From: a phage
Sequence record: NC_100327.1
Length of the DNA: 64,000 nt
Reading direction: 5' to 3' (one strand)
Shown: positions 1 to 64,000 of the stretch, in pieces
Position numbering within the stretch: position 1 is the first letter of the stretch
How the letters are laid out: every line of letters starts with the position of its first letter
Program-made: the position numbers and the translations under genes
Notes under the pieces: model-generated
The model's database searches: none
Told to the model about the DNA's origin: nothing
Seen by the model: the letters and a program-made list of their open reading frames with translations, nothing else

Positions 1-117
1 CAGTGTCCATGTTGTAGTACCTTTCTCAATAGCACATGTGAAACCCTTCTTCTCAAGTTCTGCACGGCGGTCGCGTGCTTCTTTACGAGTTTTGAAATGT
101 TCGTAGATGAAAATCAT
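1..117 (-). CDS. hypothetical protein, 3'-truncated by window edge (MIFIYEHFKTRKEARDRRAELEKKGF...)
   Basis: ATG at 117-115 with AAGGAG Shine-Dalgarno upstream; frame stays open to position 1. Confidence 0.45.
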   Translation of the reverse strand, partial: MIFIYEHFKTRKEARDRRAELEKKGFTCAIEKGTTTWTL

Positions 118-127
118 AGCTGTCTCC

Positions 128-2110
128 TTATTTGGTGTTATTCTTTGCGTCGATCAGTTCACGGTATTCAATCATAGCAGGAGTGTCCCAATATTTCAAG
201 CCCACATGCTTCAAAAGTGGATATTTCTTTTCCAATCTTGCAATATAGGCCTTCCCGCACTTGACTCGGTTGGCGATTAAGATTTTGGCACGATGATTTA
301 GCTCACTGTGCTTCCACGCGGTGTTACCTTCCCACTTGTGGAAATGTGGCCGATAATTTCCAAAATCTTGCATGGGGATAATTTTCCCTAATTGTCTATA
401 CAGGCTGTCATATGAAGTTTCATTTGCTGCGCGAGTCAGTAAGAATTTCCAGGCGTCCTCTTTCAACAAATGTTCCACATTTTTCTCTGTAACATACTGG
501 CAATCAGGATCAGTCCAAAGCAGACGAGATTCTGATACCAGGTACAGATCTTCCCCTTCAGGAATCTGGAGTGCCGCACGCACACGGTCATAATTTTGCT
601 GGTAGATGTTACTTAGCTGTCCCAGCCAACAACTTCCACGTTGGATATCACCCTCATAAGGAATGCAGTGCTTAATCTTCTTGAACTCTGCCTTAGTAAT
701 ACGCTCACGACGGAAGTAACCATCTTTCTCAAGTTTTTTAACCCAATACCCTGGCTCATAGTGAGTTTTTGTTTCACCTTTCTTTACAGGACGGCGAGGG
801 AGCTCTGATAACAATTTGACCGTATCTGCAAAGAACGGGTGGTGTGCCGCTTCTTTAAACTCTTCCATCAGATCCGTGTTACGGCAATAGAAAACGTTGC
901 GTCCGGTGATCTCGCTTAAGTAGTTACACTTATTTCGGTTATATTTGCCGTCTCCGTCGTTAAATACAAGGTATACACCTCGTAAGAACTCCGACTTTCC
1001 GTAACGAGCATAGCCTATGCGGCCTTTATTTAAGCCGCCAGCGAAAATTTCACAATCGCCTAAGTCGCCAAGCCCTGTTTCTTCCCAACGGTTCCACATA
1101 AAGTTTTTGCCGAAGATGTGTCCGAACACTCCACTGTTCTTCATCATCTCACGTGCTTCTGAGGATGTTTTTGCTGTCTCCAATTCCGCAACAACTTCTG
1201 CCCCACGAAGACGTATACCTTCTTTGACAAAGGCCTCCAGGCGATCCTGGAATCCACCATCGTCGTGCCCCTCTATGGTCCATTCGCGCCCAGGGTTAAT
1301 ATTGCAATCCCCGATAGGGATCTCTACACAGATTGCAGGGTAGTCTGTCAATGTTTCCAGAAACTTAGAGCGGTAAGGTTGGTGTCCCATCACCACACGG
1401 CTCTCATCAGAGCTGGTATAACCTTTCAGGATAGTCATTTTCCAACCATCTTTCTCGTAGCGATACTGCGCCTCAACCTTGTCACCTTCCAGCATCTTAC
1501 TGGTCATAGGGTCGGTAACGGTAAACGGAAACTTTGCATAGCGTAGGCATGACGCAATAGCAGTGCGATATTTCAGAACATGCTCTTTCTTAACATGGAA
1601 CTGAACTTTTACCCCGTTGTGCTCTTCAGTCTTTCGCTCGCGGATCTTGGTAACGTTTGGGATACCCTGATCCAAGAACAATAGATATGTGCTTTCAACA
1701 CCATTGTGCACACTGATAACATCGAAAGTGTCCACCATACTGAACGGAGCCTTTGAACCAACACCTTTATTACCTACCAGAGCGTTGCTGTTGCGCTTGG
1801 TTGACTCCCCGAGATTCATGAAAGTGTTGCGGACCATCTCTTCTGACATGCCCAATCCAACGTCCTGCACAAAGAAGTATGGTTCAAGGTCTGTAGGAGA
1901 GTGAATGATGATCGGTACATCACCCCGTCCAGACTCAACATGGGAGTCCACAGCATTGAAGATTGGTTCACGGCAGCTTGCCAGCACCTTATCTTCGTAA
2001 ATCCCTTTAATGATTAGCCCAAAAGTCTCTTTGTTCAGAGAAATTGAGCCCCTGGTGACCTCCATATTTCCGGTTAGTACTGCTTTAGTTTCATTACTGT
2101 TTACAATCAT
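128..2110 (-). CDS. GHKL-superfamily ATPase (Hsp90/MutL/MORC-like ATP-binding fold) with large uncharacterised C-terminal region
   Basis: 660-aa ORF; N-box EPIFNAVDSH, G1 box DVGLGMS, G2 box GNKGVGSKA within first ~130 aa; stop overlaps RBS of downstream gene. Confidence 0.6.
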   Translation of the reverse strand: MIVNSNETKAVLTGNMEVTRGSISLNKETFGLIIKGIYEDKVLASCREPIFNAVDSHVESGRGDVPIIIHSPTDLEPYFFVQDVGLGMSEEMVRNTFMNLGESTKRNSNALVGNKGVGSKAPFSMVDTFDVISVHNGVESTYLLFLDQGIPNVTKIRERKTEEHNGVKVQFHVKKEHVLKYRTAIASCLRYAKFPFTVTDPMTSKMLEGDKVEAQYRYEKDGWKMTILKGYTSSDESRVVMGHQPYRSKFLETLTDYPAICVEIPIGDCNINPGREWTIEGHDDGGFQDRLEAFVKEGIRLRGAEVVAELETAKTSSEAREMMKNSGVFGHIFGKNFMWNRWEETGLGDLGDCEIFAGGLNKGRIGYARYGKSEFLRGVYLVFNDGDGKYNRNKCNYLSEITGRNVFYCRNTDLMEEFKEAAHHPFFADTVKLLSELPRRPVKKGETKTHYEPGYWVKKLEKDGYFRRERITKAEFKKIKHCIPYEGDIQRGSCWLGQLSNIYQQNYDRVRAALQIPEGEDLYLVSESRLLWTDPDCQYVTEKNVEHLLKEDAWKFLLTRAANETSYDSLYRQLGKIIPMQDFGNYRPHFHKWEGNTAWKHSELNHRAKILIANRVKCGKAYIARLEKKYPLLKHVGLKYWDTPAMIEYRELIDAKNNTK

Positions 2111-2607
2111 TTATTGCGCTCCTTGTAGTAGATATGACTCCCGAATTGAGCTGTCCTCTGCATCTTTTTTGCCCATTTCGGTCGTACTTTGGTTGTATGG
2201 TAGTGTGTTGCTCCACCTGTTATGTCCATAGCCATGTATGCAACATGGTTGTTATTATAGACCTTTAGAAGCATCTTTGCAAGACTTTTAGCGTGATCCC
2301 ATGAATCTTTTTCTGTCACCTTAAAAGTTTTGCCGTGGTTTGTCCACGAAAACTGGTTAGGTTGGTAGACAATCTTTCTTATAGTGTCTGGGTATTTGGG
2401 GTGAGATTTCCTGTTTAGTGTGGCAAACCCTGATGCCAGCATACCCATCGTGCCATCCCCTCTAGCCTCCCTGTAGATATTGCATGCCAGAATGTTTTCC
2501 TTAGTATCTGAGGGCTTGCAAGTATGATATACTTTTTGTTTTGGTGCTGCAACAACAGGCAGCGATAAAAGTGCGCTCAAAATAATAGCAAAGATCTTAA
2601 TTTTCAC
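2107..2607 (-). CDS. secreted cell-wall hydrolase, SleB/Hydrolase_2-like (candidate endolysin)
   Basis: 166 aa; N-terminal hydrophobic signal or SAR-like segment MKIKIFAIILSALLSLPVVAA; NIYREARGDG motif typical of SleB-type hydrolases; GTG start preceded by GGAG. Confidence 0.5.
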   Translation of the reverse strand: MKIKIFAIILSALLSLPVVAAPKQKVYHTCKPSDTKENILACNIYREARGDGTMGMLASGFATLNRKSHPKYPDTIRKIVYQPNQFSWTNHGKTFKVTEKDSWDHAKSLAKMLLKVYNNNHVAYMAMDITGGATHYHTTKVRPKWAKKMQRTAQFGSHIYYKERNK

Positions 2608-2616
2608 AATGACTCC

Positions 2617-2644
2617 AAATAGAAAATCCCCGCCGAAGCGGGGG
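2617..2644 (-). terminator. rho-independent terminator (CCCCGC-CGAA-GCGGGG hairpin plus U-run on minus-strand RNA)
   Basis: GC hairpin 2627-2644 followed on minus strand by T-run (plus A-run 2622-2626); sits immediately before RBS of hydrolase gene. Confidence 0.6.
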
Positions 2645-2656
2645 AGGTCTTAGAAA

Positions 2657-3037
2657 TTAATCGTAGTGTGCCAAAATCTCTCCATCGTTGCAAGTTCCCT
2701 CTACAAAGTTATGAAGATTCATGCACTCATCTTGATAGAAGAATTTACCGCTTTTCAGCCGTAGGCCAAACAACTCCGCATCTCCACGATGGCAAGCCTC
2801 TACAAGTTCATAGATTTCATACGGCAACTCTCCGTCGTCATGGAAGAATCCAGCCTTATCGTTGACATAAATGAAGAAATAATCACTGCTATCGCAAGCG
2901 TCCAATATTTTAAACCAGATTTCATCTACATCTTTTTCTCGGATATCGATCACGCAAGTGGAGCTGCATTCGTACTCCTTCTCCGGCTCCTCGGTCAATA
3001 CCACCAGGTAGTTTCCCCGCTTACCTACTTTAGCCAT
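2657..3037 (-). CDS. hypothetical protein
   Basis: ORF 2657-3085 trimmed to ATG at 3037 (MAKVGKRG...) which has AAGGGGGG RBS and avoids overlap with upstream gene. Confidence 0.5.
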   Translation of the reverse strand: MAKVGKRGNYLVVLTEEPEKEYECSSTCVIDIREKDVDEIWFKILDACDSSDYFFIYVNDKAGFFHDDGELPYEIYELVEACHRGDAELFGLRLKSGKFFYQDECMNLHNFVEGTCNDGEILAHYD

Positions 3038-3047
3038 ACAACCCCCC

Positions 3048-4232
3048 TTAAGCTTTAGCCAAAATGGCGCTAAACTCTTCACCAAACTCTTTTACAATCT
3101 TCATCAGGTTTGGGTATGCTTTGATCAGCTGAGCAACAATCTTGTCACGCCCTTTACCGATAAGCAAGGCATTTCCTAAGGCATTAGGTTTCATCATCGC
3201 CATAAAGACTGAGAATACAAAATCTCGGTTCTCGTCCTTGAAGTTTTCCCAAAGGAAATCGAGGAAGTTTGCCACACAGCTGACAAGATCTTCGTCTGAG
3301 ATACTTGCATTTTCCATCATATTACGAATAGCGATACAACCTTCAGATCCAAGAATCCACAAAATGTCTGGCTGCTTAGGACCTACGTATTCTTTGCAGC
3401 CACCTGCCATAATCCGACCGATTTCCGGTAAATTGCGTTTCTTGGTGTGGTATGTCCAGATCTCTACCGCTGCAGTGTGACCAATAGCACCTTGCAGAAG
3501 AACACGGGCCATAGCGTCAGAAATAATACCGCTGTCAAAATCGTGCAAGATGTCAGATGCAGCAACCCAAGATCGTGGTGTGGCAAAAGATGGACAATTA
3601 ATCTCAGCCATAGCCTCATAATTATCAATAGCTGATGGAACTCTTTTCAGATACCCAATTACAGAGGAGTGAACCCCGTTGAGGAATGCGTAGTCCTCAA
3701 TAAACACCTCTGCATTGCTTGTAACCTCTACAATGATAAAACGGTTAGCCAGAGGGGCTTCGAGCGCCGAAAGAACCGCACCATCTGTAGAACGGTTACC
3801 CGCAGCCACAAAAACAGAACCCTTAGGGAATGCATAGGTGCCGCACTTGTGGTCAAGCATAATTTGCATTGCAACCTTTTGCAGGTAGTTATCTGCATGA
3901 GTGAGCTCATCCAGAAAGATAATTCCGCTCCAGTCAGGATCCGCAGGCCAAAATTCTGGAATTGCAAACACTGTACGTGTAGTTCCATCCGCTTCTACAG
4001 GGATAGGTAGCCCAGATAAGTCGGCAGGATCTTTATCTGACAGTCGCACGTCAACAAGGTTGTCATCTCGCTCACCGAACATATTATCAGCGATCTGCTT
4101 CATCACCTGGCTTTTACCCACACCCATTGGTCCCAAAATTAGGACAGATCGGCTATGACGTTGGGCAAACTGAATAATAGCTGGCAACTCACGGACAGTG
4201 ATTTGACCACTTTCGAATACGTTTCTTGACAT
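3048..4232 (-). CDS. MoxR/CobS-like AAA+ ATPase (AAA_5 family)
   Basis: 394 aa; Walker A GPMGVGKS, Walker B IIFLDELTHA, arginine-finger region AAGNRS; size and motifs typical of MoxR-type ATPases. Confidence 0.7.
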   Translation of the reverse strand: MSRNVFESGQITVRELPAIIQFAQRHSRSVLILGPMGVGKSQVMKQIADNMFGERDDNLVDVRLSDKDPADLSGLPIPVEADGTTRTVFAIPEFWPADPDWSGIIFLDELTHADNYLQKVAMQIMLDHKCGTYAFPKGSVFVAAGNRSTDGAVLSALEAPLANRFIIVEVTSNAEVFIEDYAFLNGVHSSVIGYLKRVPSAIDNYEAMAEINCPSFATPRSWVAASDILHDFDSGIISDAMARVLLQGAIGHTAAVEIWTYHTKKRNLPEIGRIMAGGCKEYVGPKQPDILWILGSEGCIAIRNMMENASISDEDLVSCVANFLDFLWENFKDENRDFVFSVFMAMMKPNALGNALLIGKGRDKIVAQLIKAYPNLMKIVKEFGEEFSAILAKA

Positions 4233-4501
4233 TAGTAAAAGTCCTCTACTTGTGTGTAAGTGTTTTCAAAGTTTTCCAAAACAGATATCACATCGAATCT
4301 GTCAATATCATACGTGACTCTCCAGTTGTACGCAACCCTTTCTGCTGTTGCCTCTTCTGGCGCTAGTCGTCTGCTGGCATAAAAGAGTGTTGGAGTACAC
4401 TTTCTTGCTTGCCCTCTAACTTTCCCATAATAATATCTGTGAATATCTTTGTCAAAATTTAACTCTTTTTCTGCACGAAGTTCATATTGCTGGTATAACA
4501 T
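4232..4501 (-). CDS. hypothetical protein
   Basis: 89-aa ORF in leftward early operon, stop overlaps start of ATPase gene. Confidence 0.45.
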   Translation of the reverse strand: MLYQQYELRAEKELNFDKDIHRYYYGKVRGQARKCTPTLFYASRRLAPEEATAERVAYNWRVTYDIDRFDVISVLENFENTYTQVEDFY

Positions 4502-4545
4502 CTCTACTACTCCTTAAGCAGCATCCTTGCCGCCATTCCTGCCCA

Positions 4546-4926
4546 CTAAAATGCAGTCCGAATCCAGACAAGGTTCTTATCTGCCCAATCATAGAGGCAA
4601 GTCATTGCACTATTGAATTGCTCACACGGAGGATAATCTTCTTCCATCTGGCGCATAGCAGAGCCTTGTGGGTAAAGCTCCCGTGCTGCAAACCACGCGT
4701 CGTAGTCATCAACGGTGTCGAAGTAGTATACAACATCCTCTAACTCAGGATCGAACTTTGAACTATCAGGATCCAGTTGTTCAGGGAACTTGGAGCGTAA
4801 CTTGCCAGCCACAATACTTGCCAACTCGCTAACATGCTTATTGTCCCACTCCACTAGCTTCCCATCTTCAGTGATGCGTCCTAACCACTGATCATGAAGG
4901 TCAACTGTTGTCTTCCACTGAGCCAT
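4546..4926 (-). CDS. hypothetical protein
   Basis: 126-aa ORF, co-oriented in tightly packed leftward operon. Confidence 0.5.
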   Translation of the reverse strand: MAQWKTTVDLHDQWLGRITEDGKLVEWDNKHVSELASIVAGKLRSKFPEQLDPDSSKFDPELEDVVYYFDTVDDYDAWFAARELYPQGSAMRQMEEDYPPCEQFNSAMTCLYDWADKNLVWIRTAF

Positions 4927-4928
4927 TA

Positions 4929-5186
4929 TCAGTCCACCTCTTCTTCTCGTTGTAGTTCAAGATACCCGTAGGTCTGGACATCTTGAAGGGTGTGGAACTC
5001 CCCCTCTGCCGCTAAGGCACGAACAACTTGGCACAAAACCTTATGAGGAACTTCATCCAAACCTAGATTCAGTGCAGGAAACACCTTATCTAAGTCAACA
5101 AAATAAACGAACTGTAGCTCACCAGCTTCAAAAGGTGTATCTTCAATAAACATCTTCTCGGCATTAGTCAAGATCTGCACTTTCAT
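4929..5186 (-). CDS. hypothetical protein
   Basis: 85-aa ORF, start/stop coupled to neighbours. Confidence 0.45.
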   Translation of the reverse strand: MKVQILTNAEKMFIEDTPFEAGELQFVYFVDLDKVFPALNLGLDEVPHKVLCQVVRALAAEGEFHTLQDVQTYGYLELQREEEVD

Positions 5187-5542
5187 TATTCTACCTCCTC
5201 TTCTTTTTCTTCGGCATTAGTTTCATGGCTACCCCACTCGGGAGTTTCCACCTCGATAGTAAACTCACGCACTACACGGTAATTGCCCATGAAGCGCTCT
5301 ACTTCGTCAAGGCTTATGGAGAGGCCATTGGCAACCAGGTCTGCAGCACCCTCTTCTACCAGGTAGTCCAGATTGGCTTCCAGAGCCTCAGGTTCAAACC
5401 CTGTCAATGCAATCAGATAACCTTCCCCTTCATCAGGGAGGACAATACAGCCCAATTGATTTTCTTTAAAAAGGCAGTGACCATCATTATTGATTGGGTG
5501 TTCATTGCAGTAAATAGCTGCACGATAAGTAACTTTAGACAT
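5186..5542 (-). CDS. hypothetical acidic protein (N-terminus MSKVTYRA encoded by the 29-bp inverted repeat)
   Basis: ORF trimmed to ATG at 5542-5540 preceded by AAGGAGA RBS; acidic C-terminal tail EEKEEEVE. Confidence 0.5.
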   Translation of the reverse strand: MSKVTYRAAIYCNEHPINNDGHCLFKENQLGCIVLPDEGEGYLIALTGFEPEALEANLDYLVEEGAADLVANGLSISLDEVERFMGNYRVVREFTIEVETPEWGSHETNAEEKEEEVE

Positions 5543-5547
5543 CGGTA
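5519..5547. repeat. 29-bp perfect inverted repeat, left copy (partner at 7381-7409)
   Basis: Reverse complement of 5519-5547 equals 7381-7409 exactly (TACCGATGTCTAAAGTTACTTATCGTGCA). Confidence 0.9.
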
Positions 5548-5555
5548 AGGTCTCC

Positions 5556-5834
5556 TTAGGCAATTGTCATTTTACATTCTTGAAATTTTAACACAAGACG
5601 GTGATTGTGTCTAGTGTCTAAAAAGATTTTTTCAACCATCAGGCACACGGTATAACCGTCCATCTTGTTGACAACAAAATCTCCAGGATGAGGGAGGATG
5701 TCTCCCGGATTGGGGAAACATAGTCCACTCAGAAAGGCATCGTCAGTGGTGGACTTAATAGATTTCCACACACTGTCTGCCTGAACATGTTCACCGACGT
5801 AATATACATTACCACATGCCTTCATCATAGTCAA
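5556..5834 (-). CDS. hypothetical protein
   Basis: 92-aa ORF; its stop overlaps the RBS of the downstream MSKVTYRA gene. Confidence 0.45.
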   Translation of the reverse strand: MTMMKACGNVYYVGEHVQADSVWKSIKSTTDDAFLSGLCFPNPGDILPHPGDFVVNKMDGYTVCLMVEKIFLDTRHNHRLVLKFQECKMTIA

Positions 5835-6730
5835 ACCCTCGCATAAATTAAACTTGTATCAGTATACTTCTTTAATGGGTAAATATCCTGTCCATAGATG
5901 CAATCATTAAACACCTCATCTACCCAAAGGCTACACTTATATCCCATCATTTCTAAAACACCCATCTCTTCTTCGGTAAACTTATCACCGCTCTTGCAAG
6001 ATGTCAATACCTCATTCTGAACTCTTGCTACCTCGAAGCGGTTATTGGCAATATCGCTATTGGCGATCAAATACTCACCTAGAGGGTGTGCGGCATTAAA
6101 GATGCACAGTGGACGGCTGACGTAATAGTCTCCAGGTGTATAAAAATTGTTGAGGTCTTTCACTAGAACATTCTTATCAGTCACTTCATTTATAACATCA
6201 TGCATATCGCACATCTTTATATGTTTGAGGATTCCATCCCCCATCACAAAATAAAAACTTGCTGAAACACTTTCGGCATAGATCTTACTAGATCCGTTGT
6301 AGTTGTATTTTACTCGGATGCTAACGGGGGTTTTTCCTGTCGCGTTAGCCATCATCCAAAGAAATGGCAGCTCATACTTCTCCTCTGAGGAAACAAAAGG
6401 TGAGGTAGCCAGAGATCGAAAACCTCCAGAGAAGTTGAAAGTTACAGAACCGCTCCGGCGGTATGATACCGCGTATTCTACTTTTATATCGACATACCCA
6501 TTGGAATAGGTGTGTCCTTCATTATCTAAATATGTCCACTTATCAGACCCAGATACCAATCTACGCTCAATAACCTTCATCACTATAGGAATTAATGGGT
6601 TGGTACAAACCGCTTTTGAAGTAGCTTTATCATCTAAAGCCTCGTAAATTGCAGAAAGGATGTCCCCAGCTGAAAGATTGGTTGTTATGTCCTGTTTCCA
6701 CCGCGTACTAAAACTGTTAAGATTTGCCAT
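5831..6730 (-). CDS. hypothetical protein
   Basis: 299-aa ORF, first gene of leftward operon; AGGAG RBS; downstream of promoter at 6771-6799. Confidence 0.55.
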   Translation of the reverse strand: MANLNSFSTRWKQDITTNLSAGDILSAIYEALDDKATSKAVCTNPLIPIVMKVIERRLVSGSDKWTYLDNEGHTYSNGYVDIKVEYAVSYRRSGSVTFNFSGGFRSLATSPFVSSEEKYELPFLWMMANATGKTPVSIRVKYNYNGSSKIYAESVSASFYFVMGDGILKHIKMCDMHDVINEVTDKNVLVKDLNNFYTPGDYYVSRPLCIFNAAHPLGEYLIANSDIANNRFEVARVQNEVLTSCKSGDKFTEEEMGVLEMMGYKCSLWVDEVFNDCIYGQDIYPLKKYTDTSLIYARV

Positions 6731-6770
6731 AAGTAAGTGCTCCTATGTTAGTTTTCTTTCGAATGGGTGC

Positions 6771-6799
6771 ACTATATTGTGGAGTTAGAGTAAAGTCAA
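6771..6799 (-). promoter_or_regulatory. sigma70-like promoter for leftward early operon (TTGACT-N17-TATAGT on minus strand)
   Basis: -35 is revcomp of 6794-6799, -10 is revcomp of 6771-6776, 17-nt spacer; ~35 nt upstream of the 5831-6730 start. Confidence 0.55.
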
Positions 6800-6812
6800 C
6801 ACGTTTTTGATG

Positions 6813-6841
6813 TTGACATCTGTTGAGACAATTGATAAGAT
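6813..6841 (+). promoter_or_regulatory. sigma70-like promoter for rightward early operon (TTGACA, 17-nt spacer, TG-extended TAAGAT)
   Basis: Consensus -35 TTGACA at 6813-6818; weaker -10 at 6836-6841 with TG at 6833-6834; back-to-back with leftward promoter so the two -35 boxes form palindrome GTCAACA-N9-TGTTGAC. Confidence 0.45.
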
Positions 6842-6872
6842 TTCTTCACTTACAGAGCACGAGAGACGACTC

Positions 6873-7850
6873 ATGAATCTTGAAAAATATTATACACCAG
6901 AAGAGTTAGAGCGCTTGCTCAAAAAATATAGACGCAAACAGAATAACGCACGGAAACGAGATATAGAGTTCGACCTGTCATGGGAAGAATACCTCCTATT
7001 TGGTAAAAAACTTTTAGGAGATGGAGTATGCGACTATACCCTTATACCTTTTGACATGCACACAGATGAAAACGGGCTGGGGAATCCTTTCTACCCATCC
7101 CTGGAGCGGATAGATGATGAAGGTCCTTATGCGGTTGATAACTGTTGTGTGGTGGGATTGAGATGCAACTCTCTAAAGGACTGTCTGGTAGATAAAAAGA
7201 CTGCAGTCTTGATTAAAGACGAAACTGATCGAAAAATTGTCCAGCAGATGATGCTCCACCTGAGCGAAGAGCGTATGGAGAAATTGAAAGGTGATTATAC
7301 TTTTGAAGATTTCATCTTGCAATATGGAACGGAAGAGGATAAACTAGCACTCTTTGACGAAGAAGAGGAGGAAGATATGCTACCGATGTCTAAAGTTACT
7401 TATCGTGCACCCAAGAAGCACATTTCCGACATTGTAAACGAGCCTATCACAGAAGAGATTGAAGAAATGACGCAACAGGTGCATGAAGAGGAAAAAGAGA
7501 CTCAGGAGGTCGAAGAGGAGCTTACAGAAGAGGTTCCTGCACTACCTGATGATGTTGAGATTGCCAAAGCTTACACTTTCTATTGTCAAACGTTCTACGA
7601 TGTAGGTATGAAAGTTGATCTGTCGTTCAGCCAATTTAAGAGTTCGTATATTCGCAAATGCTGTGCTTTAACTGGTGAACGTCTTGGAGCTGGACTTAAA
7701 CCCCTGTTGGTGACCGACTGGAATAAAGGTTTCACTAAAGGAAACTTTATGGTAGTATCTCCGATTATGGAGAAAGCTATGACAGATCTTATGAAGACCA
7801 CCCGCATGACAATGACCGAGTTGGCAGGTATTTTCAAACACGTTAAATAA
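6873..7850 (+). CDS. hypothetical protein; N-terminal part has a degenerate HNH-like motif, C-terminal part begins with the repeat-encoded MSKVTYRA after an internal SD-like sequence
   Basis: ORF 6807-7850 trimmed to ATG 6873 because 6807 lies inside the promoter; acidic linker DEEEEED; internal GAGGAGGAAGAT plus ATG at 7387 may mark a nested start. Confidence 0.45.
   Translation: MNLEKYYTPEELERLLKKYRRKQNNARKRDIEFDLSWEEYLLFGKKLLGDGVCDYTLIPFDMHTDENGLGNPFYPSLERIDDEGPYAVDNCCVVGLRCNSLKDCLVDKKTAVLIKDETDRKIVQQMMLHLSEERMEKLKGDYTFEDFILQYGTEEDKLALFDEEEEEDMLPMSKVTYRAPKKHISDIVNEPITEEIEEMTQQVHEEEKETQEVEEELTEEVPALPDDVEIAKAYTFYCQTFYDVGMKVDLSFSQFKSSYIRKCCALTGERLGAGLKPLLVTDWNKGFTKGNFMVVSPIMEKAMTDLMKTTRMTMTELAGIFKHVK
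7381..7409. repeat. 29-bp perfect inverted repeat, right copy (partner at 5519-5547)
   Basis: Exact reverse-complement match to 5519-5547. Confidence 0.9.
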
Positions 7851-7883
7851 TGACAGGGGCCAATGGCCCCTTCTGGAGTTTTA

Positions 7884-9344
7884 ATGGATAGCAGAAGTTC
7901 AGAAATCATTGCCTCGCAGAAAGATGATGCCCTGAGAATGTTGCAGGCTGCACGTATGTATCTCCTTGAAAAGCTGCCGTTTTATGGCACACTACTGTCA
8001 GGGTTGCAGTTCGTAGAAAACCACACATGGTGCTCCACCATGGCAACCGACCATAAACGCATCTATTACAGTCCTGAGTTCATTATGGGATTGGCTGATG
8101 AACGCAAGGCTATTCTTAAGGCTTCTCTAACTGACGAGCAGTTTGAGATGGCTGAAGTTTTCTATTCCCCAAAATCTGTGAAAGAGGTGGCCTTCCTTCT
8201 GTCACATGAGGTGGGGCATATTATCTGTGATCACCTAGTCCGTGGTAAAAGCTTTGAGCCGGAACTGTTCAATATTGCTTGTGATCACGTTATCAACACA
8301 GGCCTTGTGGTTGACTTTAGCAAACCTCCTTGTGTTTTCTTCCCGAAGGGGAAAAGCACTACGTTCCTGAAAGGTAAGCCTTTTGGCTTCTTAGCCAGCT
8401 GCTACTGCGACATGAAGTTTCATGGATGGATTGCTGAGAACGTTTATGCAGTTCTTGATAAGCAAAGAGATCAGAATAACGGTAAAAGTAAGAACGGTAA
8501 AGGTGAGAACTCTCAAAGTGATAAGCGACAAACCGATGATCGCATGAGTGGGAACGGTGGCACCAGTGATAATCTTGGAAAGGCTATGGGGTATGATCAG
8601 CCACAACCTGTAATCAGCCAATCTGATAAAGATCAGGCCATGCAGGACTCTGGTGATATGCTGGAGGCAGCAATGCAAGCGTCCGGAGGCCGTTGCCCTG
8701 AGGCGGTGCGTGAGTTTGTCAAGAACAGAGGTAAGCCTGTAATCAACTATATAGACATCATTAAGCAACGTATGTTGTCTAAAAGAAAGGCCGAACTGAC
8801 CTACAGAAAACCTGGTCGCCGATCTGGGTCTTTGACCAGCACAATGCGAAAAGTTGGGGCTATAAACAAGAACCAGCACGTTATTGTTCCTGGTCGTAAT
8901 CCGGAAAACACTATAGATATTGTGGTGGCTTTAGACGTTTCTGGCTCGATCTCTCAAAGAACTTTAAAGAAAATGTTCAATGAAATCACCGGATTGTGCA
9001 ATCTGTATAAAGAGTTTAAGGTTACAATGTTCTGTTGGTCAACTGAGGTTGGAGAGGTTAAAGTATACACTCGCGGCAACATAGACGAGATGGTCAACTA
9101 TGAGGTCCACTCAACATGGGGCACAACAGCTGCTTGCGTGTTCGAGTATCTGGATGCCAACATACCTAATGCAAAAGATGTCATCGTCCTGACCGACCTA
9201 TACTTTGAGCATAACTTTGAACAAAAGGTTGTTGACAACAAGTGGAAAAAGTACGATACTCTATGGGTCCTCACTGAGGGGTATAATAAAAATTATATCC
9301 CGAGCTTTGGGAAAACTGTGGAATTAATCGAGTACGCTAAGTAA
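7884..9344 (+). CDS. zinc-metallopeptidase-like plus von Willebrand A domain protein (DUF2201-like, typical partner of MoxR ATPases)
   Basis: HEXXH motif HEVGHIICDH in N-terminal half; C-terminal MIDAS-type VWA motif VVALDVSGSIS; start moved to ATG 7884 with GGAG RBS, outside the GGGGCC-AAT-GGCCCC hairpin at 7856-7870. Confidence 0.65.
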   Translation: MDSRSSEIIASQKDDALRMLQAARMYLLEKLPFYGTLLSGLQFVENHTWCSTMATDHKRIYYSPEFIMGLADERKAILKASLTDEQFEMAEVFYSPKSVKEVAFLLSHEVGHIICDHLVRGKSFEPELFNIACDHVINTGLVVDFSKPPCVFFPKGKSTTFLKGKPFGFLASCYCDMKFHGWIAENVYAVLDKQRDQNNGKSKNGKGENSQSDKRQTDDRMSGNGGTSDNLGKAMGYDQPQPVISQSDKDQAMQDSGDMLEAAMQASGGRCPEAVREFVKNRGKPVINYIDIIKQRMLSKRKAELTYRKPGRRSGSLTSTMRKVGAINKNQHVIVPGRNPENTIDIVVALDVSGSISQRTLKKMFNEITGLCNLYKEFKVTMFCWSTEVGEVKVYTRGNIDEMVNYEVHSTWGTTAACVFEYLDANIPNAKDVIVLTDLYFEHNFEQKVVDNKWKKYDTLWVLTEGYNKNYIPSFGKTVELIEYAK

Positions 9345-9359
9345 GAGAGGAGGTTATTT

Positions 9360-9623
9360 ATGGCAACAGAGTTAAAATTTGCATCAAACCGTAAAACTAA
9401 GAAGTATCTGTCCTCAGTAGCTCCAGGCACTGTGGTGATGTTTGTTGATGAACTTGGGGATGTGAATACAGCACTTGTTGTAAAATCACATCCTGCAAAC
9501 ATATATGTTGGGGTATTTGACCTGTTCAGAAAGGTGTTTGTAGAACTGCCTCACAGTTTGGTTGTTACAGAAATGGATGCCTGCATAGAAATTCTTGGCG
9601 AAGTTATGGTGGAGGAACAATAA
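9360..9623 (+). CDS. small protein, member 1 of four-gene tandem paralog family
   Basis: 87 aa; GAGGAGG RBS; shares MAT...K.KKK...GTVV...VK...F.L...ILGE pattern with next ORF. Confidence 0.6.
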   Translation: MATELKFASNRKTKKYLSSVAPGTVVMFVDELGDVNTALVVKSHPANIYVGVFDLFRKVFVELPHSLVVTEMDACIEILGEVMVEEQ

Positions 9624-9886
9624 TGGCTACCAGCATTGTATTCAATTCTAAGGTGAAGAACAAAAAGCGTGCAGACAGTTTTCCGTGTGGGACCGTGGTA
9701 AGTTGCGACGGAGACGGCATTCAAAACATAGTTATGATTGTCAAAACAGGAGAACATTGTGTGTGGGGGTTCGATTTAGAAAATAATGAGTTGTACGATC
9801 TGCCGCCAAACATGAAAGTTACAGAGCTTGACACCAAAATTACCATCCTTGGAGAGACAAGCTATTCAAAAGAAGGAGGAGAATAA
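9623..9886 (+). CDS. small protein, member 2 of tandem paralog family
   Basis: 87 aa; start overlaps previous stop; conserved CGTVV and ITILGE positions. Confidence 0.6.
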   Translation: MATSIVFNSKVKNKKRADSFPCGTVVSCDGDGIQNIVMIVKTGEHCVWGFDLENNELYDLPPNMKVTELDTKITILGETSYSKEGGE

Positions 9887-10149
9887 TGACCACAAAAATC
9901 ACTATCGCAGAACCGAAAGCTAACACTCAGCCTATCGAAAAGTTTAAGTGCGGTGAGGTGGTAACATTCACACCAGATAATGAAGATGCTAAGATTTTCG
10001 CAATGGTCACAGCTGAGTGGATGTGTGACAACACCACACAGGTTCTGCGTTTTGACACCTATCTTACCGATGAAATCAGGAACGACAAGATTGTGACTGG
10101 TGTGGATACTGAGATTGTTTTCTACAAGAGCTTTTTAGAGGGTTTCTGA
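9886..10149 (+). CDS. small protein, member 3 of tandem paralog family
   Basis: 87 aa; KCGEVVTF and downstream hydrophobic pattern aligned with members 1-2. Confidence 0.55.
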   Translation: MTTKITIAEPKANTQPIEKFKCGEVVTFTPDNEDAKIFAMVTAEWMCDNTTQVLRFDTYLTDEIRNDKIVTGVDTEIVFYKSFLEGF

Positions 10150-10150
10150 T

Positions 10151-10384
10151 ATGGCAAAAATTAGAAAATTATCTAGCAATCAGGTTGTGAAAGACTTCGA
10201 ATCTGGAGAGATTCTTTATGTTCGTGATGCAGATGACGAAGGTGAAGATCTCGTTATGTTGGTGGGGCACGCTGAGGACGGATGCATCCAAGCTGTTTTT
10301 CTTGAAACAGCTATGGTGCACTGGATAGAGCTGGACCTGAAAGCACGAAAACCTAAAGCAGAAATCCTGATTTACGAAGATTAA
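10151..10384 (+). CDS. small protein, member 4 of tandem paralog family (more divergent)
   Basis: 77 aa; GEILYV...LVMLVG pattern comparable with the other members. Confidence 0.5.
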   Translation: MAKIRKLSSNQVVKDFESGEILYVRDADDEGEDLVMLVGHAEDGCIQAVFLETAMVHWIELDLKARKPKAEILIYED

Positions 10385-10400
10385 CAAAAAGGAGATAGCC

Positions 10401-10850
10401 GTGTTGAGCAAACGTGAATGCGACAGCATTAGCCTGAATTCTTATAAGAAACAATGGTTTGGGGTGGAAGTTTGCCGACTGCGGCTAGGCTCCTACCTGA
10501 ACTTCGTTTATTATGAGAGTGACAGTCGTATCGTTTCTTATGAAGTGTTCTACACTAAGAACACATTCGAACTGCGCCGTAAAGTAGATGGCGGGAGAAC
10601 TACCACCCAGAATAATTGGGAAACTATTCTGCCTCCAGATGTTATAGGAAGTCCCCTGAATGTATCTGAAGATGAAAATCTTATGGTTCATGCTATGATG
10701 GGACTTGACAGCTTAGAGCTGGCAATCTATGATATGTCCATCGAAGCAGTTAAGCTGGACTACATCGAAAACACTTTAGAGGAAGGTATCAAGAAGTTTC
10801 TCAGTGAGAAATTAAAAGACCACTTTCATAAGGAGCTATATCTGTTATGA
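10401..10850 (+). CDS. hypothetical protein
   Basis: 149-aa ORF with AAGGAG RBS and GTG start. Confidence 0.5.
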   Translation: MLSKRECDSISLNSYKKQWFGVEVCRLRLGSYLNFVYYESDSRIVSYEVFYTKNTFELRRKVDGGRTTTQNNWETILPPDVIGSPLNVSEDENLMVHAMMGLDSLELAIYDMSIEAVKLDYIENTLEEGIKKFLSEKLKDHFHKELYLL

Positions 10851-11092
10851 AGACCCGTAAAGAACGTAACAAAATTTTACCTGGAGCTCTCGAACACCTG
10901 ATGAAGTGCAGATCTATTTGGCACTCTGCCAAGGAAGGGCAGAAGGTGGTTGTGGTTAGTGACAATACCAACCCGTTTGGAGATTATACCACCATGATGG
11001 CCCCATATGTCCGTGATGGCGTTGTAGAAGTGGTCCCTTACAACGGTTTGCATGAACGGCACTTTGAAAGCGCTTTGCTAGTGGAGCTATAG
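10847..11092 (+). CDS. hypothetical protein
   Basis: 81-aa ORF, start overlaps upstream stop. Confidence 0.45.
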   Translation: MKTRKERNKILPGALEHLMKCRSIWHSAKEGQKVVVVSDNTNPFGDYTTMMAPYVRDGVVEVVPYNGLHERHFESALLVEL

Positions 11093-11094
11093 TC

Positions 11095-11661
11095 ATGGCG
11101 GTCAATGTGGCTTACAACACAGGAAAGCTTGACAGAGACATTGGGTGTCTTGTCCTTTCAGATACAGAAGAGTATTGGGGTTATGGGTTGCTGTCAGACC
11201 CACACCCGAGCAACCTTGTATCAACAGTGCTATACCGCTACGACCCTGTGCCAACGGTACACGACAAAGACATTCACGACCTTCGGATCAAGTGTCTGGA
11301 AGATCTGCTGAACAATGGTTGCAACGATCTGCGGGTAGCCAAGGAGAAGCTTACAAACATTCACAAAGAGGAAGTGATGAGTACCCTCAGTAAAAGATCA
11401 GTGCACAAAAAGATGATGCTGAACTTTGCAATGGGTATCTACATGGATGGGTATAAGGGAGGGGATCCGATCCTCAAGCTTCGCTGCCCGACACTGTGGG
11501 AAAGAGTGGTTGACAGTAAGGACGGTACTGCCCTGCTCGAACTCCACACTGCAGGTTGGATTTGGCGGTATGTAGACGGATACCCTCTGTGGGCATGTGG
11601 ACCTGGGGAATTTGTTGACAGACCTAGCGCGGTGGTGGACTTACTATTGCAGTTTGAATAA
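11095..11661 (+). CDS. hypothetical protein
   Basis: 188-aa ORF in rightward operon. Confidence 0.5.
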   Translation: MAVNVAYNTGKLDRDIGCLVLSDTEEYWGYGLLSDPHPSNLVSTVLYRYDPVPTVHDKDIHDLRIKCLEDLLNNGCNDLRVAKEKLTNIHKEEVMSTLSKRSVHKKMMLNFAMGIYMDGYKGGDPILKLRCPTLWERVVDSKDGTALLELHTAGWIWRYVDGYPLWACGPGEFVDRPSAVVDLLLQFE

Positions 11662-11718
11662 AAAGGTGAGTTATAAGGTATTCATACACCTACCAACAAT
11701 ACAACAGGAGAGACTAAG

Positions 11719-11994
11719 ATGACGAAAGAAGAGGCCGACGTATTAGATTTTGCACTAGAGGCTACGCAGGAGGCTTTGGTGTTAGCTTGGAAAATGAACC
11801 AGCGTGCTGCAGAATGCAACCGCCGCATCAATGAGATCTTGGGCATGTCTATGTATGATTTCACCATGTATGCCGGAGAGATTCCTGAATTAACTGCCGA
11901 GATGAATGATCTTGACGATAAAATTAATATCATTCTGAAGACAGCAGAAACAACTCACCAAACCGCCCGTAAATTTATCAACGAGAAGGTGTGA
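11719..11994 (+). CDS. hypothetical protein
   Basis: 91-aa ORF, GGAGAG RBS. Confidence 0.45.
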   Translation: MTKEEADVLDFALEATQEALVLAWKMNQRAAECNRRINEILGMSMYDFTMYAGEIPELTAEMNDLDDKINIILKTAETTHQTARKFINEKV

Positions 11995-11996
11995 AT

Positions 11997-12461
11997 ATGG
12001 ACTACAGCTACTGCGGGGAAGAAGTCCCTTTTAATTACAGCAATCTTACCACGAGCAATCCATATGAGACTCGCCACGGCACGCACATCATTGCCATCGA
12101 CTTTGATGGAACGTTTAATGCGAGCCCTTTCATCTTCTCCAGCCTGATCAGGGATCTGAAGAAGGAGGGGTGGACAGTCTACCTTGTGACTTTCCGATTC
12201 ATTACTCAAGACAATGTAGACATTGAGTATTGGCGCAAGGAGCTCGATGTTGGTGTGTTCTACACAGGTGGTGTTCAGAAGGCAGCCTACCTGGCGCAGT
12301 TTGATATCTACCCAGATATCTGGATTGATGATTCTCCGGCATGTATTCCGGCTAAGAATCAGTTAGAGTTTGCAATGAAGGAGATTGAGTATAAGTCTGA
12401 GGCTAAGCGGAACGGATGGCCCTTTATTATTGAAGATTACCCAGATCCTGAACCGGAGTAA
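11997..12461 (+). CDS. HAD-superfamily hydrolase-like protein
   Basis: Motif I IAIDFDGT (DxDGT) near N-terminus and IWIDDS near C-terminus; ATG 11997 with AAGGTG RBS. Confidence 0.55.
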   Translation: MDYSYCGEEVPFNYSNLTTSNPYETRHGTHIIAIDFDGTFNASPFIFSSLIRDLKKEGWTVYLVTFRFITQDNVDIEYWRKELDVGVFYTGGVQKAAYLAQFDIYPDIWIDDSPACIPAKNQLEFAMKEIEYKSEAKRNGWPFIIEDYPDPEPE

Positions 12462-12466
12462 GAGCC

Positions 12467-12637
12467 ATGAGGCGAAGATATCATTACCTGATGTGGAAGT
12501 TATATCAAAATGCTGCCAAAGCCTATCATATCATGTTTGGCAATGACGATCACTACATCATGTTACATCTCACCGCTATTGAGCATCACAATGAGTGGAT
12601 TCATGCAATCGTGGCAGGTGATAAAGACTTTAAGTAA
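12467..12637 (+). CDS. small hypothetical protein (56 aa, below ORF-track cutoff)
   Basis: ATG at 12467 with GGAG 9 nt upstream; fills the otherwise non-coding gap; His-rich. Confidence 0.35.
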   Translation: MRRRYHYLMWKLYQNAAKAYHIMFGNDDHYIMLHLTAIEHHNEWIHAIVAGDKDFK

Positions 12638-12687
12638 AGTATACCTCAAAAACGTATAGTGCGGCTTTCTAGACGGAGACTGATTAA

Positions 12688-13068
12688 ATGTGCAAGTGTA
12701 AATCCTATAATTGGAAAGTGAAAGGTGCCAAGCATCCAAATGTTATCGTTGATGTGCCTAAAAATCTTCGTGACGGCAAAAAACGTGTGTGCCTTGATAA
12801 GTGTATGGCTAAGCCTATCATGAGTTTGTGGGCAGCAGGTTTGAAAACGCTAAACTGCTGCTGTGGTCATAACAAAGATATTCCAAGCATCATTATCCCA
12901 GAAGATGCAGATCCTAAAGCTTATGCCAAAATACTGACCCGCTATCCCAGCACCTTCCTGATCGGAAAATGGTGTCACGATGAACTCCAATGGTGGATAG
13001 CCTATGGTAGTATAGGCACTACTTTTGGCTTCCCAGCTTTGTCAGAGCGCTATGTCAAAGTGTCATAA
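12688..13068 (+). CDS. cysteine-rich hypothetical protein (possible zinc-binding)
   Basis: 126 aa with CxC, CLDKC and CCC clusters; GGAGAC RBS. Confidence 0.5.
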   Translation: MCKCKSYNWKVKGAKHPNVIVDVPKNLRDGKKRVCLDKCMAKPIMSLWAAGLKTLNCCCGHNKDIPSIIIPEDADPKAYAKILTRYPSTFLIGKWCHDELQWWIAYGSIGTTFGFPALSERYVKVS

Positions 13069-13077
13069 TAGAATTTA

Positions 13078-13095
13078 AGGCCTCAAACGAGGCCT
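13078..13095 (+). terminator. intergenic hairpin, weak terminator candidate
   Basis: AGGCCTC-AAAC-GAGGCCT stem-loop after the stop at 13068; no immediate U-run. Confidence 0.3.
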
Positions 13096-13172
13096 GTGCC
13101 TTCATAAATTTCTCCACCCTGTGCGATTGCCTTCCTGAATAAAATACCCTCTCAGATCTCTTAAAATTAAGC

Positions 13173-13201
13173 TTGACACCACCACCAGATCTATATATAA
13201 T
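13173..13201 (+). promoter_or_regulatory. consensus sigma70 promoter (TTGACA-N17-TATAAT)
   Basis: Perfect -35 at 13173-13178 and perfect -10 at 13196-13201 with 17-nt spacer, ~30 nt upstream of the 13230 start. Confidence 0.65.
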
Positions 13202-13229
13202 TCTCACCAACCAAACAGAGGAGATCGTC

Positions 13230-13637
13230 ATGGATAATCTTGCAGATGTAAATGTCGAAATTGTTAAACTAAAGTTCTTGGGCTTTCGAGACCCTTATTC
13301 TTTAACAGCCATACTAATGGATACTCACTTCACACCAGGTAAAGAGTACACTGCCTTCCGTTATATTTGCGGAGATCACGAATCAGCTTACAGTGTGAAT
13401 ACAAACCTCGGAGAGGGATATTTCATCAGAGATATCACAGATCACTTGTGGGGTATGTGGGAGTTGGTGGAGGAAGAGAATAAATCCCTTCCTAAAGAGA
13501 TTTGGGTGCACACCTTCCACACAGGTAAGTTTGGAGGTACGGAACATAAGTCTATCCACTATGATGAAGAAAGTGCCATCAAACAACAAGCTGTGCTTGG
13601 TGGATCTATAGAAAAATTTGTTAAATGCGAGGACTGA
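13230..13637 (+). CDS. hypothetical protein
   Basis: ORF 13173-13637 trimmed to ATG 13230 (MDNLADV...) with GAGGAG RBS; upstream part is the promoter. Confidence 0.5.
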   Translation: MDNLADVNVEIVKLKFLGFRDPYSLTAILMDTHFTPGKEYTAFRYICGDHESAYSVNTNLGEGYFIRDITDHLWGMWELVEEENKSLPKEIWVHTFHTGKFGGTEHKSIHYDEESAIKQQAVLGGSIEKFVKCED

Positions 13638-13640
13638 GAA

Positions 13641-13841
13641 ATGGCTGATTTTTGTAAAGATTGCTCTGAAGAGTTGTTTGGCTTTGACTGCAAAGATTTG
13701 GAAGGTCTGATCACTGAGGATCAGTGGAAGGAAGGCTATGCAGCACCTGTTATTTGTGAAGGTTGTGGCTATACCTATGTTGACCATAAAGGTAAGCGCG
13801 TCAAGCCGTCTGAAGATGGGGCATGTTGGGAGTATTACTAA
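13641..13841 (+). CDS. small zinc-ribbon-like protein
   Basis: 66 aa with CxxC (CKDC) and CxxC (CEGC) pairs. Confidence 0.45.
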   Translation: MADFCKDCSEELFGFDCKDLEGLITEDQWKEGYAAPVICEGCGYTYVDHKGKRVKPSEDGACWEYY

Positions 13842-13845
13842 CTAT

Positions 13846-13879
13846 AAAAAGAAAGGGGCCGTTTGGCCCCTTTTTATTT
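13846..13879. terminator. bidirectional rho-independent terminator between convergent early and late blocks
   Basis: GGGGCC-GTTT-GGCCCC hairpin 13855-13870 flanked by A-run upstream and T-run downstream. Confidence 0.75.
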
Positions 13880-13888
13880 ACCCCCTTG

Positions 13889-16800
13889 TTAACGAGAAAA
13901 GGTTGCGTAGGCTTCTAGACGATACTGCTGGTCACCAGGGAACATAACACCTATAGAGGCTGTCCCTAGAATCCTGCCTTCCTTTCCAGACTCCATTCTG
14001 AACCCTACCCATCCTGAACTCCTTGCAGCCTCGATGTTGTCGCTATACCCGAAAGTGGCAAGATCGTCAACACCAGCCCCAAACAGCAACTGAAGCTGAC
14101 TTCTCGGAAGCCCTATAATTTCAGGAATATACGCACCAAAGTACACCATCTGCCCTACCTTAGGACCGCTGCCGTACTCCATCGGTTTGCTTGTAGAGAA
14201 AGTCTTCATACCAGAAGTACCTGCCGGATTAGGGTATGCCCCATTTGTTGCTGTACCTATCCACATTCTCCACTGTGGTGCCATCTGTTTGACAGTAAAA
14301 GATGTTGAAGACGTTTTGCGCCCTGCATCATCAGTAACTACAAACTTTATGGTGACATTCCCAGTAGCTTTAAATGTTACCAGCCCTGTGGCAGCATCCA
14401 CTGTTGCAATGTTGGTATTACTACTTTCCCAAGTCTTTCTAATACCGGATACGTTGGAAGGGGTAATAGAAGGTTCCTGCATCTGCAGTTTACCACCCAC
14501 AATCCCTATGCCGTTACCTGGATTATACAGCACACCAACCTCGTCTACAATGTTCCCTGCTTTGAGACTATACTTCCTTGAGAAGTTGTAGGTTCCGTTA
14601 TAAGTGTGTGTCCCTGAGAAGGTGACATCTGCCTTCCCGTAAGAGATGCAAACCAAAGCATACTTCCTGTCAGGCAACGTTTCTCCAGTCTCTGGGTGAG
14701 TTTTACCCACCTGGAACACGCTCGGGTCAGTAGAGTCGTGACTATCGCTAATGGAGCTTGGACCTCCCATCAACTGTGACAAACAATTCCTTACCCATGT
14801 CCAGTTATTATCACTGGAGAAGTCCACAGTCAAATCAAACACAACCCACTCATTCGGCTTCCACACAGGTGTTGCAATGGACTTGCCTACACCACCTCCT
14901 TGGAGTGTTGCCGACTGTTCGGTGATCAGGGCCGCATAGGCCAGAGTCCCTAAACTCAGAGTCTGGCTTGCTGTCCTCACTACCTTAGAATCAGCATCTG
15001 TGAAGTTGTTGATGATTTGGAATGTGCCATAAGTGTTTTTACAGGTAATTCTGGCGTTCAGCGTGTCAATCTTCCTCACATCTGCCATAGCAGTGTTAGA
15101 CACAGAGAAGTCAGAAGCTTTAGCTGAGTTTGCCGCAACAGCAGGATCAACGTTAAGAGTTGCGTTGAACTGACAGGCAGGGGTAACCAGCAGCTTGTTA
15201 TCACCTATTTGCTTCCATGAAATACTTTGGACAGGTAGATTCCATTTAATACCTGAGAAAACTTTAGCAACCCTTGGCCCCAAAGCTCCAGTCCTGTTGT
15301 CTTTACAGCACATAGACATGGTGATCGTTGACGGAGTTGCCTGACCGAACAATTCCTGTGCTTTTGCAGAGGACATAGTGTAGAAATTGTCCTTAACAAA
15401 CTCATCAGCGGCTAAAGATCCGTCAGCCCTCCACCACTGCACCTGGTACCCGGTCTTATCCCAGCCACCGACCTGCTTCAGGTCTTCCCAGGAGATTTCC
15501 AGATCCCCAGTGGTAGGGTTGATTGCAGCAGCCCCTGGTGTTCCAGAGGACCATAATGGGATATCGAACCACGCTGGTTTAGCAGACTGCACTGCGCTGG
15601 GACCTATTGCGGCAGCAAGTTGCTGGCCCATCAATACGCGAGCATCTTTCACCAGACCCCACTCGATCATAGACCCAGAGTAACCTTCTTTCTTGTAGGC
15701 TGAGGATCCGTTCAAATGGATGAGTCGGCTTGTGCCAAAGTTATGTGCTCCACCACCGTTGTCGTCTGCAAAATTGGTTATGATTCTATCCCTGATATTT
15801 TTCCATGCCCTGCCCCCAATCTCATAGTCATGGTCATAACATCTTTGCAGTGTTGTCCAGCAAATGATCGCCATCCTTCTACCATCGCTGAATCCAAAGG
15901 CCTGATCGTTAAGCTCTCTCCACAAGTAGCAGTTAGTGGTCCACATGGCCCTATGAATGTTAAACCAGTTTATAGATTTGGCTGAGTTGTCCCACTGAGT
16001 CCCAGGTAATTCAGGCCATACTGCATTAACCAGCATGTCTTCTGTTCCTGCATCAACCAAGAACCCTCTTACCTTCTTACCCATGCCTACCCTATCTTTT
16101 GCAATCCAACTGCCAAACAATCTCAGTTTTGGACCATAGACAACATCTTCCGGATGCTCAAAAGAAATATATTTTAGGTATATTGTAGGGTCACCATAGG
16201 TGCCATCACAAACAGCTTTGTGCATGTTCTCGCCAAGGTCTAGACGAAGTCCTGTTACAACTTTAGATGTGTCGGTGAATTTGTCTGTTAAATCAAACTC
16301 ATACCACCACCAACCTGCACCCAACAATACTTTCTTACAACGCTGTGCATCTGTATCAGATATTCTCTTATCACCTGCAAAAGGCGAGTCAGCAAACTGA
16401 TAGTGCAGAGCAATCTCAAAAGGATGTGTGGATGTCCCGTTTTCTGCAAGAACTTGTTTACCTATTAAGTCGCACTTAATGATCATCACAACACGTTTGT
16501 ACCCGTTTGTTACCGGAATTTGCATAGACATGGATGTCCCGTCCATGTTTGATCTCAGTGCAGTCATGATGATATAAGGGTCAACGGCATTGCCCAGAGT
16601 CTCAGGACCGGGGATTATCTTATACTTCTTGACCTGCCCCATGATGTAGTCACTTGCGTAAGTTGCCGCATTCAAGCAAGATCCCCCACCAGGTAACTCA
16701 CCAGGTCCCCAGAAAAATGCGCCGTAACAGTTGTAGAACCACTTGTTAGGATCGTATTTATTCTTGAAGGTCTGAACCTCGTTGGCCTGTTTTGTCAAGA

Positions 16801-19525
16801 AAACCTGCGTGTCTGTGAAGATTGCAGGGTTTACTCTCGCCTGTCTTGGAGGGTAACCTGTAGTTTGGTTAAACCACAAATTACAAGAGTAATCCCTCAT
16901 ATAGTCATAATCAGAGTATTTGTTTACATCTTCGTTCCAACACATGTTTAGGTTGGTACCGCCCATGCATACAATATATTCTGCGACATACTTATCACTT
17001 CTGGTAGGAATACCTATGAACCATCTGTTAACAGGCTCATCCCAAGCTGTGCGCTCATCTTTAACGCAGATAGCAATCCAGTCATGTGTTCCTGTTTTCT
17101 TGCACACATCTCGCTTCATACCATAGTAGAACTCTTTAGTATCCGGCTCAGGTGCATTTATCAGGTAACTCCATGCCTGATTTGCATAAGTTCCATTGGT
17201 GCGTGGATCATGATCAAAGGCATACATGATGATCCTTTCCCCACCAAGATGTTCGCCAAGAGTAACTTTGACATTCACATCGCCGTAACCGTTGCGAACA
17301 ACATCCATATTATCAATAGAGATACCTCTGGGCGTGTAGGCAATTTTCAGCGAGTTATCTTCACTAGTGCCGCCAAGTGTAATCCCTATGTTGTTTGTTG
17401 TCCCGTCGACATATCTTACTGTAGCTTCCCAGCGTATTCCGAAATATCCTGCATCATGGCTGACAATTTTCAGTGTACGAGCCCCAGAGCTAGGTTTTCC
17501 AGGATCAGGCCAAGGATCTGGATGTTCATGGACAGTCAACGATGTTCCGTTTTGCTCGTTGACCTGCAACATTTTACCGCCTCTGCCGTTAGGGTTGAAC
17601 TCCCACAAGGCTTGTGTTTTCACAACATTGTCATACGTGGTACGTCTCTGATCGTAGATCTCTTGAGTCACATCGTAGGTTACAGACCCGGCATCCATTC
17701 TATGGAGTCGTACCATATACGATGTATCGCCTTCTACAACAGGTTGAGCTGCGTTAAGCCCGAAGTATACAGTATCGTTGACATGGAACTGTTTGTTTCT
17801 ACCGACAGTATGCCACTTGCCGTTGGACGGATACGCAGGAACTATGGTGTTCCAGTTCAAAGTTCTTGTCGTATGGGTTCTGCCTGTGCCATGCTTGTCA
17901 TGATAGGTTATTTTTACAGAGTACAGGCCACGTCTGTTAACATTTCTGTTATACTGGGTAACAACAACTTCGTTGGCCCCACCGTGGTTCCAGTTGGTGG
18001 AGAATTGGTAATTTGCATCTGTAACAACCGTACCTGCAGCATTTACCAACTCAATCTTGTCAATAATGAACGTAGCCCCCTCTGGCTGAGGCTTCAATTT
18101 CATCTTGACCGTGTCACCAATGTAGATATTGCTAACACTACTAACACCATTAACGTCGAAAATATCATCAACGCCCCAACTGTCTACTGGGACATTTTTA
18201 TACCAATTCTCAGGAACCTCTGTGAACCCCTGACTATTAAGTCTGCCGCCAAACAGGTTATTAGAGCCTGCAAAACTTCCCCTTGGGATGCCTGACCACC
18301 AAAGTTTGCCATTAACAACAGTAAAGGTCCCTAAGAAACCTTCTCTGTGGATACCCTGGAAATAAACACTTTCTGTCCAGCTTACTGGCATCCGTTGCTC
18401 GACGTATTTAGCCGTAGCCAGAGCCTGATAGTGAATAAAATTAGCCCTAGGACTGTTGTTTGCAGATTGTGCACCAATATCATTGCACAGATTGCGAGAG
18501 AAGCCACGATACTGTTTGGTGCCATTATTGAAGAAAATGCCACTTGTGCCGTATCCACGAGCCATTATCACCTCATGGGTGTAGGTGATATTTAAGGAAC
18601 GCCATGTGTCATCTCCCCAGACGTCTTGCCCGTAGAATACGTTAACAAGCTGTTGGTCATCAGGTTTGTGCATCCTTTCTGTGGCTATAATTGCACCATT
18701 AGGTCCACACATGAACCCTTTCCATGTCTCGCCCACCGGGATGCCTTTAAACTGGTCAAGAGTCACATGCTCGGCTGGATAAACTAGTGTGTTTTTGCTG
18801 TTATTTCTTAAGAAATCGTAACCTGCAATCCAGAATCCGTTAGGACCACCAAAAATAACCGAGTTGTCATGAACTTCACAATTAATTCTTGGATTTTTCC
18901 AAGGACCTGTCTCTGGACTTTCAGATGTTTCACCGATCTTAACTGGAGTAGCGTGTTGACTTTTGTCAACATGAAGAGAGCCGTAAGTATTATTGCCAGA
19001 GCCGTACAGGTGAAGCATACCATCAGCCTCTGGTGCAGCAATTACCCACACTGTATTGTTTACGCCACCCATTACTTCAACAAGTCTCTCAGGATGGGTG
19101 TCCAAATGCAACCCTGTTACGATCTGTTCCGGCAAAGGTGTCCACTCTCTGACACAAACATCGTTTCCACCTGCTGCCTCCGATCCGATAAGACCAGCTG
19201 TGCAACCAATATAGAAAAATTTATTATCGAATGTGCGGATTACAAATGCACGGTCAGCTCTCCAAACATGGTCTACGTTCCAAGCTGCCTCATTAGGATA
19301 GTTTATTGTATCAAGATCTCCAGTCCGACACTCTCCGAACCTATTATAGCCAGTAATATTAAGCTGACCATCATCAAAAAGTATAGCTAAGCTATTTACA
19401 TAGGATACTGTGTTGCTTGTACCATCACTGTTGTCTATTGGGTATGACAGAACAGCAAGTTCCTTAATTCCACCCCTCTTATCGAGGAAATGACGACCAA
19501 GTTTTAGCAAAGGGATTGGAAGCAT
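13889..19525 (-). CDS. giant virion-associated protein (1878 aa) with C-terminal bacterial Ig-like domain; putative adhesin or tail fibre
   Basis: Single uninterrupted ORF; Big_2-like segment IATVDAATGLVTFKATGNVTIKFVVTDDAG near C-terminus; lies at distal end of tail-fibre block. Confidence 0.6.
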   Translation of the reverse strand: MLPIPLLKLGRHFLDKRGGIKELAVLSYPIDNSDGTSNTVSYVNSLAILFDDGQLNITGYNRFGECRTGDLDTINYPNEAAWNVDHVWRADRAFVIRTFDNKFFYIGCTAGLIGSEAAGGNDVCVREWTPLPEQIVTGLHLDTHPERLVEVMGGVNNTVWVIAAPEADGMLHLYGSGNNTYGSLHVDKSQHATPVKIGETSESPETGPWKNPRINCEVHDNSVIFGGPNGFWIAGYDFLRNNSKNTLVYPAEHVTLDQFKGIPVGETWKGFMCGPNGAIIATERMHKPDDQQLVNVFYGQDVWGDDTWRSLNITYTHEVIMARGYGTSGIFFNNGTKQYRGFSRNLCNDIGAQSANNSPRANFIHYQALATAKYVEQRMPVSWTESVYFQGIHREGFLGTFTVVNGKLWWSGIPRGSFAGSNNLFGGRLNSQGFTEVPENWYKNVPVDSWGVDDIFDVNGVSSVSNIYIGDTVKMKLKPQPEGATFIIDKIELVNAAGTVVTDANYQFSTNWNHGGANEVVVTQYNRNVNRRGLYSVKITYHDKHGTGRTHTTRTLNWNTIVPAYPSNGKWHTVGRNKQFHVNDTVYFGLNAAQPVVEGDTSYMVRLHRMDAGSVTYDVTQEIYDQRRTTYDNVVKTQALWEFNPNGRGGKMLQVNEQNGTSLTVHEHPDPWPDPGKPSSGARTLKIVSHDAGYFGIRWEATVRYVDGTTNNIGITLGGTSEDNSLKIAYTPRGISIDNMDVVRNGYGDVNVKVTLGEHLGGERIIMYAFDHDPRTNGTYANQAWSYLINAPEPDTKEFYYGMKRDVCKKTGTHDWIAICVKDERTAWDEPVNRWFIGIPTRSDKYVAEYIVCMGGTNLNMCWNEDVNKYSDYDYMRDYSCNLWFNQTTGYPPRQARVNPAIFTDTQVFLTKQANEVQTFKNKYDPNKWFYNCYGAFFWGPGELPGGGSCLNAATYASDYIMGQVKKYKIIPGPETLGNAVDPYIIMTALRSNMDGTSMSMQIPVTNGYKRVVMIIKCDLIGKQVLAENGTSTHPFEIALHYQFADSPFAGDKRISDTDAQRCKKVLLGAGWWWYEFDLTDKFTDTSKVVTGLRLDLGENMHKAVCDGTYGDPTIYLKYISFEHPEDVVYGPKLRLFGSWIAKDRVGMGKKVRGFLVDAGTEDMLVNAVWPELPGTQWDNSAKSINWFNIHRAMWTTNCYLWRELNDQAFGFSDGRRMAIICWTTLQRCYDHDYEIGGRAWKNIRDRIITNFADDNGGGAHNFGTSRLIHLNGSSAYKKEGYSGSMIEWGLVKDARVLMGQQLAAAIGPSAVQSAKPAWFDIPLWSSGTPGAAAINPTTGDLEISWEDLKQVGGWDKTGYQVQWWRADGSLAADEFVKDNFYTMSSAKAQELFGQATPSTITMSMCCKDNRTGALGPRVAKVFSGIKWNLPVQSISWKQIGDNKLLVTPACQFNATLNVDPAVAANSAKASDFSVSNTAMADVRKIDTLNARITCKNTYGTFQIINNFTDADSKVVRTASQTLSLGTLAYAALITEQSATLQGGGVGKSIATPVWKPNEWVVFDLTVDFSSDNNWTWVRNCLSQLMGGPSSISDSHDSTDPSVFQVGKTHPETGETLPDRKYALVCISYGKADVTFSGTHTYNGTYNFSRKYSLKAGNIVDEVGVLYNPGNGIGIVGGKLQMQEPSITPSNVSGIRKTWESSNTNIATVDAATGLVTFKATGNVTIKFVVTDDAGRKTSSTSFTVKQMAPQWRMWIGTATNGAYPNPAGTSGMKTFSTSKPMEYGSGPKVGQMVYFGAYIPEIIGLPRSQLQLLFGAGVDDLATFGYSDNIEAARSSGWVGFRMESGKEGRILGTASIGVMFPGDQQYRLEAYATFSR

Positions 19526-19573
19526 TGTGTTCTCCAGATAAGAAAACCGCCCCGTCAGGAGCGGTTAGATATA

Positions 19574-21319
19574 TTAACGTTGTGCAATTACTACGTCTAC
19601 AATATCACCAACACCACAATACGTTAATTGCAGCAAGGTAACACTGTTAGCCTTGTTGTTAATAACAGGTGTTGCCGACAGGATAGCATACTTATCGTGC
19701 AAAGTCACGTTGTGACCTACAGCATCCTGAATGACATAGATAACTGCAGTGAATGGATAAGGTTTATCTTCCGCTGATGTCCCAGGCCACTGTCCTATTG
19801 TAAAATCCCCTTTCGCGTGGACAACATACATGCTGGCCTGCCCGTTAGGTGTCCATGTCCCACTGGACGCGTCAACCTCCTCTAAGTCAAAATCTACCTT
19901 TCCTGCGTGGAAAGTAGGGGCAGTAATGGTTTTACCCGCCTCAATTTCTTGAGAGGTGGTTATCTTACCACTGGAGTTAATGCCATTACAGACAAAGTTG
20001 ACATTAGAGAAGTCTGGCAGCCACCCGGTCACTGTGCCGGATATTTCAAGGTTGTGAAGGTAGGTGGTGCCAGTCCCTGCGGCGTTTAAACTAACATCTC
20101 CATTTACCTGCAAGTTTCTGGTAATGTTGCAGTTTTCAGAGTTTGCAGTTGTTGCAGTTAAAGTGGTGGTGGTTAGCTCGGTAATTGTACCTTTATTGGC
20201 TGTAAGCCCTTCTCCTTCAAAAGTTGCACGCTCATTGACTCTTAGAGTATTCAGAGCTATATTTTGGATAGAGGCTGTACCTCGAATAACTACAGACCCG
20301 CCAACCTCCAAATCGCCATTTATCAATGCATCACCCGTGCTTTCAATATAGCTAGGGTAGATCATGGTGCCATCGACAGAGTATGTTATCCCTGTAACGG
20401 TACCTGTCACCTCAAGGTTCTTAACCCTGGTGGTCCCATCGACCTGCAATGTCGGTTCGGTTGCTGCCTTCATGGCATTACCACGAATGTACACGTAGTC
20501 AAAAAAGTTATTACCCAGACCATCAAAATGCACATCGTTATTATTGGCCACTGGTTTCCCAGAAGTTATAGTGTCAGCTATAACCCTGTGGGTGGACACT
20601 TCATGAGGTTGCAGCTCTGTACTTCTCCAGTCTGCATGCTTAGGATCGCTCCACGCAAAAGTAAGTGTAGAAGTATTTGCCGTGAGGATTAGATTCCTAA
20701 AGCGTGCAGTAGAATCTGCCCCATTAACAGGTCCATGTAAGGTAAGGGTGCCACCAACTATAGTGTTAGCGAGTTCTGTAAGACCTTTTACCACCAAAGA
20801 CCCTACAGTAACTTTCATCCCCTCCATGGCTTTAAATATGCTATCAACATAGTCAACAACAAACTCTGTGTTTGCTATGGACTCTGACTTATCGTCCATT
20901 GGAGGTGTAGGTACTCGTGGGTCACCTTCGAACCTCGGGCTGTTAAGTTTTGCGTAGTATTTTGCCATTACTGCAGAGTCGGTATATAATCTCCAGTTTG
21001 GAGATTGTGAAGGATCTGCTGGCATTCTAACCGGGTTAGATTTTGATGCTGCGGGAGCGTACCACCACTGAGGGCCTGTGTCCCCTTTAAACTCGTACAG
21101 CTGGTTAAAAACTGTTGTGGATGCACCATACGCCCAAGGGATCGGTGGCGTTTTAAAATAAAGGTTGTCAAGCATGGCTTTTCGTACCGTAGGGATGGTG
21201 GTCCCATCCTCTACGACAACTTCATCCACAGCGTTACCGTTGACAACCAAGTGCAAACGTTCAGAATCAACAATTACTTGATCTACCGCCTGCTCAAAGC
21301 TTGTCATGTCTTGCGCCAT
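19574..21319 (-). CDS. tail fibre or tailspike protein
   Basis: 581 aa, Gly/Thr/Asn/Val-rich repeats typical of beta-helical fibre proteins; inside tail-fibre gene block. Confidence 0.5.
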   Translation of the reverse strand: MAQDMTSFEQAVDQVIVDSERLHLVVNGNAVDEVVVEDGTTIPTVRKAMLDNLYFKTPPIPWAYGASTTVFNQLYEFKGDTGPQWWYAPAASKSNPVRMPADPSQSPNWRLYTDSAVMAKYYAKLNSPRFEGDPRVPTPPMDDKSESIANTEFVVDYVDSIFKAMEGMKVTVGSLVVKGLTELANTIVGGTLTLHGPVNGADSTARFRNLILTANTSTLTFAWSDPKHADWRSTELQPHEVSTHRVIADTITSGKPVANNNDVHFDGLGNNFFDYVYIRGNAMKAATEPTLQVDGTTRVKNLEVTGTVTGITYSVDGTMIYPSYIESTGDALINGDLEVGGSVVIRGTASIQNIALNTLRVNERATFEGEGLTANKGTITELTTTTLTATTANSENCNITRNLQVNGDVSLNAAGTGTTYLHNLEISGTVTGWLPDFSNVNFVCNGINSSGKITTSQEIEAGKTITAPTFHAGKVDFDLEEVDASSGTWTPNGQASMYVVHAKGDFTIGQWPGTSAEDKPYPFTAVIYVIQDAVGHNVTLHDKYAILSATPVINNKANSVTLLQLTYCGVGDIVDVVIAQR

Positions 21320-21328
21320 GATTTCTCC

Positions 21329-21595
21329 TTAAGCTTTTTGCTCTTCGTTTTTAACGTGGTCAGGGTGCTGGCAACCCCACCGGAGCGAGATGAATTTGCT
21401 AATAAGCTGGGGGCAAGCTACTGAAGGCGCGTATATCCACGCATACCATTCAGGAAGCGTATCATTATACCCCATATGAATAAACACCCCAGTCATCACC
21501 GCCATGCCTATGTTCGACCATAGCTTAGTTTGGGACACTTTCGTAGGGTCATCAGATGCCGCAACCAGTCCCCATAAAAACTGAGTTAGTTTCAT
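21329..21595 (-). CDS. small membrane protein (holin-like topology)
   Basis: 88 aa with two to three hydrophobic segments and charged C-terminus. Confidence 0.3.
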   Translation of the reverse strand: MKLTQFLWGLVAASDDPTKVSQTKLWSNIGMAVMTGVFIHMGYNDTLPEWYAWIYAPSVACPQLISKFISLRWGCQHPDHVKNEEQKA

Positions 21596-21606
21596 TTACC
21601 CTCTTT

Positions 21607-22650
21607 TTAAGCATAAGATATAGTGATCCATTGACCATTTACAAGTTTTTGGATAGCACCTGTCCAGTAGTCACCTTGATAAGGGTGTTTATAAGCGTAG
21701 TTACCAGAGCACATCACATGCCCAGGGTAGACTCTTGACTCTCTGTAGGTGGTTTTGAAACGGTTTGCTATCCTTACATCATCAACCCCTCTGCTAGGCA
21801 TAGGAATAGTAAGGTTACCACTACTGTCTGCGCCGTTACCATTTACCCTGCGGACCACGTTTCTTCCACCAACTGTTGCGTATTGGCCCCTGACGGTTTC
21901 ATCGTTACAATCAACTCTTCCACCTATTTGAGCGCTTCCGCAGGATTGTTGTCCATTAATAGTGGCTCTTGGTATCGTGACCGCATTGGCATTTGCAGAG
22001 GAACTTTTTGCATCGTTGCATTCAAGATTCCCTTGGATAGCCAGTCTTGCACGGTTGGCAGTTATAGCATTGAGCTTCATAGCCGAAAACACAGGCTGCC
22101 CACCAGAAGGTTGAAATCTCCAACGGAACCCGTCTATTTGGTGAGAAGGATCATCAAGGTCTGTGCCGTCAGCACCACCGATGTTGTCCATAATCCAGAA
22201 ATCCATCGTCGTCTTGTCTGGAGTTATGGTGGTATATATTGCCGCATTGTCTGTTGACGCAGATGCAAACTCGATTCTTTGAAGACCTAAAGTTTGAGTC
22301 TGAGTCATTATGTCTCCAGACTTGTCAATATATAGATCGTCCATTTCTTCAGGCGAGTATACATTGAGAACTTGACGTGCAGCAGCTTTGTCTGGAACGT
22401 CTGCTAGATTATTAGTGACCCTTAAGAATCTATTATCCCATCCTGGGACAACATCTTCTGTTAGATGCTTTAACCACGCAGAAAGCATGTGAAGTTCAAA
22501 GTTAACAACTTCACATGCCACTCTTTGTGTCATATCCCAACCTTTCAATCTCTCTTCTTTTTTTGGTTGAGACTTATTCAACTCTCCCGTATTTTCAAGC
22601 ACAACATCCTGATTGGCCCAAATATCAAGAGGGATAACTGGTTTAGTCAT
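21607..22650 (-). CDS. tail fibre protein, paralog B
   Basis: 347 aa; N-terminal IWA...GW motif typical of side-tail-fibre baseplate-attachment domains; C-terminus LQKLVNGQWITISYA shared with paralog at 23665-24705. Confidence 0.6.
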   Translation of the reverse strand: MTKPVIPLDIWANQDVVLENTGELNKSQPKKEERLKGWDMTQRVACEVVNFELHMLSAWLKHLTEDVVPGWDNRFLRVTNNLADVPDKAAARQVLNVYSPEEMDDLYIDKSGDIMTQTQTLGLQRIEFASASTDNAAIYTTITPDKTTMDFWIMDNIGGADGTDLDDPSHQIDGFRWRFQPSGGQPVFSAMKLNAITANRARLAIQGNLECNDAKSSSANANAVTIPRATINGQQSCGSAQIGGRVDCNDETVRGQYATVGGRNVVRRVNGNGADSSGNLTIPMPSRGVDDVRIANRFKTTYRESRVYPGHVMCSGNYAYKHPYQGDYWTGAIQKLVNGQWITISYA

Positions 22651-22739
22651 CGCGTTCTCCTGAGAAAATTCCTTAGGACTATTTTAACACTTTAGAGAAC
22701 AAAATGCAAGAACGGAGTCCTTTCCGTTCTGACCTTTGT

Positions 22740-23054
22740 TTACCTTTTACTATGCTCTACGAGCATGTGCAAAATCTTTTGTACATCAGCTCGGATACCG
22801 GAGACATCTGTCCTGACATCCTGCTTAAGGTCGTTAATATCGGCCTCTAGCTTGCTTAACCGGGTCTCGATAACGGAATCAAGTTTATCTTTTGTAACCA
22901 TACTGTTTTTCACTAAGATGAGGTCTTTCTCCAGTTCATCCAACCTCTTGGAAATGCCTTTCCATTTGGTGTGCCACTGGTTGAAAGCCCATACACAGAT
23001 CGGGACAACGGTACCCATGCAGATACCGTACAATGCCGCCAAATCCAACTCCAC
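22740..23054 (-). CDS. membrane-anchored coiled-coil protein
   Basis: 104 aa; N-terminal hydrophobic helix then heptad-like charged region. Confidence 0.35.
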   Translation of the reverse strand: MELDLAALYGICMGTVVPICVWAFNQWHTKWKGISKRLDELEKDLILVKNSMVTKDKLDSVIETRLSKLEADINDLKQDVRTDVSGIRADVQKILHMLVEHSKR

Positions 23055-23065
23055 AACACCTCCTC

Positions 23066-23650
23066 TTAGAGGGTAGGTCGCTCCGGGAAGAAAATGTCAG
23101 GGGCTTTAGATGTATCTATTTCAAGAAGTTTTACCCTGTACATTTTCAAATCTCTGATGTTACGTTTCTGGTCATCAGTAAGATCATATTCAAGGTCAAT
23201 CATGTCTTGATAGGCACCAATTCTAGCAGTAGCCCAAGCAAGTTCTGTCTCTATGACACCCTCTGCCTGTTGAACAAAGAATTCATTGTCTGTGACAAAT
23301 TCATCACCAACTAAACGCAAAGCGTCGTGGTGAAGCATAATGTTTTCTGGTACCTCTTCTTTTTTGGCGATAACCACACGAAGACCTGGAGCAGGCCATA
23401 AGGCATCAGGTTCTTCTGTAGATGTCTTAAGAATTCCCTTTTCGTCAACAAGTAGGAAGATACAACCCGGATTTTCTTGTCGTAATGTTCTTGACTGCAC
23501 ATACCAATCGCCATCATCATTACGTAAAAAATACCCAGTGTATGCGGTGTAGTCCTCAACCTCTTGAGGGGTCAGCTCTTTGGTTTCCTTGTTGGCGTGG
23601 TATTCGCCAGATCCCGGTTGGTAAAGTTTAAACTCTTGGAGTATTTTCAT
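23066..23650 (-). CDS. tail fibre assembly chaperone (Tfa-like)
   Basis: 194 aa directly downstream of a tail fibre gene; C-terminal segment resembles conserved C-termini of Tfa/gpG/Mu U-type chaperones. Confidence 0.5.
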   Translation of the reverse strand: MKILQEFKLYQPGSGEYHANKETKELTPQEVEDYTAYTGYFLRNDDGDWYVQSRTLRQENPGCIFLLVDEKGILKTSTEEPDALWPAPGLRVVIAKKEEVPENIMLHHDALRLVGDEFVTDNEFFVQQAEGVIETELAWATARIGAYQDMIDLEYDLTDDQKRNIRDLKMYRVKLLEIDTSKAPDIFFPERPTL

Positions 23651-23664
23651 GCTAGTCCTCCGAT

Positions 23665-24705
23665 CTATGCATAATTAACAGTGATCCATTGACCATTTAC
23701 AAGTTTTTGTAAAGGTCCTGCCCAGTAAGTTGAACCACGCATCTCTTTTTTGTCACCGAAATGCCAGCCTGTGACAACGTAGCCATTGCGGATTGGAGAC
23801 TCAGAAACGCCGTCCACAAGTCTTGCACCGATTCTGATGTCTTGCACACCTGTCTGCGGGATAGTGATCGTTACATCACCGTTACCGTTAGCCGTCACCC
23901 CGTTCACAGAGCGCACCACATTTCTGTTACCGACAACACAGTGCTGGCTTCTTACAACCATACTGTCACAACTTGCACCACCATTAACATATACTGACCC
24001 AGCCGTCAACTGACTAGCCACATTACAGTTGGTGAATGTTGCGGTATTGCTGATAGTAAGGTTATTGCACCTCATGTTATCGACAACTTCAACATTGCCT
24101 ACCACTTTCAACAGCGCACGGTTAGCCGTGATCGCGTTAAGGTACATCAAAGTGAACTCCGGATTAATATCCGGTTGAGTTGGCTGGAATCTCCAACGAA
24201 ACGCATCTATTGTAGATGTGCCACCATCATCAAACGCCCCAGTATTATCACTTAACCCAAAGTCGAGAGTTGTCTTATCTGGGCCAATAGTTGTCTCTAT
24301 CCAAGCCTTATCTGTCTCGGCAGCTTTAAAGTTGATACGTTGCAAACCCAATGGGCCTGTCATTGTATCACCTGTAACTTTTACATACCTGGCGTCTGCC
24401 TCTTCCTTAGTAATAATCCCAAGGTTTCTACGGGCAACAGGAATGTTCAAAAGATCACTCAAGTTATTATCACGTACCAGATAACGGCCTTCTTGAGCGG
24501 GGATCTGCTCGTCAGCAATGTATTTTGCCCAAGTTCCGAGCATATTGAAAATATAGTTAAGTTCTTCACATGAGGGCTTTTGACCAAGATCCCAACCTTT
24601 TCTCCACAAATCATCAATCGGGCGTAGCCTGTTCTGTCTGTGGGTGTTAGGCAGAACCTGATCCTCCTCTGCCCAAATCTCTAATGGAAAACTAGGTTTT
24701 GACAT
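23665..24705 (-). CDS. tail fibre protein, paralog A
   Basis: 346 aa; N-terminal EIWA...KGWD motif and C-terminal LQKLVNGQWITVNYA shared with paralog B, divergent middle. Confidence 0.6.
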   Translation of the reverse strand: MSKPSFPLEIWAEEDQVLPNTHRQNRLRPIDDLWRKGWDLGQKPSCEELNYIFNMLGTWAKYIADEQIPAQEGRYLVRDNNLSDLLNIPVARRNLGIITKEEADARYVKVTGDTMTGPLGLQRINFKAAETDKAWIETTIGPDKTTLDFGLSDNTGAFDDGGTSTIDAFRWRFQPTQPDINPEFTLMYLNAITANRALLKVVGNVEVVDNMRCNNLTISNTATFTNCNVASQLTAGSVYVNGGASCDSMVVRSQHCVVGNRNVVRSVNGVTANGNGDVTITIPQTGVQDIRIGARLVDGVSESPIRNGYVVTGWHFGDKKEMRGSTYWAGPLQKLVNGQWITVNYA

Positions 24706-24717
24706 TTTATCTCCTGA

Positions 24718-26790
24718 TTATGAGAAGTCTGGCGGGACAACATCTTCTACATACCCTTTCAGAGCAACCTGCCCCATATGAAGCACGGTAGAATCTCTAG
24801 CGGTAACAGTGATGCTGTCAGACATTACTTGCGGGTATGCCCACACATACTGTTTTACCTCAGGGTATCTATACTCTATAGTTGCCATGTTTCCGCAAAT
24901 ACATCTCCATAAAAATTCTTGGTAATTCCTAGTTGGGTCGTAACCATATACCGGAGCAAGCTCTTTACTAGGAACGAACCCTGTAAGGTATTGTATTTCA
25001 GACGGTTGCCAACCTAACTTAACGATAGGTATGTTTACAGACTCTTTTGCCTTTTCAATACCTCCCTGCATCACCCAATCGTAGCACTCGGTGCAGAAGA
25101 AATCAAGAGCACCTGCTTCCTTTTTATATTGGTCAGCAAGGTTAAGCTTTTGCGTAAGCTCGGTTTCCATAATGGTTGGGAAAAACAGCAGAGCTGTCAT
25201 CTGAGCTGATGCAGCGTGTGCCTTTATTGCCTTTGAAATAGCAGCAATACGAGCGCCAAGCTTACCACGACAAAATGCTACATACTTATCGTAAACACCG
25301 CCAGTTTTAGGATCGTCAATAGTCCCAATATCTAATGCATACTCGCCTGTCTCATCATAAAACGCCTGTTTTGTAGGGTAATCATAAATACAAGGTCTAC
25401 GAGTATCGGTATTGTACCACCACCACGGTTCACCAACCTGCATAATCACTGGCAGGTTGTTTCTCATAGCGGCTGATGCAAAATTCTTAAATACTGCAGT
25501 AAGGAAATTCATACCCTCTTCAATGGTTGGAGACAGGAGGTAGCTACAAGGTGTATACCCTGTTTTAGCGTAGTTATCGTTCCAGTCTCTTTGGGTCCAT
25601 TCCAACGGGCAGGCATCGCTGAAAAGCTCAAAACTTACAGATTGCATAACGTCGAAGTTATGTCGTTTGGCATTGTACATAAAATCATCATGCCATTTAT
25701 AAGCTGCAGCGTTTAGCGCTCCTGTTCTGTTTATAGACCATTGGGTTCCTGACCATGTGTAGTCATAATAATGACTCATACCAACATAATGGTTTATGGT
25801 TCCGGTATAGCCCAGACGCTTGATATTGTTCAACACCCTTAAAGGGGACACGTTCCACATATCGTCATATGCGGTGCAGATCCCAACGTCGTGCTCTCTC
25901 ACCTGGATATTATTAAGTTGCATCATTTTCCAGCCTGTGTCTGGCTGAAGCAGATCTAGGCGCAACTCACACTCTACATTTTCCGTTCTTGGATCTGTGC
26001 TATTACTTACCCAGTCTTTAGGCATAAGTGGTATTAAAATCCTTCTCACCTGCCGAGGATCAACACCCATCATGTTGTTGTTCTGGTCCATCCCGACGCA
26101 GTCCTCAAAATCAATATGAATTTCTGCAACATTTTTATCCTCTGAGATGCTGACAGCATATTGAGCTAAAGGAACATAGATGATTGTGCCATCAACAAGG
26201 TCTACAGTCATAATCATCTTTTCAGGAGTGGAGAAGTTGCTGGCGTTGGTTATTGACATTCTGAACCAAAGCTTGGTGTTTCTCATCTCATAGTGATCAT
26301 CAAACCCAATACCGAAATGGTCATACTTGTCAACTGTTTCCCAAATGCACCCAGCCATACCTCCATATGTTCTTGACACTAAACGGTTAATACAACAGTT
26401 GTTATCTGCAACAATACAGGTACTTTCAGTCTGCTGAGTGGTTGTAACCCAATATCTTGGGTGAAACATTCTCTCCTCAACAGTATCCCAAGATATCCTG
26501 TCAAGATTCTCATCTGAAACTATTGTACATTTCGCCCTTTGTGTTCCAATCATCACTCCTTGAGATTTTGATGAAAACTCCATAAAGAAGCTTCTTGGCA
26601 ACCTGTTGGGTAATTTGTCAACAATTTCCACTGGGATCTCAATACTGGTTGCCCCAACTGGGATAGTTACATCGCCCTCAACATGATCATAATCTCTACC
26701 AGGAACGGCAGTATCCTGAACTGTGCGGTAATGAAACTGTGCAGCCATTGTAGAGTAATCACGGTAAGGTTTAAAAACAGCTGTTGCCAT
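24718..26790 (-). CDS. tail-associated protein with N-terminal Calx-beta-like domain and possible enzymatic domain
   Basis: 690 aa; GRDYDHVEGDVTIPVGATSIEIPVEIV resembles Calx-beta motif; Trp/Tyr-rich C-terminal domain. Confidence 0.4.
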   Translation of the reverse strand: MATAVFKPYRDYSTMAAQFHYRTVQDTAVPGRDYDHVEGDVTIPVGATSIEIPVEIVDKLPNRLPRSFFMEFSSKSQGVMIGTQRAKCTIVSDENLDRISWDTVEERMFHPRYWVTTTQQTESTCIVADNNCCINRLVSRTYGGMAGCIWETVDKYDHFGIGFDDHYEMRNTKLWFRMSITNASNFSTPEKMIMTVDLVDGTIIYVPLAQYAVSISEDKNVAEIHIDFEDCVGMDQNNNMMGVDPRQVRRILIPLMPKDWVSNSTDPRTENVECELRLDLLQPDTGWKMMQLNNIQVREHDVGICTAYDDMWNVSPLRVLNNIKRLGYTGTINHYVGMSHYYDYTWSGTQWSINRTGALNAAAYKWHDDFMYNAKRHNFDVMQSVSFELFSDACPLEWTQRDWNDNYAKTGYTPCSYLLSPTIEEGMNFLTAVFKNFASAAMRNNLPVIMQVGEPWWWYNTDTRRPCIYDYPTKQAFYDETGEYALDIGTIDDPKTGGVYDKYVAFCRGKLGARIAAISKAIKAHAASAQMTALLFFPTIMETELTQKLNLADQYKKEAGALDFFCTECYDWVMQGGIEKAKESVNIPIVKLGWQPSEIQYLTGFVPSKELAPVYGYDPTRNYQEFLWRCICGNMATIEYRYPEVKQYVWAYPQVMSDSITVTARDSTVLHMGQVALKGYVEDVVPPDFS

Positions 26791-27476
26791 TAACCCTCCT
26801 GTCTAGTTGCGTTTACTGTAATACTTTCACAATAAATGGTTGTGGTGTCCCAATCAGGTCTTACGTCAGGAACATATAGCAAAGTAGCCAGCCCACCAAC
26901 TCCGAATTGGTTTTCTTCCCACACTGATCCGAAGCCCAGAGCTGTAGAGTCCCCTTCAAAACCAAAAGCTTGCCCTTGCGATTCTGTAAGACGCAAATGA
27001 CAAGGCAATGGTAGCATATCTAAGATCTGATCGATAGACTGCAATATGTCAAAGCAAGTTTTTCTAATATTTATGTCAAACCTGAAGTTGTCTCCTTTCC
27101 ACGTATCGAAATTGTCTCTTCCGAACAATTGTCGCAAGGTGGAGATGACATCTTCGCGAGTCCCGCCCCTTGATGCTGCGGCCTGCTGAATAATTAGTGT
27201 GGCACGAAAATCAGCATCTGAAAGTCCATTCCTAAGAATACCAAGTTGATTACCAACTTCGTCAAGGTATCTTCCGCTGGCATTGTTAAGCAATCTTCCT
27301 TCAGCCAAACCTACCAGCATCTTATCAACATCCTCCAACCTTTTAAGGTATACGGTTAAGAATGTGACTAAATTAACCTTCTCAGCCAGAAAATCTCCAG
27401 GTAGGTAGTCAAGACCTCCCTGAACAAAATCTGGCAGAGTGTGGATGTGGTTAACATCCGACTTAATCTCTGCCAT
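26790..27476 (-). CDS. baseplate protein (gpI-like position)
   Basis: 228 aa immediately downstream of J-like wedge gene; position-based. Confidence 0.35.
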   Translation of the reverse strand: MAEIKSDVNHIHTLPDFVQGGLDYLPGDFLAEKVNLVTFLTVYLKRLEDVDKMLVGLAEGRLLNNASGRYLDEVGNQLGILRNGLSDADFRATLIIQQAAASRGGTREDVISTLRQLFGRDNFDTWKGDNFRFDINIRKTCFDILQSIDQILDMLPLPCHLRLTESQGQAFGFEGDSTALGFGSVWEENQFGVGGLATLLYVPDVRPDWDTTTIYCESITVNATRQEG

Positions 27477-27487
27477 ATCTCGACGCC

Positions 27488-28978
27488 TTAAATAGTTTGT
27501 TGGAAAGTTATATTACTTTCGTCGAGGTCAAACACCTCGGTCATGTTCGCAACAATATCGTTTGTAGTGTAAGCTTCATCAGAAGCTCCTACGGATTTAA
27601 CTTGAATTACCAGTCTATTAAATCTGCCTATTGACACAGCAGCGGATGCAGCACCGACCAATTGGATATTGTATAACGTATCTGCAACATCCAGTCCGTT
27701 AACAACCTGCAAAAGAGCCTCTACAATGGCATCTTTTTCGGTTGTGGAAAGCGCAGCACCGGAGTAGGTAATTCTTACATCCAAGCGGTAGGTATTTGCC
27801 TTGGAGTAATAAATTCTTTCAGTTTGACCGTCAGATGTAGTGACATCGTAGAAAATATTACCATAAGTCCTGTTCGTACAGGCTATAGTTTGGTAAAGTG
27901 CTTGGCAAATGTCCTCCGTTGCACCACCAAACACAACCACTTGGAACTTGTAAGGAGGTATACCTTTAGCATCAGTTTTATCAGTGTTGTTGGAGAACAC
28001 TCTCACTTTCTCAACACCTTTCACCTCGCTTACAGCGCTAAGGATTGCAGGACGGGTAGCCTTCGATGTTAACTGTTTTGTGCTGGAAGCTCTTAAGCGA
28101 TACTCTGAGTCTTTCTCAACATCCCTGCCCTCATTGAATCTTTCTCTGTTGGTAAGCTTGATAAATCCACTGGGAGTAGGTGACATTGTTGTCACGGTTT
28201 CTGCCTCTCTTGACAGCTCACCAGCCTCGTTAGCGATAACATCTAGGGTGATAGTTCTTTCCCCTACAATCGGAGATACTCTGAAATCTACCCTACTATT
28301 AAGTCCAACTTGATCAAGATTCGAATTGTACCCTATCCACAACGTTCCTGTCAACATATCGATCTGAATCAAATCGTCGTTCAACAGGGTTGTATTATCG
28401 ACAATGAACTGCTTAATCTCTCCGTAAAAGCTTGGCAGATCAGAGGAGTCCAGAGACTTATCTGTTAAAACCAGACTTTTTGTTTTGATACTTCCATCTG
28501 TCTGGTTGGTGATTTGAAAGTTGTATTTACCAATCCTTAGGTCTGGAGCATTTATTCTGTGGGCAATAAGATTCCCTGCCACCTGCACATCATTGCTAAG
28601 AACAAAGTTGCCACTATCCAGCGTATAAGTTTTGGAATCATAAATCATATTGTACGGCACAGTTGTGTTGATTGTCAACTGGCAGGTACCTGATGATTTA
28701 GAACGGCCTCTTCGGTAAATACCCTGTCTTCCAAGAAGCTCATCCAGGTAAATACCTTCTGCCCCATACAGCGTCTGTGATGCGTATACAGATGCTGCCA
28801 TAAGAATAAGTTGATACTCTCGCTCGTTGAAGATAGTGGTCAGCTTATCTGCAACGGAGTTACTCTGTACGTTGAAGTTTTCGCCAAAAGCACGGATCAG
28901 GCTTTGCTTAGTTTCAACGATTAGGTCATTTAGGGTTGGTATAACGAAACCAGCCTCTGTCAATCCATACTTAGCCAC
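27488..28978 (-). CDS. baseplate wedge protein (baseplate J-like)
   Basis: 496 aa; size and gene order match P2 gpJ/T4 gp6-type wedge subunits. Confidence 0.4.
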   Translation of the reverse strand: MAKYGLTEAGFVIPTLNDLIVETKQSLIRAFGENFNVQSNSVADKLTTIFNEREYQLILMAASVYASQTLYGAEGIYLDELLGRQGIYRRGRSKSSGTCQLTINTTVPYNMIYDSKTYTLDSGNFVLSNDVQVAGNLIAHRINAPDLRIGKYNFQITNQTDGSIKTKSLVLTDKSLDSSDLPSFYGEIKQFIVDNTTLLNDDLIQIDMLTGTLWIGYNSNLDQVGLNSRVDFRVSPIVGERTITLDVIANEAGELSREAETVTTMSPTPSGFIKLTNRERFNEGRDVEKDSEYRLRASSTKQLTSKATRPAILSAVSEVKGVEKVRVFSNNTDKTDAKGIPPYKFQVVVFGGATEDICQALYQTIACTNRTYGNIFYDVTTSDGQTERIYYSKANTYRLDVRITYSGAALSTTEKDAIVEALLQVVNGLDVADTLYNIQLVGAASAAVSIGRFNRLVIQVKSVGASDEAYTTNDIVANMTEVFDLDESNITFQQTI

Positions 28979-29049
28979 GTCACTCCTCCGGTATGAAAAT
29001 CTCTACAAGGTATTTTACCAAATTTTGTAACAATAGTCAATCTGAGCAT

Positions 29050-29076
29050 AAAAATAAACCCCGCCGAAGCGGGGCT
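29050..29076 (-). terminator. rho-independent terminator
   Basis: CCCCGC-CGAA-GCGGGG hairpin with U-run on minus strand, just downstream of stop at 29084. Confidence 0.6.
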
Positions 29077-29083
29077 TTAAAGG

Positions 29084-32000
29084 TTAGTCGTGAGACTCGT
29101 TCCAAGGTCCCTGGAAGCTAGAGTTTGAACGACTTACTATCACAGTAGGACAGGAAATTGTGACACCTGTCACGCTCGACGTTGACCACGGTGTGTAAAT
29201 CTCGATAACAATGTCTATAGTTTGTTCACCAAGACCTGTTATCCCTACCGCACACATGCCGTTGTTGTCGTTAAAATACTTCTTGCCAGCAAGGATCTGA
29301 TGACCAGCTATCCATGCATTCAGTTGGGAGCTGGCAAGAGTACCATTCAGTTTAAAGAAGAATGTTACGTTCTTACCCTGACCTGAAACGTTATCTACGT
29401 ATCTCCACCTCCAACGGCAAACCCTTTGCTGGGAGTTATATACTGGAGCACAATCCCCGTAAGTCCTGTGTGCAACAATTGCACCTTCGAACTGGTTAGC
29501 ACGGATAACAGAAGCTTCTACACGACCACGGAAGGTACCTCCGGTTGCATCTATGGTGCCCCTAAAGCTACCATTATTGGCATAAACATCCCCACGGAAG
29601 GTACCACTAGTGGCGTTAACTGCCCCTGTGAAGTTACCAGAACTAGCGTTGATGTTGCCTTTCACCCACACATCCATAAATTGGGCGTGCCCGTTCTTGT
29701 TAATATACCAACCGTATTTATGGTACCCGTTGCCATCGTAGTTGTTTGACGAAATTTCTTGTGCAATCTTAGCAGAGGAGATCGTGCCATTCTCTATAAA
29801 AGCGTCTTTCAAGAACGCTTGGTTGTTCTTGATTGCGAAAGCAAGGGTTGCTGTTCCATTGCCAGGGTTGTATACCGCAAAATTGTTTGCGCTAACCATG
29901 AAGTAGGATTGAACTTGGCCTCCAGACCCTTCCATCCCCAACTGAATACCTGCAACATATTTATTCCCTGCGGAGTCTACCTGTATTTTTGTGCCCCATT
30001 GAGCATTTACTTTACCCTCTAAGTCGGTTACAGCCTTAGATGTTGTAGCTACTGCAGCCCTGATCTCAGACACATCCCCAACATCATCAATGATCTCCTG
30101 CTTAGCAACAGCAAGTTCTTGACGAATAGCTGACGCTGTGCCGTTGATAAGGTCCACAGTGGCTTTATTGGTATCGGAAATTGTAGCATCCAGCGCTGTT
30201 TTTGTGGAGGTCAGTTTTCCATCCAAAGCATCAATCGCTTGCTTGTTGGTAGAAATCTCCCCACGTGCAGAAGTTATCTGCTCTGACAGTGCAGATGTTT
30301 TCTGATTCAACAAGTCAGTGGTGGCCTTGTTGGTATTGGCAATCAAGGTGTTGAGGTCAGTTTTTGCGGTAGTTATCTTGCCGTCAAGGGTGGTATAGTT
30401 TTTAGATACCGTCGCGTTTGTCTGACTAATCTTTTGATCCAGAGTTTCAGATGTCCTGTTCAAAAGATCCACAGTGGCCTGGTTAGTGCTCAAGATGCTT
30501 GCGTCAAGTTCTGTTCTCTGAGTATTGATCTTACCATCCAGAGTTTTATCTCCGGCTAAATACCCGCTCTCAACTCCCTCTATCTGCTCTACCAGCTCAC
30601 CTTTGGCGGCAACCAATTTCTCATCTAAAGCCTCTGTCTTTTTGTTCAGAAGATCAGTAGTTGCTTTATTGGTTGTCTCAATCAGGGATGCCAATCTTCC
30701 ACTTTCAGTGTTCAGATCGTTGGTGAACTTGTTCTGTGCAGCAACAAGTTTCCTATCCAGCGCTGTGATATTGCCATTGACATCCTCAAACTTCTGAGTT
30801 GTCTCTGTAACTACCGCACCTATTCTGTCTCCAAGTTGCTGGAATGCCTCATCTACCCTACCATCCATGTACCTGTTAAGTTCTGTGACACGATTTTCAA
30901 CCTCTTCAATAGAGGAATCCAAAGTGCTCATCAACTCTTTATAAGTTTCTGTCTTTTTGAATTCAGCATCTATCTGAGGCATCAAATCCTCAATAGAGGT
31001 GTAGCAGCGTGCAGCGCATTCTACAAACTGAGAACTACCAAAAGCGTTTGTGGTTCGAATATACCAATAATAAACCTTATCGTTCTGCAGACCTTCAGAT
31101 GTCCAAGTTGAACCAACACCCATACGGGTGGCGTTTGAAGTAACGGTTGCATCACTGGTGTCGGGCAACCTTGTCATACCGGATGTCCAAAAGTCATACT
31201 GGGTGCTAACACTTGCTAAATCCCTACTATGCGGAATCAAGGTGATAGCAAAGTATCCTTGCTTAACCTCTACAGAAACCGGAGCTTCAGGTGCCTGAAT
31301 GTTAAACTCACAATACGCTTCTGGAGATACACCACCTTTATAAGATGTTGCAACAACAGTGGCTGTGTAGGAACCTTTAGTCAGACCTTCAACACGGACA
31401 AACTGCTCAACTGTCTGTGCTGTCCAAACAATCTCTCCGTTCTTTCTTACCTGCACAATATTTTGAGCGTAAGTCCCAACGTTGTCCCAGGCCAAAACAC
31501 CGTGAGTTACTTCCCCAGCTTGGAGAACGGAGTATCTGAAGTTTTGCGGCTGAGCTACACCGGACGGGGATATCGGAATATCTACATCGCCGGAATCCGG
31601 AAGTTGCCCTGTGGCATCATTCCACTCTTTAGCATCTTGACGAAGTTTTACCTTGACACCGCCCTTTTTGGTGAACTCCCATTCAAGAACCCTCATTTCT
31701 TGGCCCACGATACCAATACTTGGGAGGTCCATTGTAACATAACGGCCAGGCTTAAATTTAAAACCTCGCATATTGCAGGTGACTTCAATAATCCTGCCAG
31801 CTCTAGCACGTCTTAGGAAGATTGCAGAAACACGCTGAGCTTGATAAGGACTGGTAACAAAGCGATAATCTATATCGATTATCTTTCTTTCTCCATCCTT
31901 CTCTACCCACTCTGGGACAAATACTGATGGAAAATCTGTTTCAGAATACCCTTTAGTCGGACTGGTGAATCTGCCAGTTATTGTGTTGGATCTTTTGTCA

Positions 32001-32923
32001 AACGAGGCTTCCGGATAGATCTTGACCTCACCACAGACACAGTCCTCACTCAGTGTCATTGTTGCCGGACCATAATATGCACCTACCAGCAGTCCATACT
32101 TACCAGCTACATAGCTGAGATCTGCACCACAAGCTTTCAGCATTTCTGCCATAATACTTGCTGGGGCCTCATCCATATCGAACTCGCCATTAATGGTGTA
32201 ACGGCGCTCACTGGTTCCGTCTGCGTTTTTTACCGCCTCGTCGCATATGTTGGCAGCCTCCTTGAAGGACTCCCAGTTGATGGTTTCGTCAGGACATTTA
32301 AGGTACGTTCTTAAATAGTCTAGGATCACCAAGGCAGCGTTATTGGTGTACACCTCTTTACTGATACGAGGATCATAGCATTTTTTACCAATCTTGACGA
32401 GTGTAACGTTTGGCAACCCAAAAGGAAACTTGTTAGGGTCAAACCTGAAGCTGGCACGTAGCCAACTGATCCCTCTACCTATCATGTCAGGTGACCATGA
32501 TGGGCAGTGTGTACCCATGAAAGGATCAGATGTTTTTCTGTCGTTATGTAGCTCCCACGATACCAGATCTCCATACGAGGAAATAGGATTACCGTCGATA
32601 AGTATATCTTCTATACCTTCCAGAGGGTGATTGGCAAGAACAATAGCACAATGGAGGGTTCTGTCGCTATCCTGCTCCAAAAACGCAAGCAATCCAGATG
32701 TGCGTGTCTTTCCATACACTACAGAGCAAGGTGCAGCAGAAGATCTGAGAAGCTTTTGTCTATCTTGCTGACTTCTGTAAGATTTGTTGCCCTCAAAAAT
32801 CTTATCCAAAGTTCTGGTGGTCACAGTGTTCAGGCTGTCAGCCAGAGCTGCCTTGGATGCGTTCCAGTCATAACTTGAAGATCTTGCAGAAGCAACGATG
32901 TTATCAATCATTGCAATTGGCAT
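29084..32923 (-). CDS. large tail fibre or tail tip protein with FN3-like domains, long coiled-coil repeat region and Gly-rich C-terminal repeats
   Basis: 1279 aa; ~35-aa degenerate repeats (D..K..T..T.LD..I..TN.AT.DLLN) spanning roughly residues 640-960; C-terminal GTFRG repeats. Confidence 0.55.
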   Translation of the reverse strand: MPIAMIDNIVASARSSSYDWNASKAALADSLNTVTTRTLDKIFEGNKSYRSQQDRQKLLRSSAAPCSVVYGKTRTSGLLAFLEQDSDRTLHCAIVLANHPLEGIEDILIDGNPISSYGDLVSWELHNDRKTSDPFMGTHCPSWSPDMIGRGISWLRASFRFDPNKFPFGLPNVTLVKIGKKCYDPRISKEVYTNNAALVILDYLRTYLKCPDETINWESFKEAANICDEAVKNADGTSERRYTINGEFDMDEAPASIMAEMLKACGADLSYVAGKYGLLVGAYYGPATMTLSEDCVCGEVKIYPEASFDKRSNTITGRFTSPTKGYSETDFPSVFVPEWVEKDGERKIIDIDYRFVTSPYQAQRVSAIFLRRARAGRIIEVTCNMRGFKFKPGRYVTMDLPSIGIVGQEMRVLEWEFTKKGGVKVKLRQDAKEWNDATGQLPDSGDVDIPISPSGVAQPQNFRYSVLQAGEVTHGVLAWDNVGTYAQNIVQVRKNGEIVWTAQTVEQFVRVEGLTKGSYTATVVATSYKGGVSPEAYCEFNIQAPEAPVSVEVKQGYFAITLIPHSRDLASVSTQYDFWTSGMTRLPDTSDATVTSNATRMGVGSTWTSEGLQNDKVYYWYIRTTNAFGSSQFVECAARCYTSIEDLMPQIDAEFKKTETYKELMSTLDSSIEEVENRVTELNRYMDGRVDEAFQQLGDRIGAVVTETTQKFEDVNGNITALDRKLVAAQNKFTNDLNTESGRLASLIETTNKATTDLLNKKTEALDEKLVAAKGELVEQIEGVESGYLAGDKTLDGKINTQRTELDASILSTNQATVDLLNRTSETLDQKISQTNATVSKNYTTLDGKITTAKTDLNTLIANTNKATTDLLNQKTSALSEQITSARGEISTNKQAIDALDGKLTSTKTALDATISDTNKATVDLINGTASAIRQELAVAKQEIIDDVGDVSEIRAAVATTSKAVTDLEGKVNAQWGTKIQVDSAGNKYVAGIQLGMEGSGGQVQSYFMVSANNFAVYNPGNGTATLAFAIKNNQAFLKDAFIENGTISSAKIAQEISSNNYDGNGYHKYGWYINKNGHAQFMDVWVKGNINASSGNFTGAVNATSGTFRGDVYANNGSFRGTIDATGGTFRGRVEASVIRANQFEGAIVAHRTYGDCAPVYNSQQRVCRWRWRYVDNVSGQGKNVTFFFKLNGTLASSQLNAWIAGHQILAGKKYFNDNNGMCAVGITGLGEQTIDIVIEIYTPWSTSSVTGVTISCPTVIVSRSNSSFQGPWNESHD

Positions 32924-33360
32924 TAATACCTCCAGACATCAACAATGATAGAATCTTTCATGTCGAACATAAAGACCCCTTTATCACCTTTCGCCCAAAT
33001 CTGGTTGTTCCAGAACACACCAGCGGTGAGCCCGTTCAGACCTTCGAAAATAACAATATCGCCACGCTGAACCTGTTTAGGAGTATCCAGTCGAGTCATA
33101 AAGAGATCAAAAATAGTAGGCAGGTGTGTAGTTTTGAAACGAAGCATGCACCATCTTTTGCTTTCCAACTCTGTTTTATACGTTCCTTCGAAGTTGGAAA
33201 GAAAATCTGTTCCGTATTGGGCATCAACACACTTAGCCGCAAAGGTGCAACAATCGTGGAATCCCCATTCAAAAGGTATGGTGGCCTCTTCGTCAAACAC
33301 TTTCCACAATCTTTCTTGCCAATCCACTAAACGAGGGTGTGTGCTCATTAAACCTCCCAA
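32923..33360 (-). CDS. tail-associated protein, possible Cys/His peptidase
   Basis: 145 aa with FHDCC motif; adjacent to large fibre gene; weak inference. Confidence 0.3.
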   Translation of the reverse strand: MGGLMSTHPRLVDWQERLWKVFDEEATIPFEWGFHDCCTFAAKCVDAQYGTDFLSNFEGTYKTELESKRWCMLRFKTTHLPTIFDLFMTRLDTPKQVQRGDIVIFEGLNGLTAGVFWNNQIWAKGDKGVFMFDMKDSIIVDVWRY

Positions 33361-33914
33361 ATGATCGGGCGGCTCGCCACCTGATCCACATATTTAAAAA
33401 ATCTGTCATTATCGTTTCTTGAGCTGTGGCTTTCCTCCGTGTACCGATAAGGAAAACCTCTTAACCAACTGTTGAAGATGGAAGAGATGGATATGGACAA
33501 AGCACTATTCTCACCTGTCTGAATAGCCATATCTGTTATAAGGCCGTCAAACAAGCCATTAGTTGTGACAGGTAGACCATTCTCCATAGCGGTAATGTAC
33601 AACGTGGCACGACAACCAGAATACTCCGTCTTCAGCAGATCACCCACATACTTAGGATCAAACCCGTTCAATGTTGCTACCACAGATCCGAAGTTGGTGG
33701 CATCTTTCTCAGACACAGCAGTTAATGTTGCTGATCCCCCTATCCCTATAAAATGTTGCCCCTCAATTACTACAACACCAGTGCCTGAGCACACCCTGAC
33801 AGTTCCTGTCGGTAGCTCCAGCTTTGCAGCAATTAAGATCTCAACACCATCAAGCTCCAGCTTTTCAAGAAATAAATTATCTAATGGCGCTCTGATCATC
33901 TTAGAAATCCTCAA
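33348..33914 (-). CDS. minor tail protein
   Basis: 188-aa ORF in structural operon. Confidence 0.35.
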   Translation of the reverse strand: MRISKMIRAPLDNLFLEKLELDGVEILIAAKLELPTGTVRVCSGTGVVVIEGQHFIGIGGSATLTAVSEKDATNFGSVVATLNGFDPKYVGDLLKTEYSGCRATLYITAMENGLPVTTNGLFDGLITDMAIQTGENSALSISISSIFNSWLRGFPYRYTEESHSSRNDNDRFFKYVDQVASRPIIWEV

Positions 33915-34491
33915 AGAAGTTGATAACTATATTATCCCCTTTTTGCATAGCATCGACTTTTTGCTTAATTTTATAAATATCTCTGATATGAAACCTACCC
34001 TTCGGGGATTGAGTTATTATCTTCATAGTGTCCCCTGCGGCAATAGGTTTTCTAAGTCTTGGAGATATGCTTATAACAGCAGACCCAACACCATCGCTAC
34101 GCACTGGAGCTGTTACCACTTTCAATTCATCATTGACAGATATTTTATCCCCAGCTCTGGCTATGTCTCTGTTTGGCTCCCACCCAACCGTCTTCAAAAA
34201 ATCGTCGTTACCAGTAGGCCCAAGGGCGATTGGCTCATTAGCTGTAACTGAGTGACCGTAAGTTTTAATAAGAAAGATGTTTCCATCTTTATACACCTGA
34301 TCAACAAAGCTCTTAAGCTCTAACAACTGTGACTCGCTGATATTAGAGACCGTCAAAGTGCCTTTCCAATTAGGTGTGGCATAGGTTACTTTTTGCGTTT
34401 TACCTGTAAACGGACTTTTAAACGTAACAATATCTGCCAGCAGCTCCAATCTAATATCTGGAAGGTATCTAGGCCTTTCCCATAAAAACAT
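33901..34491 (-). CDS. minor tail protein
   Basis: 196-aa ORF in structural operon. Confidence 0.35.
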   Translation of the reverse strand: MFLWERPRYLPDIRLELLADIVTFKSPFTGKTQKVTYATPNWKGTLTVSNISESQLLELKSFVDQVYKDGNIFLIKTYGHSVTANEPIALGPTGNDDFLKTVGWEPNRDIARAGDKISVNDELKVVTAPVRSDGVGSAVISISPRLRKPIAAGDTMKIITQSPKGRFHIRDIYKIKQKVDAMQKGDNIVINFFEDF

Positions 34492-34552
34492 TGTGCCTCC
34501 GGGTTAAACAATCATGATAGTTATTTTACCAGATTTTGAGTTAATACGCAAT

Positions 34553-34583
34553 ACAAACAAAAAGCCCCCGCCGAAGCGAGGGC
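34553..34583 (-). terminator. rho-independent terminator
   Basis: GCCCTCGC-TTCG-GCGGGGGC hairpin on minus RNA followed by UUUUUGUUUG, downstream of stop at 34591. Confidence 0.55.
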
Positions 34584-34590
34584 AAAACAG

Positions 34591-37500
34591 TTACTTCAAT
34601 TTCTCTTGCAACCCAGTAACAACCTCTGTCAATTTTTTAACCTGCTCCTCAAGGGCGGTTATTTTATCATCCTGTTCCCTGCAAACCTGGACAAGCAAGC
34701 CTGTTACAGCTGCGTAATCCACGCTGTAGAATCTTTCCTCTGTTATCAAAGGAGTTCCATCTTGATCAGGGTTTGGGATTTCCTTTCTTTGCACGAAAGA
34801 GCTAACCGCTTCCGGCAGAGCTTCAAGCACTTCTTGTGCTATAACACCTGCATAAGGCATACCGTTCTCTTTAAGAGTGTAAGTATAACCCTTCATCTTC
34901 CGGATAGCTTCTAACGCATCAGGAATAACAGCTATGTTATCTTTCAGGTCTCTGTCAGAACTCTGATTGACAGATGTGCAATTCACAGCGCCGTTTACAG
35001 AAAGATATCTTGATTTATCCGGCAAGGTACCGCAATGCCATACCCAATTTGATTGAGACTCGTCAAGAACCTTAAACTCTAACACGTTTGGACGATCTCC
35101 TGTGCTGCCGTTACCCCAATAATACATATGGGCGGCATTAGCAGGCATGTTGCCACCGTTATTAGTAACATGGCTTCCAGAAATATACACCTTTAACTCT
35201 GGGGTTGGTATTTCCCCTTCTGGGGTTGTTCCTCCATACCTGAAGCTAACACCATTACCACCTGTTTGGGTCCACGGGCCCCAAGTGAAGACCTGTTTCA
35301 CCATATTCCCATAACGTGTGAATCTATCGCCATGGTAGGTAATATACTCTTGAACACACCCATTACCGTTATTGGCGTTATTTTGCAACACAATAAGTGT
35401 TCCGGCCTCATTTACGGGATAATGACGATCATATGTTGCATCATTATTTGCAGGCTGATGGTAAATACCTTCCCACAATCCGTGATAGGTGTTAAGGTCT
35501 GAAGAACCAAGACCTTGACCCCTGTGTTGCATGGCCTTATTCCAGGGATGGTGATTACCACCTTCTATAGACCTGGTGTATAAGTTACTTTGTCTGCCAG
35601 CAATCTGGAAAGCGTAGTTTCCCGAGAATCCTACAGATAAACCTCCTACAACCATGGTGTCTTGTGGACCGTTAACATTACCAGCCATTATTTTTGACGG
35701 GTTATTAGGCCCGAACTGGTTGTTCCAGTCTCCACCAGTATGACATACAAAACCACCTGGGGCTGAAAAAGTACCATCCTTATTGAAGTTGTAGAATCTA
35801 TGAGCTGTGCCCACAACATCTCGAACAATAACTTGACCAGCCTCTGGAGTAGACCTGAACTCTGCTTGACCTTTAAGGCCAGCACCATTACCGCATTTAG
35901 AGGTAAACGTGCCGTTAGTTAGATCCTCTGTTCCATCTGATGCACACTGGAATCCTGCGTTAGAGAATAGCGCCTTTCTAGGACCACTGTAGCACAAATA
36001 GTCAAAACCGTCAGCCCATAGCTCTACTTTAGGCATGTTCATTTTGCTCATTATCGCATAGCGTTCAGCAGTGCCTACATAGTGCCACTGTGTGCCGCCG
36101 CCAGTGTAGAACCCAGAGGTACCTTTGAAGTCAACAATAGGTCTGGTGTTGGTATTGTTATCTCCGAGAACAGCCAGATTTAAATCTGCTGACTGGAGAG
36201 GTGCAACGAACTTAACACCGTCCTGATTGTCTGTTACAGAGCCAACCTGGTAATCTTGCTCCCTGGTAAACACCTCGACAACATTTCTACTTGCGTATAT
36301 GCTGACAGGGAAAGCACGCGCCTCTGCATAGAAAGCAACATATTCTTGTTTACCCCTTGTTGGAGCAACCATCCCAAGAAGTGCTTTTTCATTCTGGTAG
36401 AAATTTACTACCCCGTAGAAAGAGTCTCCTCTGTCTGTCCAACCACCAGTTCTATAGTGACACTGTAAGGTAGCACAGTTCATAGGGTCATTTCCAGATG
36501 ACGATCTGGTAACTATGGTAATATCAGTACCAGTTGCTGGAGCATAGTACGGATCTGTTCTAACGATGATCGGGTAGTATTTCCCATCTTCCATCCCTGC
36601 GGTTCTTGGCAGTGTTAAGAAGTCTTTCACACCTGCTGCTATAGGAACTTTGAACAGATTCTGAGCATCTGCTAGAGTTGTAGCCCCGGTGCCACCTGCG
36701 GCTTGAGGTAGAGGTTCCCACTTGGCCTTCCGGTTGTTATAAACACCCCATTCCAGAGTGCCGTTACCGGATTCGTCCATCCCGCCATCCCAGATAACCA
36801 TCTTGGCGGCTTTCTTAGATCCCCAGAAGCCTCTTTCTGCTCCTGAACTACGTATCCACTCTCCAAGTCCCCAGTTTGTCAGCTGACCAGTAAGATCCCC
36901 AACCTGCATGTATTTAGGGCAGTCTAATACACCGTCTTCGCGGAAACCCAAATATCTATGAGTTTCAGATCCTTTTGCACCTTTGTGGAGGTGGATTGTC
37001 AACCAAGCCTTATTGTCGTTTCTTACCTCAGAGTAGATCCTATATCCATGCTCAAGGACACCGTCAGCGCTGTATTTGTCCCCGTTAACAATACCGGATG
37101 CTGACTTAACATCAGCAGAACTTTGAGACAGGTAAAGGTGCCCGAAGGTAGGAGAATTTCTAGACCCGAGACCGATGTGCGATCTAAAGGTATCATCGTT
37201 ACGAGGTCTAACCATCGGCTGCCATGCAGTCCACTGATTTGTGTTGGCCTGATAGGTTCTCAAATACCAAACATCTACGTTAGAGAATGGGTAGTATTCC
37301 TGACGACAACCTGTACCGCCGTTAGCATTGTTCTGCCAAACAATCAAGTGACCAGCACCAGAACCTGCAGGGTAACCATTTGCCTCAGTTGCATAAGCAG
37401 TCATCGGCTGGTAGTATACACCATCCTGATTACCAGTCAAGTTATTGATATTGAAATTTGGCTCAAGGGCTGCACGTTGCTTATAGAAAGCACCGATATT

Positions 37501-38403
37501 GATACGGACTCCAGCGGCATCTCTAGCCCCTGTGCCGCCTTGCTCTATAGCAAGAGGTTGCCACGAAGCTGTTTGTTGGTTCCACATACCCCAACGGCCT
37601 GTTGCATCAAGCTGCAAGTACCCTGCCGTATTTAAATCATCTCCAGCACGGATAACTGTTCTTGTTGGGTTGTTTGCCTCTAGGCGTTTAAATTCATCAC
37701 GAAGTGCTATTCTTTTCGTTGTTGCTACACCGTTGGTTACTGCAATGGTGTACATGGCTCCGGTGGTAGCGCCACGGAAAATACCATCAACAGTTGTAGT
37801 ATCACGGCGAGATACCACACCGTTCAGAAATTTTTCACCAGCTGCTACAGAAGGGTAGTTGGTGGTTCTTCCCTCTTCAATAACTGCAGGGCCAACAAAG
37901 TTATCAAGGTGAATAACATCGCCTACGGTGTGCACTGTACCAAAATCTACACGCTGTGCAAGTGCTTTAGCATCGTTAGCTGTCTGAACAGTAACATCCA
38001 TTACATCCTGGACAGACTGCCCTTCGGCTGTCATGATCATAGATGCGCCAATGGTAGATTCCAGCTCCTCCCTTAAGGACGGGTCAGTATATACCATCCA
38101 TGCAGCGTCAGTAATCCCACCATCAGCGTACGGTGAAGACAGTGCAGGAACAGTGTGCGGAAATTCGCCTTTCCAACGCAGGTAGAGGTCTTCCTCTTCG
38201 AAGTAGGCAAAATCCATTGGGCCGTTTAACTTACCACCTTCCTTAAAGGAGATTACATGAGAAACAGTCCCATCCACATGGACAACATCGCCAATTTTTA
38301 CACGACGGGTCAGGTCTGGTTGCTGAACAACCAGGTAATCATCCTCTGTCACTGCGGTAGTGGCAGGAAGAGATTCAATTCTGACAACTTTAATATCAGC
38401 CAT
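34591..38403 (-). CDS. long tail fibre with C-terminal intramolecular chaperone (peptidase S74-like autoproteolytic domain)
   Basis: 1270 aa; C-terminal SDRDLKDNIAVIPDALEAIRKMKGYTY... matches the conserved Ser-Lys region of self-cleaving fibre chaperone domains; N-terminal ~90 aa paralogous to 41038-41706. Confidence 0.65.
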   Translation of the reverse strand: MADIKVVRIESLPATTAVTEDDYLVVQQPDLTRRVKIGDVVHVDGTVSHVISFKEGGKLNGPMDFAYFEEEDLYLRWKGEFPHTVPALSSPYADGGITDAAWMVYTDPSLREELESTIGASMIMTAEGQSVQDVMDVTVQTANDAKALAQRVDFGTVHTVGDVIHLDNFVGPAVIEEGRTTNYPSVAAGEKFLNGVVSRRDTTTVDGIFRGATTGAMYTIAVTNGVATTKRIALRDEFKRLEANNPTRTVIRAGDDLNTAGYLQLDATGRWGMWNQQTASWQPLAIEQGGTGARDAAGVRINIGAFYKQRAALEPNFNINNLTGNQDGVYYQPMTAYATEANGYPAGSGAGHLIVWQNNANGGTGCRQEYYPFSNVDVWYLRTYQANTNQWTAWQPMVRPRNDDTFRSHIGLGSRNSPTFGHLYLSQSSADVKSASGIVNGDKYSADGVLEHGYRIYSEVRNDNKAWLTIHLHKGAKGSETHRYLGFREDGVLDCPKYMQVGDLTGQLTNWGLGEWIRSSGAERGFWGSKKAAKMVIWDGGMDESGNGTLEWGVYNNRKAKWEPLPQAAGGTGATTLADAQNLFKVPIAAGVKDFLTLPRTAGMEDGKYYPIIVRTDPYYAPATGTDITIVTRSSSGNDPMNCATLQCHYRTGGWTDRGDSFYGVVNFYQNEKALLGMVAPTRGKQEYVAFYAEARAFPVSIYASRNVVEVFTREQDYQVGSVTDNQDGVKFVAPLQSADLNLAVLGDNNTNTRPIVDFKGTSGFYTGGGTQWHYVGTAERYAIMSKMNMPKVELWADGFDYLCYSGPRKALFSNAGFQCASDGTEDLTNGTFTSKCGNGAGLKGQAEFRSTPEAGQVIVRDVVGTAHRFYNFNKDGTFSAPGGFVCHTGGDWNNQFGPNNPSKIMAGNVNGPQDTMVVGGLSVGFSGNYAFQIAGRQSNLYTRSIEGGNHHPWNKAMQHRGQGLGSSDLNTYHGLWEGIYHQPANNDATYDRHYPVNEAGTLIVLQNNANNGNGCVQEYITYHGDRFTRYGNMVKQVFTWGPWTQTGGNGVSFRYGGTTPEGEIPTPELKVYISGSHVTNNGGNMPANAAHMYYWGNGSTGDRPNVLEFKVLDESQSNWVWHCGTLPDKSRYLSVNGAVNCTSVNQSSDRDLKDNIAVIPDALEAIRKMKGYTYTLKENGMPYAGVIAQEVLEALPEAVSSFVQRKEIPNPDQDGTPLITEERFYSVDYAAVTGLLVQVCREQDDKITALEEQVKKLTEVVTGLQEKLK

Positions 38404-38438
38404 TCTTTCTCCTGAAAGGGGGCAAACAGCCCCCTATG

Positions 38439-41036
38439 TTAAAGGTACAATCCACGGTATTGAGCATAAAGGCCCAGACCGCGAAGGATTTCGCCAGAGT
38501 GATAGCCAACCGGATCAGAAACTGCCCAGCAGCCGTTTAAAATATTATCCCCATTAATGAAGTGGTGCTTTTGCAGTAGCTTCACACAGGCTTCTACAAC
38601 AATATCTATTTGAGGTATTGTCTCTGAATACCCGCACAGACCTAGCCAGCAGCAACCTGCAAGCCATTCACCTACCACCCACATCCTGTCTCCTCTGTCC
38701 TGATAAGAATATCCCCCAGAGGTGTTAAAGTCTGTAGGCAGATTTCCTGAATGAGATGACTGGAATCTGTTGAGGAACCATGCCCATTTCTGGCAGAACA
38801 GGAATAGTCTTTCATCAACAGGTTCTTTATGTTTCTTGAGCTCATATATTGTGCGGCACGCAGCAACAAAAGATCTTGACTGGAGCTTAGAGTTATCTAC
38901 CATCTCCCACCAACCAGTCAACCCTTCATTGCCTCTTTGCCATACATAACGTGAGGCAACTGGACCCTCTGTCTTAAATGTATTATTATACCAGACTTGA
39001 GCGTCATACAGAAAGCCTATTGTATTTGACAATCTATGGCGATCTATGTTTTCTGCACCCATGCAGTAGACTGCTGGGTATTGCATGCCAGGGTAGGGCC
39101 AATTTGGCTTTTCCTCTAAGAGATAGTTTTCCTTATCTATCACCTTTCCGGCAGGGAACACACCCGGTGTGTGCCTGTATGCACCTTGCTTGTAGTTTCT
39201 GACATAGCAATCTCCAACCTTAGCGGTTGATTCTGTCTTGCTTGCCATCCATACACTAAACCAGATTAGATAAGCATCCCTATCTGCAATATAGAATTGC
39301 GGCAGCGTGTTGACGCAATATAGATCAAACAAGCCATTACCTATCTGCCTGTCGCTTAGGCTGAAATCCACAGAGGTGAGCCCCTTAGGATTAGCAAAGA
39401 AAGGTTTAATCTCTTCTTCGGTGTGATGAGGTTGTGTCGGATCTAGTTTGAAATCTCCTAGAGTAAGAGTTTCTGTTATCCATTGTCCATTAGTGGCATA
39501 TAGATCAGCATACCATAACCACCTGTCTTTGTCAAGAAATTTGACCCTTACCATCTCATCATCTGATCGATAAGTTACTGAGTTTAAAGAAATCTCTCTT
39601 CCAAAATTGAAAGTTACTTTACCTCTTGCTATATTACAACGGGTGAAGTTGTCAGAGTGGTTGTAAATGTCGGTATCATACTGCATACTGACACTAGCGC
39701 CACCGCTCACGGCAATGTTTTCCTCTTTAGGTAAGAGATACGGATTACCGTCTTTACCAACCACCTCTACGAAATCGGTAACCTTGGCAACTATTTCTGT
39801 TACCTCTGCCCCTCCAAAAGGAACCCCTATCCTGTACTGTTTTTTGTTATTGTTGCCATCATTAAGGATGAAATGTGGCTGGAACAGAACCCCTTCTCCT
39901 CCGAAATTCATAACAATTTCAGCATCTCTGCCTATTTTGTATGTAGTCCCTTTTTGGATTATTTCGCAAGGCTGGCGTGCGTTCATTCTAAAATTGATAT
40001 ACCCGTCACTGTCCCTGCTCATGACAGGAACTGTTCCTGCAACAAGACAAGTACCATCTGTAAACGGTGCCTTAATCAACGTGGTCTTTCTAAACAGTTT
40101 GTCGTAGGCGTTTATATCACTGAAATTAAGCAACTTGTTGTAAGACTGTTCAAACGCGGTGTAATACTTTTCCTCACCTGTTAAGGTGTAGAGTTGATAA
40201 CAAGCGTCACACCACATCTCTTCCCCGTCCAACTCTGGGGCTTGATTATCTGCAACCACGTTTATAGGATTTACAATTACAGGCGATCCTGCAGGTATCA
40301 CCGATCCACCCTGCTCTTGGGGTAATCTTACACAATAGGTCACCTTGTGGCTGCCTGTAACACCCTTATCTTGTAATTGGATTGTGCCGAACTCTACAGA
40401 CGTATGACCACTGTCGGCTATGCTACCGTTAGCCCAATAGCGGTTACCATCCCATGCTATATACCACTCAACCCACCAACTTAATCCAGATGTTGTCCAA
40501 TCTGGGTTAGCATCTGTGCCGCCGTAAACATCAGCGTCTACAGTGTTTCTTCCTAACACACCGTTATATGCTTGGAAGGCCTTGTCCAGGTATTCTCCCC
40601 ATGTCGGAGATCCAGCTGGGATTTTTCCTCTACCGTTAGTAAAAGACACCACCACATCTTTAAACCCACCATGTGATGGGACCCCGTCTGTGGATAGAGG
40701 GTAGTGGGACAATCTTTGCATTTTACTTTCTACAGCATATGCGCCCAGAAGATGACTATTGTAAGCTTCCCAAGCATCTTTTGCCCTATCCAGATAGAAA
40801 TCGCTTTTCGATGCCCTGTATGCTTCAATGTATCCCAGAATCAACACAGCTTGGGACTCATGCATTGCCCAATCATTATTTATCTTATTACCTGCCCACC
40901 CTGCAGCTATAAGACCATCAGGGTTTACTAGCTTATTTTGTGTAGGGGTGTTGGTAATACCTGTGTTGTTATCGAGGCACTTCCTGTGCCCCTCAATCAT
41001 CTGAAATACGTTATCAATGTTGTGTTGAATACGCAT
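38439..41036 (-). CDS. tailspike-like protein, putative polysaccharide depolymerase
   Basis: 865 aa, aromatic-rich, no fibre-like repeats; between fibre-adaptor gene and long fibre gene. Confidence 0.4.
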   Translation of the reverse strand: MRIQHNIDNVFQMIEGHRKCLDNNTGITNTPTQNKLVNPDGLIAAGWAGNKINNDWAMHESQAVLILGYIEAYRASKSDFYLDRAKDAWEAYNSHLLGAYAVESKMQRLSHYPLSTDGVPSHGGFKDVVVSFTNGRGKIPAGSPTWGEYLDKAFQAYNGVLGRNTVDADVYGGTDANPDWTTSGLSWWVEWYIAWDGNRYWANGSIADSGHTSVEFGTIQLQDKGVTGSHKVTYCVRLPQEQGGSVIPAGSPVIVNPINVVADNQAPELDGEEMWCDACYQLYTLTGEEKYYTAFEQSYNKLLNFSDINAYDKLFRKTTLIKAPFTDGTCLVAGTVPVMSRDSDGYINFRMNARQPCEIIQKGTTYKIGRDAEIVMNFGGEGVLFQPHFILNDGNNNKKQYRIGVPFGGAEVTEIVAKVTDFVEVVGKDGNPYLLPKEENIAVSGGASVSMQYDTDIYNHSDNFTRCNIARGKVTFNFGREISLNSVTYRSDDEMVRVKFLDKDRWLWYADLYATNGQWITETLTLGDFKLDPTQPHHTEEEIKPFFANPKGLTSVDFSLSDRQIGNGLFDLYCVNTLPQFYIADRDAYLIWFSVWMASKTESTAKVGDCYVRNYKQGAYRHTPGVFPAGKVIDKENYLLEEKPNWPYPGMQYPAVYCMGAENIDRHRLSNTIGFLYDAQVWYNNTFKTEGPVASRYVWQRGNEGLTGWWEMVDNSKLQSRSFVAACRTIYELKKHKEPVDERLFLFCQKWAWFLNRFQSSHSGNLPTDFNTSGGYSYQDRGDRMWVVGEWLAGCCWLGLCGYSETIPQIDIVVEACVKLLQKHHFINGDNILNGCWAVSDPVGYHSGEILRGLGLYAQYRGLYL

Positions 41037-41037
41037 C

Positions 41038-41706
41038 TTAGATAGCTCCTGCGATAATCAGTGCCCCGTACCAAGTTAACCCGTTGTCGTAGGTTTCCAA
41101 CTTGAAAATGTCTGTTGCACCAGCTGTAAATGTTAGGATAGGATCTCTTCCGTAGGACCATTTAACATTATCAGGCCAATAGACTTTGTTGCCGCCAGAG
41201 GTCTGAGTAATGCATACGGTTATAGTTCTCGCCACCCCTTCAAGACCTTCTGTTTGATTTTCAAAAGAGATTGTGGTATTTGAAGTTAGTCGAACCTTAA
41301 AGGTATCCGCAACTTCAAGATCCATATCAAGCTGACCACCGATAGATCCGTAATCAACTATTCTGCCAGAAGAAGTTGCAGCAAGCTCACCAAAAACAGA
41401 CCAGGCATTTGCAGACACGCCCCCAGCACCCTCTACAGTGGAGTCTGGTAGGATTATTTTAGGATAATCCCCGTTCCACGTGTAGTAGCGCTTAGTCTCT
41501 GGGTCATAAGCAAAGTCCTTCTTGCTCTTAAGATAACCACCCTCTGTGAAATAGACTATCTTAGTAATACTAAGATCGTTGACAACATCGTCAATCTTAG
41601 CCTTTCTTGTCCCATCAGTCTGGTTGACAACCAAGAAGTCATCACTCAGGACTGTTTCTGCATCTTCAAGATCTGGAATTGGTATTGTAGGATAAGCTAC
41701 AGCCAT
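41038..41706 (-). CDS. tail fibre/spike adaptor protein sharing N-terminal attachment domain with the long tail fibre
   Basis: 222 aa; N-terminal LSDDFLVVNQTDGTRKAKIDDVV...FTEGG...DFAY aligned to N-terminus of 34591-38403. Confidence 0.5.
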   Translation of the reverse strand: MAVAYPTIPIPDLEDAETVLSDDFLVVNQTDGTRKAKIDDVVNDLSITKIVYFTEGGYLKSKKDFAYDPETKRYYTWNGDYPKIILPDSTVEGAGGVSANAWSVFGELAATSSGRIVDYGSIGGQLDMDLEVADTFKVRLTSNTTISFENQTEGLEGVARTITVCITQTSGGNKVYWPDNVKWSYGRDPILTFTAGATDIFKLETYDNGLTWYGALIIAGAI

Positions 41707-41715
41707 GATTTCTCC

Positions 41716-42432
41716 TTAGTTAACATCAATAGCACGACCAGACTGGTTGGCAATAGCCTCATCATTGGAGGTAGCAATAACACCAGAGTATTCGCGCTCA
41801 TCTGGAGCAAGCGTCCAGGTATTGCGGTTAATGGTTTGTTCTGCCTCAGTCATCAGCAGATCTTTATCCTGAGTCAACAGAGAGCCTACAGGGATCGGGT
41901 TTTCCATCTCAGGACCAGCATACTGGTTCCACCATGTGGCATCTCCGGTTCTAGGTAATCTGAAGTTGATCAGGTAGTACAGTTTATTAGCCCACTTAAT
42001 CCAACCCTCATCATCACAGAGAGAGGTTGTCCCAGAATCAGGTTGTGGGTAGGTGAACTGATCAAGACCTACGAAAGCCAGCCTTACAATCTCGTTCTCT
42101 TTGGTAACAACCTCAAAGAACGCTTGGTATGTTCTCGATCTTCGGTCCATGGTAGACTGGAAGTTTATGATGTTTAGCACATCCGGCTCTTGTCTTGCCA
42201 CTTCCATAATCTTGTTATCAAGAACAGTCTTCATGACCTTCTTACTGAGAAAGTCCATATAAGGGAAGCCAAACAGTTCGTCAAAGTACCAGCTCCCCTT
42301 CCACGTATTAAACCTCATCCACAAGCGCTGGCGCAGACTTACCTGGTTTGAATCTATCAACTCAAGACCTTTGTCTATCGCCAAATCGCCTGTCTGTGGG
42401 TCCATCAATATATCACTATAAAGCGTAGCCAT
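41716..42432 (-). CDS. baseplate protein
   Basis: 238-aa ORF between spike and fibre-adaptor genes; positional. Confidence 0.35.
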   Translation of the reverse strand: MATLYSDILMDPQTGDLAIDKGLELIDSNQVSLRQRLWMRFNTWKGSWYFDELFGFPYMDFLSKKVMKTVLDNKIMEVARQEPDVLNIINFQSTMDRRSRTYQAFFEVVTKENEIVRLAFVGLDQFTYPQPDSGTTSLCDDEGWIKWANKLYYLINFRLPRTGDATWWNQYAGPEMENPIPVGSLLTQDKDLLMTEAEQTINRNTWTLAPDEREYSGVIATSNDEAIANQSGRAIDVN

Positions 42433-42444
42433 GAAAGCCCTCTA

Positions 42445-43122
42445 TTAGTGCGGTCCACTTGTCTCGCCATCAGGGCAAGAGTGGGTATGACCTTTATATT
42501 CTGCATAGAATGAATCCAAATCCACGCCAGCAGCAGTTATAATTCTACCAGATGGGTCTATTGTAGCACCATTCATTCTGATATTCCCATCCACAGCAGC
42601 TCGCAAATTGGCAGCCCCGTTAGTGAAAGAAAACTCCCCGCTGCTGTCGCACCGTAATGTCCCACCAGGTGTTTGAAGCTCAAAATCGCCAGAAGGTGTC
42701 AGTTTAAAATAAACCCTATCATTCCATAACTCTACATTATCAGGATCGATCTGTAAGGCGTTTGAGTCTGAATGAACAGAGGTGATTGCCCACCCTGGAA
42801 ACAGGCCGTGAGTTTGTTGATCGTCGTTATTGTTTTCATTTCTCTCTGAAAACTGCAATCCTACAACATCTCCAGCCTTAATAGGGAGTGTTAACCTTGC
42901 CTTTCCGCTGTTTGCAGACATCACCTGAATTGGAACGTCATAGATAAGAGGGTATCTCTCCACATCTCCGTCATCAAACGTAGTTTCAGCTATTGGCTGC
43001 ACGGCTGCAGAAGGTATACTGTAGTCAACACTGACAACTCTGGCCCTGATACTGGTGTGGTAGTCCCTCATTATTTTTTCTATAAAGGATCTTACAGCAG
43101 CATCTTTCCTATTTATTGCCAT
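42445..43122 (-). CDS. baseplate central spike (gpV/gp5-like) with metal-binding tip
   Basis: 225 aa; C-terminal GHTHSCPDGETSGPH resembles His/Cys apex motif of P2 gpV-type spikes. Confidence 0.5.
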   Translation of the reverse strand: MAINRKDAAVRSFIEKIMRDYHTSIRARVVSVDYSIPSAAVQPIAETTFDDGDVERYPLIYDVPIQVMSANSGKARLTLPIKAGDVVGLQFSERNENNNDDQQTHGLFPGWAITSVHSDSNALQIDPDNVELWNDRVYFKLTPSGDFELQTPGGTLRCDSSGEFSFTNGAANLRAAVDGNIRMNGATIDPSGRIITAAGVDLDSFYAEYKGHTHSCPDGETSGPH

Positions 43123-44126
43123 TATACCTCCTCAGTTTTGTCAACAACTCCACCCACTGTTTCCCCAAGGCCAAGCTCTGTAGTGTAATCACCTCCTTCT
43201 ATGGTGCCCTTATGATGCACCGTGATCACCTTATAGAATCCTGTATATTGCTTGCTTTTAAGGTAAATGGTGGACTCTGGGAGGATAGCTCCGTTAAGGC
43301 ATGTGGTTACAGTAAGGCCAACATCCTCTCTCGGGTTTTTCTTTTTCTTTTTAGATGTCGAACCACCTTTGGCAGCAGCTTTAGCTTTTCGTTTTTTAGC
43401 AGGTTCTGGATTTTTAGGGGTAGGAGATCCGTGCATCCCAGACTCTGCACTTATTTCAAACACAGAGTCTTTGAACCTTTTTCCAACCTTGGTCCAATAC
43501 AAAGCCCCATCCTGAACGCTAAATGTTGAGTTAGTCAGCCTTGCAAACCTGCGGAGGTTCTCTGCAGTGTTTCCAGAGAAAGCCATAGAGTATTGCAAAG
43601 TCTGGTTTCCAAAACCAACAACCCTACCTTTTGGCAAGTTCATATCCTTCAGTAGATCATTAAGCACAGAGTTCAGAGGTGTGCCTTTCTGATAAGATCT
43701 TGTGCTTTGGCACTTAATGATGTTCTCAGTACCATCCCCAAAGATGAACTTAGTTTTTCTGGTCGGACCTTCCCATCTGTCTTCAACAAACTCCACAGTT
43801 CCGGAGAATATCAACTGGTTCTCATTATCATAGCCAGCTTCAAACATAACTGCAAGGGCATCAGCCTGATGCATATCCAAATAGTTAACTGTATCGTCAG
43901 ATAGGTTGTAAACTGTCACATAACCTTTGTTTGGCTCTTTGGTATTGTCCTTTTGTATGTCAAACTCTATATTGGCAGCACCAGTGTCCGAGCTAACTTC
44001 ATAAACTCCGGAATCACTCTCCCCTTTCTTTTCAACAGATTTTGGGATATTGGTTTTTGATTTGCCGCCATGTTCTACAGGACGACCAAACAATAATCGC
44101 CATGTTCTACGTCTGTACTCTGCCAT
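43122..44126 (-). CDS. baseplate hub-like protein
   Basis: 334 aa with Lys-rich low-complexity insert; immediately upstream of spike gene. Confidence 0.35.
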   Translation of the reverse strand: MAEYRRRTWRLLFGRPVEHGGKSKTNIPKSVEKKGESDSGVYEVSSDTGAANIEFDIQKDNTKEPNKGYVTVYNLSDDTVNYLDMHQADALAVMFEAGYDNENQLIFSGTVEFVEDRWEGPTRKTKFIFGDGTENIIKCQSTRSYQKGTPLNSVLNDLLKDMNLPKGRVVGFGNQTLQYSMAFSGNTAENLRRFARLTNSTFSVQDGALYWTKVGKRFKDSVFEISAESGMHGSPTPKNPEPAKKRKAKAAAKGGSTSKKKKKNPREDVGLTVTTCLNGAILPESTIYLKSKQYTGFYKVITVHHKGTIEGGDYTTELGLGETVGGVVDKTEEV

Positions 44127-44506
44127 TATTCTAACCCTTGCTGTTCCTTGTAAAGATCAACCGGGGTGCCGTATACAAGTTGTAGCTCAGATCTCGCCCC
44201 AAGGTTATATCTTCCAACCCTGCCCCAATATTGATCGTCTTTAAACGACAGCGCCATCAGTCTACCTTTCGGTAAATCATCTCTGTAATGCAGTCCGTCT
44301 AAAATATCTTGACAAGCTGTTACTTTTCTAGTTACTAAAGGGCTGTCACCTACTGGACCAAGAGATAACCACCAGGACTCATCCCTCTCATTCCATTGCA
44401 TACGCATTTCATACGTTTCGTTGTCTAAAACAACACGCATGGTTTGGTCAGGAAAGCCGTCAATGTCCCACACAAAGGTTATTATGCACCAATCTTTAAG
44501 CTCCAT
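44126..44506 (-). CDS. tail/baseplate-associated hypothetical protein
   Basis: 126-aa ORF translationally coupled to neighbours. Confidence 0.35.
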   Translation of the reverse strand: MELKDWCIITFVWDIDGFPDQTMRVVLDNETYEMRMQWNERDESWWLSLGPVGDSPLVTRKVTACQDILDGLHYRDDLPKGRLMALSFKDDQYWGRVGRYNLGARSELQLVYGTPVDLYKEQQGLE

Positions 44507-44518
44507 TATACGCTCCCC

Positions 44519-45403
44519 TTATTTCCCGTTAACTTTGTTGTAGTTTCCCTGCTCAGATGGGACTATGGTAGAAGGTCTTCCATATTCCTGATAATACCAA
44601 TCCGCAGCCGATTGGGTAACACCGTTTTCATCTGTCCACATCATAGACTTGTATGGCTGCCACTCCTCTGCAGCGTTTGTGGATGCAGTGTCTGCGAATG
44701 CTCCTGTGTCCCTCTTGTTACCTACGTTACTACCATTCTTACAGTCGTTGACAGCACCTTTTTGCTGGGTTTTGCCTACTTTCTTAGGATTGCTGTATAC
44801 AGTTGCATTAACAACCTTATTCAAGTAGAATGTGCGGAACTCTGTAAGCTCTACATCAAACACCATTGCAGCGCCTTCACCAACAGACTTGTTGGCAGAA
44901 AGACTGGTTATGATGTAGTTCTCAAGAAGTCTCTCCTCGGTAACCAAAGAAACCAACTGTCGCTTATTGATAATCTCAGTCAAAGCCTCCAATGCAGCGC
45001 CTGGTCGCATAGATGCTGCAGGGTTTTTAGAGTCAGTATTCCTGTCAATGTAGTTTTGCTCATAAATTATGTGTGGGGATGTATTTACCCTACCAGTAAA
45101 AGAAAATACACCATCTTTAATTACAGCGTGGTCTGACAGGGTAGATTTATCTTCCACCGCAAACCCAGTCTTATCAACAGAATGTTTGAAAGAGTAATTC
45201 TCAACCTGATCGAAGATAATGGCAAGATCGTTAGTAAAGTTTTTACCCTTCATCTCCGTATTGCGACCGCCATAGTTAAGACCGCTGACAAACATAGTGT
45301 ACTTTACATCGCTTTCAGTTTGCTGCTCTGCCTTTTCAGCCTTTGGAGATTTAACCTCTTGAGGCTTGTACAGGTCTTTTTCATCAACTATATTGCTTGG
45401 CAT
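44519..45403 (-). CDS. tail protein (hypothetical)
   Basis: ORF trimmed to ATG 45403 (MPSNIVDEK...) with GGAGAGG RBS. Confidence 0.4.
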   Translation of the reverse strand: MPSNIVDEKDLYKPQEVKSPKAEKAEQQTESDVKYTMFVSGLNYGGRNTEMKGKNFTNDLAIIFDQVENYSFKHSVDKTGFAVEDKSTLSDHAVIKDGVFSFTGRVNTSPHIIYEQNYIDRNTDSKNPAASMRPGAALEALTEIINKRQLVSLVTEERLLENYIITSLSANKSVGEGAAMVFDVELTEFRTFYLNKVVNATVYSNPKKVGKTQQKGAVNDCKNGSNVGNKRDTGAFADTASTNAAEEWQPYKSMMWTDENGVTQSAADWYYQEYGRPSTIVPSEQGNYNKVNGK

Positions 45404-45470
45404 AACCTCTCCAGGACACTCCGATACCATCTAGATATTGTATCATAAAATAGCCGTTTTTACAACACCG

Positions 45471-45496
45471 ATAAAATAAAGGGGGCCGGAGCCCCC
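45471..45496 (-). terminator. rho-independent terminator
   Basis: GGGGGC-UCCG-GCCCCC hairpin followed by UUUAUUUUAU on minus RNA, downstream of tape-measure stop. Confidence 0.55.
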
Positions 45497-45507
45497 TGCA
45501 CAGTTTA

Positions 45508-47844
45508 TTACCAAAGGTCGGTAGACATGAAGTTGATATCTTTATTGTTCTCCCACTCAAGTTTTGCATCAAATATTTTGTTAAACTCACCCTCATCTAT
45601 TGAAATCGTGATTTTCCCATCACTGATCTCTAAAGGTAGCATTTCCATAGTTCTTAATTGAGAAGCAAAACCAGGGCCACCCGGCAACGGAAGAGTCCCG
45701 CCCGGTAAGGTGTCCAAAGGATTAACAAACCCGTTACCTCCCGATATGATATCTTTGCGAATCATATCGCTGATAGTATCCAGCTGCTGATTTCTTTCAC
45801 TTAGTGGGTTGTAACGGTCATTAAATAATTCCCCGGCGCTTAGTATTGTACCGATAATGCCCAGCTTACCGAGCAGACCAACTTTGCCACCAGGTGTCTT
45901 GAGGCCACCTCCACCTTTTCCTGCCGGAGCTCCACCACCAGATCCTTCTGTAGTAGCGGCACCCGCTGCTCCAGCTGCACCTCTTAGAGAGTTAAGGAAT
46001 TTAAAGGTTTTTACAAGCATGGATGCCATGACAAAACCTTTTGTTAGGGCGTTGACTACCAGCATGATGGCAGCAGCAAACCCTGCCCATTTAGCATAGC
46101 TAAAGGTGTCATGAAGCTCTTCAGAATATTCCTTCGTCTTAGCTGTTATGAATCCCCATTTAATCCCCCATTCAAGGAAAAACATGCGGATCTTGACTAT
46201 AGTGTTGTTTAGTTCACCAACTACCCAGTTAAGGCCTCTCACAAACCCGCTAACAAAATCACCAGAGGCATCCCACACAAATTGCAGAGTCTCACCCGTG
46301 CGGATCAGTGTATAATAGAACTCTGTTAGTTCGTCAGACCAACGGGTGAACAGTTTCTGACGAGTCAGTTCGATGAAGGTTTTCAGTCTGTTTTCTGCCA
46401 GCACGTTAGACTTCTGCATTCTTTCATAACCAGCTGCAGATGCCTCGTTCATGTACTTAGCCACATACTTCATGATCTTGGCTGTTTTAACCTCACCTTT
46501 CTTCATCATGTCCATGAACTGATCCATGGAGAGTTCAGAAAGACCAAAAGCCTCTTTGGTGGCCTTGATAAAAGGTTCGTATGCACCAGGCAATGCTTCA
46601 GCAAGTTGTTGCTTCAGTTCTTCGGACATTACTTGTCCTTTCCCAAGCATCTGTTGGATTGCCATAATACCGCGCTGGTATTTTACCTCATCGGCACCAT
46701 AAGCAGCAGCATACTGTGAGTATGCAGAAAACAGCTCATGCACTTCCTGATTTGTCATCTGGTTTTTGGCGTTTACCGACATCTGGGCGTAACCTTGAAG
46801 ACCAGATTTGAGATCAAAACCAAGACGCATAGCCTCTTGCTGGACAAACGCAACCTCACTGTTGGCTTTGTTTGGATCTCCAGTAACAGCAGTAAGAGCA
46901 GCACTTGCCCCCTCCATCATGTGACCGGATCTGTTAACCGCAGCAAATCCAGAAAAAGCTGTATACGCAGCTGTTGCATTAATAACAGATCTACGTAAGT
47001 CTCTCATGGCATCGCCTAGTGTAAGCGTTTGGCTGGTGGCGCTTTTAAACCCAGACTGCAGCGCTGACAGGTGGGCGTTAAAGGTTGACTTCTTCATCTC
47101 CCCGCGAGCAAACCTGGACTCTAACTCTGAGTATCCTGGCAAGCTTCCACGGAATCCGGCCCCATACTTGGCAGAAAGTCTTATCGCGGAGTTGTAGAGG
47201 TGGGTTCTCCTTGCCTCACGATCCGACATAAGCCTATTATCCATACCAGCTTTACTGTCTCTTCTTAGCTGTCTATGATAACGATTCATAGCGGCTGTCT
47301 GAGCTTTCACAAGGTTAGGGTCGGAAGCTACACCACCCATATTAGGGTTACCGGGGATATATTTGAAAGCTTTGGCATTAGCCAGAACTCTTGCCTTAGG
47401 TGCCTTATAACCGCCGTAAGACACTGGTGCAGATTTGGCAGCCTTTTTGGCCTCTTTAGCTTGCTGCTGGTAGAACTTACGCATCCTAGCCATTTCTGGA
47501 TTTTTAGCGGTAAGATTACCTACAGCTTGTTTACGTCTCGCATTCTCCCTACGTTCTATTGCAGCCCTTACTGCAGCCTCTTTCTTGGCCTGTGCTACGC
47601 TCTCTCTGTGCAGTTTAGCATTTGCCTGAGATTGCTGTCTGGCAACCCTCTGCATTGTCTGCTGGGTTTTAACAGCTACCGCCTGCCATCTACTCATGGG
47701 GTTGGCTGAGTTAAAATCCTCGCCCAGTTTCCTGAACTCCCTCCCAATACTGCGAATTTTCTCTACAGCTTTTTTGTAGGAGGAGTTCTCTATCTCAAAG
47801 CCAATCTTGTTGACTGTTGTGGCAACTATTTTGTTTGTAGCCAT
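45508..47844 (-). CDS. tail tape measure protein
   Basis: 778 aa, helical Ala/Gln/Lys-rich N-terminal half, Gly-rich C-terminal region GAAGAATTEGSGGGAPAGKGGGG; follows tube-chaperone genes. Confidence 0.7.
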   Translation of the reverse strand: MATNKIVATTVNKIGFEIENSSYKKAVEKIRSIGREFRKLGEDFNSANPMSRWQAVAVKTQQTMQRVARQQSQANAKLHRESVAQAKKEAAVRAAIERRENARRKQAVGNLTAKNPEMARMRKFYQQQAKEAKKAAKSAPVSYGGYKAPKARVLANAKAFKYIPGNPNMGGVASDPNLVKAQTAAMNRYHRQLRRDSKAGMDNRLMSDREARRTHLYNSAIRLSAKYGAGFRGSLPGYSELESRFARGEMKKSTFNAHLSALQSGFKSATSQTLTLGDAMRDLRRSVINATAAYTAFSGFAAVNRSGHMMEGASAALTAVTGDPNKANSEVAFVQQEAMRLGFDLKSGLQGYAQMSVNAKNQMTNQEVHELFSAYSQYAAAYGADEVKYQRGIMAIQQMLGKGQVMSEELKQQLAEALPGAYEPFIKATKEAFGLSELSMDQFMDMMKKGEVKTAKIMKYVAKYMNEASAAGYERMQKSNVLAENRLKTFIELTRQKLFTRWSDELTEFYYTLIRTGETLQFVWDASGDFVSGFVRGLNWVVGELNNTIVKIRMFFLEWGIKWGFITAKTKEYSEELHDTFSYAKWAGFAAAIMLVVNALTKGFVMASMLVKTFKFLNSLRGAAGAAGAATTEGSGGGAPAGKGGGGLKTPGGKVGLLGKLGIIGTILSAGELFNDRYNPLSERNQQLDTISDMIRKDIISGGNGFVNPLDTLPGGTLPLPGGPGFASQLRTMEMLPLEISDGKITISIDEGEFNKIFDAKLEWENNKDINFMSTDLW

Positions 47845-47855
47845 GGTTTCCTCAT

Positions 47856-47893
47856 AATAAAAAGGGCCAGATCCCAGAAAAGGAATCCGGCCC
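47856..47893 (-). terminator. strong hairpin plus U-run immediately upstream of tape-measure RBS (attenuator-type terminator)
   Basis: 12-bp stem with G-U pairs only on the minus transcript, then CCCUUUUUAUUAUGAGGAAACC-AUG. Confidence 0.45.
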
Positions 47894-47898
47894 TTAGA

Positions 47899-48147
47899 TT
47901 ATCCTCTCCTGCGCTTAGCTTTCGCAGCAGCTGCGGCAGCCTTCTGCTCCCGCTCCATTTCCCTGTTTTGGACGGTATCTAGGAATTCTTCGATATCAAG
48001 ATACTCACAGAGCTTCAGGAAATACGCCATATCTGCAAGATTTAGCGATTCAAAATTTTCCCCTTTGAAATTCTTGAGCACCCTACACCAAAGAAAGTCG
48101 AACCAGTTGAGTGAACTGTTCTTGGCTGCCCACTCACTGGCCCTCAC
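47899..48147 (-). CDS. possible frameshift extension of tail assembly chaperone (gpT-like part) or separate small protein
   Basis: 82-aa ORF in -1 frame relative to chaperone, frame open across the chaperone stop; gene order tube-chaperone-extension-tape measure. Confidence 0.4.
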   Translation of the reverse strand: MRASEWAAKNSSLNWFDFLWCRVLKNFKGENFESLNLADMAYFLKLCEYLDIEEFLDTVQNREMEREQKAAAAAAKAKRRRG

Positions 48148-48158
48148 AACAACCTTGC

Positions 48159-48632
48159 TTATTCCTGCTCTTCCGGAGTCTGATCCAGGTTGTTCACCTG
48201 CTGAATCATACCCATCTGCTGTAACATCTCCAGAAGGCTTCCTAAACCGTCTTGTGTGAAAAAACAGCCGTAGTTAACCTCCAGAACCTTACCTGCCAGC
48301 TTAATCATCTCCAGCAGATGCCCTGCAAACACAACATCTGGGTTAAGCTTATCCACACCATCTACGGTAATATCTTCGAACAAGATTTTAAATAACTCTT
48401 CAATAGAGCTATCATCAAGTTCTTGGAACAGGTAAGCCAGAGCAGTAGGAAGGACCTCTGCCATATTCTGACCACCAGAGATAATAGATCCACCGATAGC
48501 ACCTAGCGGGACAGCCACAATCTTACCGATTTTAGGCATGTTTTTCATTGCTTTCATCGGTCCCCAGTGGGTGATCACAAAGTTGTGCCCTGCTAAATCA
48601 ATCTCTGTTGTAGGTCTAAAGTTTATAGCCAT
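48159..48632 (-). CDS. tail assembly chaperone (gpG-like)
   Basis: 157 aa, acidic C-terminus, between tube and tape-measure genes. Confidence 0.5.
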   Translation of the reverse strand: MAINFRPTTEIDLAGHNFVITHWGPMKAMKNMPKIGKIVAVPLGAIGGSIISGGQNMAEVLPTALAYLFQELDDSSIEELFKILFEDITVDGVDKLNPDVVFAGHLLEMIKLAGKVLEVNYGCFFTQDGLGSLLEMLQQMGMIQQVNNLDQTPEEQE

Positions 48633-48744
48633 TTTATAGCATCCTTATTAGTCATGTTGTGCACCATATTTGTGTATTTTACCATGATTATGGTGCATTG
48701 TCAATTTAACCTTTCAAGCAATTCAAGAACGTGTGTCAAAACCA

Positions 48745-48776
48745 TAAAAGCAAAAAGCCCCACCCGAAGGTGAGGC
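48745..48776 (-). terminator. rho-independent terminator after tube gene
   Basis: GCCUCACC-UUCG-GGUGGGGC hairpin followed by UUUUUGCUUUUAU on minus RNA. Confidence 0.55.
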
Positions 48777-48794
48777 TTATGCTAAAGTGTGCCC

Positions 48795-49268
48795 TTAGAT
48801 AATACCTGCAAGACCTGCGAGGCCAGTAAGAGCACCAGTGATGTTATCACGGTTGAGCCATGCATCCAGAATACCGATATCCCAGTCCAGCTGACCTACT
48901 TCGGTTCCGTAAGTCAGGTCAGGCTGTTTCTGGATCCAACCAATTGTGGAAATACCAGGACCCTGGCTACCTTCCAGCAGAACTGGGAAGAATACCAGAC
49001 CAGTAATCGATGCCTGTTTCTGCCAGTCAGAAAGGTAAGCGTTCCATACAGAAGTGTTCTGCAAAGATACAGTCATAACACCAGATTGGTTACGAGACAG
49101 GGCCGCAGACATTTCGCCATCCACACCGACGTGAGGGTAGATGTTGTCTTCGTTTCTTGAAACAACGATCTTGGTGTCAGCAGCGAAGCCAGTGACACGC
49201 TGCTGCATCAGGTACAGTTTGACCTTTTTAGGGTCATACGCATAAGGAGTTAAAATTTGAGTTTCCAT
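48795..49268 (-). CDS. tail tube protein
   Basis: 157 aa directly downstream of the putative sheath gene. Confidence 0.5.
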   Translation of the reverse strand: METQILTPYAYDPKKVKLYLMQQRVTGFAADTKIVVSRNEDNIYPHVGVDGEMSAALSRNQSGVMTVSLQNTSVWNAYLSDWQKQASITGLVFFPVLLEGSQGPGISTIGWIQKQPDLTYGTEVGQLDWDIGILDAWLNRDNITGALTGLAGLAGII

Positions 49269-49278
49269 CTAGTCTTCC

Positions 49279-50655
49279 TTATTCAGTCATTGCAACAGCA
49301 TTGGTGGATTTAGAACCAACTTTGTCCAGAAGAACGTTGATCCGGATACGAACGAAGTGCAGGGCGTTGTTATACACCAGTTCCACTTTCACACCTTCCA
49401 GAACACGAGCAGCCAACTGATTGGTTGGGATTTCTGCACGTTTAGGAACTGTGATGATCGGGTCGTAGAATACATTATTGTCTTCGTCGAAACCTGTCAG
49501 GATCGCACCATTCTTAATGCCAGTGTTGATTGGGTTGTTCATCAGGACAGACTTGATAACCGGAAGATCATCATCAGACATCTTCATGCTTAAACCCATG
49601 TTGGAGCGACGATGCATGTACCCAAACATAGATTCTTCAGATCTGAACTTGATCCAGTGTGCAAAACGAATAGCGTCTGCATACTGACCTGAAGCACACT
49701 TACCTTCCCAGAAAGCGCCAACACCGTTAATCATTCTGTAGAAGTTAACGTGGTTTTCCCAAATAGCCATACGCTGAGTTAAAGTCAGAGACGGTGCAAT
49801 CACACCTGGCATCTGTTTTAAGTGCAAGCTGTCGCCGTAAGACGGATCGTTGGATGCCATAGCACCTATGATACCACCCTCCGGGAAGTCCTTATCTGCG
49901 CGAGGATCGTACATGCCGACACTGTCATATTGTGCAGCTTTCAGTTTGGTGGCGATGTTATTATCTTTACCAGTCACATCTTCTGCAGTAGAGTAGACGT
50001 GCAGCTTGTAGTTGGCCTGAGCCCACTTAGCACATGCTTCAATGTCGGTGTGGTCTTCATGGCACAGGAAGTACCAATTGTCCCGCTCAGCATTGATCTT
50101 ATCAACTACTGTAGAAGGTTTTTCAGCATTGGCGATATTTTTAATTGTATAGTTACCAGTATGATAACCTACAGTGCAGTCACCAGTGATGGTGATAACA
50201 CCGTCTTCAGCCGCTACAGTGATATCGTCCAAGTTATCATCTGCTTCGATTTTAGTCTTCATGGACTCTGCGATCTGAGTTGCAGCTGTCCCACCAGAGA
50301 TAGGAACTATCAAAGAGGTATTGTAGCCACCTTTTGCAATAGTCATTACTACATCGGTATCAGCTGCGGCAGCAATACCTTTAAAATCTACAGTGGTTTT
50401 TTCTTTGGCCTGTCTGCCGATCATAACATATTGTGGAGGGAATACACCACCAAAAGCTTTTGCTGCAAACTCATACGCTGCAGAGCCTTGTGCGAAACCA
50501 TCTTCCACCATCTGATCCAGCTCCGCATATACGCGAGCTCGCTCAGTAAAGTTGTTGTGGATAGCGATGAACAGGGGAGTTTCGAAACCTACAGTGTCAA
50601 TAGGTTGGGTTCCGAGGTTAACTGTAACATCTACCACTTTATCTAAATATGGCAT
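49279..50655 (-). CDS. tail sheath protein (putative)
   Basis: 458 aa, positioned sheath-tube-chaperone-tape measure as in contractile-tail phages. Confidence 0.5.
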   Translation of the reverse strand: MPYLDKVVDVTVNLGTQPIDTVGFETPLFIAIHNNFTERARVYAELDQMVEDGFAQGSAAYEFAAKAFGGVFPPQYVMIGRQAKEKTTVDFKGIAAAADTDVVMTIAKGGYNTSLIVPISGGTAATQIAESMKTKIEADDNLDDITVAAEDGVITITGDCTVGYHTGNYTIKNIANAEKPSTVVDKINAERDNWYFLCHEDHTDIEACAKWAQANYKLHVYSTAEDVTGKDNNIATKLKAAQYDSVGMYDPRADKDFPEGGIIGAMASNDPSYGDSLHLKQMPGVIAPSLTLTQRMAIWENHVNFYRMINGVGAFWEGKCASGQYADAIRFAHWIKFRSEESMFGYMHRRSNMGLSMKMSDDDLPVIKSVLMNNPINTGIKNGAILTGFDEDNNVFYDPIITVPKRAEIPTNQLAARVLEGVKVELVYNNALHFVRIRINVLLDKVGSKSTNAVAMTE

Positions 50656-50727
50656 TTGTTTCCTCTTAATATCTGTGCACGGATATCAAACACGCAGTGT
50701 AATCATTACACTACACAATTATAACGA

Positions 50728-51279
50728 TTACTGACCACTGTCTGTAACCGATTTATCAGAATTGGGTGAAGGGAAGTGTGTGGTTATTTCAGCCTTAATT
50801 CCCTGAAGATCCTCAAAAGCCCCAATGTCTGTCTCAACAAACCTTACGTTAAATGTCAGCATTACCGTGGCTCTATTTTCATACGTCTGCTTATTCAACG
50901 GCACTCTTTGAGGTGAGATTGTTGAATTGTTAGAGTAGGCAAAGCACGATCCCAGAGGGAAATACTTGTCATAAAACATTGGAAGGTTTATTGCTTGCAA
51001 TACTCTGCTAAGTGCAGCATATGCCCTGCCGCGATAAGCTGTTAACAGATAAGTAACAGTGTAACTGTGGGTGACGTAAGCATTACCTTCCGCATCTTGA
51101 AACTCATTATCTTCCCAAGTGGTGGGATTGATCGCCAGGGTTTGCAAAAGTACAAACTCACCTTCCGGCTTCGGTATGGTAGAGCTTTCTGCCAGAACTA
51201 CAGTTCTTCCTGTGGCAACCTTGACAAGCTTAGCGATGGTTGTTTCAAGATCAGAAAAAACTTTTTCGAAAGCTTCCAT
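50728..51279 (-). CDS. tail completion / neck protein
   Basis: 183-aa ORF between head and tail modules. Confidence 0.35.
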   Translation of the reverse strand: MEAFEKVFSDLETTIAKLVKVATGRTVVLAESSTIPKPEGEFVLLQTLAINPTTWEDNEFQDAEGNAYVTHSYTVTYLLTAYRGRAYAALSRVLQAINLPMFYDKYFPLGSCFAYSNNSTISPQRVPLNKQTYENRATVMLTFNVRFVETDIGAFEDLQGIKAEITTHFPSPNSDKSVTDSGQ

Positions 51280-51704
51280 CAGTTTTCTCCTTCAGGCTCT
51301 TCTACCACAAAAAATCTATATCTTCCACCACCAGACGTGACATAAGCATCACATTTTAAAACGGTAAACCACTTCAGGTCACCACGGATGTCGGGCAGTT
51401 GAATTTGATCAGCCATTGCATATGTTCCTTCGTCTGGACTATACAACTTGGTTGAGGAGTAAACTGTAAAAGCCTCGTACTGTCTGTCACCCTCAGGATT
51501 TATCTGGGAGGAGTAATCTTTAGCTGCCCTTCCTGTCAACGGCTGCACAACACACTCTAAGACATCAAACTCTTCATACTCAAGTTCTAACCCCTCGTTA
51601 GCAAAAGGACCACCAACTGTTTTGTTATACACTCTGTGGCGACCTTTGAATGTTTTACGGGGTATTAGCCTGTTCTTTCCTATCAGCTTATAACCTGCTG
51701 CCAC
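51279..51704 (-). CDS. neck / head-tail joining protein
   Basis: 141-aa ORF, start overlaps downstream gene. Confidence 0.35.
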   Translation of the reverse strand: MAAGYKLIGKNRLIPRKTFKGRHRVYNKTVGGPFANEGLELEYEEFDVLECVVQPLTGRAAKDYSSQINPEGDRQYEAFTVYSSTKLYSPDEGTYAMADQIQLPDIRGDLKWFTVLKCDAYVTSGGGRYRFFVVEEPEGEN

Positions 51705-51713
51705 TCAACCCCC

Positions 51714-52190
51714 TTATTTTTGCTGTCCAATTTTAAAGGTTGCAGATTCCAGCAGCACATCGTAATGCCGCATAGCCTCGTTGAAGCCCTTCTCTTGTGC
51801 CCACTGCTCACTAACAGTAGGGTTACTAAACTGACCAGCCTCAATAACAAACTGGATAGCTTTGGCCCCTGTGTCCCCCATCTGCTTAAGAATAGCCTCT
51901 GCACTTGATCCTCTAGCCATAGCTCTCAACAATTTTTCTGTCAAGGTCTGTAGTTGAGTGCTGTGAAATGCAAAAGCTGTCTCCATGAAATTGCGAACAG
52001 GCAGCCCGTTCCAACCGAAGTTGTGAATGGCTGCCAATGTTGCCATATTTAAGCCTGACGGGTGAGGTTCGTCATAAAAGCCGTAGGTTATTGTTTTACT
52101 TTCAAGTCTCACAAGTTCTTTGTAGAAGCGATCTAAACGCTTTAGGTTGAACCTTGTTTGACATTTAACCTTTAGCATTATATCCCTCAC
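51714..52190 (-). CDS. head-tail connector protein
   Basis: 158-aa ORF in connector region. Confidence 0.35.
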   Translation of the reverse strand: MRDIMLKVKCQTRFNLKRLDRFYKELVRLESKTITYGFYDEPHPSGLNMATLAAIHNFGWNGLPVRNFMETAFAFHSTQLQTLTEKLLRAMARGSSAEAILKQMGDTGAKAIQFVIEAGQFSNPTVSEQWAQEKGFNEAMRHYDVLLESATFKIGQQK

Positions 52191-52231
52191 TAATGTATTT
52201 TACCACAAAGATACATCAAAAGCAACAATTT

Positions 52232-52852
52232 TTAAAAACTGCGTTTGCGTCTTGGGTGGCGAGGAGGTTGGTTATTTAGACCGCTGATAGGTGTAATCCC
52301 CTGGACATCGAACGGTCCGTTGCTGTTTTCATTAAATTTAACCCGAATTCCTTCGTCTACACGAACACCACCAATGATAATCATTCTGCTGTAAGCATCT
52401 AGCTCAGAATCTACATAGTCTGGGTGTGCCAGCAGCCAATCAAGGAAATCCTTCCATTGGGCGTAGGAAGATCCACCACGAATCTCTATGGTCTCATCAC
52501 CTATTTTTTCCAGACGGGAAGTTATACTTGCATTACCGCTGGACACTTCCTGCATCATCAGCCACCGCACAAGCTGCACAAGCACATTGTACTTAAGTAG
52601 AGGTAGCTTATCAGGATCTGCCGGATAATTTAGTTTCAACTTCTCCATGTCAAGGAATGTTTTAATTACCTCATCAGGGAGGGTTTCCTCATCAACATTG
52701 CCAAGCAACAACCTCATAATATTAATAAGAGGTTGGTCTGGATCAGGTTCCGGAGGTACAGGATCTTCTTTTGGTGGTTCTTCTGGGGTATCGACTACAC
52801 CATCATGGTTAGGCGGTGACGGGATAATCTCTTCATCTTCATACCATGCCAT
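52232..52852 (-). CDS. head-tail adaptor-like hypothetical protein
   Basis: ORF trimmed to ATG 52852 (MAWYEDEE...) with GAGGT RBS, downstream of hairpin at ~52870-52900. Confidence 0.4.
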   Translation of the reverse strand: MAWYEDEEIIPSPPNHDGVVDTPEEPPKEDPVPPEPDPDQPLINIMRLLLGNVDEETLPDEVIKTFLDMEKLKLNYPADPDKLPLLKYNVLVQLVRWLMMQEVSSGNASITSRLEKIGDETIEIRGGSSYAQWKDFLDWLLAHPDYVDSELDAYSRMIIIGGVRVDEGIRVKFNENSNGPFDVQGITPISGLNNQPPRHPRRKRSF

Positions 52853-52911
52853 TTGAAAATACCTCGTAAAAATAAAGCCCCATTCCTGATTTGGAAGGGG
52901 CCTTAACAAAA

Positions 52912-53757
52912 TTATGCCAGTGCAGCCTCAAAATCTTTCATCATATTTTGGAAAGTTTTTGCCTTACTTAAGATAACACCGTGCTCTTTGGCGAAGGTTT
53001 GGAGTGCATCTTTTGAACCACTTTTGTCATCTTCGTTGTTAAGAGCTGCGGCCTGCTGCAGTATGGCATCAACATCACTGCGAGAAGATCTTGATTCTTG
53101 TGCCTGTTCAGGATCCTGCTCAGTGCCTCCCGGTGCAGCCGGATCTGGGGATTCTCCACCCCCACCACCTGGTTCAGTAGGACCTACAGGTGGCTCCGGC
53201 TCTGGTTCAGGCAGTGGAGCTACCGTAGAAACCAGCCCAAGATTTACAACCTGAGAACGTTTCTTAGGCCACTCGATGGTGAAAGTTTGGGTATCTTCTT
53301 CATAAACAATGTTGCATTGCTCATCGTTTATGGTCACTTTTTTAGGCATACCTTCAGGGTCCCACAGATGGCCCTCTGCCACGGAAACTTTGAAAGCAGC
53401 ATCTACCTCTTTAAACACTGACGGAGTGAGTGTAATATTGACATCCCCGCTTTGCAGTGTTAAAGTGCTTTCATCAAGGTTCTCTGTGAAGAACAGAAGA
53501 ATAACACCCATACGGATAGTTGAAATACCAGTATCAATTGGCAGGCCTGTGTGTTTTGCAATCTTCTCGAAGAAGTCTACAATCGTTCTACATGGATAGT
53601 GAACACTGCCGATAACGAATTCTGTTGGTGGCAGCAGGGCTGATAAACCAACATTGATTTCTGGATTATATTGTGCTAAAAATTGATAAAAACTTAACTG
53701 ATTGTTGAAAACTCTTAATAGAGGATCATACTCAACTGGGTAGACGGTTCGCTTCAC
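52912..53757 (-). CDS. structural protein with Pro/Gly-rich linker
   Basis: 281 aa; PLPEPEPEPPVGPTEPGGGGG linker; first gene after MCP terminator. Confidence 0.4.
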   Translation of the reverse strand: MKRTVYPVEYDPLLRVFNNQLSFYQFLAQYNPEINVGLSALLPPTEFVIGSVHYPCRTIVDFFEKIAKHTGLPIDTGISTIRMGVILLFFTENLDESTLTLQSGDVNITLTPSVFKEVDAAFKVSVAEGHLWDPEGMPKKVTINDEQCNIVYEEDTQTFTIEWPKKRSQVVNLGLVSTVAPLPEPEPEPPVGPTEPGGGGGESPDPAAPGGTEQDPEQAQESRSSRSDVDAILQQAAALNNEDDKSGSKDALQTFAKEHGVILSKAKTFQNMMKDFEAALA

Positions 53758-53781
53758 GGGACACTCCTGTTAAACCCTAAT

Positions 53782-53815
53782 AAATAAAAAAGGGGAGGGG
53801 GAGAACCCCCTCCCC
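53782..53815 (-). terminator. strong rho-independent terminator after major capsid gene
   Basis: 10-bp GGGGAGGGGG/CCCCCUCCCC stem, AGAA loop, then UUUUUUAUUUAUU on minus RNA. Confidence 0.7.
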
Positions 53816-53839
53816 ATATGGGATGAATCACCTCAGTGA

Positions 53840-54850
53840 TTATTCACCACCTTTCAGAGTTGCTTTAACAACCAGCTCTGGACGGGTGTTAACTGCCAGC
53901 ATGGAAGTTTCAGATTCAATCTTCTCTTCACGCAGGTATGCAGAGTGTTTATACCACATGTACAGTTCCTGTGCTGGAGTGTTTGCTTCGTTAACATCGT
54001 CTGCCGGAGCAAAGTGCAGCTGGAACATCTGATCAATACCCATCGGCAGAATGCGAGCTTCTTTCTTAGGAATATTGCCAGAGATATCTTCGATAAAGGT
54101 GATACCTTTATGCTCAAACACACGGTATACGCTGTCTTGACCGCCAGCACCCAGACGGCGACGCAGAGGTTCCTGAGCAGAGCCGTAATAGGTATATGCC
54201 AGTTCTACCAGCGGGTGATGGGTAATAGCACTGAAGAACTCTGGTGAGCACAGGGCTACAATACGATAGCCAGCTGCGTTATCGCCAGCTTGCAGCGCGA
54301 TGTGCAGACGAGCTTCTTCCAGAACCTCCATAGGATCCTGATCTGCTTTTGCAGGGTCAATCTCAACAGACTTCTGAGACACACCCCACAGAGTGTAGTA
54401 GTCATACTGACAGGTTGTGTCACCAGGTGCATAGGATTTACCCAGAATAGCCTGGAACAGCGCTTTCTCACGCAGTGCTTCATGAGAAACACGGATACGG
54501 CGAACAACGCGGGTTACTACATCCTGAACAGTTTTCGGAGCATCTGGAGTGAAGTAACGACGGAAGTTCTGAACATCTGCTGCGGTGATGCCTTTGTCCA
54601 GAGGGAAGAACGGGATGTTCAGGTTTTTAACCTGAGCACGTTCACTACCAACGTAGTTACGCTCACCACCACGACGGCGTGCCGGAATATCGGTTACAAC
54701 TTCATCAACACGCTCAATCTGAGCAATTGTTGAGGTGCCGAGACGGGTTTCGAACAGATCCATACCAGTAATCAGTCGGAATTGACGCGGAACAAGGTCC
54801 AGAGTAGCACCTAAATCAACAATGCCAAATTCATCTTTACGAGTAATCAT
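53840..54850 (-). CDS. major capsid protein (lambda gpE-like family)
   Basis: 336 aa; preceded by decoration, scaffold, protease and portal genes; followed by strong terminator. Confidence 0.65.
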   Translation of the reverse strand: MITRKDEFGIVDLGATLDLVPRQFRLITGMDLFETRLGTSTIAQIERVDEVVTDIPARRRGGERNYVGSERAQVKNLNIPFFPLDKGITAADVQNFRRYFTPDAPKTVQDVVTRVVRRIRVSHEALREKALFQAILGKSYAPGDTTCQYDYYTLWGVSQKSVEIDPAKADQDPMEVLEEARLHIALQAGDNAAGYRIVALCSPEFFSAITHHPLVELAYTYYGSAQEPLRRRLGAGGQDSVYRVFEHKGITFIEDISGNIPKKEARILPMGIDQMFQLHFAPADDVNEANTPAQELYMWYKHSAYLREEKIESETSMLAVNTRPELVVKATLKGGE

Positions 54851-54898
54851 TTATTTCTCCAAAGTAAAACTTAAATATTTTCCCGAACAATTTAGGAC

Positions 54899-55288
54899 TT
54901 ACTCTTCACCAAGAGTCTGGACGTGAACTTTGTTACCCAGAGCTTCCAGCTTTTCAATAACAGCCTGCTTAGCTGCTTCACCGTTAGACCCCAGCAGCTT
55001 ATCTTTTGCAAAGGTAACACCGTGAACTGCAACAACCAGTTTATATTTCTGACCTGTTTGCAGAGGCTCAGCAAGATGAACTTTTCCTGCATCTTTTACC
55101 AAAGCTCGGTCTACAAGAACACCATAAACGTCTGAGCCATCATCGTTAGCGATAGTGCCAGTTTTTGTTACAACAGTACCAGCATGGTGGTGCTCTGTCA
55201 GTGTAATTTCCATCTCTTTAAAATTGTAGCCAGCATCGCTAGAATCAACTTTGCCGAGCACGATATCAGAATATTGAGCGGTAATCAT
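54899..55288 (-). CDS. head decoration protein (gpD-like)
   Basis: 129 aa between scaffold and major capsid genes. Confidence 0.5.
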   Translation of the reverse strand: MITAQYSDIVLGKVDSSDAGYNFKEMEITLTEHHHAGTVVTKTGTIANDDGSDVYGVLVDRALVKDAGKVHLAEPLQTGQKYKLVVAVHGVTFAKDKLLGSNGEAAKQAVIEKLEALGNKVHVQTLGEE

Positions 55289-55308
55289 TTATTTCCCCCG
55301 TTAATGTC

Positions 55309-56286
55309 TTATTTGGTAGATTCTGCACGTGCACGAGCAAGTGCTTTTGCAACGTTTTCAGCAAGAATTTCTTCTGCGGATTTTGCAATATCATCCACAA
55401 CAGGTTCGCCATCATTACCATGTTCAGTGGTGGCAAACTCTTCTTTAGTTTTATGCACCTCTGCTTCCAGCTCTTCAATTTTTGCTTGAGCTTTCTCCAG
55501 CATAGCTACGATAGGTTCGTTAGCTTTTTCCAGCATGAAGTCAACCAGGGTTGCATGATCTTCTTCACCAACAAAGCTTAAAGCTTGAGCCTTAGTCAGC
55601 ATTTTAGCTTTTTCAACTTCAACCTGGGCCTTGATGATTTCTTCAGCTTTACTCTGGGTTGCTTTCAGCTCTTCTACTTGCTTCAGCAGATCCAGATACT
55701 CTTTAGTTTTGGTTACGTCCACCGGATTCTCCTCGGTATTTGCGGATTTTGCAACATCATCCACCTCGGTAGTTTTATCCACCTCAGCAGGTTCCTGTAC
55801 CGCCTTGATCAGGTTCCCTTCTTTATCGAAGAGATCAGCGGTTACTTGTTCAAAAATCTGTTGTGTTTTTAACAGGCTGTACTGATCTGCCACACTAAGC
55901 TGCTTGCCTTCTTTTGCAGCTTTATGAATGGTCACGTTATCACAACGCTCTTCCAGCCATGCAATACAAGACTCTGCGTCAGCTTGCGCCCATTCCCAAT
56001 CAGGATGCTCTTTAGCCCAAGCCTCCTCTTCAATCTCAAAACCAAGCATGTGTGCAAGTGCTTTAGCATCATCATACCACATATCGAAGAAACGACGCAG
56101 GTATTCTTCAAAACTAAGCTCCACAGTAACTTGGCGAAGTGCCTTAACAATATCGTCTGTTAACTGCTCAGGCTTAAGATCACTCTTCATCAAAAGAGAT
56201 ACAGGTCTGTTGTTAGCGCTATAGCCTTGCGCCTTATGGCACAGGGCAATCCCCTTCTCTTTAATAGTAATCGTTTTTTCAGACAT
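55309..56286 (-). CDS. capsid scaffolding protein
   Basis: 325 aa, acidic and coiled-coil rich (EELKATQSKAEEIIKAQVEVEKAK); located between protease and decoration genes. Confidence 0.55.
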   Translation of the reverse strand: MSEKTITIKEKGIALCHKAQGYSANNRPVSLLMKSDLKPEQLTDDIVKALRQVTVELSFEEYLRRFFDMWYDDAKALAHMLGFEIEEEAWAKEHPDWEWAQADAESCIAWLEERCDNVTIHKAAKEGKQLSVADQYSLLKTQQIFEQVTADLFDKEGNLIKAVQEPAEVDKTTEVDDVAKSANTEENPVDVTKTKEYLDLLKQVEELKATQSKAEEIIKAQVEVEKAKMLTKAQALSFVGEEDHATLVDFMLEKANEPIVAMLEKAQAKIEELEAEVHKTKEEFATTEHGNDGEPVVDDIAKSAEEILAENVAKALARARAESTK

Positions 56287-56717
56287 TATTCATTGCCCTC
56301 TTCTACAACACTGATCCCGAAGTTTACGTTGGTAATTTCACCAGTTTCTTCATCAACATTACCTGTTGCCTGAATGCTTAGGCCACCAACAATGCCAGCC
56401 TTCTTAGCTTCCCATAATTCAGGATTATTGTATTTAACTTTAGCAACCCAAGAGCCAGCCTTGATGACCTGCTCAGTGCCAATTACTACAACATCAAACT
56501 CTTCTTGAATCCACGTCTTTTCAATAGTGAAAGCATCTGTAGAGGTCAAGTGAAAAAGGTTTTCAGAAACTAGGCCTGCGGCGTATGCTGCGTCCCAGTT
56601 ATCTTTAGCCTTTTTGATGGTGTCTTTACTCATCCACTCACCGTGAGCATCTTTAGTGTCAGGTTCGTAGATGATTTCGTAGGAAATCATTTCTTCCTGT
56701 GGCATCTTATTCCCCAT
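56286..56717 (-). CDS. prohead protease, XkdF-like (peptidase S78-like)
   Basis: ORF trimmed to ATG 56717 to limit overlap with portal; IYEPDTKDAHGEWMSKDTIKKA resembles XkdF-type N-terminal motif; stop overlaps scaffold start. Confidence 0.45.
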   Translation of the reverse strand: MGNKMPQEEMISYEIIYEPDTKDAHGEWMSKDTIKKAKDNWDAAYAAGLVSENLFHLTSTDAFTIEKTWIQEEFDVVVIGTEQVIKAGSWVAKVKYNNPELWEAKKAGIVGGLSIQATGNVDEETGEITNVNFGISVVEEGNE

Positions 56718-56772
56718 GTGGATTATTTTATCACGCCAAAGGAGGTTTTGCAACCCCCTGTGTTGATAATTT

Positions 56773-58329
56773 TTAATTTTCCATGTTGGATATGGAATTA
56801 TCTCTGGTTGATGATATTTTAGAAGTGCCGTTTCCAGTGGATCCTGCAGCCATTCCATCACCAGCCCTACTGATGTCCTGGCCCAAGAGCTTCATCAGCT
56901 CTTCCTGATCCATGTCCTCGTCAAATCTTTCATCAAACCCGCCTACTTCAAGAATCTTATTAATTACTGCAGGAGTTTTTGGCAAGTAACCTACAGCACC
57001 GATCCTCTGGACAAACTTGGAGAAGCTCTCCATGTCCACTTCTTCGATCAGACCAGGTTTCAGTTTAGGCATATCATCATCTTCAAGGATGATACCATTC
57101 AATGCCAGAAGCTGTGGGATAAGATCTTTATTGAAGGCCTCAGTGATAATATCTATATCACGCTGAACAAAATGACCATGGATAGACTGTTTTGACTCAG
57201 ACAGAGAGAAAGATCCGACGTTATCGTTACCGAGGTTAATAAAGCCAGCACCGAAACGGTCAAGAATCGCCTTCTTACGGGCATCAATCAAATCTTTAGT
57301 GGAATACTGCTTACCCATACCGTCAACCCCCTTCAGGGTCATGGAGTAAAGCTCTTTACCAGACTTATCTCTATCAGACGGAAGTATAAAGAAACTTTGC
57401 TCACCACTATGGGCGTTTGCTGCGTCAAGCATAAGGTCTGCAACCATTCTCCCTTCCATTGAATTCGGGTCAATGCTGGCCTTGTTCAAAATATTGGAAG
57501 GAATTTTCAGCTCAAGCACACCACCAAGGTCTTTGGAACAGCCAACAACCTCAAGGTTTTCAATCAGAACTTTCTCACGGAAAGATCTGTAGCAACCTAT
57601 CATTGGCGACACACCTGCAGGGTTAGATTCTGTTCCTGACAGAGTCATGAGCATAAGCTTTTTAGCAGGGATGAAAATTTCAGGCTCATTAAAGCCTTTT
57701 GAAGGCATTGCAGCAAGAGGTCCAGCCCAGCGTGCATTCTGAGTGTTTAGAAATGCATTAGGTGACTGATAAATACCTGTCAGTGTTCTACTATTCTTGT
57801 CAAAGACAAACGGCTCTGATCTGGACAAACTGGCCTGAGGTCGGAATGCAATTTTATCAATAAGAAGCATCCCGGCATATTTACCTTCTTTCTCTCTGCG
57901 GTATACTTTCTCAAACAGTGAAAAACCATACTCGTTAAAGGTAGCTGCGCTTCTTGCAATATCTCGAAGAGTTTGTTGGTTTGCCAAATTACGCAAAGAA
58001 TACTCTATAAGCTCGGCAGCTTTCTTAGAGTCTTCACTTTTAACATTATAAAGGATCTTAAAATCATTGAATGCTTTCGTGATGAAAACATACTTTGTAT
58101 CTAAGGCAGTAGCAACTGTGGAATCACATTTCATAGTCTCCACTGTAGCAATCAGCTGAGGCCAACGCAATTCCTCAACCATCATAGATTGCGATTCTGC
58201 CATAATTTGGGAAAGTGCGCCAGAACCGATCTCACTCATACGAACATTATGAGTTGGTGCGCCTGCGTTCCCAGATTTATTCACAGTTTTGGCTGTGGCG
58301 TTGTGTTTCCTGCGGTTCTTTTTGGACAC
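56773..58329 (-). CDS. portal protein
   Basis: 518 aa, immediately downstream of terminase large subunit and upstream of protease/scaffold/capsid genes. Confidence 0.7.
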   Translation of the reverse strand: MSKKNRRKHNATAKTVNKSGNAGAPTHNVRMSEIGSGALSQIMAESQSMMVEELRWPQLIATVETMKCDSTVATALDTKYVFITKAFNDFKILYNVKSEDSKKAAELIEYSLRNLANQQTLRDIARSAATFNEYGFSLFEKVYRREKEGKYAGMLLIDKIAFRPQASLSRSEPFVFDKNSRTLTGIYQSPNAFLNTQNARWAGPLAAMPSKGFNEPEIFIPAKKLMLMTLSGTESNPAGVSPMIGCYRSFREKVLIENLEVVGCSKDLGGVLELKIPSNILNKASIDPNSMEGRMVADLMLDAANAHSGEQSFFILPSDRDKSGKELYSMTLKGVDGMGKQYSTKDLIDARKKAILDRFGAGFINLGNDNVGSFSLSESKQSIHGHFVQRDIDIITEAFNKDLIPQLLALNGIILEDDDMPKLKPGLIEEVDMESFSKFVQRIGAVGYLPKTPAVINKILEVGGFDERFDEDMDQEELMKLLGQDISRAGDGMAAGSTGNGTSKISSTRDNSISNMEN

Positions 58330-58351
58330 AAGCTTTACCCCTCAAAACAGT

Positions 58352-58381
58352 ATAACAAAATAGCCCTCGTGTTAGAGGGCT
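58352..58381 (-). terminator. hairpin with U-rich tail between terminase and portal genes
   Basis: AGCCCUC-N6-GAGGGCU stem followed by AUUUUGUUAUA on minus RNA. Confidence 0.35.
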
Positions 58382-58431
58382 AGTATCTCCGATTACTCTA
58401 TTCTACCACATCTAATTAAGATTGGCAACAC

Positions 58432-59217
58432 TTAGATAAAACGCTTGAACATAGAAGGTGATGAGATTGATGGAATCACACAAGGAAGTGCTACCTCCTC
58501 TTTCTCCAGGAAATTAATCGCAGAAGCTACACAGTCAGCCCAGTCGTCTTTTCTGTTAAATGTTGATCTTTCCCCGTTGAATTTTTCAAGTTCGGTCAGA
58601 AATGCTTCCAGAGTATCAGGATGGAAACTGGATTTTACAATCCTTACCATTCCTTGTTGGGCAAGATTGGCAAAAGGTGAGAACCTTGTCAGTTTAGACT
58701 TGTTGGAAGGCATTGGGTCTTCTTCAACCCTAAACCCTTCGGCGAGCAAGGATCTGGAGGAGGTTAAGAACTCACTCTTACCTGCCTGACCGGGGTCCAC
58801 AGAGAATACGATTATACAATCATCACCATCAAACTGCGCCTGTTTCCTGATGATCACATCTCGTTCACCAGCCTTTTTACAGAACTTGCCTTCCAGACCT
58901 GTGGAATACCTCCCGTCATCCACGTTCTCAGGACAATAATCACCGGACAGGTAATAAAAGCCGTCGCTATCTTTACTTACCTTAACACTGGCGGTAAAGT
59001 CAGGAAATTTATTACCGGAAGTTCTCTCGGTTCCTGCCTTATCCCATGCCCTGCAAGATACTGACCCAAGAGGTACTCTATCGGCATCACGAAGGAAAGA
59101 TCTTTGAAAATAGTTTGCACCCTCAGGCTTTGCAAACCAGTTACCATGGAGAAGCTGAGCTTTTTCCAGCTCTGGTAGACCTTCGAGGAAAGCAAGGTAT
59201 TCTGGGTTGTCTCTCAA
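58432..59217 (-). CDS. terL: terminase large subunit, exon 3 (C-terminal nuclease domain); 5' boundary approximate
   Basis: 261-aa frame with RNaseH-like nuclease motifs; separated from upstream terminase fragment by intron 2. Confidence 0.7.
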   Translation of the reverse strand: MRDNPEYLAFLEGLPELEKAQLLHGNWFAKPEGANYFQRSFLRDADRVPLGSVSCRAWDKAGTERTSGNKFPDFTASVKVSKDSDGFYYLSGDYCPENVDDGRYSTGLEGKFCKKAGERDVIIRKQAQFDGDDCIIVFSVDPGQAGKSEFLTSSRSLLAEGFRVEEDPMPSNKSKLTRFSPFANLAQQGMVRIVKSSFHPDTLEAFLTELEKFNGERSTFNRKDDWADCVASAINFLEKEEVALPCVIPSISSPSMFKRFI

Positions 59218-60211
59218 ACAGACAGGATTATCGAATCCTTATATTCAAAGGTGGTCGCAACACCACCCTCCGCACCATTACGTGCTGCTGCATGTTACCA
59301 TGCAGAGTAGACTATATCACCACCCATCTCAGGGTGCTTCGCTTTTCGAGCGCCATAAGCTTGCGCCCTACTCCCTCTCGGGATAGTCGTTGAACTACAT
59401 TACCAATCGTAATTGTTTGAAATATAGGTGTAAGTCTTACGGTCTTTTATTCCTTTAACAACACTAAAACTTACTCCCCACTTCTTAGCTATTTTATTTA
59501 CACACAAAACCCTATCACTAAGATCCTCGCAGATACCTATTATCTTGTGCTCACTTATCCTATTAGAGGTTGGCACTTTTCTAAAGTTAAACTCTTTAGA
59601 AATATCTGGGTATACTGAGCCATTCTTTATACCACTTACAAGTGGTTGATTGACACCAAACATTTCACAAATGTCTTTTACCCTTGCACCTTGCTCTAAC
59701 AGCCTACATATTTCAAGAGCAGTGGCATCATCTAGGGACCTGTATTTATTGACATAGTCCTTTTTAAGTCCCATTTCATGAGCGTGATGTGTGTTTTCCT
59801 CAGGCGTTGTCCACTCAAGGTTCCATGCGGCGTTATTCAACTTATTACCATCCAGGTGGTTTACTTGAGTTTTCACGCTGGGATTATCATTATCAACAAA
59901 AGTCATAGCGATAACTCTATGGACTAGCACTTGGAACTTTTTCCCGCCCTCGCACAAAGTGACCATAGCATAGCCAGTCTTTTTCTGCACATTAGGATGG
60001 AGGAATTTATTAGAATACAGACTGTAAATTCTGCCATCGTATGTAGCACAATAATGATTGTAGCCTAAAAAGCCTAAATTTCTCATTTCAAACATCTCCC
60101 TACTACAGGTTCGGAAGGGTAATTATAGCTGCTGATTGTCCGTTTAGCAATCGGATTTTCCAGCAATTAACGAAGTTATTCGACGTGCATTTCTGCACGA
60201 AGCCACTATCA
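59218..60211 (-). mobile_element. group I intron 2 in terL, carrying an HNH homing endonuclease ORF; boundaries approximate
   Basis: Minus-strand core elements P-like AATTGCTGGAAA (plus 60153-60170), Q AATCAGCAGC (60128-60137), R GTTCAACGACTATCC (59381-59395), S GATATAGTCTAC (59307-59318). Confidence 0.7.
59400..60095 (-). CDS. HNH homing endonuclease (intron-encoded)
   Basis: 231 aa; HNH motif VNHLDGNKLNNAAWNLEWTTPEEN; ORF sits between Q and R elements of intron 2. Confidence 0.75.
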   Translation of the reverse strand: MFEMRNLGFLGYNHYCATYDGRIYSLYSNKFLHPNVQKKTGYAMVTLCEGGKKFQVLVHRVIAMTFVDNDNPSVKTQVNHLDGNKLNNAAWNLEWTTPEENTHHAHEMGLKKDYVNKYRSLDDATALEICRLLEQGARVKDICEMFGVNQPLVSGIKNGSVYPDISKEFNFRKVPTSNRISEHKIIGICEDLSDRVLCVNKIAKKWGVSFSVVKGIKDRKTYTYISNNYDW

Positions 60212-60499
60212 TTTAATGGTTGCGCCTATAAACGAGAATGACAACGGTCTTGGCTTGATCTCCACACCCAGTCCGTTAACCGTGGTGTATTTCTCTATCA
60301 ACTCTTCTTTAGAGTCTCCCCAGATAAATTCACCGTCGCGTCGGATAAAATATCTTTTCTTACCGCATTTCTCCGGATCTGGATACCCTTCATCGTCCAA
60401 CCACCATCTAACCAGTTTGGCAAGCATGTGTTCTGAATCGGGGTTACAGCTGATAACCATTCTTGATGGATACTTTGACTGAGATCGCAGACGAGACAT
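60209..60499 (-). CDS. terL: terminase large subunit, exon 2 (middle segment); both boundaries approximate
   Basis: 96-aa frame flanked by intron core elements on both sides; frame open upstream of first ATG; stop at 60209 probably intronic. Confidence 0.55.
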   Translation of the reverse strand: MSRLRSQSKYPSRMVISCNPDSEHMLAKLVRWWLDDEGYPDPEKCGKKRYFIRRDGEFIWGDSKEELIEKYTTVNGLGVEIKPRPLSFSFIGATIK

Positions 60500-61415
60500 C
60501 AGGTAGTCTATCTGCTCCCATTCGAACTGTGTCGTTTATGTTCGGGCAAGGTCGCTAGTCTTGCCCCGCCATTTTCAGGCAGCTGCATGTCTCCATGCAG
60601 ACCAGACTATATCTTATGAATGTGCAAATACTCTGCCGCTCTAAGAATAGTTTCCTCATCCTCTTGGAAGAAACCTAAAGCTCTGTTGCATTTATCACAA
60701 AGCAACCCTCTTACAGCACCAGTTTTATGGTCATGATCAACACAAAAGAAATCTCTGTACCCTTGCGTCCTATACTCATCAAGAGATATTCTACAAATGG
60801 CACACTTATGATCTTGATCTGAGAGTAGACGATAGTATTCATCTTTTGTTATGTGAAATTTCTTCTCAATCTGATAAAACTTTTCACACATCTTACACCT
60901 GTTCGTAACCAGATATACTTTACCATAGTCACGTTTTGTGTAAAAACTATCAGCGAGCATACTTTCATGACAAGATTTGCATTCAAAAAGTTCACCTTTC
61001 TTCAGCAAGTCTTGAATAAATAATGCTGCGTCATCTCTCTTAACCATATTTTTGTTTCTACGAGATCCACCATTCCTGTAGTACATATAGCATTCCTTGC
61101 ATGTACCTGAGTATCCATCCTTGCTCTTAGATGATAAAAAGAAATCATCAATAGGTAGAACTCTTTGGCAATCCATACATTTTTTAGTATTACACATTCA
61201 CCCTCCCGTTTCGAATCGCTTGATTCTACGTCTTTCGACTAGTCGTTGAACGTTCATCCTCTCGGATGCTTCGCTGCGGATTATCTAAATTAACACACTG
61301 TTACCATACCTTCGATCTCTCTTCGAAGCCTCTATCATGTTACCATGACAGGTTGGTGGTGTCAATAATAAAGATTTCCCCGCAATTAGGGAGGTTTTAC
61401 GAGAGCTACAAATTA
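60500..61415 (-). mobile_element. group I intron 1 in terL, carrying an Endonuclease VII-like homing endonuclease ORF; boundaries approximate
   Basis: Minus-strand core elements P AATTGCGGGGAAA (plus 61375-61387), Q AATCCGCAGC (61273-61282), R GTTCAACGACTAGTC (61237-61251), S AAGATATAGTC (60605-60615, overlapping ORF stop). Confidence 0.75.
60607..61197 (-). CDS. Endonuclease VII-like (T4 gp49-type) homing endonuclease (intron-encoded)
   Basis: 196 aa; N-terminal CxxC zinc cluster; signature DHDHKTGAVRGLLCDKCN; C-terminal codons coincide with the intron S element. Confidence 0.7.
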   Translation of the reverse strand: MCNTKKCMDCQRVLPIDDFFLSSKSKDGYSGTCKECYMYYRNGGSRRNKNMVKRDDAALFIQDLLKKGELFECKSCHESMLADSFYTKRDYGKVYLVTNRCKMCEKFYQIEKKFHITKDEYYRLLSDQDHKCAICRISLDEYRTQGYRDFFCVDHDHKTGAVRGLLCDKCNRALGFFQEDEETILRAAEYLHIHKI

Positions 61416-61841
61416 ACCCTCATCGAAGCAAACCATGGTGTACTCAAGCCCCTGATGGTTAAGCTTATCTTGTACATACTCCATATGGCAGTATTTTACA
61501 ACAGCTCCCTTTTTGCTTCTATCCCACTTACCAGTGTTCGGATCAAACCGTGGAAAAATGAACTTATGATCCTTCTCTCTGAACTTTGGCTTAATGTTTT
61601 CAGGCAGATCACTATAAATAGCTACTGCTTTAGGCCATAGTCCACCCTCACCTTCCAACTGTGGGGTTGTTCTTCGGAACATAACCACAGAGCTGTGGGG
61701 GTCATCAATAATTTTAAGTGGCATCAACTGCAAGAGGAACGACTTGCCAGACCCTGCGGCACCGCCGATTACCAAAATATCTGCATCGTTTTCTAGGATC
61801 ATCTTCTGCTTTTCAGAACACGGTCCGTAAATCTTAGACAT
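61413..61841 (-). CDS. terL: terminase large subunit, exon 1 (N-terminal ATPase domain); 3' boundary approximate
   Basis: Walker A VIGGAAGSGKS, Walker B-like MVCFDEG at the end, then in-frame TAA followed by intron P element. Confidence 0.75.
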   Translation of the reverse strand: MSKIYGPCSEKQKMILENDADILVIGGAAGSGKSFLLQLMPLKIIDDPHSSVVMFRRTTPQLEGEGGLWPKAVAIYSDLPENIKPKFREKDHKFIFPRFDPNTGKWDRSKKGAVVKYCHMEYVQDKLNHQGLEYTMVCFDEG

Positions 61842-62128
61842 TAACCTCTCTCCTTTGGAAACAGTGTTCTAATATAGTCTTGCAAAATGATCAATTTAGC
61901 TCTATCATTGCTACAAGACAGATTATTATCCCTCATAATGCCAGAATTCACTGCATCTGGCGCACCTTTCTTCAAAGGCATAGCTTTAGCAGGTGGTTTC
62001 ATGGCACCTTCCGGGGGTTTAACAATCAACCTTCCTACATCCGGAGGGTCAATCTTGTATTCTCTCTCAACGCTGGTTGCACACCCACATAATAACAAGC
62101 ACACAATAAACAGTGTAGCAACTCTCAT
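61841..62128 (-). CDS. o-spanin (outer-membrane lipoprotein, Rz1-like)
   Basis: 95 aa; lipobox LLCGC after signal peptide; proline-rich mature region; immediately downstream of i-spanin. Confidence 0.55.
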   Translation of the reverse strand: MRVATLFIVCLLLCGCATSVEREYKIDPPDVGRLIVKPPEGAMKPPAKAMPLKKGAPDAVNSGIMRDNNLSCSNDRAKLIILQDYIRTLFPKERG

Positions 62129-62523
62129 CTACCCTCCTGATTAATACTCTCATTATAAATATCTATAAGCTGATCAGGGAGTGTTGACTTCTTACCCTCA
62201 GGTGACTGGAGGTAAATAATCTGCTTTTCTTTACCTGCCTTCTCAGCCATATTTAATTTATCCTGTAGATCAGAAAGGGATTTTTCAAGGTTTTTAACCT
62301 CCTCTGCGTGGCCCATTTTAATTTTGTCGGCCTGCTTTTGTTGCTGATCAAGGATCCGTTCCCACTTTAACTCTGTTGCTGACACACCTTCTTGGTAGGC
62401 ATCATTAAGCTTAGAGTTAAACCAATACACGGCCCCAAGATAAGCTGTACCTATCGCAGCTGCAAAAACTAAACCTTTTATGATCCCTCTATACCTGCTC
62501 AGCCATGTTAAAACTGAAATCAT
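62125..62523 (-). CDS. i-spanin (inner-membrane, Rz-like)
   Basis: 132 aa; N-terminal transmembrane helix IIKGLVFAAAIGTAYLGAVYWF then coiled-coil periplasmic domain; 4-nt overlap with o-spanin. Confidence 0.55.
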   Translation of the reverse strand: MISVLTWLSRYRGIIKGLVFAAAIGTAYLGAVYWFNSKLNDAYQEGVSATELKWERILDQQQKQADKIKMGHAEEVKNLEKSLSDLQDKLNMAEKAGKEKQIIYLQSPEGKKSTLPDQLIDIYNESINQEGR

Positions 62524-62539
62524 TTTAAGGCTCCAGAAA

Positions 62540-62575
62540 CGAAAAAACCCCGCAGCTATACAGCTAACGGGGCGG
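62540..62575 (-). terminator. rho-independent terminator
   Basis: GC-rich hairpin containing AGCUGUAUAGCU palindrome followed by UUUUUUCG on minus RNA. Confidence 0.5.
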
Positions 62576-62628
62576 GTTAAAATTGAGTAACCTAAATAGA
62601 TCGAAACTAACTAAAAGGAGACTAATAC

Positions 62629-62898
62629 TTATCGAGGCACTCGGTGGATGATTCTAACAGTAACTGCATTTTCATTCATCAAGTATGCATCTACATCTCT
62701 GTAAATATAAAACTTCTGCTCACTATCAACAACACAAGCTACCGCCCCTTCAGAGTTGTCTTCAAAAAAGACCACCACTGCATCGCAGCTGAGTTCATGA
62801 TATGACTCTCGAAGATTTACAGCCAGAGGATTGAAATCGTCACGAAAATCTACGGTATGGGTTGGATTTACACGCTCTACAATTTTAAGTGTATACAT
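62629..62898 (-). CDS. hypothetical protein
   Basis: ORF 62629-62988 trimmed to ATG 62898 (MYTLKIVERV...) with AAAGGAAC RBS; longer form would overlap tRNA-Pro. Confidence 0.45.
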   Translation of the reverse strand: MYTLKIVERVNPTHTVDFRDDFNPLAVNLRESYHELSCDAVVVFFEDNSEGAVACVVDSEQKFYIYRDVDAYLMNENAVTVRIIHRVPR

Positions 62899-62944
62899 TT
62901 TAAAGGTTCCTTTTGTTTGTATATGTTTAAAGTATAACTGAAAG

Positions 62945-63021
62945 TGGTCTCCACGGAGTGATTCGAACACTCGACCTCCTGATCCCAAATCAGGCGCTCT
63001 ACCAAGCTGAGCTACGCGGAG
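62945..63021 (-). tRNA. tRNA-Pro (anticodon UGG), CCA encoded
   Basis: Manual fold: 7-bp acceptor CUCCGCG/CGUGGAG, D-arm GCUC...GAGC, anticodon loop UUUGGGA, T-arm GUCGAGUGUUCGAAUCACUC. Confidence 0.7.
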
Positions 63022-63032
63022 TATTTATTATT

Positions 63033-63107
63033 TGGTGGCCCTGGGTGGAATTGAACCACCGTCTGGCGATTATGAGTCGCTTGCTTGAACCTTCCAGCTA
63101 CAGGGCC
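63033..63107 (-). tRNA. tRNA-Met (anticodon CAU; initiator, elongator or lysidine-Ile not distinguishable), CCA encoded
   Basis: Acceptor GGCCCUG/CAGGGCC, anticodon loop CUCAUAA, T-arm GGUGGUUCAAUUCCACC. Confidence 0.6.
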
Positions 63108-63108
63108 A

Positions 63109-63184
63109 TGGTGCTGATGGCAGGACTTGAACCCGCAACCTATTGATTACAAATCAATTGCACTACCGATTGTGCTACATCAGC
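63109..63184 (-). tRNA. tRNA-Thr (anticodon UGU), CCA encoded
   Basis: Acceptor GCUGAUG/CAUCAGC, anticodon arm AUUGA-UUUGUAA-UCAAU, T-arm GCGGGUUCAAGUCCUGC. Confidence 0.7.
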
Positions 63185-63191
63185 AAAAAGG

Positions 63192-63288
63192 TGCTAGGTG
63201 ATGGAATCGAACCACCTATGTATTCAACGACTACCTCGTCTATTTTCAGGATTAAAAATCCTCGCCCTTGCCAAAGGGCTTACCTAGC
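63192..63288 (-). tRNA. atypical tRNA-like element (97 nt; possible UUU anticodon, oversized variable region); may be a pseudo-tRNA
   Basis: Perfect 7-bp acceptor GCUAGGU/ACCUAGC, D-arm GCCC-UUUGGCAA-GGGC, canonical T-arm GGUGG-UUCGAUU-CCAUC; ~30 nt between anticodon-like hairpin and T-arm; CCA not fully encoded. Confidence 0.35.
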
Positions 63289-63386
63289 TCAGTATGTTGA
63301 CCATGTTGCTAGTCGGCGATGACGACTGTAACATTTGATAATCCGGTTCTGCTTCCGACTTTCGCTTAATTACAAGGTCAACAATG

Positions 63387-63477
63387 TGGCGGAGAGTAAT
63401 GGAATCGAACCATCATCGAGTCATCCTCAACGGGACGGTTTTCAAGACCGCTTGAGCACCATTGCTCCCTACCCTCC
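63387..63477 (-). tRNA. tRNA-Ser (anticodon UGA), long variable arm, CCA encoded
   Basis: Acceptor GGAGGGU/ACUCUCC, anticodon arm GCGGU-CUUGAAA-ACCGU, long variable arm, T-arm GAUGG-UUCGAUU-CCAUU. Confidence 0.65.
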
Positions 63478-63591
63478 TTTATAAATTATACTGATAATGA
63501 CACTGATTTTCGAGCAGTTAGTGACTAGTATAAACGACGATAAATATCAATGCCATTATCTGTATTATTTATGCATCTAAAAATATAAATT

Positions 63592-63678
63592 TGGTGGGGA
63601 GTGGTGGAGTCGAACCACCCGAGTCGCAATGACAATAGATTTACAGTCTACACCGCTACCTCTACGGGATAACTCCCC
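63592..63678 (-). tRNA. tRNA-Tyr (anticodon GUA), long variable arm, CCA encoded
   Basis: Acceptor GGGGAGU/ACUCCCC, anticodon arm GUAGA-CUGUAAA-UCUAU, T-arm GGUGG-UUCGACU-CCACC. Confidence 0.65.
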
Positions 63679-63682
63679 AATT

Positions 63683-63757
63683 TGGCACCCCGTACTGGAC
63701 TCGAACCAGTGTCAACGGCTTAGAAGGCCGCTGCTTTATCCACTAAGCTAACAGGGC
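63683..63757 (-). tRNA. tRNA-Arg (anticodon UCU), CCA encoded
   Basis: Acceptor GCCCUGU/ACGGGGU with G-U pairs, anticodon arm GCGGC-CUUCUAA-GCCGU, T-arm ACUGG-UUCGAGU-CCAGU. Confidence 0.65.
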
Positions 63758-63815
63758 ACTGGGTGGCTTTCTTTTACACCTTAGCCGCCAGAAAAGGTGG
63801 GAGACCATGTTTACA

Positions 63816-63844
63816 ATATTACACTGTTAAGCAAAGTTTGTCAA
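63816..63844 (-). promoter_or_regulatory. sigma70-like promoter upstream of tRNA cluster (TTGACA-N17-TAATAT on minus strand)
   Basis: -35 is revcomp of 63839-63844, -10 is revcomp of 63816-63821; ~60 nt upstream of first tRNA. Confidence 0.5.
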
Positions 63845-63853
63845 GAAAATATT

Positions 63854-64000
63854 TTAGCTATTGCTAACAGGTTGTATTTCTGTGGTAAATGGCATAAAAG
63901 GTGCTGGTTTTTCAGCCTCTTCTACTACCACCTCTTCCTCTTCACCAAACATCTCATCATATTCTTCCTGCATTCGGTCTGCCTTATCAAGAACATACTC
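63854..64000 (-). CDS. hypothetical protein, 5'-truncated by window edge (acidic C-terminus ...EYDEMFGEEEEVVVEEAEKPAPF...)
   Basis: Open frame from window end to TAA at 63856-63854 on the minus strand. Confidence 0.4.
   Translation of the reverse strand, partial: EYVLDKADRMQEEYDEMFGEEEEVVVEEAEKPAPFMPFTTEIQPVSNS

Follow-up and report, generated by a model that had tools for sequence, protein, structure and literature searches.

A tandem array of small acidic genes with an exchangeable first slot in an rV5-like phage

What holds four small consecutive genes together in the genome of a large phage, and what might they do there? The question arises from positions 9,360 to 10,384 of a 64,000-nucleotide stretch of sequence record NC_100327.1 (this whole stretch is the window hereafter), where an initial annotation saw translationally coupled tandem paralogues whose rapid divergence in an early region would be typical of host-takeover or anti-defence families. 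Region 6800-12500 matches Escherichia phage nimi and CarlMeissner at 100% identity and about 110 other records at 97-99.8%, and judged by its sequence the DNA is that of a Vequintavirus, an rV5-like myovirus of E. coli. Few kinds of E. coli phage are isolated more often than these, which also serve in cocktails for biocontrol and therapy; most of their roughly 220 genes are without known function.

Genes of the array and their operon

Four consecutive ORFs of 87, 87, 87 and 77 amino acids, abutting or overlapping by one nucleotide, lie exactly where the initial annotation placed them, with the junctions that it described. They are called p1 to p4 here and are listed with their Shine-Dalgarno sites.

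9345 to 9353, plus strand: Shine-Dalgarno site of p1, GAGAGGAGG, read from the sequence, with AGGAGG at 9348-9353
9360 to 9623, plus strand: p1, phrog_10698, 87 aa, pI 5.0; the A-type paralogue that opens the swappable cassette
9611 to 9615, plus strand: Shine-Dalgarno site of p2, GGAGG, inside the 3' end of p1
9623 to 9886, plus strand: p2, phrog_10698, 87 aa, pI 4.9; the A-type paralogue that completes the swappable cassette
9873 to 9879, plus strand: Shine-Dalgarno site of p3, AAGGAGG, inside the 3' end of p2
9886 to 10149, plus strand: p3, phrog_12861, 87 aa, pI 4.5; a B-type paralogue that hardly varies within the genus
10138 to 10142, plus strand: Shine-Dalgarno site of p4, GAGGG, inside the 3' end of p3
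10151 to 10384, plus strand: p4, 77 aa, C-type and probable paralogue, phrog_12046, pI 4.6, near-invariant and the most divergent member

The p1/p2 and p2/p3 junctions both read TAATG, a one-nucleotide overlap (in the first case of the p1 stop TAA with the p2 ATG), and the p3/p4 junction reads TGAtATG, a one-nucleotide gap. Each start codon lies 6-8 nt downstream of its Shine-Dalgarno site, and ribosome-binding sites are annotated at the same places in the Murica record; it is reasonable to infer from this layout that translation of the four genes is coupled. Measured against orthologues in phage Aya, in a more distant four-gene phage (L016) and in rV5, dN/dS of p1-p4 ranges from 0.01 to 0.24 with dS of 0.1-1.4. 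As these ratios are well below 1 at substantial dS, all four are genuine genes under purifying selection.

The array stands in a run of plus-strand genes, which begins with an Srd-like anti-sigma-factor homologue and continues beyond the array through the gp017 homologue to gp018 and gp019.

6807 to 7850, plus strand: Srd-like anti-sigma-factor homologue with which the operon opens (PHROG sigma70-decoy family at E=3e-15, Srd family at E=3e-10)
6813 to 6841, plus strand: sigma70-type promoter-like site (TTGACA-17-TAAGAT, with the -10 extended by TG) from which the operon presumably starts
7863 to 9344, plus strand: DUF2201 metallopeptidase-like and VWA-like protein (Pfam PF13203, E=4e-28; PF09967, E=2.5e-11), upstream neighbour of the array
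10401 to 10850, plus strand: gp017 homologue, downstream neighbour of the array; 'tail protein' in PHROGs, which is a label only

The Srd-like homologue was also seen in the rV5 paper (PMC3606486), and the promoter-like site corresponds to P011 as predicted in rV5 (PMC3606486 Table S4). The Srd-like protein corresponds to gp011 and the DUF2201/VWA protein to gp012. The DUF2201/VWA protein has homologues in 457 phage records, of which that of Pseudomonas phage LIT1 is annotated 'N4 gp25-like'. A scan for plus-strand terminator-like sites listed none upstream of the array and two weak ones, at 12015 and 13000, both downstream of it. The first strong hairpin, a GC-rich stem at 13852-13873, was called on the minus strand, and at its rV5 counterpart the terminators t026/t027 have been predicted on both strands (PMC3606486 Table S4).

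The early setting proposed for the array agrees with an operon that would run from a predicted sigma70-type promoter upstream of the Srd-like gene and that is free of the late-promoter motif: exact copies of that motif (PMC3606486) occur only on the minus strand, in the structural module, and none was found for the array operon. A structural role in the virion, the contrary outcome named in the initial annotation, is not borne out, as the 19 proteins identified by mass spectrometry of rV5 virions do not include gp14-16, the three rV5 orthologues (PMC3606486 text and Table S5). The predicted promoter, the missing late motif and the absence from virions together point to early or middle expression of non-structural proteins, and the array thus likely belongs to an early operon shared with the Srd-like anti-sigma gene. 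Our literature search found no Vequintavirus transcriptome and no mention of p1-p4 by accession or locus tag; a study of dCas13d-based CRISPRi-ART used the vequintavirus EdH4 for a few targeted genes only (PMC11879866), and Cas13a counter-selection also works on EdH4 (PMC9712115).

One family in three subfamilies, the third a probable member

Whether the four proteins are paralogues was assessed by comparing pairwise Smith-Waterman scores with 500 shuffles, and the scores beat these controls unevenly. The p1-p2 pair stands far above them (z=20), p2-p3 (z=4.7), p3-p4 (z=4.1) and p2-p4 (z=3.1) more modestly, and p1-p3 and p1-p4 are not significant. Profiles were then built for an A-type subfamily (p1, p2 and the rV5 gp014 alleles), a B-type (p3) and a C-type (p4), and HMMs that left one subfamily out were run on the window's ORF segments, 666 in total. 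The A-type HMM retrieved p3 (E=1e-4), the A+B HMM retrieved p4 (E=1e-4) and the A+C HMM retrieved p3 (E=6e-8), in each case with no other window ORF near. In hhalign, A aligns with B over 75 columns (probability 93.6%, E=2e-7) and with C over 67 collinear columns (probability 54%, E=1.3e-4), and B against C alone is not significant. By these profile comparisons p1, p2 and p3 are certainly paralogues of one family. Membership of p4 is no more than probable, because A against C reaches an E-value of only about 1e-4 and B against C is not significant.

The insignificant individual comparisons (p1-p3, p1-p4, and B against C) could be taken to mean that unrelated small ORFs, or even non-coding ones, resemble one another by chance. 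We find this hardly credible, given transitive profile E-values of 1e-4 to 2e-7 over full-length collinear alignments, dN/dS well below 1 at substantial dS and the retention of the genes in 117 genomes; for p1-p3 chance is effectively refuted. Amino-acid identity among the paralogues is 13-38%, dS between them is saturated and DNA-level repeats within the array amount to short, chance-level matches, so the copies must be old.

The sequence pattern that had been taken to unite the four proteins holds in part. A basic N-terminus is found in p1 and p2, with a charge of +4 over the first 20 residues, whereas p3 and p4 are nearly neutral there (+1). The acidic C-terminal tails are present, but their conservation is in part imposed on them: the GGAGG of the next gene lies in the codons of the Glu/Gly-rich tails VEEQ, KEGGE and LEGF and thereby partly dictates them. 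Only two columns are invariant, the Gly of a G-T/E-V/I-V motif and, in the last strand, an Ile; a Phe is mostly conserved.

Full-length matches with E of about 1e-41 to 1e-62 assign p1, p2 and rV5 gp014 to phrog_10698, p3 to phrog_12861 and p4 to phrog_12046; for the four window proteins, each compared with its own PHROG, E lies between 7.6e-43 and 8.8e-62. These PHROG families hold the same proteins, catalogued from other Vequintavirus genomes under 'unknown function'. Whereas PHROGs treats p1-p4 as three separate families, the profile comparisons made here unite them; the recognition that phrog_10698, phrog_12861 and phrog_12046 form one paralogous family, with p4 as its probable member, is new here, together with its predicted fold and its evolutionary pattern. 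Scans with the family HMMs found no further copy in the whole window or in the remaining 73 kb of the nimi genome. The nearby gp018 (10847-11092), which is beta-rich and has a VVVV motif, was considered as a fifth member and rejected, since its hhalign probability is 0.2% and the family HMMs miss it.

Copy number, cassette exchange and selection

The family is confined to a narrow group of phages. A word-indexed search of 5.8 billion proteins gave 41 matches, all of them short (43-98 aa) variants of p1-p4 or of rV5 gp014 and many of them encoded on contigs of about 130-140 kb. An exhaustive HMMER search of 1.84 billion representatives gave ten: nine from the p1-p4 family and P0042, a protein of 2210 aa with low-complexity repeats that was rejected as a false positive. 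No relatives outside this phage group came up. The same 117 GenBank phage records match p2, p3 and p4.

In six other Vequintavirinae lineages (Seunavirus, Mydovirus, Henunavirus, Certrevirus, W70 and SSBI34) the slot that the array fills between the DUF2201/VWA and gp017 genes is empty. There the gp017 homologue directly follows the DUF2201 gene, adjoining or overlapping it, and no family member was found when the syntenic region was scanned with the HMMs in GAP31, Mydo, pEp_SNUABM_01, W70, CR8 and SSBI34. The 86-aa GAP31_032 / Mydo gp041 family has a similar look ('F..G..V...WGF.L') but was set aside at an hhalign probability of 1.8%. One copy occupies the same slot in a metagenomic relative (L005), where it scores with all three subfamily HMMs, and three and four copies do so in rV5 and in the window phage. 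The slot counts across lineages thus give a copy-number series of 0, 1, 3 and 4, and the tandem expansion postulated by the initial annotation can be described as lineage-specific. The array may have grown by duplication in situ, by capture of related cassettes, or by both.

Family members also occur elsewhere and singly. Two metagenomic phages of 137-140 kb (L008 and L033) have an A-type singleton between a HAD-like and a Cys-rich gene. In another metagenomic phage of this size (L022) the sole member, a B-type protein 78% identical to p3, is encoded just upstream of an Srd-like gene and about 2 kb upstream of a VWA gene that abuts a gp017-like gene. Single members can evidently function alone.

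These positions bear on whether p1-p4 serve as accessory subunits, adaptors or substrates of a module formed by a MoxR-type ATPase, the VWA-metallopeptidase and gp017. The array exactly separates the DUF2201/VWA gene from gp017, two genes that are neighbours in the other Vequintavirinae examined, it appears to be translationally linked to the module genes, and the single L005 copy occupies the same slot. Yet six lineages (the four named genera, W70 and SSBI34) have a working module and no family member, the L022 copy lies before the Srd-like gene and away from a VWA gene that directly precedes its gp017-like gene, and the L008 and L033 singletons stand between quite different genes. We judge such an accessory role decidedly improbable.

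The array differs between close relatives at its first position only. On either side of this position the window matches rV5 at 96-100%, and the agreement breaks down solely over about 9372-9885: identity stops after codon 4 of p1 and resumes at the TAATG junction of the p2 stop and the p3 start (9884-9888). The exchanged segment is:

9372 to 9885, plus strand: allelic cassette, the p1+p2 segment, in place of which rV5-type genomes have the single gene gp014, about 40% identical to p1 and to p2

The two-gene form is present in 43 of the 117 records and the one-gene form in the other 74, and both occur within one species, Vequintavirus murica (Murica against Pr121LW). It could be supposed that rV5 gp014 arose as a chimera by deletion between p1 and p2. 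This is ruled out by its similar identity to both copies (36-44%) along its whole length and by its position in a clade of its own, and on its sequence gp014 is a separate allele. Sharp breakpoints between near-identical flanks, with both forms in one species, identify the first slot as an allelic cassette that is exchanged by recombination.

Selection follows the same division. For p1 and p2, dN/dS is 0.22-0.24 and 0.15; for p3 it is 0.01-0.02 and for p4 0.03-0.04 (0.13 against rV5, where dS is only 0.04). Against the distant four-gene phage, p1 and p2 keep 56-64% amino-acid identity and p3 and p4 95-98%, compared with 82% for the DUF2201 gene and 61% for gp017, so that p3 and p4 are more constrained than these neighbours. 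In all 117 GenBank records p3 has at least 93% and p4 at least 89.6% amino-acid identity, which places both with the best conserved genes of the region. Gene-wide positive selection was not seen in any of p1-p4 by dN/dS. The rapid divergence that the initial annotation ascribed to the whole array therefore applies to the first slot, with its higher dN/dS and alternative cassettes, and fails for the near-invariant p3 and p4.

A host-takeover or anti-defence role, as first suggested for the array, is plausible. In its most specific form, the paralogues would each inhibit a separate immune system of bacteria, and variation in the first slot would track variable host defences. Small, acidic, non-structural and probably early proteins suit this role, as do alternative cassettes swapped between near-identical genomes, mobile singletons in different slots of related phages, and the five- to tenfold faster evolution of p1 and p2 relative to p3 and p4. 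Yet no characterised protein was matched, selection is nowhere positive gene-wide, and near-invariant p3 and p4 are unlike arms-race genes. Small acidic early proteins most commonly serve in anti-restriction, and DNA mimics of the Ocr / ArdA / Arn kind would be expected to protect against restriction-modification (RM). Such protection is not what the BASEL literature reports: in that phenotyping the Vequintavirinae proved 'exceptionally susceptible' to RM, and Abi systems commonly targeted them too (PMC8594841). Among the BASEL phages, CarlMeissner and HeinrichReichert carry exactly this four-gene array, and the Vequintavirus isolates of that collection show 'minor differences' in their immunity profiles. 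The RM susceptibility argues against an anti-restriction role for p1-p4. Our literature search found no anti-defence report for the genus Vequintavirus. We regard a family devoted to counter-defence as unlikely, if worth keeping in view.

Predicted fold, possible roles and known systems

The four proteins have masses of 8.8-10.0 kDa (about 9.5), pI values of 4.5-5.0 and net charges of -4 to -8, with -7 to -9 on the part predicted to form a barrel. No match was found for them in Pfam, NCBIfam, PADLOC or PDB sequences. An AlphaFold2 model of p2 made with the family alignment (pLDDT 78, pTM 0.65) has six beta strands (residues 2-16, 25-30, 33-42, 47-51, 56-60 and 65-76). Nearly all of its top 50 Foldseek matches in the PDB are SH3-like barrels, matched weakly (E 0.08-0.3), among them uL2, Spt5 KOW, eIF5A, Tudor, PWWP and the TraI translocation-signal domain. 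For p4, a model built from its own near-identical subfamily alone reaches a pLDDT of only 65, with the same strand order as p2. Searched against the BFVD viral models, p2 finds its own family first and, after it, uncharacterised small proteins of phages, N4 gp21 among them; the low-confidence p4 model finds its own orthologue and generic small barrels but no A-type proteins, and five generic small-barrel matches are common to both searches. On these models the family has an all-beta, SH3-like small-barrel fold, which is a statement at the level of the fold only.

Comparison with the SH3-like barrels of known function (Tudor, PWWP, KOW, uL2 and eIF5A N-terminal domains) is instructive as to both likeness and difference. 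The five-strand core of the model superposes on theirs (TM about 0.45-0.53, Foldseek probability 0.9-1.0), and the p2 model adds a long N-terminal strand (2-16) and a long last strand (65-76). The p1-p4 proteins differ from them in being acidic rather than basic and in having no sequence match, aromatic cage, KOW motif or Sm helix. More precisely, the search for features of a Tudor/PWWP reader found neither a Pfam match at E<=1 nor a conserved aromatic cage; as regards KOW, PF00467 is not matched and the pI is far from basic; and as regards Sm/Hfq, no helix is seen in the p2 or p4 models and the Pfam LSM and Hfq families are not matched. SH3-like barrels are functionally promiscuous.

The fold matches, together with the basic N-terminal strand of p1 and p2, might suggest nucleic-acid-binding regulators of transcription or translation of a Tudor/KOW/Sm-like kind. 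The negative charge of the proteins, and of their barrels in particular, speaks against this, as do the lack of any Pfam KOW, Sm or Tudor match at E<=1 and of an N-terminal helix of the Sm/Hfq type or a conserved aromatic cage, and we consider it very improbable.

We tentatively propose the following account, towards which we lean by a modest degree. The p1-p4 proteins would be lineage-specific, small acidic SH3-like binding proteins expressed with host-takeover genes and organised as a constant pair and a swappable slot. As all-beta proteins of about 9.5 kDa, they may be non-structural accessory products of a probably early, sigma70-driven operon. The ancestor of Vequintavirus could have acquired the family between its DUF2201/VWA and gp017 genes, where it would then have grown to three and four copies by tandem duplication and/or the capture of related cassettes. 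Today the constant pair p3 and p4 is held under very strong purifying selection, and the alleles of the variable first slot, p1+p2 or a gp014-type gene, are swapped between near-identical genomes by recombination at gene boundaries. No constellation of catalytic-type residues is conserved across the subfamilies, and this, with a barrel charge of -7 to -9, makes stoichiometric binding of other proteins the most likely mechanism, whether these are host factors or possibly basic nucleic-acid-binding proteins. Each paralogue may be specialised for a different target or target variant, and the stop/start overlaps could keep expression of the four coupled. A role directed at the host would account for p3 and p4 being near-invariant, and so, equally well, would a housekeeping function in the development of the phage.

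An elaboration of this account, which we think rather unlikely, can be built on the tendency of SH3/Sm-like barrels to form hetero-oligomers. In it, p3 and p4 would be a conserved core, possibly a hetero-oligomer, acting on an invariant host target, and the exchangeable first slot, with p1+p2, a gp014-type gene or another allele, would set specificity towards strain-variable host factors such as immune systems. If this were true, the array would represent a new, structurally distinct class of host-takeover or counter-defence proteins, in which natural allelic 'plug-ins' determine host range after adsorption. Phages with three genes, such as AlexBoehm or rV5, and with four, such as CarlMeissner or nimi, offer natural isogenic comparisons, several of them in the public BASEL collection, and the variable slot would be a useful engineering handle if it affects host range or defence evasion. 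Otherwise, the family simply adds to the conserved accessory modules that large phages carry.

Arrays of small accessory genes restricted to one lineage are familiar from large phages, and this one, though of interest, is of that kind. At the level of structure, the nearest counterparts are phage proteins of 70-90 aa (N4 gp21, A0A8F3C9H7 of vB_EcoP_SU7, and proteins of phages LAMP and 172-1), which have the same predicted fold (TM 0.6-0.75) but share 11-23% identity with the p1-p4 family and no detectable homology, so that the likeness is one of fold class only. At the level of gene organisation, poxvirus 'gene accordions' multiply genes in tandem. SegB-driven segmental amplification of anti-defence loci is described for phage T6 (PMC13096335). 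Like the array described here, both involve the tandem multiplication of small accessory genes in a virus. The T6 copies and those of poxviruses are recent, near-identical and arise under acute selection, whereas the p1-p4 copies are ancient, with saturated dS, stably inherited and, in two of the four genes, strongly constrained.

A conserved gene order and its annotation

Because gp017 directly follows the VWA gene in every Vequintavirinae lineage examined, the gene order suggests that ATPase, VWA and gp017 form a conserved module. Pfam matches identify the product of the DUF2201/VWA gene (window 7863-9344) as a metallopeptidase-like and VWA protein. This gene is a single ORF of 493 aa in the window and in most relatives; in the rV5 reference (NC_011041; L002 1024-2485) it is annotated as two overlapping CDSs, gp012 and gp013, a split that probably reflects a frameshift or a sequencing error. 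RefSeq and PHROG-derived annotation calls the homologues of gp017 (window 10401-10850) ‘tail protein’, and several records name both the Srd-like gene (window 6807-7850) and the DUF2201/VWA gene ‘HNH endonuclease’. These names look like propagated errors.

Small proteins and matches resembling the array family

Two types of small gene close to the array, or at the equivalent locus of other genera, were compared with the family of four tandem paralogs.

L010 (GAP31 locus) 2668-2928: GAP31_032, between the Srd-like and DUF2201 genes
L011 (Mydo locus) 2697-2957: Mydo gp041, between the Srd-like and DUF2201 genes
Window 10847-11092, + strand: gp018, two genes downstream of the array

The first type, of 86-88 aa, occupies this position in Seunavirus, Mydovirus and Henunavirus, and carries an ‘F..G..V ... 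WGF.L’ pattern that recalls the array family. Its hhalign probability against the family is only 1.8% (E=0.027); it may be related to the family at a great distance, or it may be a small barrel of convergent origin. For the conserved gp018 product (81 aa, β-rich, near-neutral, pI 7.9), hhalign gave a probability of 0.2%, so that no relationship with the array proteins could be detected. Profile searches with the family also call for caution, as illustrated by P0042, a 2210-aa repeat protein built of ‘GELVYTNEDADNANV’ units, which reached E=4e-24 through 18 short stretches and was rejected as a compositional false positive.

Host labels and gene content of relatives

The search matches included 16 GenBank records labelled ‘Campylobacter phage’ with C. 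jejuni as host (e.g., MG065635, MG065672 and MG065644). Over the array region they share 98-99% identity with rV5-like phages of E. coli, and their host assignment looks doubtful. Two metagenomic relatives encode further genes.

L005 2119-3258: TnpB/Cas12f-like gene (OrfB_IS605 and Cas12f1-like_TNB matches), in the divergent intergenic region immediately upstream of the Srd-like operon
L022 19775-20044: ParE-like toxin homologue (weak Pfam match)
L022 2055-3932: P22-type head-binding domain protein

L005 has one copy of the array family, and L022 is a 137-kb phage carrying a B-type singleton of it.

Late-promoter motif

The core of the rV5 ‘late promoter’, TGGTAAAATA, is strongly enriched in the window, with 19 matches at no more than one mismatch against 5.7 expected.

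Window 29011, 34522, 48675 and 52196, - strand: examples of late-promoter core matches

The matches lie almost exclusively on the - strand, inside the structural module.

Follow-up and report, generated by a model that had tools for sequence, protein, structure and literature searches.

Two paralogous fibre proteins accompanied by an assembly chaperone have been known in phage rV5 since 2013, when gp30 and gp33 were reported to be 42.3% identical to each other and, by HHpred, similar to T4 gp12 (Kropinski 2013; PMC3606486). Table S3 of that paper gives 346 aa for gp33 and describes gp31 as "membrane protein, 1 TMD", and the BASEL Vequintavirus genomes are annotated with "short tail fiber protein" twice and with "tail fiber chaperone" (Maffei 2021; PMC8594841). 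The idea that the paralogous fibres have two LPS specificities is also already in print (PMC3606486; PMC8594841). Infection depends on the LPS core: none of the Vequintavirinae tested can infect waaC or waaG LPS-core mutants, and mapping of the receptor of phage LL12 has led to the first glucose in the outer core (PMC8594841). The same study suggests that all Vequintavirinae may share one secondary receptor, and such a common receptor weakens the idea of two specificities.

Structural knowledge comes from phages that have a single copy of the fibre. In the cryo-EM structure of Pectobacterium phage phiTE, the modelled N-terminus of the short tail fibre (9CUY/9MJN) attaches to the wedge 1 protein (PMC11972413), and the single homologue in phi92, fibre III gp147, forms six trimers on the baseplate wedge (PMC13450770), a number that applies to the phiTE fibre too. 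Both are similar to the fibres studied here in having a homologous N-terminal attachment domain, but the phiTE fibre, from a flagellotropic phage, has 554 aa, which include a coiled coil and distal domains of the Ig-like type, and the phi92-like fibres match at the N- and C-terminal parts only, with 38% coverage. For Mu, the chaperone TfaMu has been described as binding the fibre with its variable N-terminal domain and driving trimerisation with its conserved C-terminal domain (PMC9608196). The fibre tips S/S' and chaperones U/U' of Mu lie on the invertible G segment with its invertase, and a virion carries one type; at the rV5-like locus, in contrast, both fibre genes are on the same strand with one chaperone and no inverted repeats, and the virion reportedly has both fibres at once. 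The likeness to T4 gp12 lies in the proposed role, that of an LPS-core-binding, baseplate-attached short fibre, and is a functional analogy only; Pfam and PDB sequence searches with our two fibres gave no match to T4 gp12. The chaperone of T4 gp12 is gp57A, which is not a Caudo_TAP protein.

The fibre locus and its genes

The DNA that we analysed, a stretch of 64,000 nt from phage record NC_100327.1 (hereafter the window), is that of an rV5-like Vequintavirus; it is 99.8% identical to rV5_ev168 across 8 kb, and in the comparison with DNA records 110 of them cover at least 80% of the query. The locus lies on the minus strand, where the gene for short tail fibre A (23665-24705; 346 aa, orthologue of rV5 gp33) is followed by those for the tail fibre assembly chaperone (23066-23650; 194 aa, gp32) and a small protein (22740-23054; 104 aa, gp31), an 89-nt intergenic region (22651-22739), the gene for short tail fibre B (21607-22650; 347 aa, gp30) and that for another small protein (21329-21595; 88 aa, gp29). 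Genes, order, strand and lengths match those of rV5 gp33/gp32/gp31/gp30, with DNA about 99% identical and no difference of substance; the window holds the rV5 locus as it occurs in a close relative. The first-pass annotation of the window had placed two paralogous fibres at exactly these coordinates, with a Tfa-like chaperone and a small membrane/coiled-coil ORF between them; this was correct and equals the published rV5 annotation. The order of wedge gene, fibre, Tfa, gp31-like and gp29-like genes is shared with the phiTE and phi92 loci. We regard the locus as a short-tail-fibre module of two paralogous Mu gpS-type fibres and a single assembly chaperone; this reading, with the assembly, origin and two sets of fibres per virion that are proposed below, has a probability of about 0.7.

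The module is ordinary for the rV5-like genus, and because locus, paralogy and chaperone have been published since 2013, nothing is new at the level of gene content. Four details that we did not find in PMC3606486 and PMC8594841 are a concerted 30-nt block, substitutions in the B-type dock, tip conversion in an uncultured clade and the replacement of a gene slot. The papers on Murica and Septuagintavirus and a 2026 receptor-prediction preprint held nothing on two short fibres.

The chaperone ORF matches Pfam PF02413 (Caudo_TAP) with 45.8 bits, well above the curated cut-off of 22.1 (E 8.4e-12), over residues 121-192, which correspond to positions 60-130 of the 131 in the profile and thus to the conserved C-terminal domain; it also matches PHROG 136 (E 2e-36). 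Its family membership rests on Pfam and PHROG, because the match to Mu gpU is end-to-end but weak (BLASTP; 23% identity, E 0.003) and phmmer matches to the PDB are at chance level. The gene begins 14 nt past the stop codon of A, and a Tfa-like ORF lies directly after the fibre gene in 25 related loci, a position that the Caudo_TAP chaperone gene also takes in Mu (gpS/gpU). A tblastn search with the gp32-type protein found no second copy in the window, and none follows B. The C-termini of the fibres co-vary within genomes with the chaperone: ...NYA and ...SYA occur with the 194-aa chaperone, and ...QTL and ...QTL with a 204-aa chaperone that is 44% identical to it. The lack of a second chaperone gene, together with the shared C-terminus, suggests that both fibres depend on gp32. 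That gp32 binds the tips and is needed for the folding of both fibres would be in keeping with the TfaMu mechanism, the joint replacement of tip and chaperone described below and the listing of gp32 among virion proteins.

The gp31-type protein has one transmembrane-like segment at residues 3-24 (Kyte-Doolittle maximum 1.9), after which comes a heptad-patterned, coiled-coil-like helix with hydrophobic residues at 15 of 22 a/d positions, as the label of membrane/coiled-coil ORF had implied; it matches PHROG 5345, a family of unknown function (E 1e-48), and in every relative examined its gene comes straight after that of the chaperone. When we asked whether this gene might encode an i-spanin or belong to a lysis cassette, no overlapping lipoprotein ORF was found at the locus, and the rV5 lysin gp89 and putative holin gp129 are encoded elsewhere in the genome, away from gp31. 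The gp29-type protein keeps its place downstream of the module in every relative and belongs to PHROG 1322, "membrane protein", but its hydropathy maximum is only 1.05, so that membrane insertion is not evident by the simple hydropathy test. In the intergenic region upstream of B, a consensus scan found a terminator-like hairpin at 22709-22730 and, past it, TGTTAAAATA at 22680-22689, which resembles at the consensus level the rV5 late-promoter motif TggTAaAAtA (PMC3606486). The region may mark a separate transcription start for B.

Comparison of the two fibres

The check that had been proposed for the paralogy, a pairwise alignment, gave significant similarity over the whole length: A and B are homologous end to end with 43% identity (BLASTP, E 2e-94), and both match the full PHROG 4465 profile "tail fiber protein" (positions 1-342 of 342), A with residues 1-346 (E 2.4e-171) and B with residues 1-347 (E 6.7e-166). 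Their identity is a mosaic along the alignment and not a pattern of conserved ends around a divergent centre. It is 60% for residues 1-20 but only 25-40% for residues 21-110, which are still part of the N-terminal region; it rises to 50-70% in alignment columns 111-210 (residues about 111-205), falls to 15-25% in columns 211-260 (about 205-250), rises again to 60-65% in columns 261-290 (about 250-280) and is 25-35% in columns 291-330 (about 280-320). The earlier view that the central regions are divergent does not hold, since residues 111-210 and 261-290 are the best-conserved stretches. The near-identity that had been claimed for the last 15 residues is genuine in 12 of the 15, but B ends with IQKLVNGQWITISYA and not with LQKL..., and the motif is not peculiar to the pair. 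QKLVNGxW is a family-wide structural motif, in which Q333 and W340 do not vary among 32 family members, and it is present outside the pair in Mu fibre S, whose C-terminus reads ...VQKNINGTWYNVASA; taken alone, therefore, it says nothing on exchange between A and B.

A shared baseplate-attachment motif at the N-terminus had also been proposed, and besides the 60% identity of residues 1-20 we found that the modelled N-terminal attachment region of the phiTE short tail fibre (9cuy_c) matches residues 1-108 of A (E 1.3e-19) and residues 1-83 of B (E 1.6e-8). B differs both from A and from every single-copy relative at the family-conserved positions P19, I30, G41, K43 and Y51, and in trees of the N-terminal region it forms a long branch of its own with 100% support. 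Judging from these substitutions, the two fibres would share the fold of the dock but probably not its interface. The docks of A and B are unrelated in sequence to that of the Mu fibre.

At the distal end, residues 286-343 of A match Mu fibre S (5yvq_A; phmmer, E 1.9e-6), with 36% identity in BLASTP (E 1e-6), and the homology of the tips is seen in VRDVRLG...VQKNINGTWYNV of Mu and VQDIRIG...LQKLVNGQWITV of A. The BLASTP match of B to Mu S (E 0.008) is weak alone; B aligns with A throughout. An AlphaFold2 monomer model of A, made with a 32-sequence alignment, has low confidence (mean pLDDT 63, pTM 0.30) and is adequate for one Foldseek match, not for structural detail; the sole significant match was again 5yvq_A (E 5e-6, probability 1.00). 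Among the PDB sequence matches of both proteins there was no structure of A or B, and our literature search turned up no cryo-EM paper on a Vequintavirus. By sequence, A corresponds to the canonical copy, with a dock of the type that every single-fibre relative has and a distal tip of the Mu S type, and B to a derived paralogue with a remodelled N-terminal dock, different tip loops and no chaperone gene of its own.

Both fibre genes are under purifying selection within the genus: of the variable codons in A, 16 are nonsynonymous and 154 synonymous-only, and in B, where variability is about double that of A, the numbers are 34 and 119. Among the genus records, 93 of 115 have an A copy with at least 99% identity and 115 of 116 a B copy with at least 95%, and the variable residues are not concentrated in the tip, where residues 291-332 hold one in A and two in B; Maffei 2021 found no considerable allelic variation (PMC8594841). 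B is intact with 347 aa in all 115 full-length Vequintavirus records, and its N-terminal type has been kept in two clades that are 27% different in their A copies. In trees of residues 111-290, A and B form a clade (98% bootstrap) and all B sequences are monophyletic; the phylogeny too is mosaic. B is missing from most related genera, and in most single-fibre relatives its slot holds a gene for a polytopic membrane protein of about 155 aa. A would be the ancestral copy, and B may have come from a single duplication, in the common ancestor of the clades with two fibres, have taken the slot of the membrane gene and have then diverged in the baseplate dock and the tip loops.

Signs of exchange at the 3' ends and the tips

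The 3' ends of the two genes match exactly over 30 nt that encode QKLVNGQWIT (23680-23709 in A and 21622-21651 in B), and this block is the core of a 62-nt direct repeat with 84% identity (23666-23727 and 21608-21669). Within the block the same codon is used at 9 of 9 identical degenerate residues, versus 43 of 129 elsewhere, and the DNA match is beyond chance (P 5e-5 in the naive calculation, 1.9e-4 from codon usage and 0.003 by permutation of the longest run). Synonymous changes of the block co-vary between the paralogues in one clade (L005-L008). Outside the block the DNA of A and B is about 50% identical with synonymous sites saturated, and a sliding-window comparison of intragenomic with intergenomic DNA identity gave no conversion signal save in the last window.

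In an uncultured sister clade (L003/L011), the second fibre has taken on the tip of the first by conversion: over the last 60 or so residues A and B share 80-90% identity, and the two tips cluster together with 89% bootstrap. In related genera, the distal 90 residues or so have been swapped together with the chaperone as one cassette, with the breakpoint at an internal VGGRxVVRxVNG block; for example, the fibres of L022 and L023 are 99% identical up to about residue 249 and about 30% identical thereafter, and the chaperone identity is 13-22%. Distances of fibre tips and of chaperones were positively related in all Mantel-type correlations (rho 0.45-0.68), but these are confounded by phylogeny, and we therefore judged the joint replacement on discordant pairs only (L022 versus L023-L025, and L030 versus L031). 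N-terminal and C-terminal fibre modules also occur separately in other phage groups. Between 21000 and 25000 only direct repeats were found and no inverted repeats, and with both fibre genes on the minus strand we have rejected an invertible switch of the type of the Mu G or P1 C segment. The first-pass annotation had seen in the locus a layout for recombination-driven exchange; this stands as far as the cassette swaps in related genera, the tip conversion in the sister clade and the concerted 3' block are concerned, but the junctions are not the conserved termini, the terminal motif is family-wide, inverted repeats are lacking and the Vequintavirus genes are nearly invariant.

Fibres in the virion and alternative readings

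Gp30, gp32 and gp33 have been stated to be detected by total phage proteomics of rV5 (PMC3606486), and we take from the literature that both fibres are in virions. In Table S3 of that paper the tag "MS evidence" is on gp34 and not on gp30 or gp33. Six tryptic-like peptides of A and B, and the gp numbers, were not found in the portion of the rV5 supplementary text available, which we have taken as uninformative and not as absence. Because that portion gave no peptide confirmation and Table S3 no tag, the virion presence of A and B rests on one sentence of PMC3606486. Since B has diverged in the dock and the tip loops, homotrimeric short fibres are most likely present as two sets on each virion. 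We infer that these are separate homotrimers with distinct docking sites, a shared chaperone and different receptor specificity.

In each fibre, the N-terminal domain would plug into the baseplate wedge and be continued by the conserved shaft, then by a distal module of about 90 residues, starting from the VGGRNVVRxVNG block and bearing variable receptor-contacting loops, and finally by the family-wide QKLVNGxW strand. By analogy with TfaMu and Mu fibre S, gp32 may act on the distal ends of both fibres to bring about their folding and trimerisation, and one chaperone for both would mean that the C-terminus of B has to stay compatible with gp32. We propose that the extreme 3' ends match because of this chaperone constraint and of occasional gene conversion over short tracts. 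The two sets would occupy different docking sites and differ in their fine specificity for the LPS core. More tentatively, the gp30-type protein could be no spare copy but a neofunctionalised fibre whose remodelled N-terminus docks at a second site on the baseplate or on another fibre, so that a virion has two sets of short fibres, with its C-terminal strand kept matched to gp32 by recurrent short-tract gene conversion from gp33; we consider this less likely than not.

The tandem pair might instead be chiefly a recombination cassette, whose conserved ends act as homology arms for the exchange of receptor-binding centres and so speed up changes of host range. The exact 3' block within its repeat, its synonymous co-variation between the paralogues, the A-like tip of B in the sister clade, the swaps of tip and chaperone in related genera and the separate occurrence of the terminal modules in other groups all speak for such a function, but between the two genes the identity of about 50% and the saturation outside the block leave almost no substrate for homologous exchange. 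Moreover, residues 21-110 of the N-terminal parts are among the most divergent and fall into two distinct types, both genes are nearly invariant in the genus records without a concentration of variable residues in the tip, inverted repeats are absent, and a recombination event joining the two direct repeats would remove the chaperone gene; we thus regard this reading as unlikely.

Two further readings concern the partners in the virion. A and B could co-assemble as one heterotrimeric fibre, giving a single mixed species per virion, as their near-equal lengths (346 and 347 aa), conserved shaft blocks (50-70% identity over residues 111-210), common C-terminal strand and single chaperone would allow; this is highly improbable in view of the homotrimers built by the single-copy relatives (phiTE short tail fibre and phi92 gp147), the separate conservation of two dock types, the shaft indels with 15-25% identity in columns 211-260, and the hairpin and promoter-like signal that B appears to have for itself. 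We know of no heterotrimeric Mu-type fibre. That A is the sole functional virion fibre, and B a redundant or decaying duplicate or a protein with a role outside the virion, we find barely credible: B deviates at otherwise conserved dock residues, has about twice the variability of A, is missing from most related genera and lacks peptide confirmation in the supplement text as available, but against this stand its intact ORF in all 115 full-length records, the purifying selection on it, the persistence of its N-terminal type across two clades with A copies 27% different, and the report of gp30 among the rV5 virion proteins (PMC3606486).

Phages of the rV5 type are often considered for therapy and biocontrol, and their adsorption devices are unusually complex and multivalent. 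It would be helpful for host-range engineering to know which short fibre makes the irreversible contact with the LPS core and at which site each is placed, and the VGGRxVVRxVNG block is a natural swap junction for tip and chaperone. The 3' block, the dock substitutions of B, the tip conversion and the swap junction are mainly hints for fibre engineering and a prompt for cryo-EM of a Vequintavirus baseplate. If gp30 is indeed a neofunctionalised fibre, the locus would illustrate in detail how a baseplate that is already multivalent can gain a duplicated receptor-binding protein while the chaperone stays single.

The rV5-type fibre locus and its neighbours

In the phage database, the 8 kb around the fibre locus was 99.8% identical to Escherichia phage rV5_ev168, and 118 phage records matched it (window 19500–27500), with at least 80% of the query covered by one place in 110 of them. 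These records belong to Escherichia Vequintavirus phages, except for one Shigella phage, two named just 'Phage' and 16 named 'Campylobacter phage'. The last (MG0656xx; stated host Campylobacter jejuni), which carry no annotation among the matches listed, are about 98–99% identical to the rV5-like sequence of the window and appear to be coliphage genomes, either mislabelled or contaminating. Annotations deposited for relatives show the gene order and strand seen in the window, and that of WalterGehring (BASEL) reads short tail fiber protein, tail fiber chaperone, hypothetical protein, short tail fiber protein.

The first-pass annotation had described two paralogous fibres separated by a Tfa-like chaperone and a small membrane/coiled-coil ORF. 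An ORF search returned both fibre ORFs exactly as claimed, fibre A (rV5 gp33 orthologue; 23665–24705, minus strand, 346 aa) and fibre B (rV5 gp30 orthologue; 21607–22650, minus strand, 347 aa). BLASTP aligned them over their full lengths (43% identity over 356 columns, E 2e-94), confirming the paralogy, and each matches PHROG 4465 end to end. The chaperone gp32 (23066–23650, minus strand, 194 aa) scores 45.8 bits against Pfam Caudo_TAP (cut-off 22.1), and gp31 (22740–23054, minus strand, 104 aa) carries, as described, a single hydrophobic segment near its N-terminus and then a heptad-patterned helix. This is the gp30–gp33 locus of rV5 and is already known: the rV5 gene table lists gp33 (346 aa), gp32 (194 aa, tail fibre assembly protein, Caudo_TAP), gp31 (104 aa, 'membrane protein, 1 TMD') and gp30 (347 aa), and the gp30/gp33 paralogy (42.3% identity) and the chaperone were reported there (Kropinski 2013; PMC3606486).

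The identity profile disagreed with the further claim of conserved termini around a divergent centre. In alignment columns, which are close to residue numbers, identity between A and B is 60% at 1–20, 25–40% at 21–110, 50–70% at 111–210, 15–25% at 211–260, 60–65% at 261–290 and 25–35% at 291–330; because this column-by-column profile peaks internally, internal stretches are the best conserved. The C-terminal 15 residues, which the first-pass annotation called almost identical, are 80% identical; fibre B ends IQKLVNGQWITISYA and not LQKL....

Directly upstream of fibre A lies the rV5 gp34 orthologue (24718–26790, minus strand, 690 aa), with Pfam matches to the 'Non-contractile tail sheath protein' TIM-barrel (E 9e-80) and N-terminal domains and to Calx-beta; in BASEL it is annotated as a lateral tail fibre bearing glycosidase and deacetylase domains. 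Wedge proteins are encoded at 26790–27476 and 27488–28978. A 2026 preprint describes a Vequintavirus/Justusliebigvirus tail fibre protein with a poly-GlcNAc deacetylase domain (e.g. phi92 gp142), a domain tied to N4 glycan receptor binding by similarity to N4 gp65, and the gp34 orthologue may be this protein. At the other end, the rV5 gp28 orthologue (19574–21319, minus strand) is a 581-aa fibre gene with a strong match to PHROG 4549; its orthologues in related contigs have precomputed Pfam matches to Phage_phiTE_241_N and Phage_phiTE_241_C, and a Pfam scan of the window protein gave sub-threshold matches only. The 89-nt gap before fibre B (signals in 22680–22730, minus strand) contains a terminator-like hairpin, AGAACGGAAAGGACTCCGTTCT, then a T-rich tail, and downstream of it TGTTAAAATA, a sequence similar to the rV5 late-promoter motif TggTAaAAtA (PMC3606486). 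Transcription of fibre B may be separate from that of A, gp32 and gp31.

Docking domain and distal tip

Over its N-terminal ~100 residues, fibre A matches the part of the phiTE short tail fibre modelled from cryo-EM, its N-terminus (9CUY; E 1.3e-19), which in phiTE is the joint attaching to the wedge 1 protein (PMC11972413); the match of fibre B is weaker (E 1.6e-8). Phi92 has a single homologue, gp147, with six trimers on the wedge (PMC13450770). At positions elsewhere at least 85% conserved, B-type proteins are unlike all other family members (P19 to E/D, I30 altered, G41 to T/S, K43 to R, Y51 to F), and RPIDDLW is replaced in them by QPKKEER or similar. Since the N-terminus is conserved between clades, being the best-conserved part of B (50–67% identity between the window and L003, a contig of an uncultured clade), it probably represents an altered docking surface that is maintained, not one in decay. 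A PDB search found no solved structure of fibre A or B, and a search of one literature collection found no Vequintavirus cryo-EM paper.

Among 32 homologues drawn from a collection of 5.8 billion proteins, Q333 and W340 are invariant, and the consensus end is IQKLVNGxWYNV. Phage Mu fibre S ends VQKNINGTWYNVASA, and its last 60 residues are 36% identical to fibre A (E 1e-6). A phmmer search of the PDB matched the distal region of fibre A to 5yvq_A (E 1.9e-6), the sole significant Foldseek match (E 5e-6) of a low-confidence predicted model of fibre A. Because the motif is thus family-wide, near-identity of the last 15 residues is what common descent and structural constraint would be expected to give, and it provides no evidence that A and B have exchanged sequence. 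The tip would work like that of Mu S with its chaperone U, but the locus is not a Mu-type switch: an invertible arrangement was ruled out, both fibre genes lying on one strand without inverted repeats in 21000–25000.

Probable gene conversion, duplication and tip exchange

The resemblance that chance does not account for lies at the DNA level. An exact 30-nt match between the genes (21622–21651 and 23680–23709), encoding QKLVNGQWIT, had no counterpart in 100 shuffles, and it forms part of a longer direct repeat (62 nt, 84% identity). Outside this block synonymous sites are saturated, with the same codon at 43 of 129 identical degenerate residues; inside it the codon is the same at 9 of 9 (probability 5e-5 naively, 1.9e-4 from codon usage and 0.003 by longest-run permutation). 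The sister lineage L005–L008, whose A and B are 87% and 78% identical to those of the window, has GTC and CAG in both paralogues where the window has GTA and CAA in both copies, and CTT is replaced by CTG in all four B copies and in two of the A copies. Such within-genome synonymous co-variation is the hallmark of short-tract gene conversion. The copies do not stay homogenised: several rV5-clade genomes differ from the block at 1–3 positions, including an L-to-F change in B. An AAT/AAC codon within the block also varies among rV5-clade genomes in both paralogues (in L002 and L043 for A; in L009 and L043–L046 for B), a polymorphism that could be shared through gene conversion or could reflect recurrent mutation.

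In 33 related IMG/VR loci, and in others taken from further assemblies, the genes keep one order (wedge gene, optional gp34, fibre, Tfa-like ORF, gp31-like, gp29-like and gp28-like), and among the loci compared two fibre genes are limited to Vequintavirus sensu stricto and one uncultured clade. Between gp31 and gp29 (21329–21595, minus strand, 88 aa), where two-fibre genomes have fibre B (window 21607–22650), most single-fibre relatives checked (Av-05-like, PVP-SE1, CR3/phiTE-like and others) have a ~155-aa polytopic membrane ORF (6949–7422 in L017, 6997–7470 in L018, 7554–8012 in L035, and equivalents). In the single-fibre L027, gp31 runs directly into gp29, with neither membrane ORF nor B. 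Three small hydrophobic/membrane-type proteins are clustered within the tail-fibre module of the relatives that have the membrane ORF.

The mosaic history of the pair is visible in region-by-region neighbour-joining trees, whose topologies differ. For residues 111–290, A and B group as a clade with 98% bootstrap, within which every A falls together and so does every B; this points to a single duplication in the ancestor shared by the two-fibre clades. For residues 1–110, B occupies a long branch by itself (100%) and falls outside A and every single-copy fibre. The uncultured clade comprises ENA and IMG/VR metagenome contigs of 117–141 kb (L003, L004, L011–L013, L016). Compared with the window, its fibre A, chaperone and gp31 are 73%, 44% and ~50% identical, and no isolate protein in the phage database is more than 60% identical to its second fibre, a chimera of B-type N-terminus and A-type tip. 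For residues 291–346 its A and B cluster (89%), B being 80–90% identical to A, and one paralogue has had its tip replaced by that of the other.

Distal module and chaperone travel as a pair in related genera. Between L022 and L023, fibre identity is ~99% as far as residue ~249 and ~30% from the VGGRxVVRxVNG block on, and chaperone identity is 13–22%; L030 and L031 have a similar pattern. The unit naturally exchanged is therefore the final ~90 residues together with Tfa, and its junction is the internal conserved block.

Selection is evident within the genus. In nine rV5-clade genomes, fibre A has 16 variable amino-acid positions and 154 synonymous-only variable codons, fibre B 34 and 119, and the putative receptor loops (residues 291–332) vary at one position in A and two in B. 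Of the records in the phage database, 93 hold a fibre A with at least 99% identity and 22 one with 95–99%; for fibre B the counts are 36 and 79. Purifying selection acts on both, with B somewhat freer, in agreement with the lack of considerable allelic variation reported by Maffei 2021 (PMC8594841).

A proposed two-fibre virion

We propose that one late module would yield two Mu-S-type short fibres, both presumably homotrimers. TfaMu drives fibre trimerisation from the distal end (PMC9608196), and by analogy gp32, the sole Tfa homologue in the 64 kb window, may nucleate both A and B in this manner. A shared chaperone would account for the way the very last residues of A and B vary in step within each genome: next to the 194-aa chaperone A ends in NYA and B in SYA, whereas both end in QTL next to a 204-aa chaperone that is 44% identical to the first. 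Fibre A would then sit at the canonical wedge site and fibre B, with its altered dock, at another. According to the literature, both fibres are present in the virion (PMC3606486) and infection depends on the LPS core (PMC8594841). The differing tip loops of A and B may give the phage two fine specificities for LPS core, as suggested by Kropinski 2013 (PMC3606486).

Follow-up and report, generated by a model that had tools for sequence, protein, structure and literature searches.

Three genes in a 64,000-nucleotide stretch of phage DNA (record NC_100327.1; the whole stretch is referred to here as the window) probably form a receptor-binding cassette, in which a 222-aa adaptor would mount an anchorless 865-aa protein through a C-terminal dock domain while sharing its anchor type with a 1270-aa long tail fibre. 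The adaptor role, which the initial annotation had proposed, is well supported but indirectly, by comparative rather than physical evidence: the dock is a near-obligate neighbour of the 865-aa protein, and the adaptor N-terminus is swapped in a lineage-specific manner. We infer the physical contact between dock and enzyme, the attachment site at the baseplate, the stoichiometry, and the catalysis and its substrate.

The phage is a Vequintavirus, an rV5-like myophage of E. coli: the locus shares 99.5% nucleotide identity with genomes of this group. The rV5 counterparts of the 222-, 865- and 1270-aa proteins are gp43 (likewise 222 aa), gp42 and gp41, respectively. The ORF listing contains all three reading frames at the coordinates that the initial annotation had given them (Table 1), arranged on the minus strand in the order 222 aa, 865 aa, 1270 aa (5′ to 3′). 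Only 1 nt separates the adaptor stop codon from the start of the 865-aa gene, with a ribosome-binding site lying within the last codons of the adaptor. Between the enzyme and fibre genes, a spacer of 35 nt includes a short hairpin that failed a terminator scan of the range 33800-42600. The top site of that scan is the hairpin directly downstream of the fibre gene, with an 8-bp stem containing 7 GC pairs and the tail TTTTTGTTTG; this terminator-like structure ends the transcription unit of all three genes. Mass spectrometry has detected gp41, gp42 and gp43 in rV5 virions (PMC3606486), and the 222-aa protein is thus not missing from virions, an absence that the initial annotation had named as telling against its proposal.

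Table 1. Features of the receptor-binding locus (coordinates within the window).
Feature	Coordinates	Strand	Basis
222-aa putative adaptor gene (anchor module plus dock domain), rV5 gp43 equivalent	41038..41706	-	ORF; phrog_7760 tail fibre protein, full length
Anchor module of adaptor, residues 1-105	41392..41706	-	N-terminal peptide plus Tail_spike_N
Putative dock domain of adaptor, residues about 116-222, predicted beta-sandwich	41041..41361	-	Structure model; conservation
865-aa anchorless glycosidase-like tail protein gene; rV5 gp42, phi92 gp141 equivalent	38439..41036	-	
Short GC hairpin GGGGGC-TGTTT-GCCCCC followed by TTT	38418..38434	-	Read from sequence
1270-aa long tail fibre gene, rV5 gp41 equivalent	34591..38403	-	ORF; phrog_6578 tail fibre protein, full length
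Anchor module of long fibre (residues 1-105), paralogue of the adaptor module	38089..38403	-	BLASTP, phmmer, PF18668 E 8e-10
C-terminal intramolecular chaperone (Peptidase_S74), fibre residues 1149-1270	34594..34959	-	PF13884; motif; PDB 6f45
Strong intrinsic-terminator-like hairpin directly 3′ of fibre gene	34564..34583	-	Sequence plus terminator scan

The N-termini of the fibre and the adaptor do align, as noted initially, with BLASTP matching fibre residues 7-105 to adaptor residues 8-105 (38% identity over 99 aa, E 3e-18). Searching a six-frame translation of the window with each N-terminus (phmmer) recovers the other protein as the sole match (E about 1e-17 to 1e-18); there is no third copy in the window by this search, the next matches having E > 0.1, and complete Vequintavirus genomes contain exactly two copies per record. 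In the adaptor, the module comprises a peptide at approximately residues 1-45 that carries the motif DDFLVVNQTDGTRKAKIDDVV and, at residues 51-105, a Tail_spike_N domain. This TSP1/Gp66-type N-terminal domain (PF18668) is above the Pfam gathering threshold of 25 bits in both proteins, scoring 39.0 bits in the fibre (residues 46-103) and 41.0 bits in the adaptor (residues 51-105).

Beyond this anchor the adaptor contains only a beta-sandwich of ~105 aa, and no receptor-binding or enzymatic domain was detected in it. The C-terminal segment has the motif Q-x-[ST]-G-x-N-K-V-x-W-P-D-N-V-K-W ... D-x-G-x-T-W-x-G, and the blocks of the structure model covering residues 121-220 have pLDDT values of 63-88, mostly about 85. 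It matches no Pfam family and has no convincing PDB match. It is conserved as the C-terminal part of the protein encoded upstream of each close enzyme homologue. We propose that it is the binding platform for the 865-aa protein, a proposal that is drawn from gene neighbourhoods in other genomes. A dock profile recovered 63 loci in viral contigs, 42 of which are close relatives (tblastn E <= 5e-12), one lacking a callable ORF. At 38 of the remaining 41 a homologue of the enzyme is the abutting downstream gene (hmmsearch E < 1e-100), the dock lying at the C-terminus of a protein of ~153-563 aa whose stop codon overlaps the enzyme start or is separated from it by a short gap (ORF-call offsets -47 to +171 nt). 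The reverse search gives the same picture, with a dock ORF immediately upstream at six of seven enzyme loci in bacterial genomes and in all three metagenome or prophage contexts; in the latter the enzymes are distant homologues (26-28% identity), and the upstream genes end in a dock (E 5e-21, 3e-21 and 1e-11) but have different N-termini. Among GenBank phages, 524 records contain the enzyme and 526 the dock; the genus counts of the two are nearly the same and their coordinates adjacent. In almost all lineages examined, the dock directly precedes a gp42 homologue, an adjacency that could reflect a functional rather than a physical coupling. More remote dock-like domains (loci L049-L069) form the C-termini of fibres or occupy internal positions, with no enzyme gene following, and the fold is thus not exclusively an enzyme dock.

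The part of the adaptor preceding the dock differs with lineage and virion type. In the Yersinia podophage phiR8-01 the tail-fibre slot contains a 269-aa protein composed of a Phage_T7_tail N-terminal domain and a dock, followed by a 929-aa enzyme homologue (28% identity, E 2e-99), and these are the only genes in the slot. At nine of 11 loci tested, representing about six adaptor architectures, the adaptor N-terminus is paralogous to that of another fibre in the same locus; the gene for this fibre usually follows the enzyme gene directly, and one such fibre also ends in S74. Loci in contigs of 145-148 kb, presumably from phi92- or phAPEC8-like phages, encode a 224-aa adaptor, a 929-aa enzyme, and then a fibre matching the adaptor N-terminus (E 2e-28).

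The initial description of the 865-aa protein as lacking an attachment domain and looking enzymatic is borne out in both respects, the second by modelling. It has no match to the anchor module (phmmer within the window), and most of 92 gp42-family representatives begin at their own N-terminus, aligning from residue 3-20 and sharing the motif ...EGH..FL..NTG.... Its structure model predicts an (alpha/alpha)6 barrel with beta-rich segments inserted into it, which by model places gp42 in the six-hairpin glycosidase superfamily fold; the models of the enzyme and the adaptor are both of only moderate confidence (pLDDT 64 and 65.5). Pfam gives no match for the 865-aa protein, with no glycoside-hydrolase family above threshold; sub-threshold GH76 matches are present in only two of 46 family members (best E 0.003), the phiR8-01 homologue reaches 24.3 bits against a glycoside-hydrolase cut-off of 25.9, and the family profile has a best E of 0.005 against the PDB. 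Seven acidic residues (E60, D270, E272, D342, D502, E732 and E849) are invariant in 12 lineages.

The term depolymerase, if taken to mean a beta-helix tailspike specific for capsule, is not supported. Classical capsule depolymerase tailspikes combine a trimeric right-handed beta-helix catalytic domain and an N-terminal anchor in one chain, and we rejected this assignment for gp42, which has a predicted alpha/alpha barrel with beta inserts and no anchor in the chain. The gp42 gene is 97-100% identical among the Vequintavirus records listed, and the receptor of a podophage with the adaptor-enzyme pair as its only fibre module is the LPS inner core. Capsule specificity is unsupported because of this fold, the gene conservation and the inner-core receptor, and a conserved glycan is the more likely putative substrate.

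The 1270-aa protein ends in a chaperone domain as had been reported, with PF13884 (Peptidase_S74) at residues 1149-1200 scoring 52.1 bits (E 8e-14) against a Pfam threshold of 22 bits, and PDB 6f45, a long tail fibre distal subunit, matching residues 1137-1263. The cleavage site of S74 domains has a Ser...Lys catalytic dyad in the motif S-D-x-x-x-K, as described for endosialidases, and S1149 and K1154 of the fibre fit this motif. Autocleavage is predicted at S1149-D-R-D-L-K1154, yielding a C-terminal fragment of 122 aa. The domain thus appears to be an ordinary member of the endosialidase-type family, above threshold and with the motif present, and has no unusual feature. BASEL phage annotations name the counterpart a lateral tail fibre, and a cryo-EM map of the Vequintavirus Bas54 has an S74-bearing fibre, presumably the gp41 homologue, on the baseplate wedge, with density for the S74 domain absent (PMC12143355).

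A probable assembly scheme can be drawn from these components. The adaptor and enzyme would be produced together, given the 1-nt stop/start gap and the ribosome-binding site inside the adaptor gene. The N-terminal ~105 residues of the adaptor would bind the baseplate or the fibre network, probably in trimeric form, and the C-terminal ~105-residue dock would hold the 865-aa protein, which has no virion-binding domain of its own. Because the long fibre carries a paralogous anchor module, adaptor and fibre may compete for, or fill equivalent copies of, one type of site. Folding of the fibre would be assisted by the S74 chaperone at its C-terminus, which afterwards cleaves itself off. As for the enzyme-like protein, its probable ligand is a conserved glycan of the envelope, not a variable capsule, and it perhaps cleaves this glycan as well.

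We considered whether the 222-aa protein could instead be a self-sufficient short fibre with its C-terminal beta-sandwich as a glycan-binding tip, the enzyme being merely co-regulated, since the two would act on one glycan, and reaching the virion by another route or loosely associated. This seems unlikely, as the enzyme is anchorless in most family representatives and yet is an rV5 virion component (PMC3606486), dock and enzyme co-occur nearly one to one with stop and start codons that overlap or abut in most lineages, and the adaptor and enzyme alone occupy the phiR8-01 fibre slot. Still less probable is that the shared N-terminus is simply left over from duplication of, or recombination between, adjacent fibre genes and carries no information on a common attachment site. 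Tail fibre genes often recombine and these two are 3 kb apart, but the module is a recognised attachment region, and since identity is just 38% the duplication must be old and the module maintained; a match between adaptor and fibre N-termini also recurs elsewhere with unrelated anchor sequences.

The small size of the 222-aa protein, its gene lying beside those of large tail proteins, and the vague name given to its counterpart by the BASEL annotators might also suit a protein that chaperones or scaffolds assembly of the enzyme or fibre, similar to tail fibre assembly proteins. We regard this as very improbable: the gene precedes its partner rather than following it, another gene in the locus is already annotated as a tail fibre chaperone, and the protein bears a bona fide tailspike N-terminal attachment module and is present, as gp43, in purified rV5 virions (PMC3606486).

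As an adaptor, the 222-aa protein is most readily compared with gp37 of K1-5, K1E and SP6, which carries the tailspikes gp46 and gp47. Adaptors of the K1-5 type are ~300 aa and have a virion-binding N-terminus but no receptor domain, and their enzymes are anchorless with conserved N-termini (PMC6872550). The 222-aa protein is likewise short with a virion-binding type of N-terminus, gp42 lacks an anchor of its own and is conserved N-terminally, and in the phiR8-01 version an N-terminal domain of T7 type occupies the same genomic slot; by analogy the adaptor-enzyme cassette would work as these systems do. It differs in that one partner is implied rather than two, that this partner is a predicted (alpha/alpha)6-barrel protein rather than a trimeric beta-helix or endosialidase tailspike, and that the adaptor gene is directly upstream of it, whereas in K1-5 some 4 kb separate gene 37 from genes 46 and 47. 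The dock has no detectable sequence relationship to gp37 (hhalign probability 0.5%; no BLASTP hit), and homology to T4gp10 domains D2/D3 was also not found.

The anchor itself belongs to the same Pfam family as those of the CBA120 (TSP1-4) and G7C (gp63.1/gp66) tailspikes, its best structural matches being the N-terminal parts of TSP1, TSP3, TSP4 and gp63.1, regions that published work links to binding of a T4gp10-like branching domain (PMC6872550). These phages similarly use several receptor-binding proteins with one attachment logic. There, however, the module is followed in the same chain by a beta-helix enzyme and binds T4gp10-like domains, whereas here one copy precedes only the small dock with the enzyme a separate polypeptide, and no T4gp10-like (Gp10-type) acceptor was detected by Pfam in 18 tail proteins of the window.

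The multivalent adsorption apparatus of phi92 (gp140-gp143) has an arrangement orthologous to this cassette. The Vequintavirus enzyme LL12 gp42 aligns with full-length phi92 gp141 (PMC7229145), which is entered as a glycosidase in a review table (PMC5380687), although the anchor-sharing fibre of the 145-148-kb, presumably phi92-/phAPEC8-like, contigs differs from the 1270-aa S74 fibre. A 2026 cryo-EM study of phi92 leaves fibres I and II unassigned or speculative and does not discuss gp141.

A broader reading, which we hold as possible rather than probable, is that the dock and the (alpha/alpha)6 protein constitute a previously unrecognised portable two-gene receptor-binding unit. It would pass between podophages, prophages and myophages of widely differing size by swapping only the N-terminal anchor of the small protein, would rely on a docking fold with no relation to the T4gp10-like domains found in every adaptor and branching system described, would target a conserved envelope glycan (LPS inner core or an N4-type glycan) rather than capsule, and might explain part of the unassigned fibre I/II density in phi92- and rV5-like baseplates.

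The broad host range of rV5-like and phi92-like phages is highly valued, and both BASEL 2021 and the 2026 phi92 study call the assignment of genes to fibres still unclear. The putative adaptor-enzyme pair offers a concrete assignment for the existing maps EMD-51868 and EMD-51869 and those of phi92, and it flags a widespread family of virion glycosidase-like proteins without a beta-helix fold. More than 500 phage genomes contain this two-gene unit, combined with different attachment modules, and the anchors exchanged in nature (Tail_spike_N type, T7 type and several others) mark the points at which the module can be cut and re-grafted, boundaries that are directly useful for engineering receptor-binding proteins across phage families.

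The 7.1-kb region is 99.5% identical to that of Escherichia phage vb_EcoM_bov10K2 (Vequintavirus) and 99% identical to those of BASEL phages such as RudolfGeigy (Vequintavirus), and every gene within it lies on the minus strand. In the direction of transcription, genes for the tape measure protein, tube initiator, a small virion structural protein, hub, and central spike are followed by those for a 238-aa baseplate protein, which matches phrog_120 (a baseplate wedge subunit family) over its N-terminal half, and then for the 222-aa, 865-aa, and 1270-aa proteins; a terminator, a Dit-like/J-like module, and wedge proteins with further fibres complete the order. The three genes, referred to here as the adaptor, enzyme, and long fibre genes, correspond by sizes and descriptions to rV5 gp43 (222 aa), gp42, and gp41 (1272 aa in rV5) (PMC3606486). 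The adaptor stop and enzyme start codons are one base apart (TAA-G-ATG) and an AGGAG lies within the last codons of the adaptor gene, ahead of the enzyme start, a spacing that implies coupled translation. The 35-nt spacer between the enzyme and long fibre genes contains a hairpin too weak for detection in a terminator scan, which could be an attenuator or RNA stability element. The downstream tail-tip genes form a siphovirus-style set beside the contractile-tail baseplate genes of this myophage. Eighteen unannotated GenBank records (MG0656xx, 'Campylobacter phage', host Campylobacter jejuni) are 96–97% identical to this region, and are likely mislabelled or contaminated.

Features of the adaptor-enzyme-fibre region and associated loci in the window
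Feature	Coordinates	Strand	Description
Adaptor	41038-41706	-	222 aa; anchor and dock
Enzyme	38439-41036	-	865 aa; glycosidase-like
Central beta domain of enzyme	39297-39599	-	residues ~480-580; ...YRSD...D.D.W.WY...QP.H...YCVN.LP
Spacer hairpin	38418-38434	-	GC-rich; GGGGGC TGTTT GCCCCC, then TTT
Long fibre	34591-38403	-	1270 aa; internal duplications
Terminator-like hairpin	34583-34564	-	strong; directly after long fibre gene
Tail-tip set	29084-34491	-	distal-tail-protein-like 196-aa protein, 188-aa tail protein, DUF6950 protein, 1279-aa lambda J-like central fibre (Phage_Tail_Tip and Ig_J domains)
Fibre protein with deacetylase-type module	24718-26790	-	690 aa; residues 99-673 homologous to module in enzyme fusions

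The initial annotation had aligned the N-termini of the long fibre and the adaptor, and this observation is confirmed: residues 7–105 of the former and 8–105 of the latter share 38% identity (BLASTP, E 3e-18). When either N-terminus is compared with the six-frame translation of the whole 64-kb window the sole match is the other protein. Complete Vequintavirus genomes carry exactly two copies of the module per record, as do records of the related GAP31/SSE121 group. Both copies of this anchor score above the Pfam threshold for PF18668 (Tail_spike_N), and match by sequence the N-terminal regions of solved tailspikes including CBA120 TSP1, TSP3, and TSP4 and G7C gp63.1; the CBA120 and G7C tailspike N-termini belong to the same family as the anchor. 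The common stretch has two parts, an extreme N-terminal peptide of ~45 residues, unplaced in the monomer model (pLDDT < 50), followed by the Tail_spike_N domain.

The long fibre ends, as had been proposed, in a chaperone domain. Pfam places Peptidase_S74 at residues 1149–1200, and the Ser/Lys motif SDRDLK begins at residue 1149, predicting release of a 122-aa fragment. In a cryo-EM study of Bas54, a Vequintavirus, a fibre bearing an S74 domain was fitted on the baseplate wedge, with the S74 domain itself lacking density (PMC12143355); because none of the other tail proteins scanned in the window has an S74 domain, the Bas54 fibre is presumably the homologue of the long fibre. A GGTGA motif is present at residues 289 and 570 of the long fibre, and an element L-I-V-x-Q-N-N-A-N-x-G-x-G-C-x-Q-E-Y at residues ~351 and ~1001, the latter suggesting that a knob-like domain is present twice. 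In LL12, a close relative, the gp41 allele is without the S74 chaperone domain (PMC7229145), and the BASEL study reports allelic variation in the three largest fibre genes, which together indicate that the distal part of the long fibre can be exchanged and that the anchor and the adaptor-enzyme pair are constant.

The protein encoded between these two had been described as enzymatic-looking and devoid of an attachment domain. Comparison of the N-terminal anchors with the window's six-frame translation finds no anchor-like region in it, and most full-length family members align from their own residue 3–20, so that the family as a whole lacks an attachment domain. Exhaustive scanning of 1.84 billion representative proteins with HMMER yields only 92 related clusters, and the window's member has no Pfam match and no PDB sequence match. 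Word-index searches recovered very few relatives (6, 4, and 13), giving shallow alignments and hence lower model confidence; the AlphaFold2 model, which rests on six sequences, has a pLDDT of 64, with the helical hairpins mostly at 70–90. In the predicted fold, helical segments from the N-terminal, middle, and C-terminal parts of the chain make up an (alpha/alpha)6 barrel, with beta-rich insertions between them. Seven acidic residues (E60, D270, E272, D342, D502, E732, and E849) are invariant in twelve lineages of the family, as are several Arg, Tyr, and Trp residues. The label 'enzymatic-looking' is thus justified at the level of the predicted fold, and the protein is not a classical beta-helix depolymerase.

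Assignment to a particular enzyme family was attempted with Pfam scans of the enzyme and of 46 family members and with a family-profile search of the PDB, and gave sub-threshold matches only, every one of them to an (alpha/alpha)6 enzyme. Two of the 46 members have weak GH76 matches in Pfam, a Yersinia phage homologue scores 24.3 bits against GH76 (cut-off 25.9 bits), and the best PDB matches of the family profile (best E 0.005) are to GH76, cellobiose 2-epimerase, and a deposit named 'six-hairpin glycosidase'. The central beta domain recurs as the C-terminal portion of a separate 502-aa fibre on a phiEa21-4-like contig (locus L004, 7749–9257; phrog_23426; P0096, E 1e-8), and it looks like a mobile module, possibly glycan-binding.

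The C-terminal part of the adaptor, termed the dock, is predicted to be a beta-sandwich (pLDDT mostly ~85 over residues 121–220) with the signature Q-G-T-G-x-N-K-V-x-W-P-x-N-[VI]-K-W ... D-x-G-x-T-W-x-G, and its distribution closely follows that of the enzyme. We inspected the contexts of the three most distant enzyme homologues (26–28% identity), and in all three the directly upstream gene ends in a homologue of adaptor residues ~120–221 (E 3e-21, 5e-21, and 1e-11), with the rest of the upstream protein unrelated. These are a 153-aa protein on a 73-kb contig, which carries genes for Gp38-type adhesins and a 1493-aa long tail fibre as well; a 244-aa protein on a 43-kb contig taken to be related to Erwinia phage phiEa21-4; and a 473-aa SPRY-containing protein whose gene adjoins that of an integrase in Burkholderia vietnamiensis, in what is probably a prophage. 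The relationship to phiEa21-4 is suggested by the pairing of a 244-aa adaptor with a 1169-aa enzyme on 84-kb contigs too, and by the presence of the enzyme family in phiEa21-4.

A dock profile identified 63 loci in viral contigs, 42 of them close relatives (tblastn E <= 5e-12), one of which lacks a callable ORF. At all 41 remaining loci the dock lies 0–9 residues from the C-terminus of a protein of ~153 to 563 aa, and at 38 of these the next gene, overlapping or a short distance on, encodes an enzyme homologue (hmmsearch E < 1e-100), with ORF-call offsets of -47 to +171 nt, mostly -1 or -4. Conversely, of seven enzyme homologues encoded by bacteria (Escherichia, Pseudescherichia, Brenneria, Pseudomonas, Acinetobacter, and a Bacillota MAG), six have a dock-ending ORF directly upstream. 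Of 50,697 GenBank phage records, 524 contain the enzyme and 526 the dock, with nearly equal counts for each host genus (enzyme/dock, for example: Escherichia 242/239, Salmonella 101/101, Vibrio 62/58, Erwinia 33/33) and adjoining coordinates wherever both are listed. Remote dock relatives are internal in proteins of 684–841 aa at loci L050, L051, L053, L055, and L061, ~380–387 residues ahead of the C-terminus, and are followed by unrelated genes (~460–740 aa); the dock fold therefore exists also outside the enzyme-coupled context.

The region ahead of the dock varies by lineage and fits the virion type, most clearly in one podophage. In the T7-like Yersinia podophage phiR8-01, the tail-fibre slot between the internal virion proteins and holin is occupied by a 269-aa protein consisting of a Pfam Phage_T7_tail N-terminal domain and a dock, followed by a gene for a 929-aa enzyme homologue (28% identity, E 2e-99). 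At nine of 11 tested loci, representing about six adaptor architectures, the N-terminal part of the adaptor is paralogous to the N-terminus of another fibre at the same locus, whose gene is usually immediately 3′ of the enzyme gene. On 145–148 kb contigs, taken by size and gene content to be phi92- or phAPEC8-like phages, this fibre of at least 715 aa carries a Tail_spike_N of its own and matches the N-terminus of the adaptor at E 2e-28, and on the 73-kb contig with the 153-aa adaptor it is the 1493-aa protein, which ends in Peptidase_S74 (E 1e-10), repeating the window's three-gene layout with an unrelated anchor. The recurrent pattern is therefore an anchor joined to a dock, an anchorless enzyme, and the same anchor joined to a fibre, an arrangement that agrees with the proposal in the initial annotation.

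Other readings of the adaptor and enzyme were considered. The BASEL label 'sialidase domain protein' for the adaptor is rejected, as a sialidase catalytic propeller would require a far larger domain than the dock and the Foldseek matches to sialidases are negligible, covering just 26–62 columns with E > 6; the protein combines an attachment module with a small beta-sandwich. Comparison of the dock with the K1-5 adaptor for homology was negative. We also looked for direct fusions of dock and enzyme, but the N-terminal extensions (280–380 aa) of family representatives P0042, P0053, and P0049 are dock-like by eye only, with an hhalign probability of 1.1% against the dock profile and a non-significant best hmmsearch match for P0049 (full-sequence E 0.0012, domain E 0.042). 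The metagenomic P0083 (293 aa) has the reverse order, with the first ~180 enzyme residues preceding a dock (E 8e-21); this may reflect fusion of a truncated enzyme with the adaptor that follows, or an artefact of assembly.

A depolymerase directed at a variable capsule is disfavoured by three observations. The enzyme is 97–100% identical across the listed Vequintavirus records, and the BASEL study considered conserved glycans to be the probable targets of the conserved parts of this locus. In phiR8-01 the adaptor-enzyme pair is the sole fibre module, and that phage uses the LPS inner core as receptor, infecting only strains without O-antigen and outer core (PMC6950378). Finally, in two natural fusions, P0037 (1557 aa) and P0042 (1795 aa), the (alpha/alpha)6 region is followed by an N4 gp65-type NCTSP/deacetylase module, which has homology to the 690-aa fibre protein of the window (E 1e-156 and 6e-136) and is linked in the literature to the N4 glycan receptor, hinting that both activities act on the same glycan.

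Taken together, the adaptor reading of the 222-aa protein is supported by strong, if indirect, comparative evidence, in that dock-enzyme coupling and anchor swapping recur independently, and we consider it probable that the adaptor and enzyme are partners. Virion proteomics of rV5 detected gp41, gp42, and gp43 (PMC3606486), so that the adaptor's counterpart is a virion component; its absence from virions would, according to the initial annotation, have refuted the adaptor idea. In the proposed arrangement the N-terminal module of the adaptor would attach at a site that also accepts the long fibre, possibly at two equivalent or neighbouring sites per baseplate sector, and its dock would hold the glycosidase-like protein through direct contact, while the long fibre would mature by S74 autocleavage. 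The comparisons show the homologies, architecture, fold class, dock-enzyme coupling, and anchor exchange; the contact, acceptor site, stoichiometry, catalysis, and substrate are inferred.

Functionally this resembles the adaptor system of K1-5/K1E/SP6 gp37, but the cassette differs from known adaptor-mounted receptor-binding enzymes in both its docking domain and the fold of its cargo. In the searchable literature its Vequintavirus genes appear only under the label of putative tail fibres, and our search found no paper on a six-hairpin glycosidase carried by a tail fibre. In phi92, gp141 is listed as 'glycosidase' in a review table (PMC5380687) and gp140 is given only as fibre-like with uncharacterised function; gp141 is absent from the 2026 phi92 structure paper, and both proteins may have been discussed earlier in Schwarzer et al. 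2012. The boundary between anchor and dock is a naturally validated cut point for the engineering of receptor-binding proteins, and the cassette provides a concrete, testable assignment for unresolved fibres in the rV5-like and phi92-like phages.
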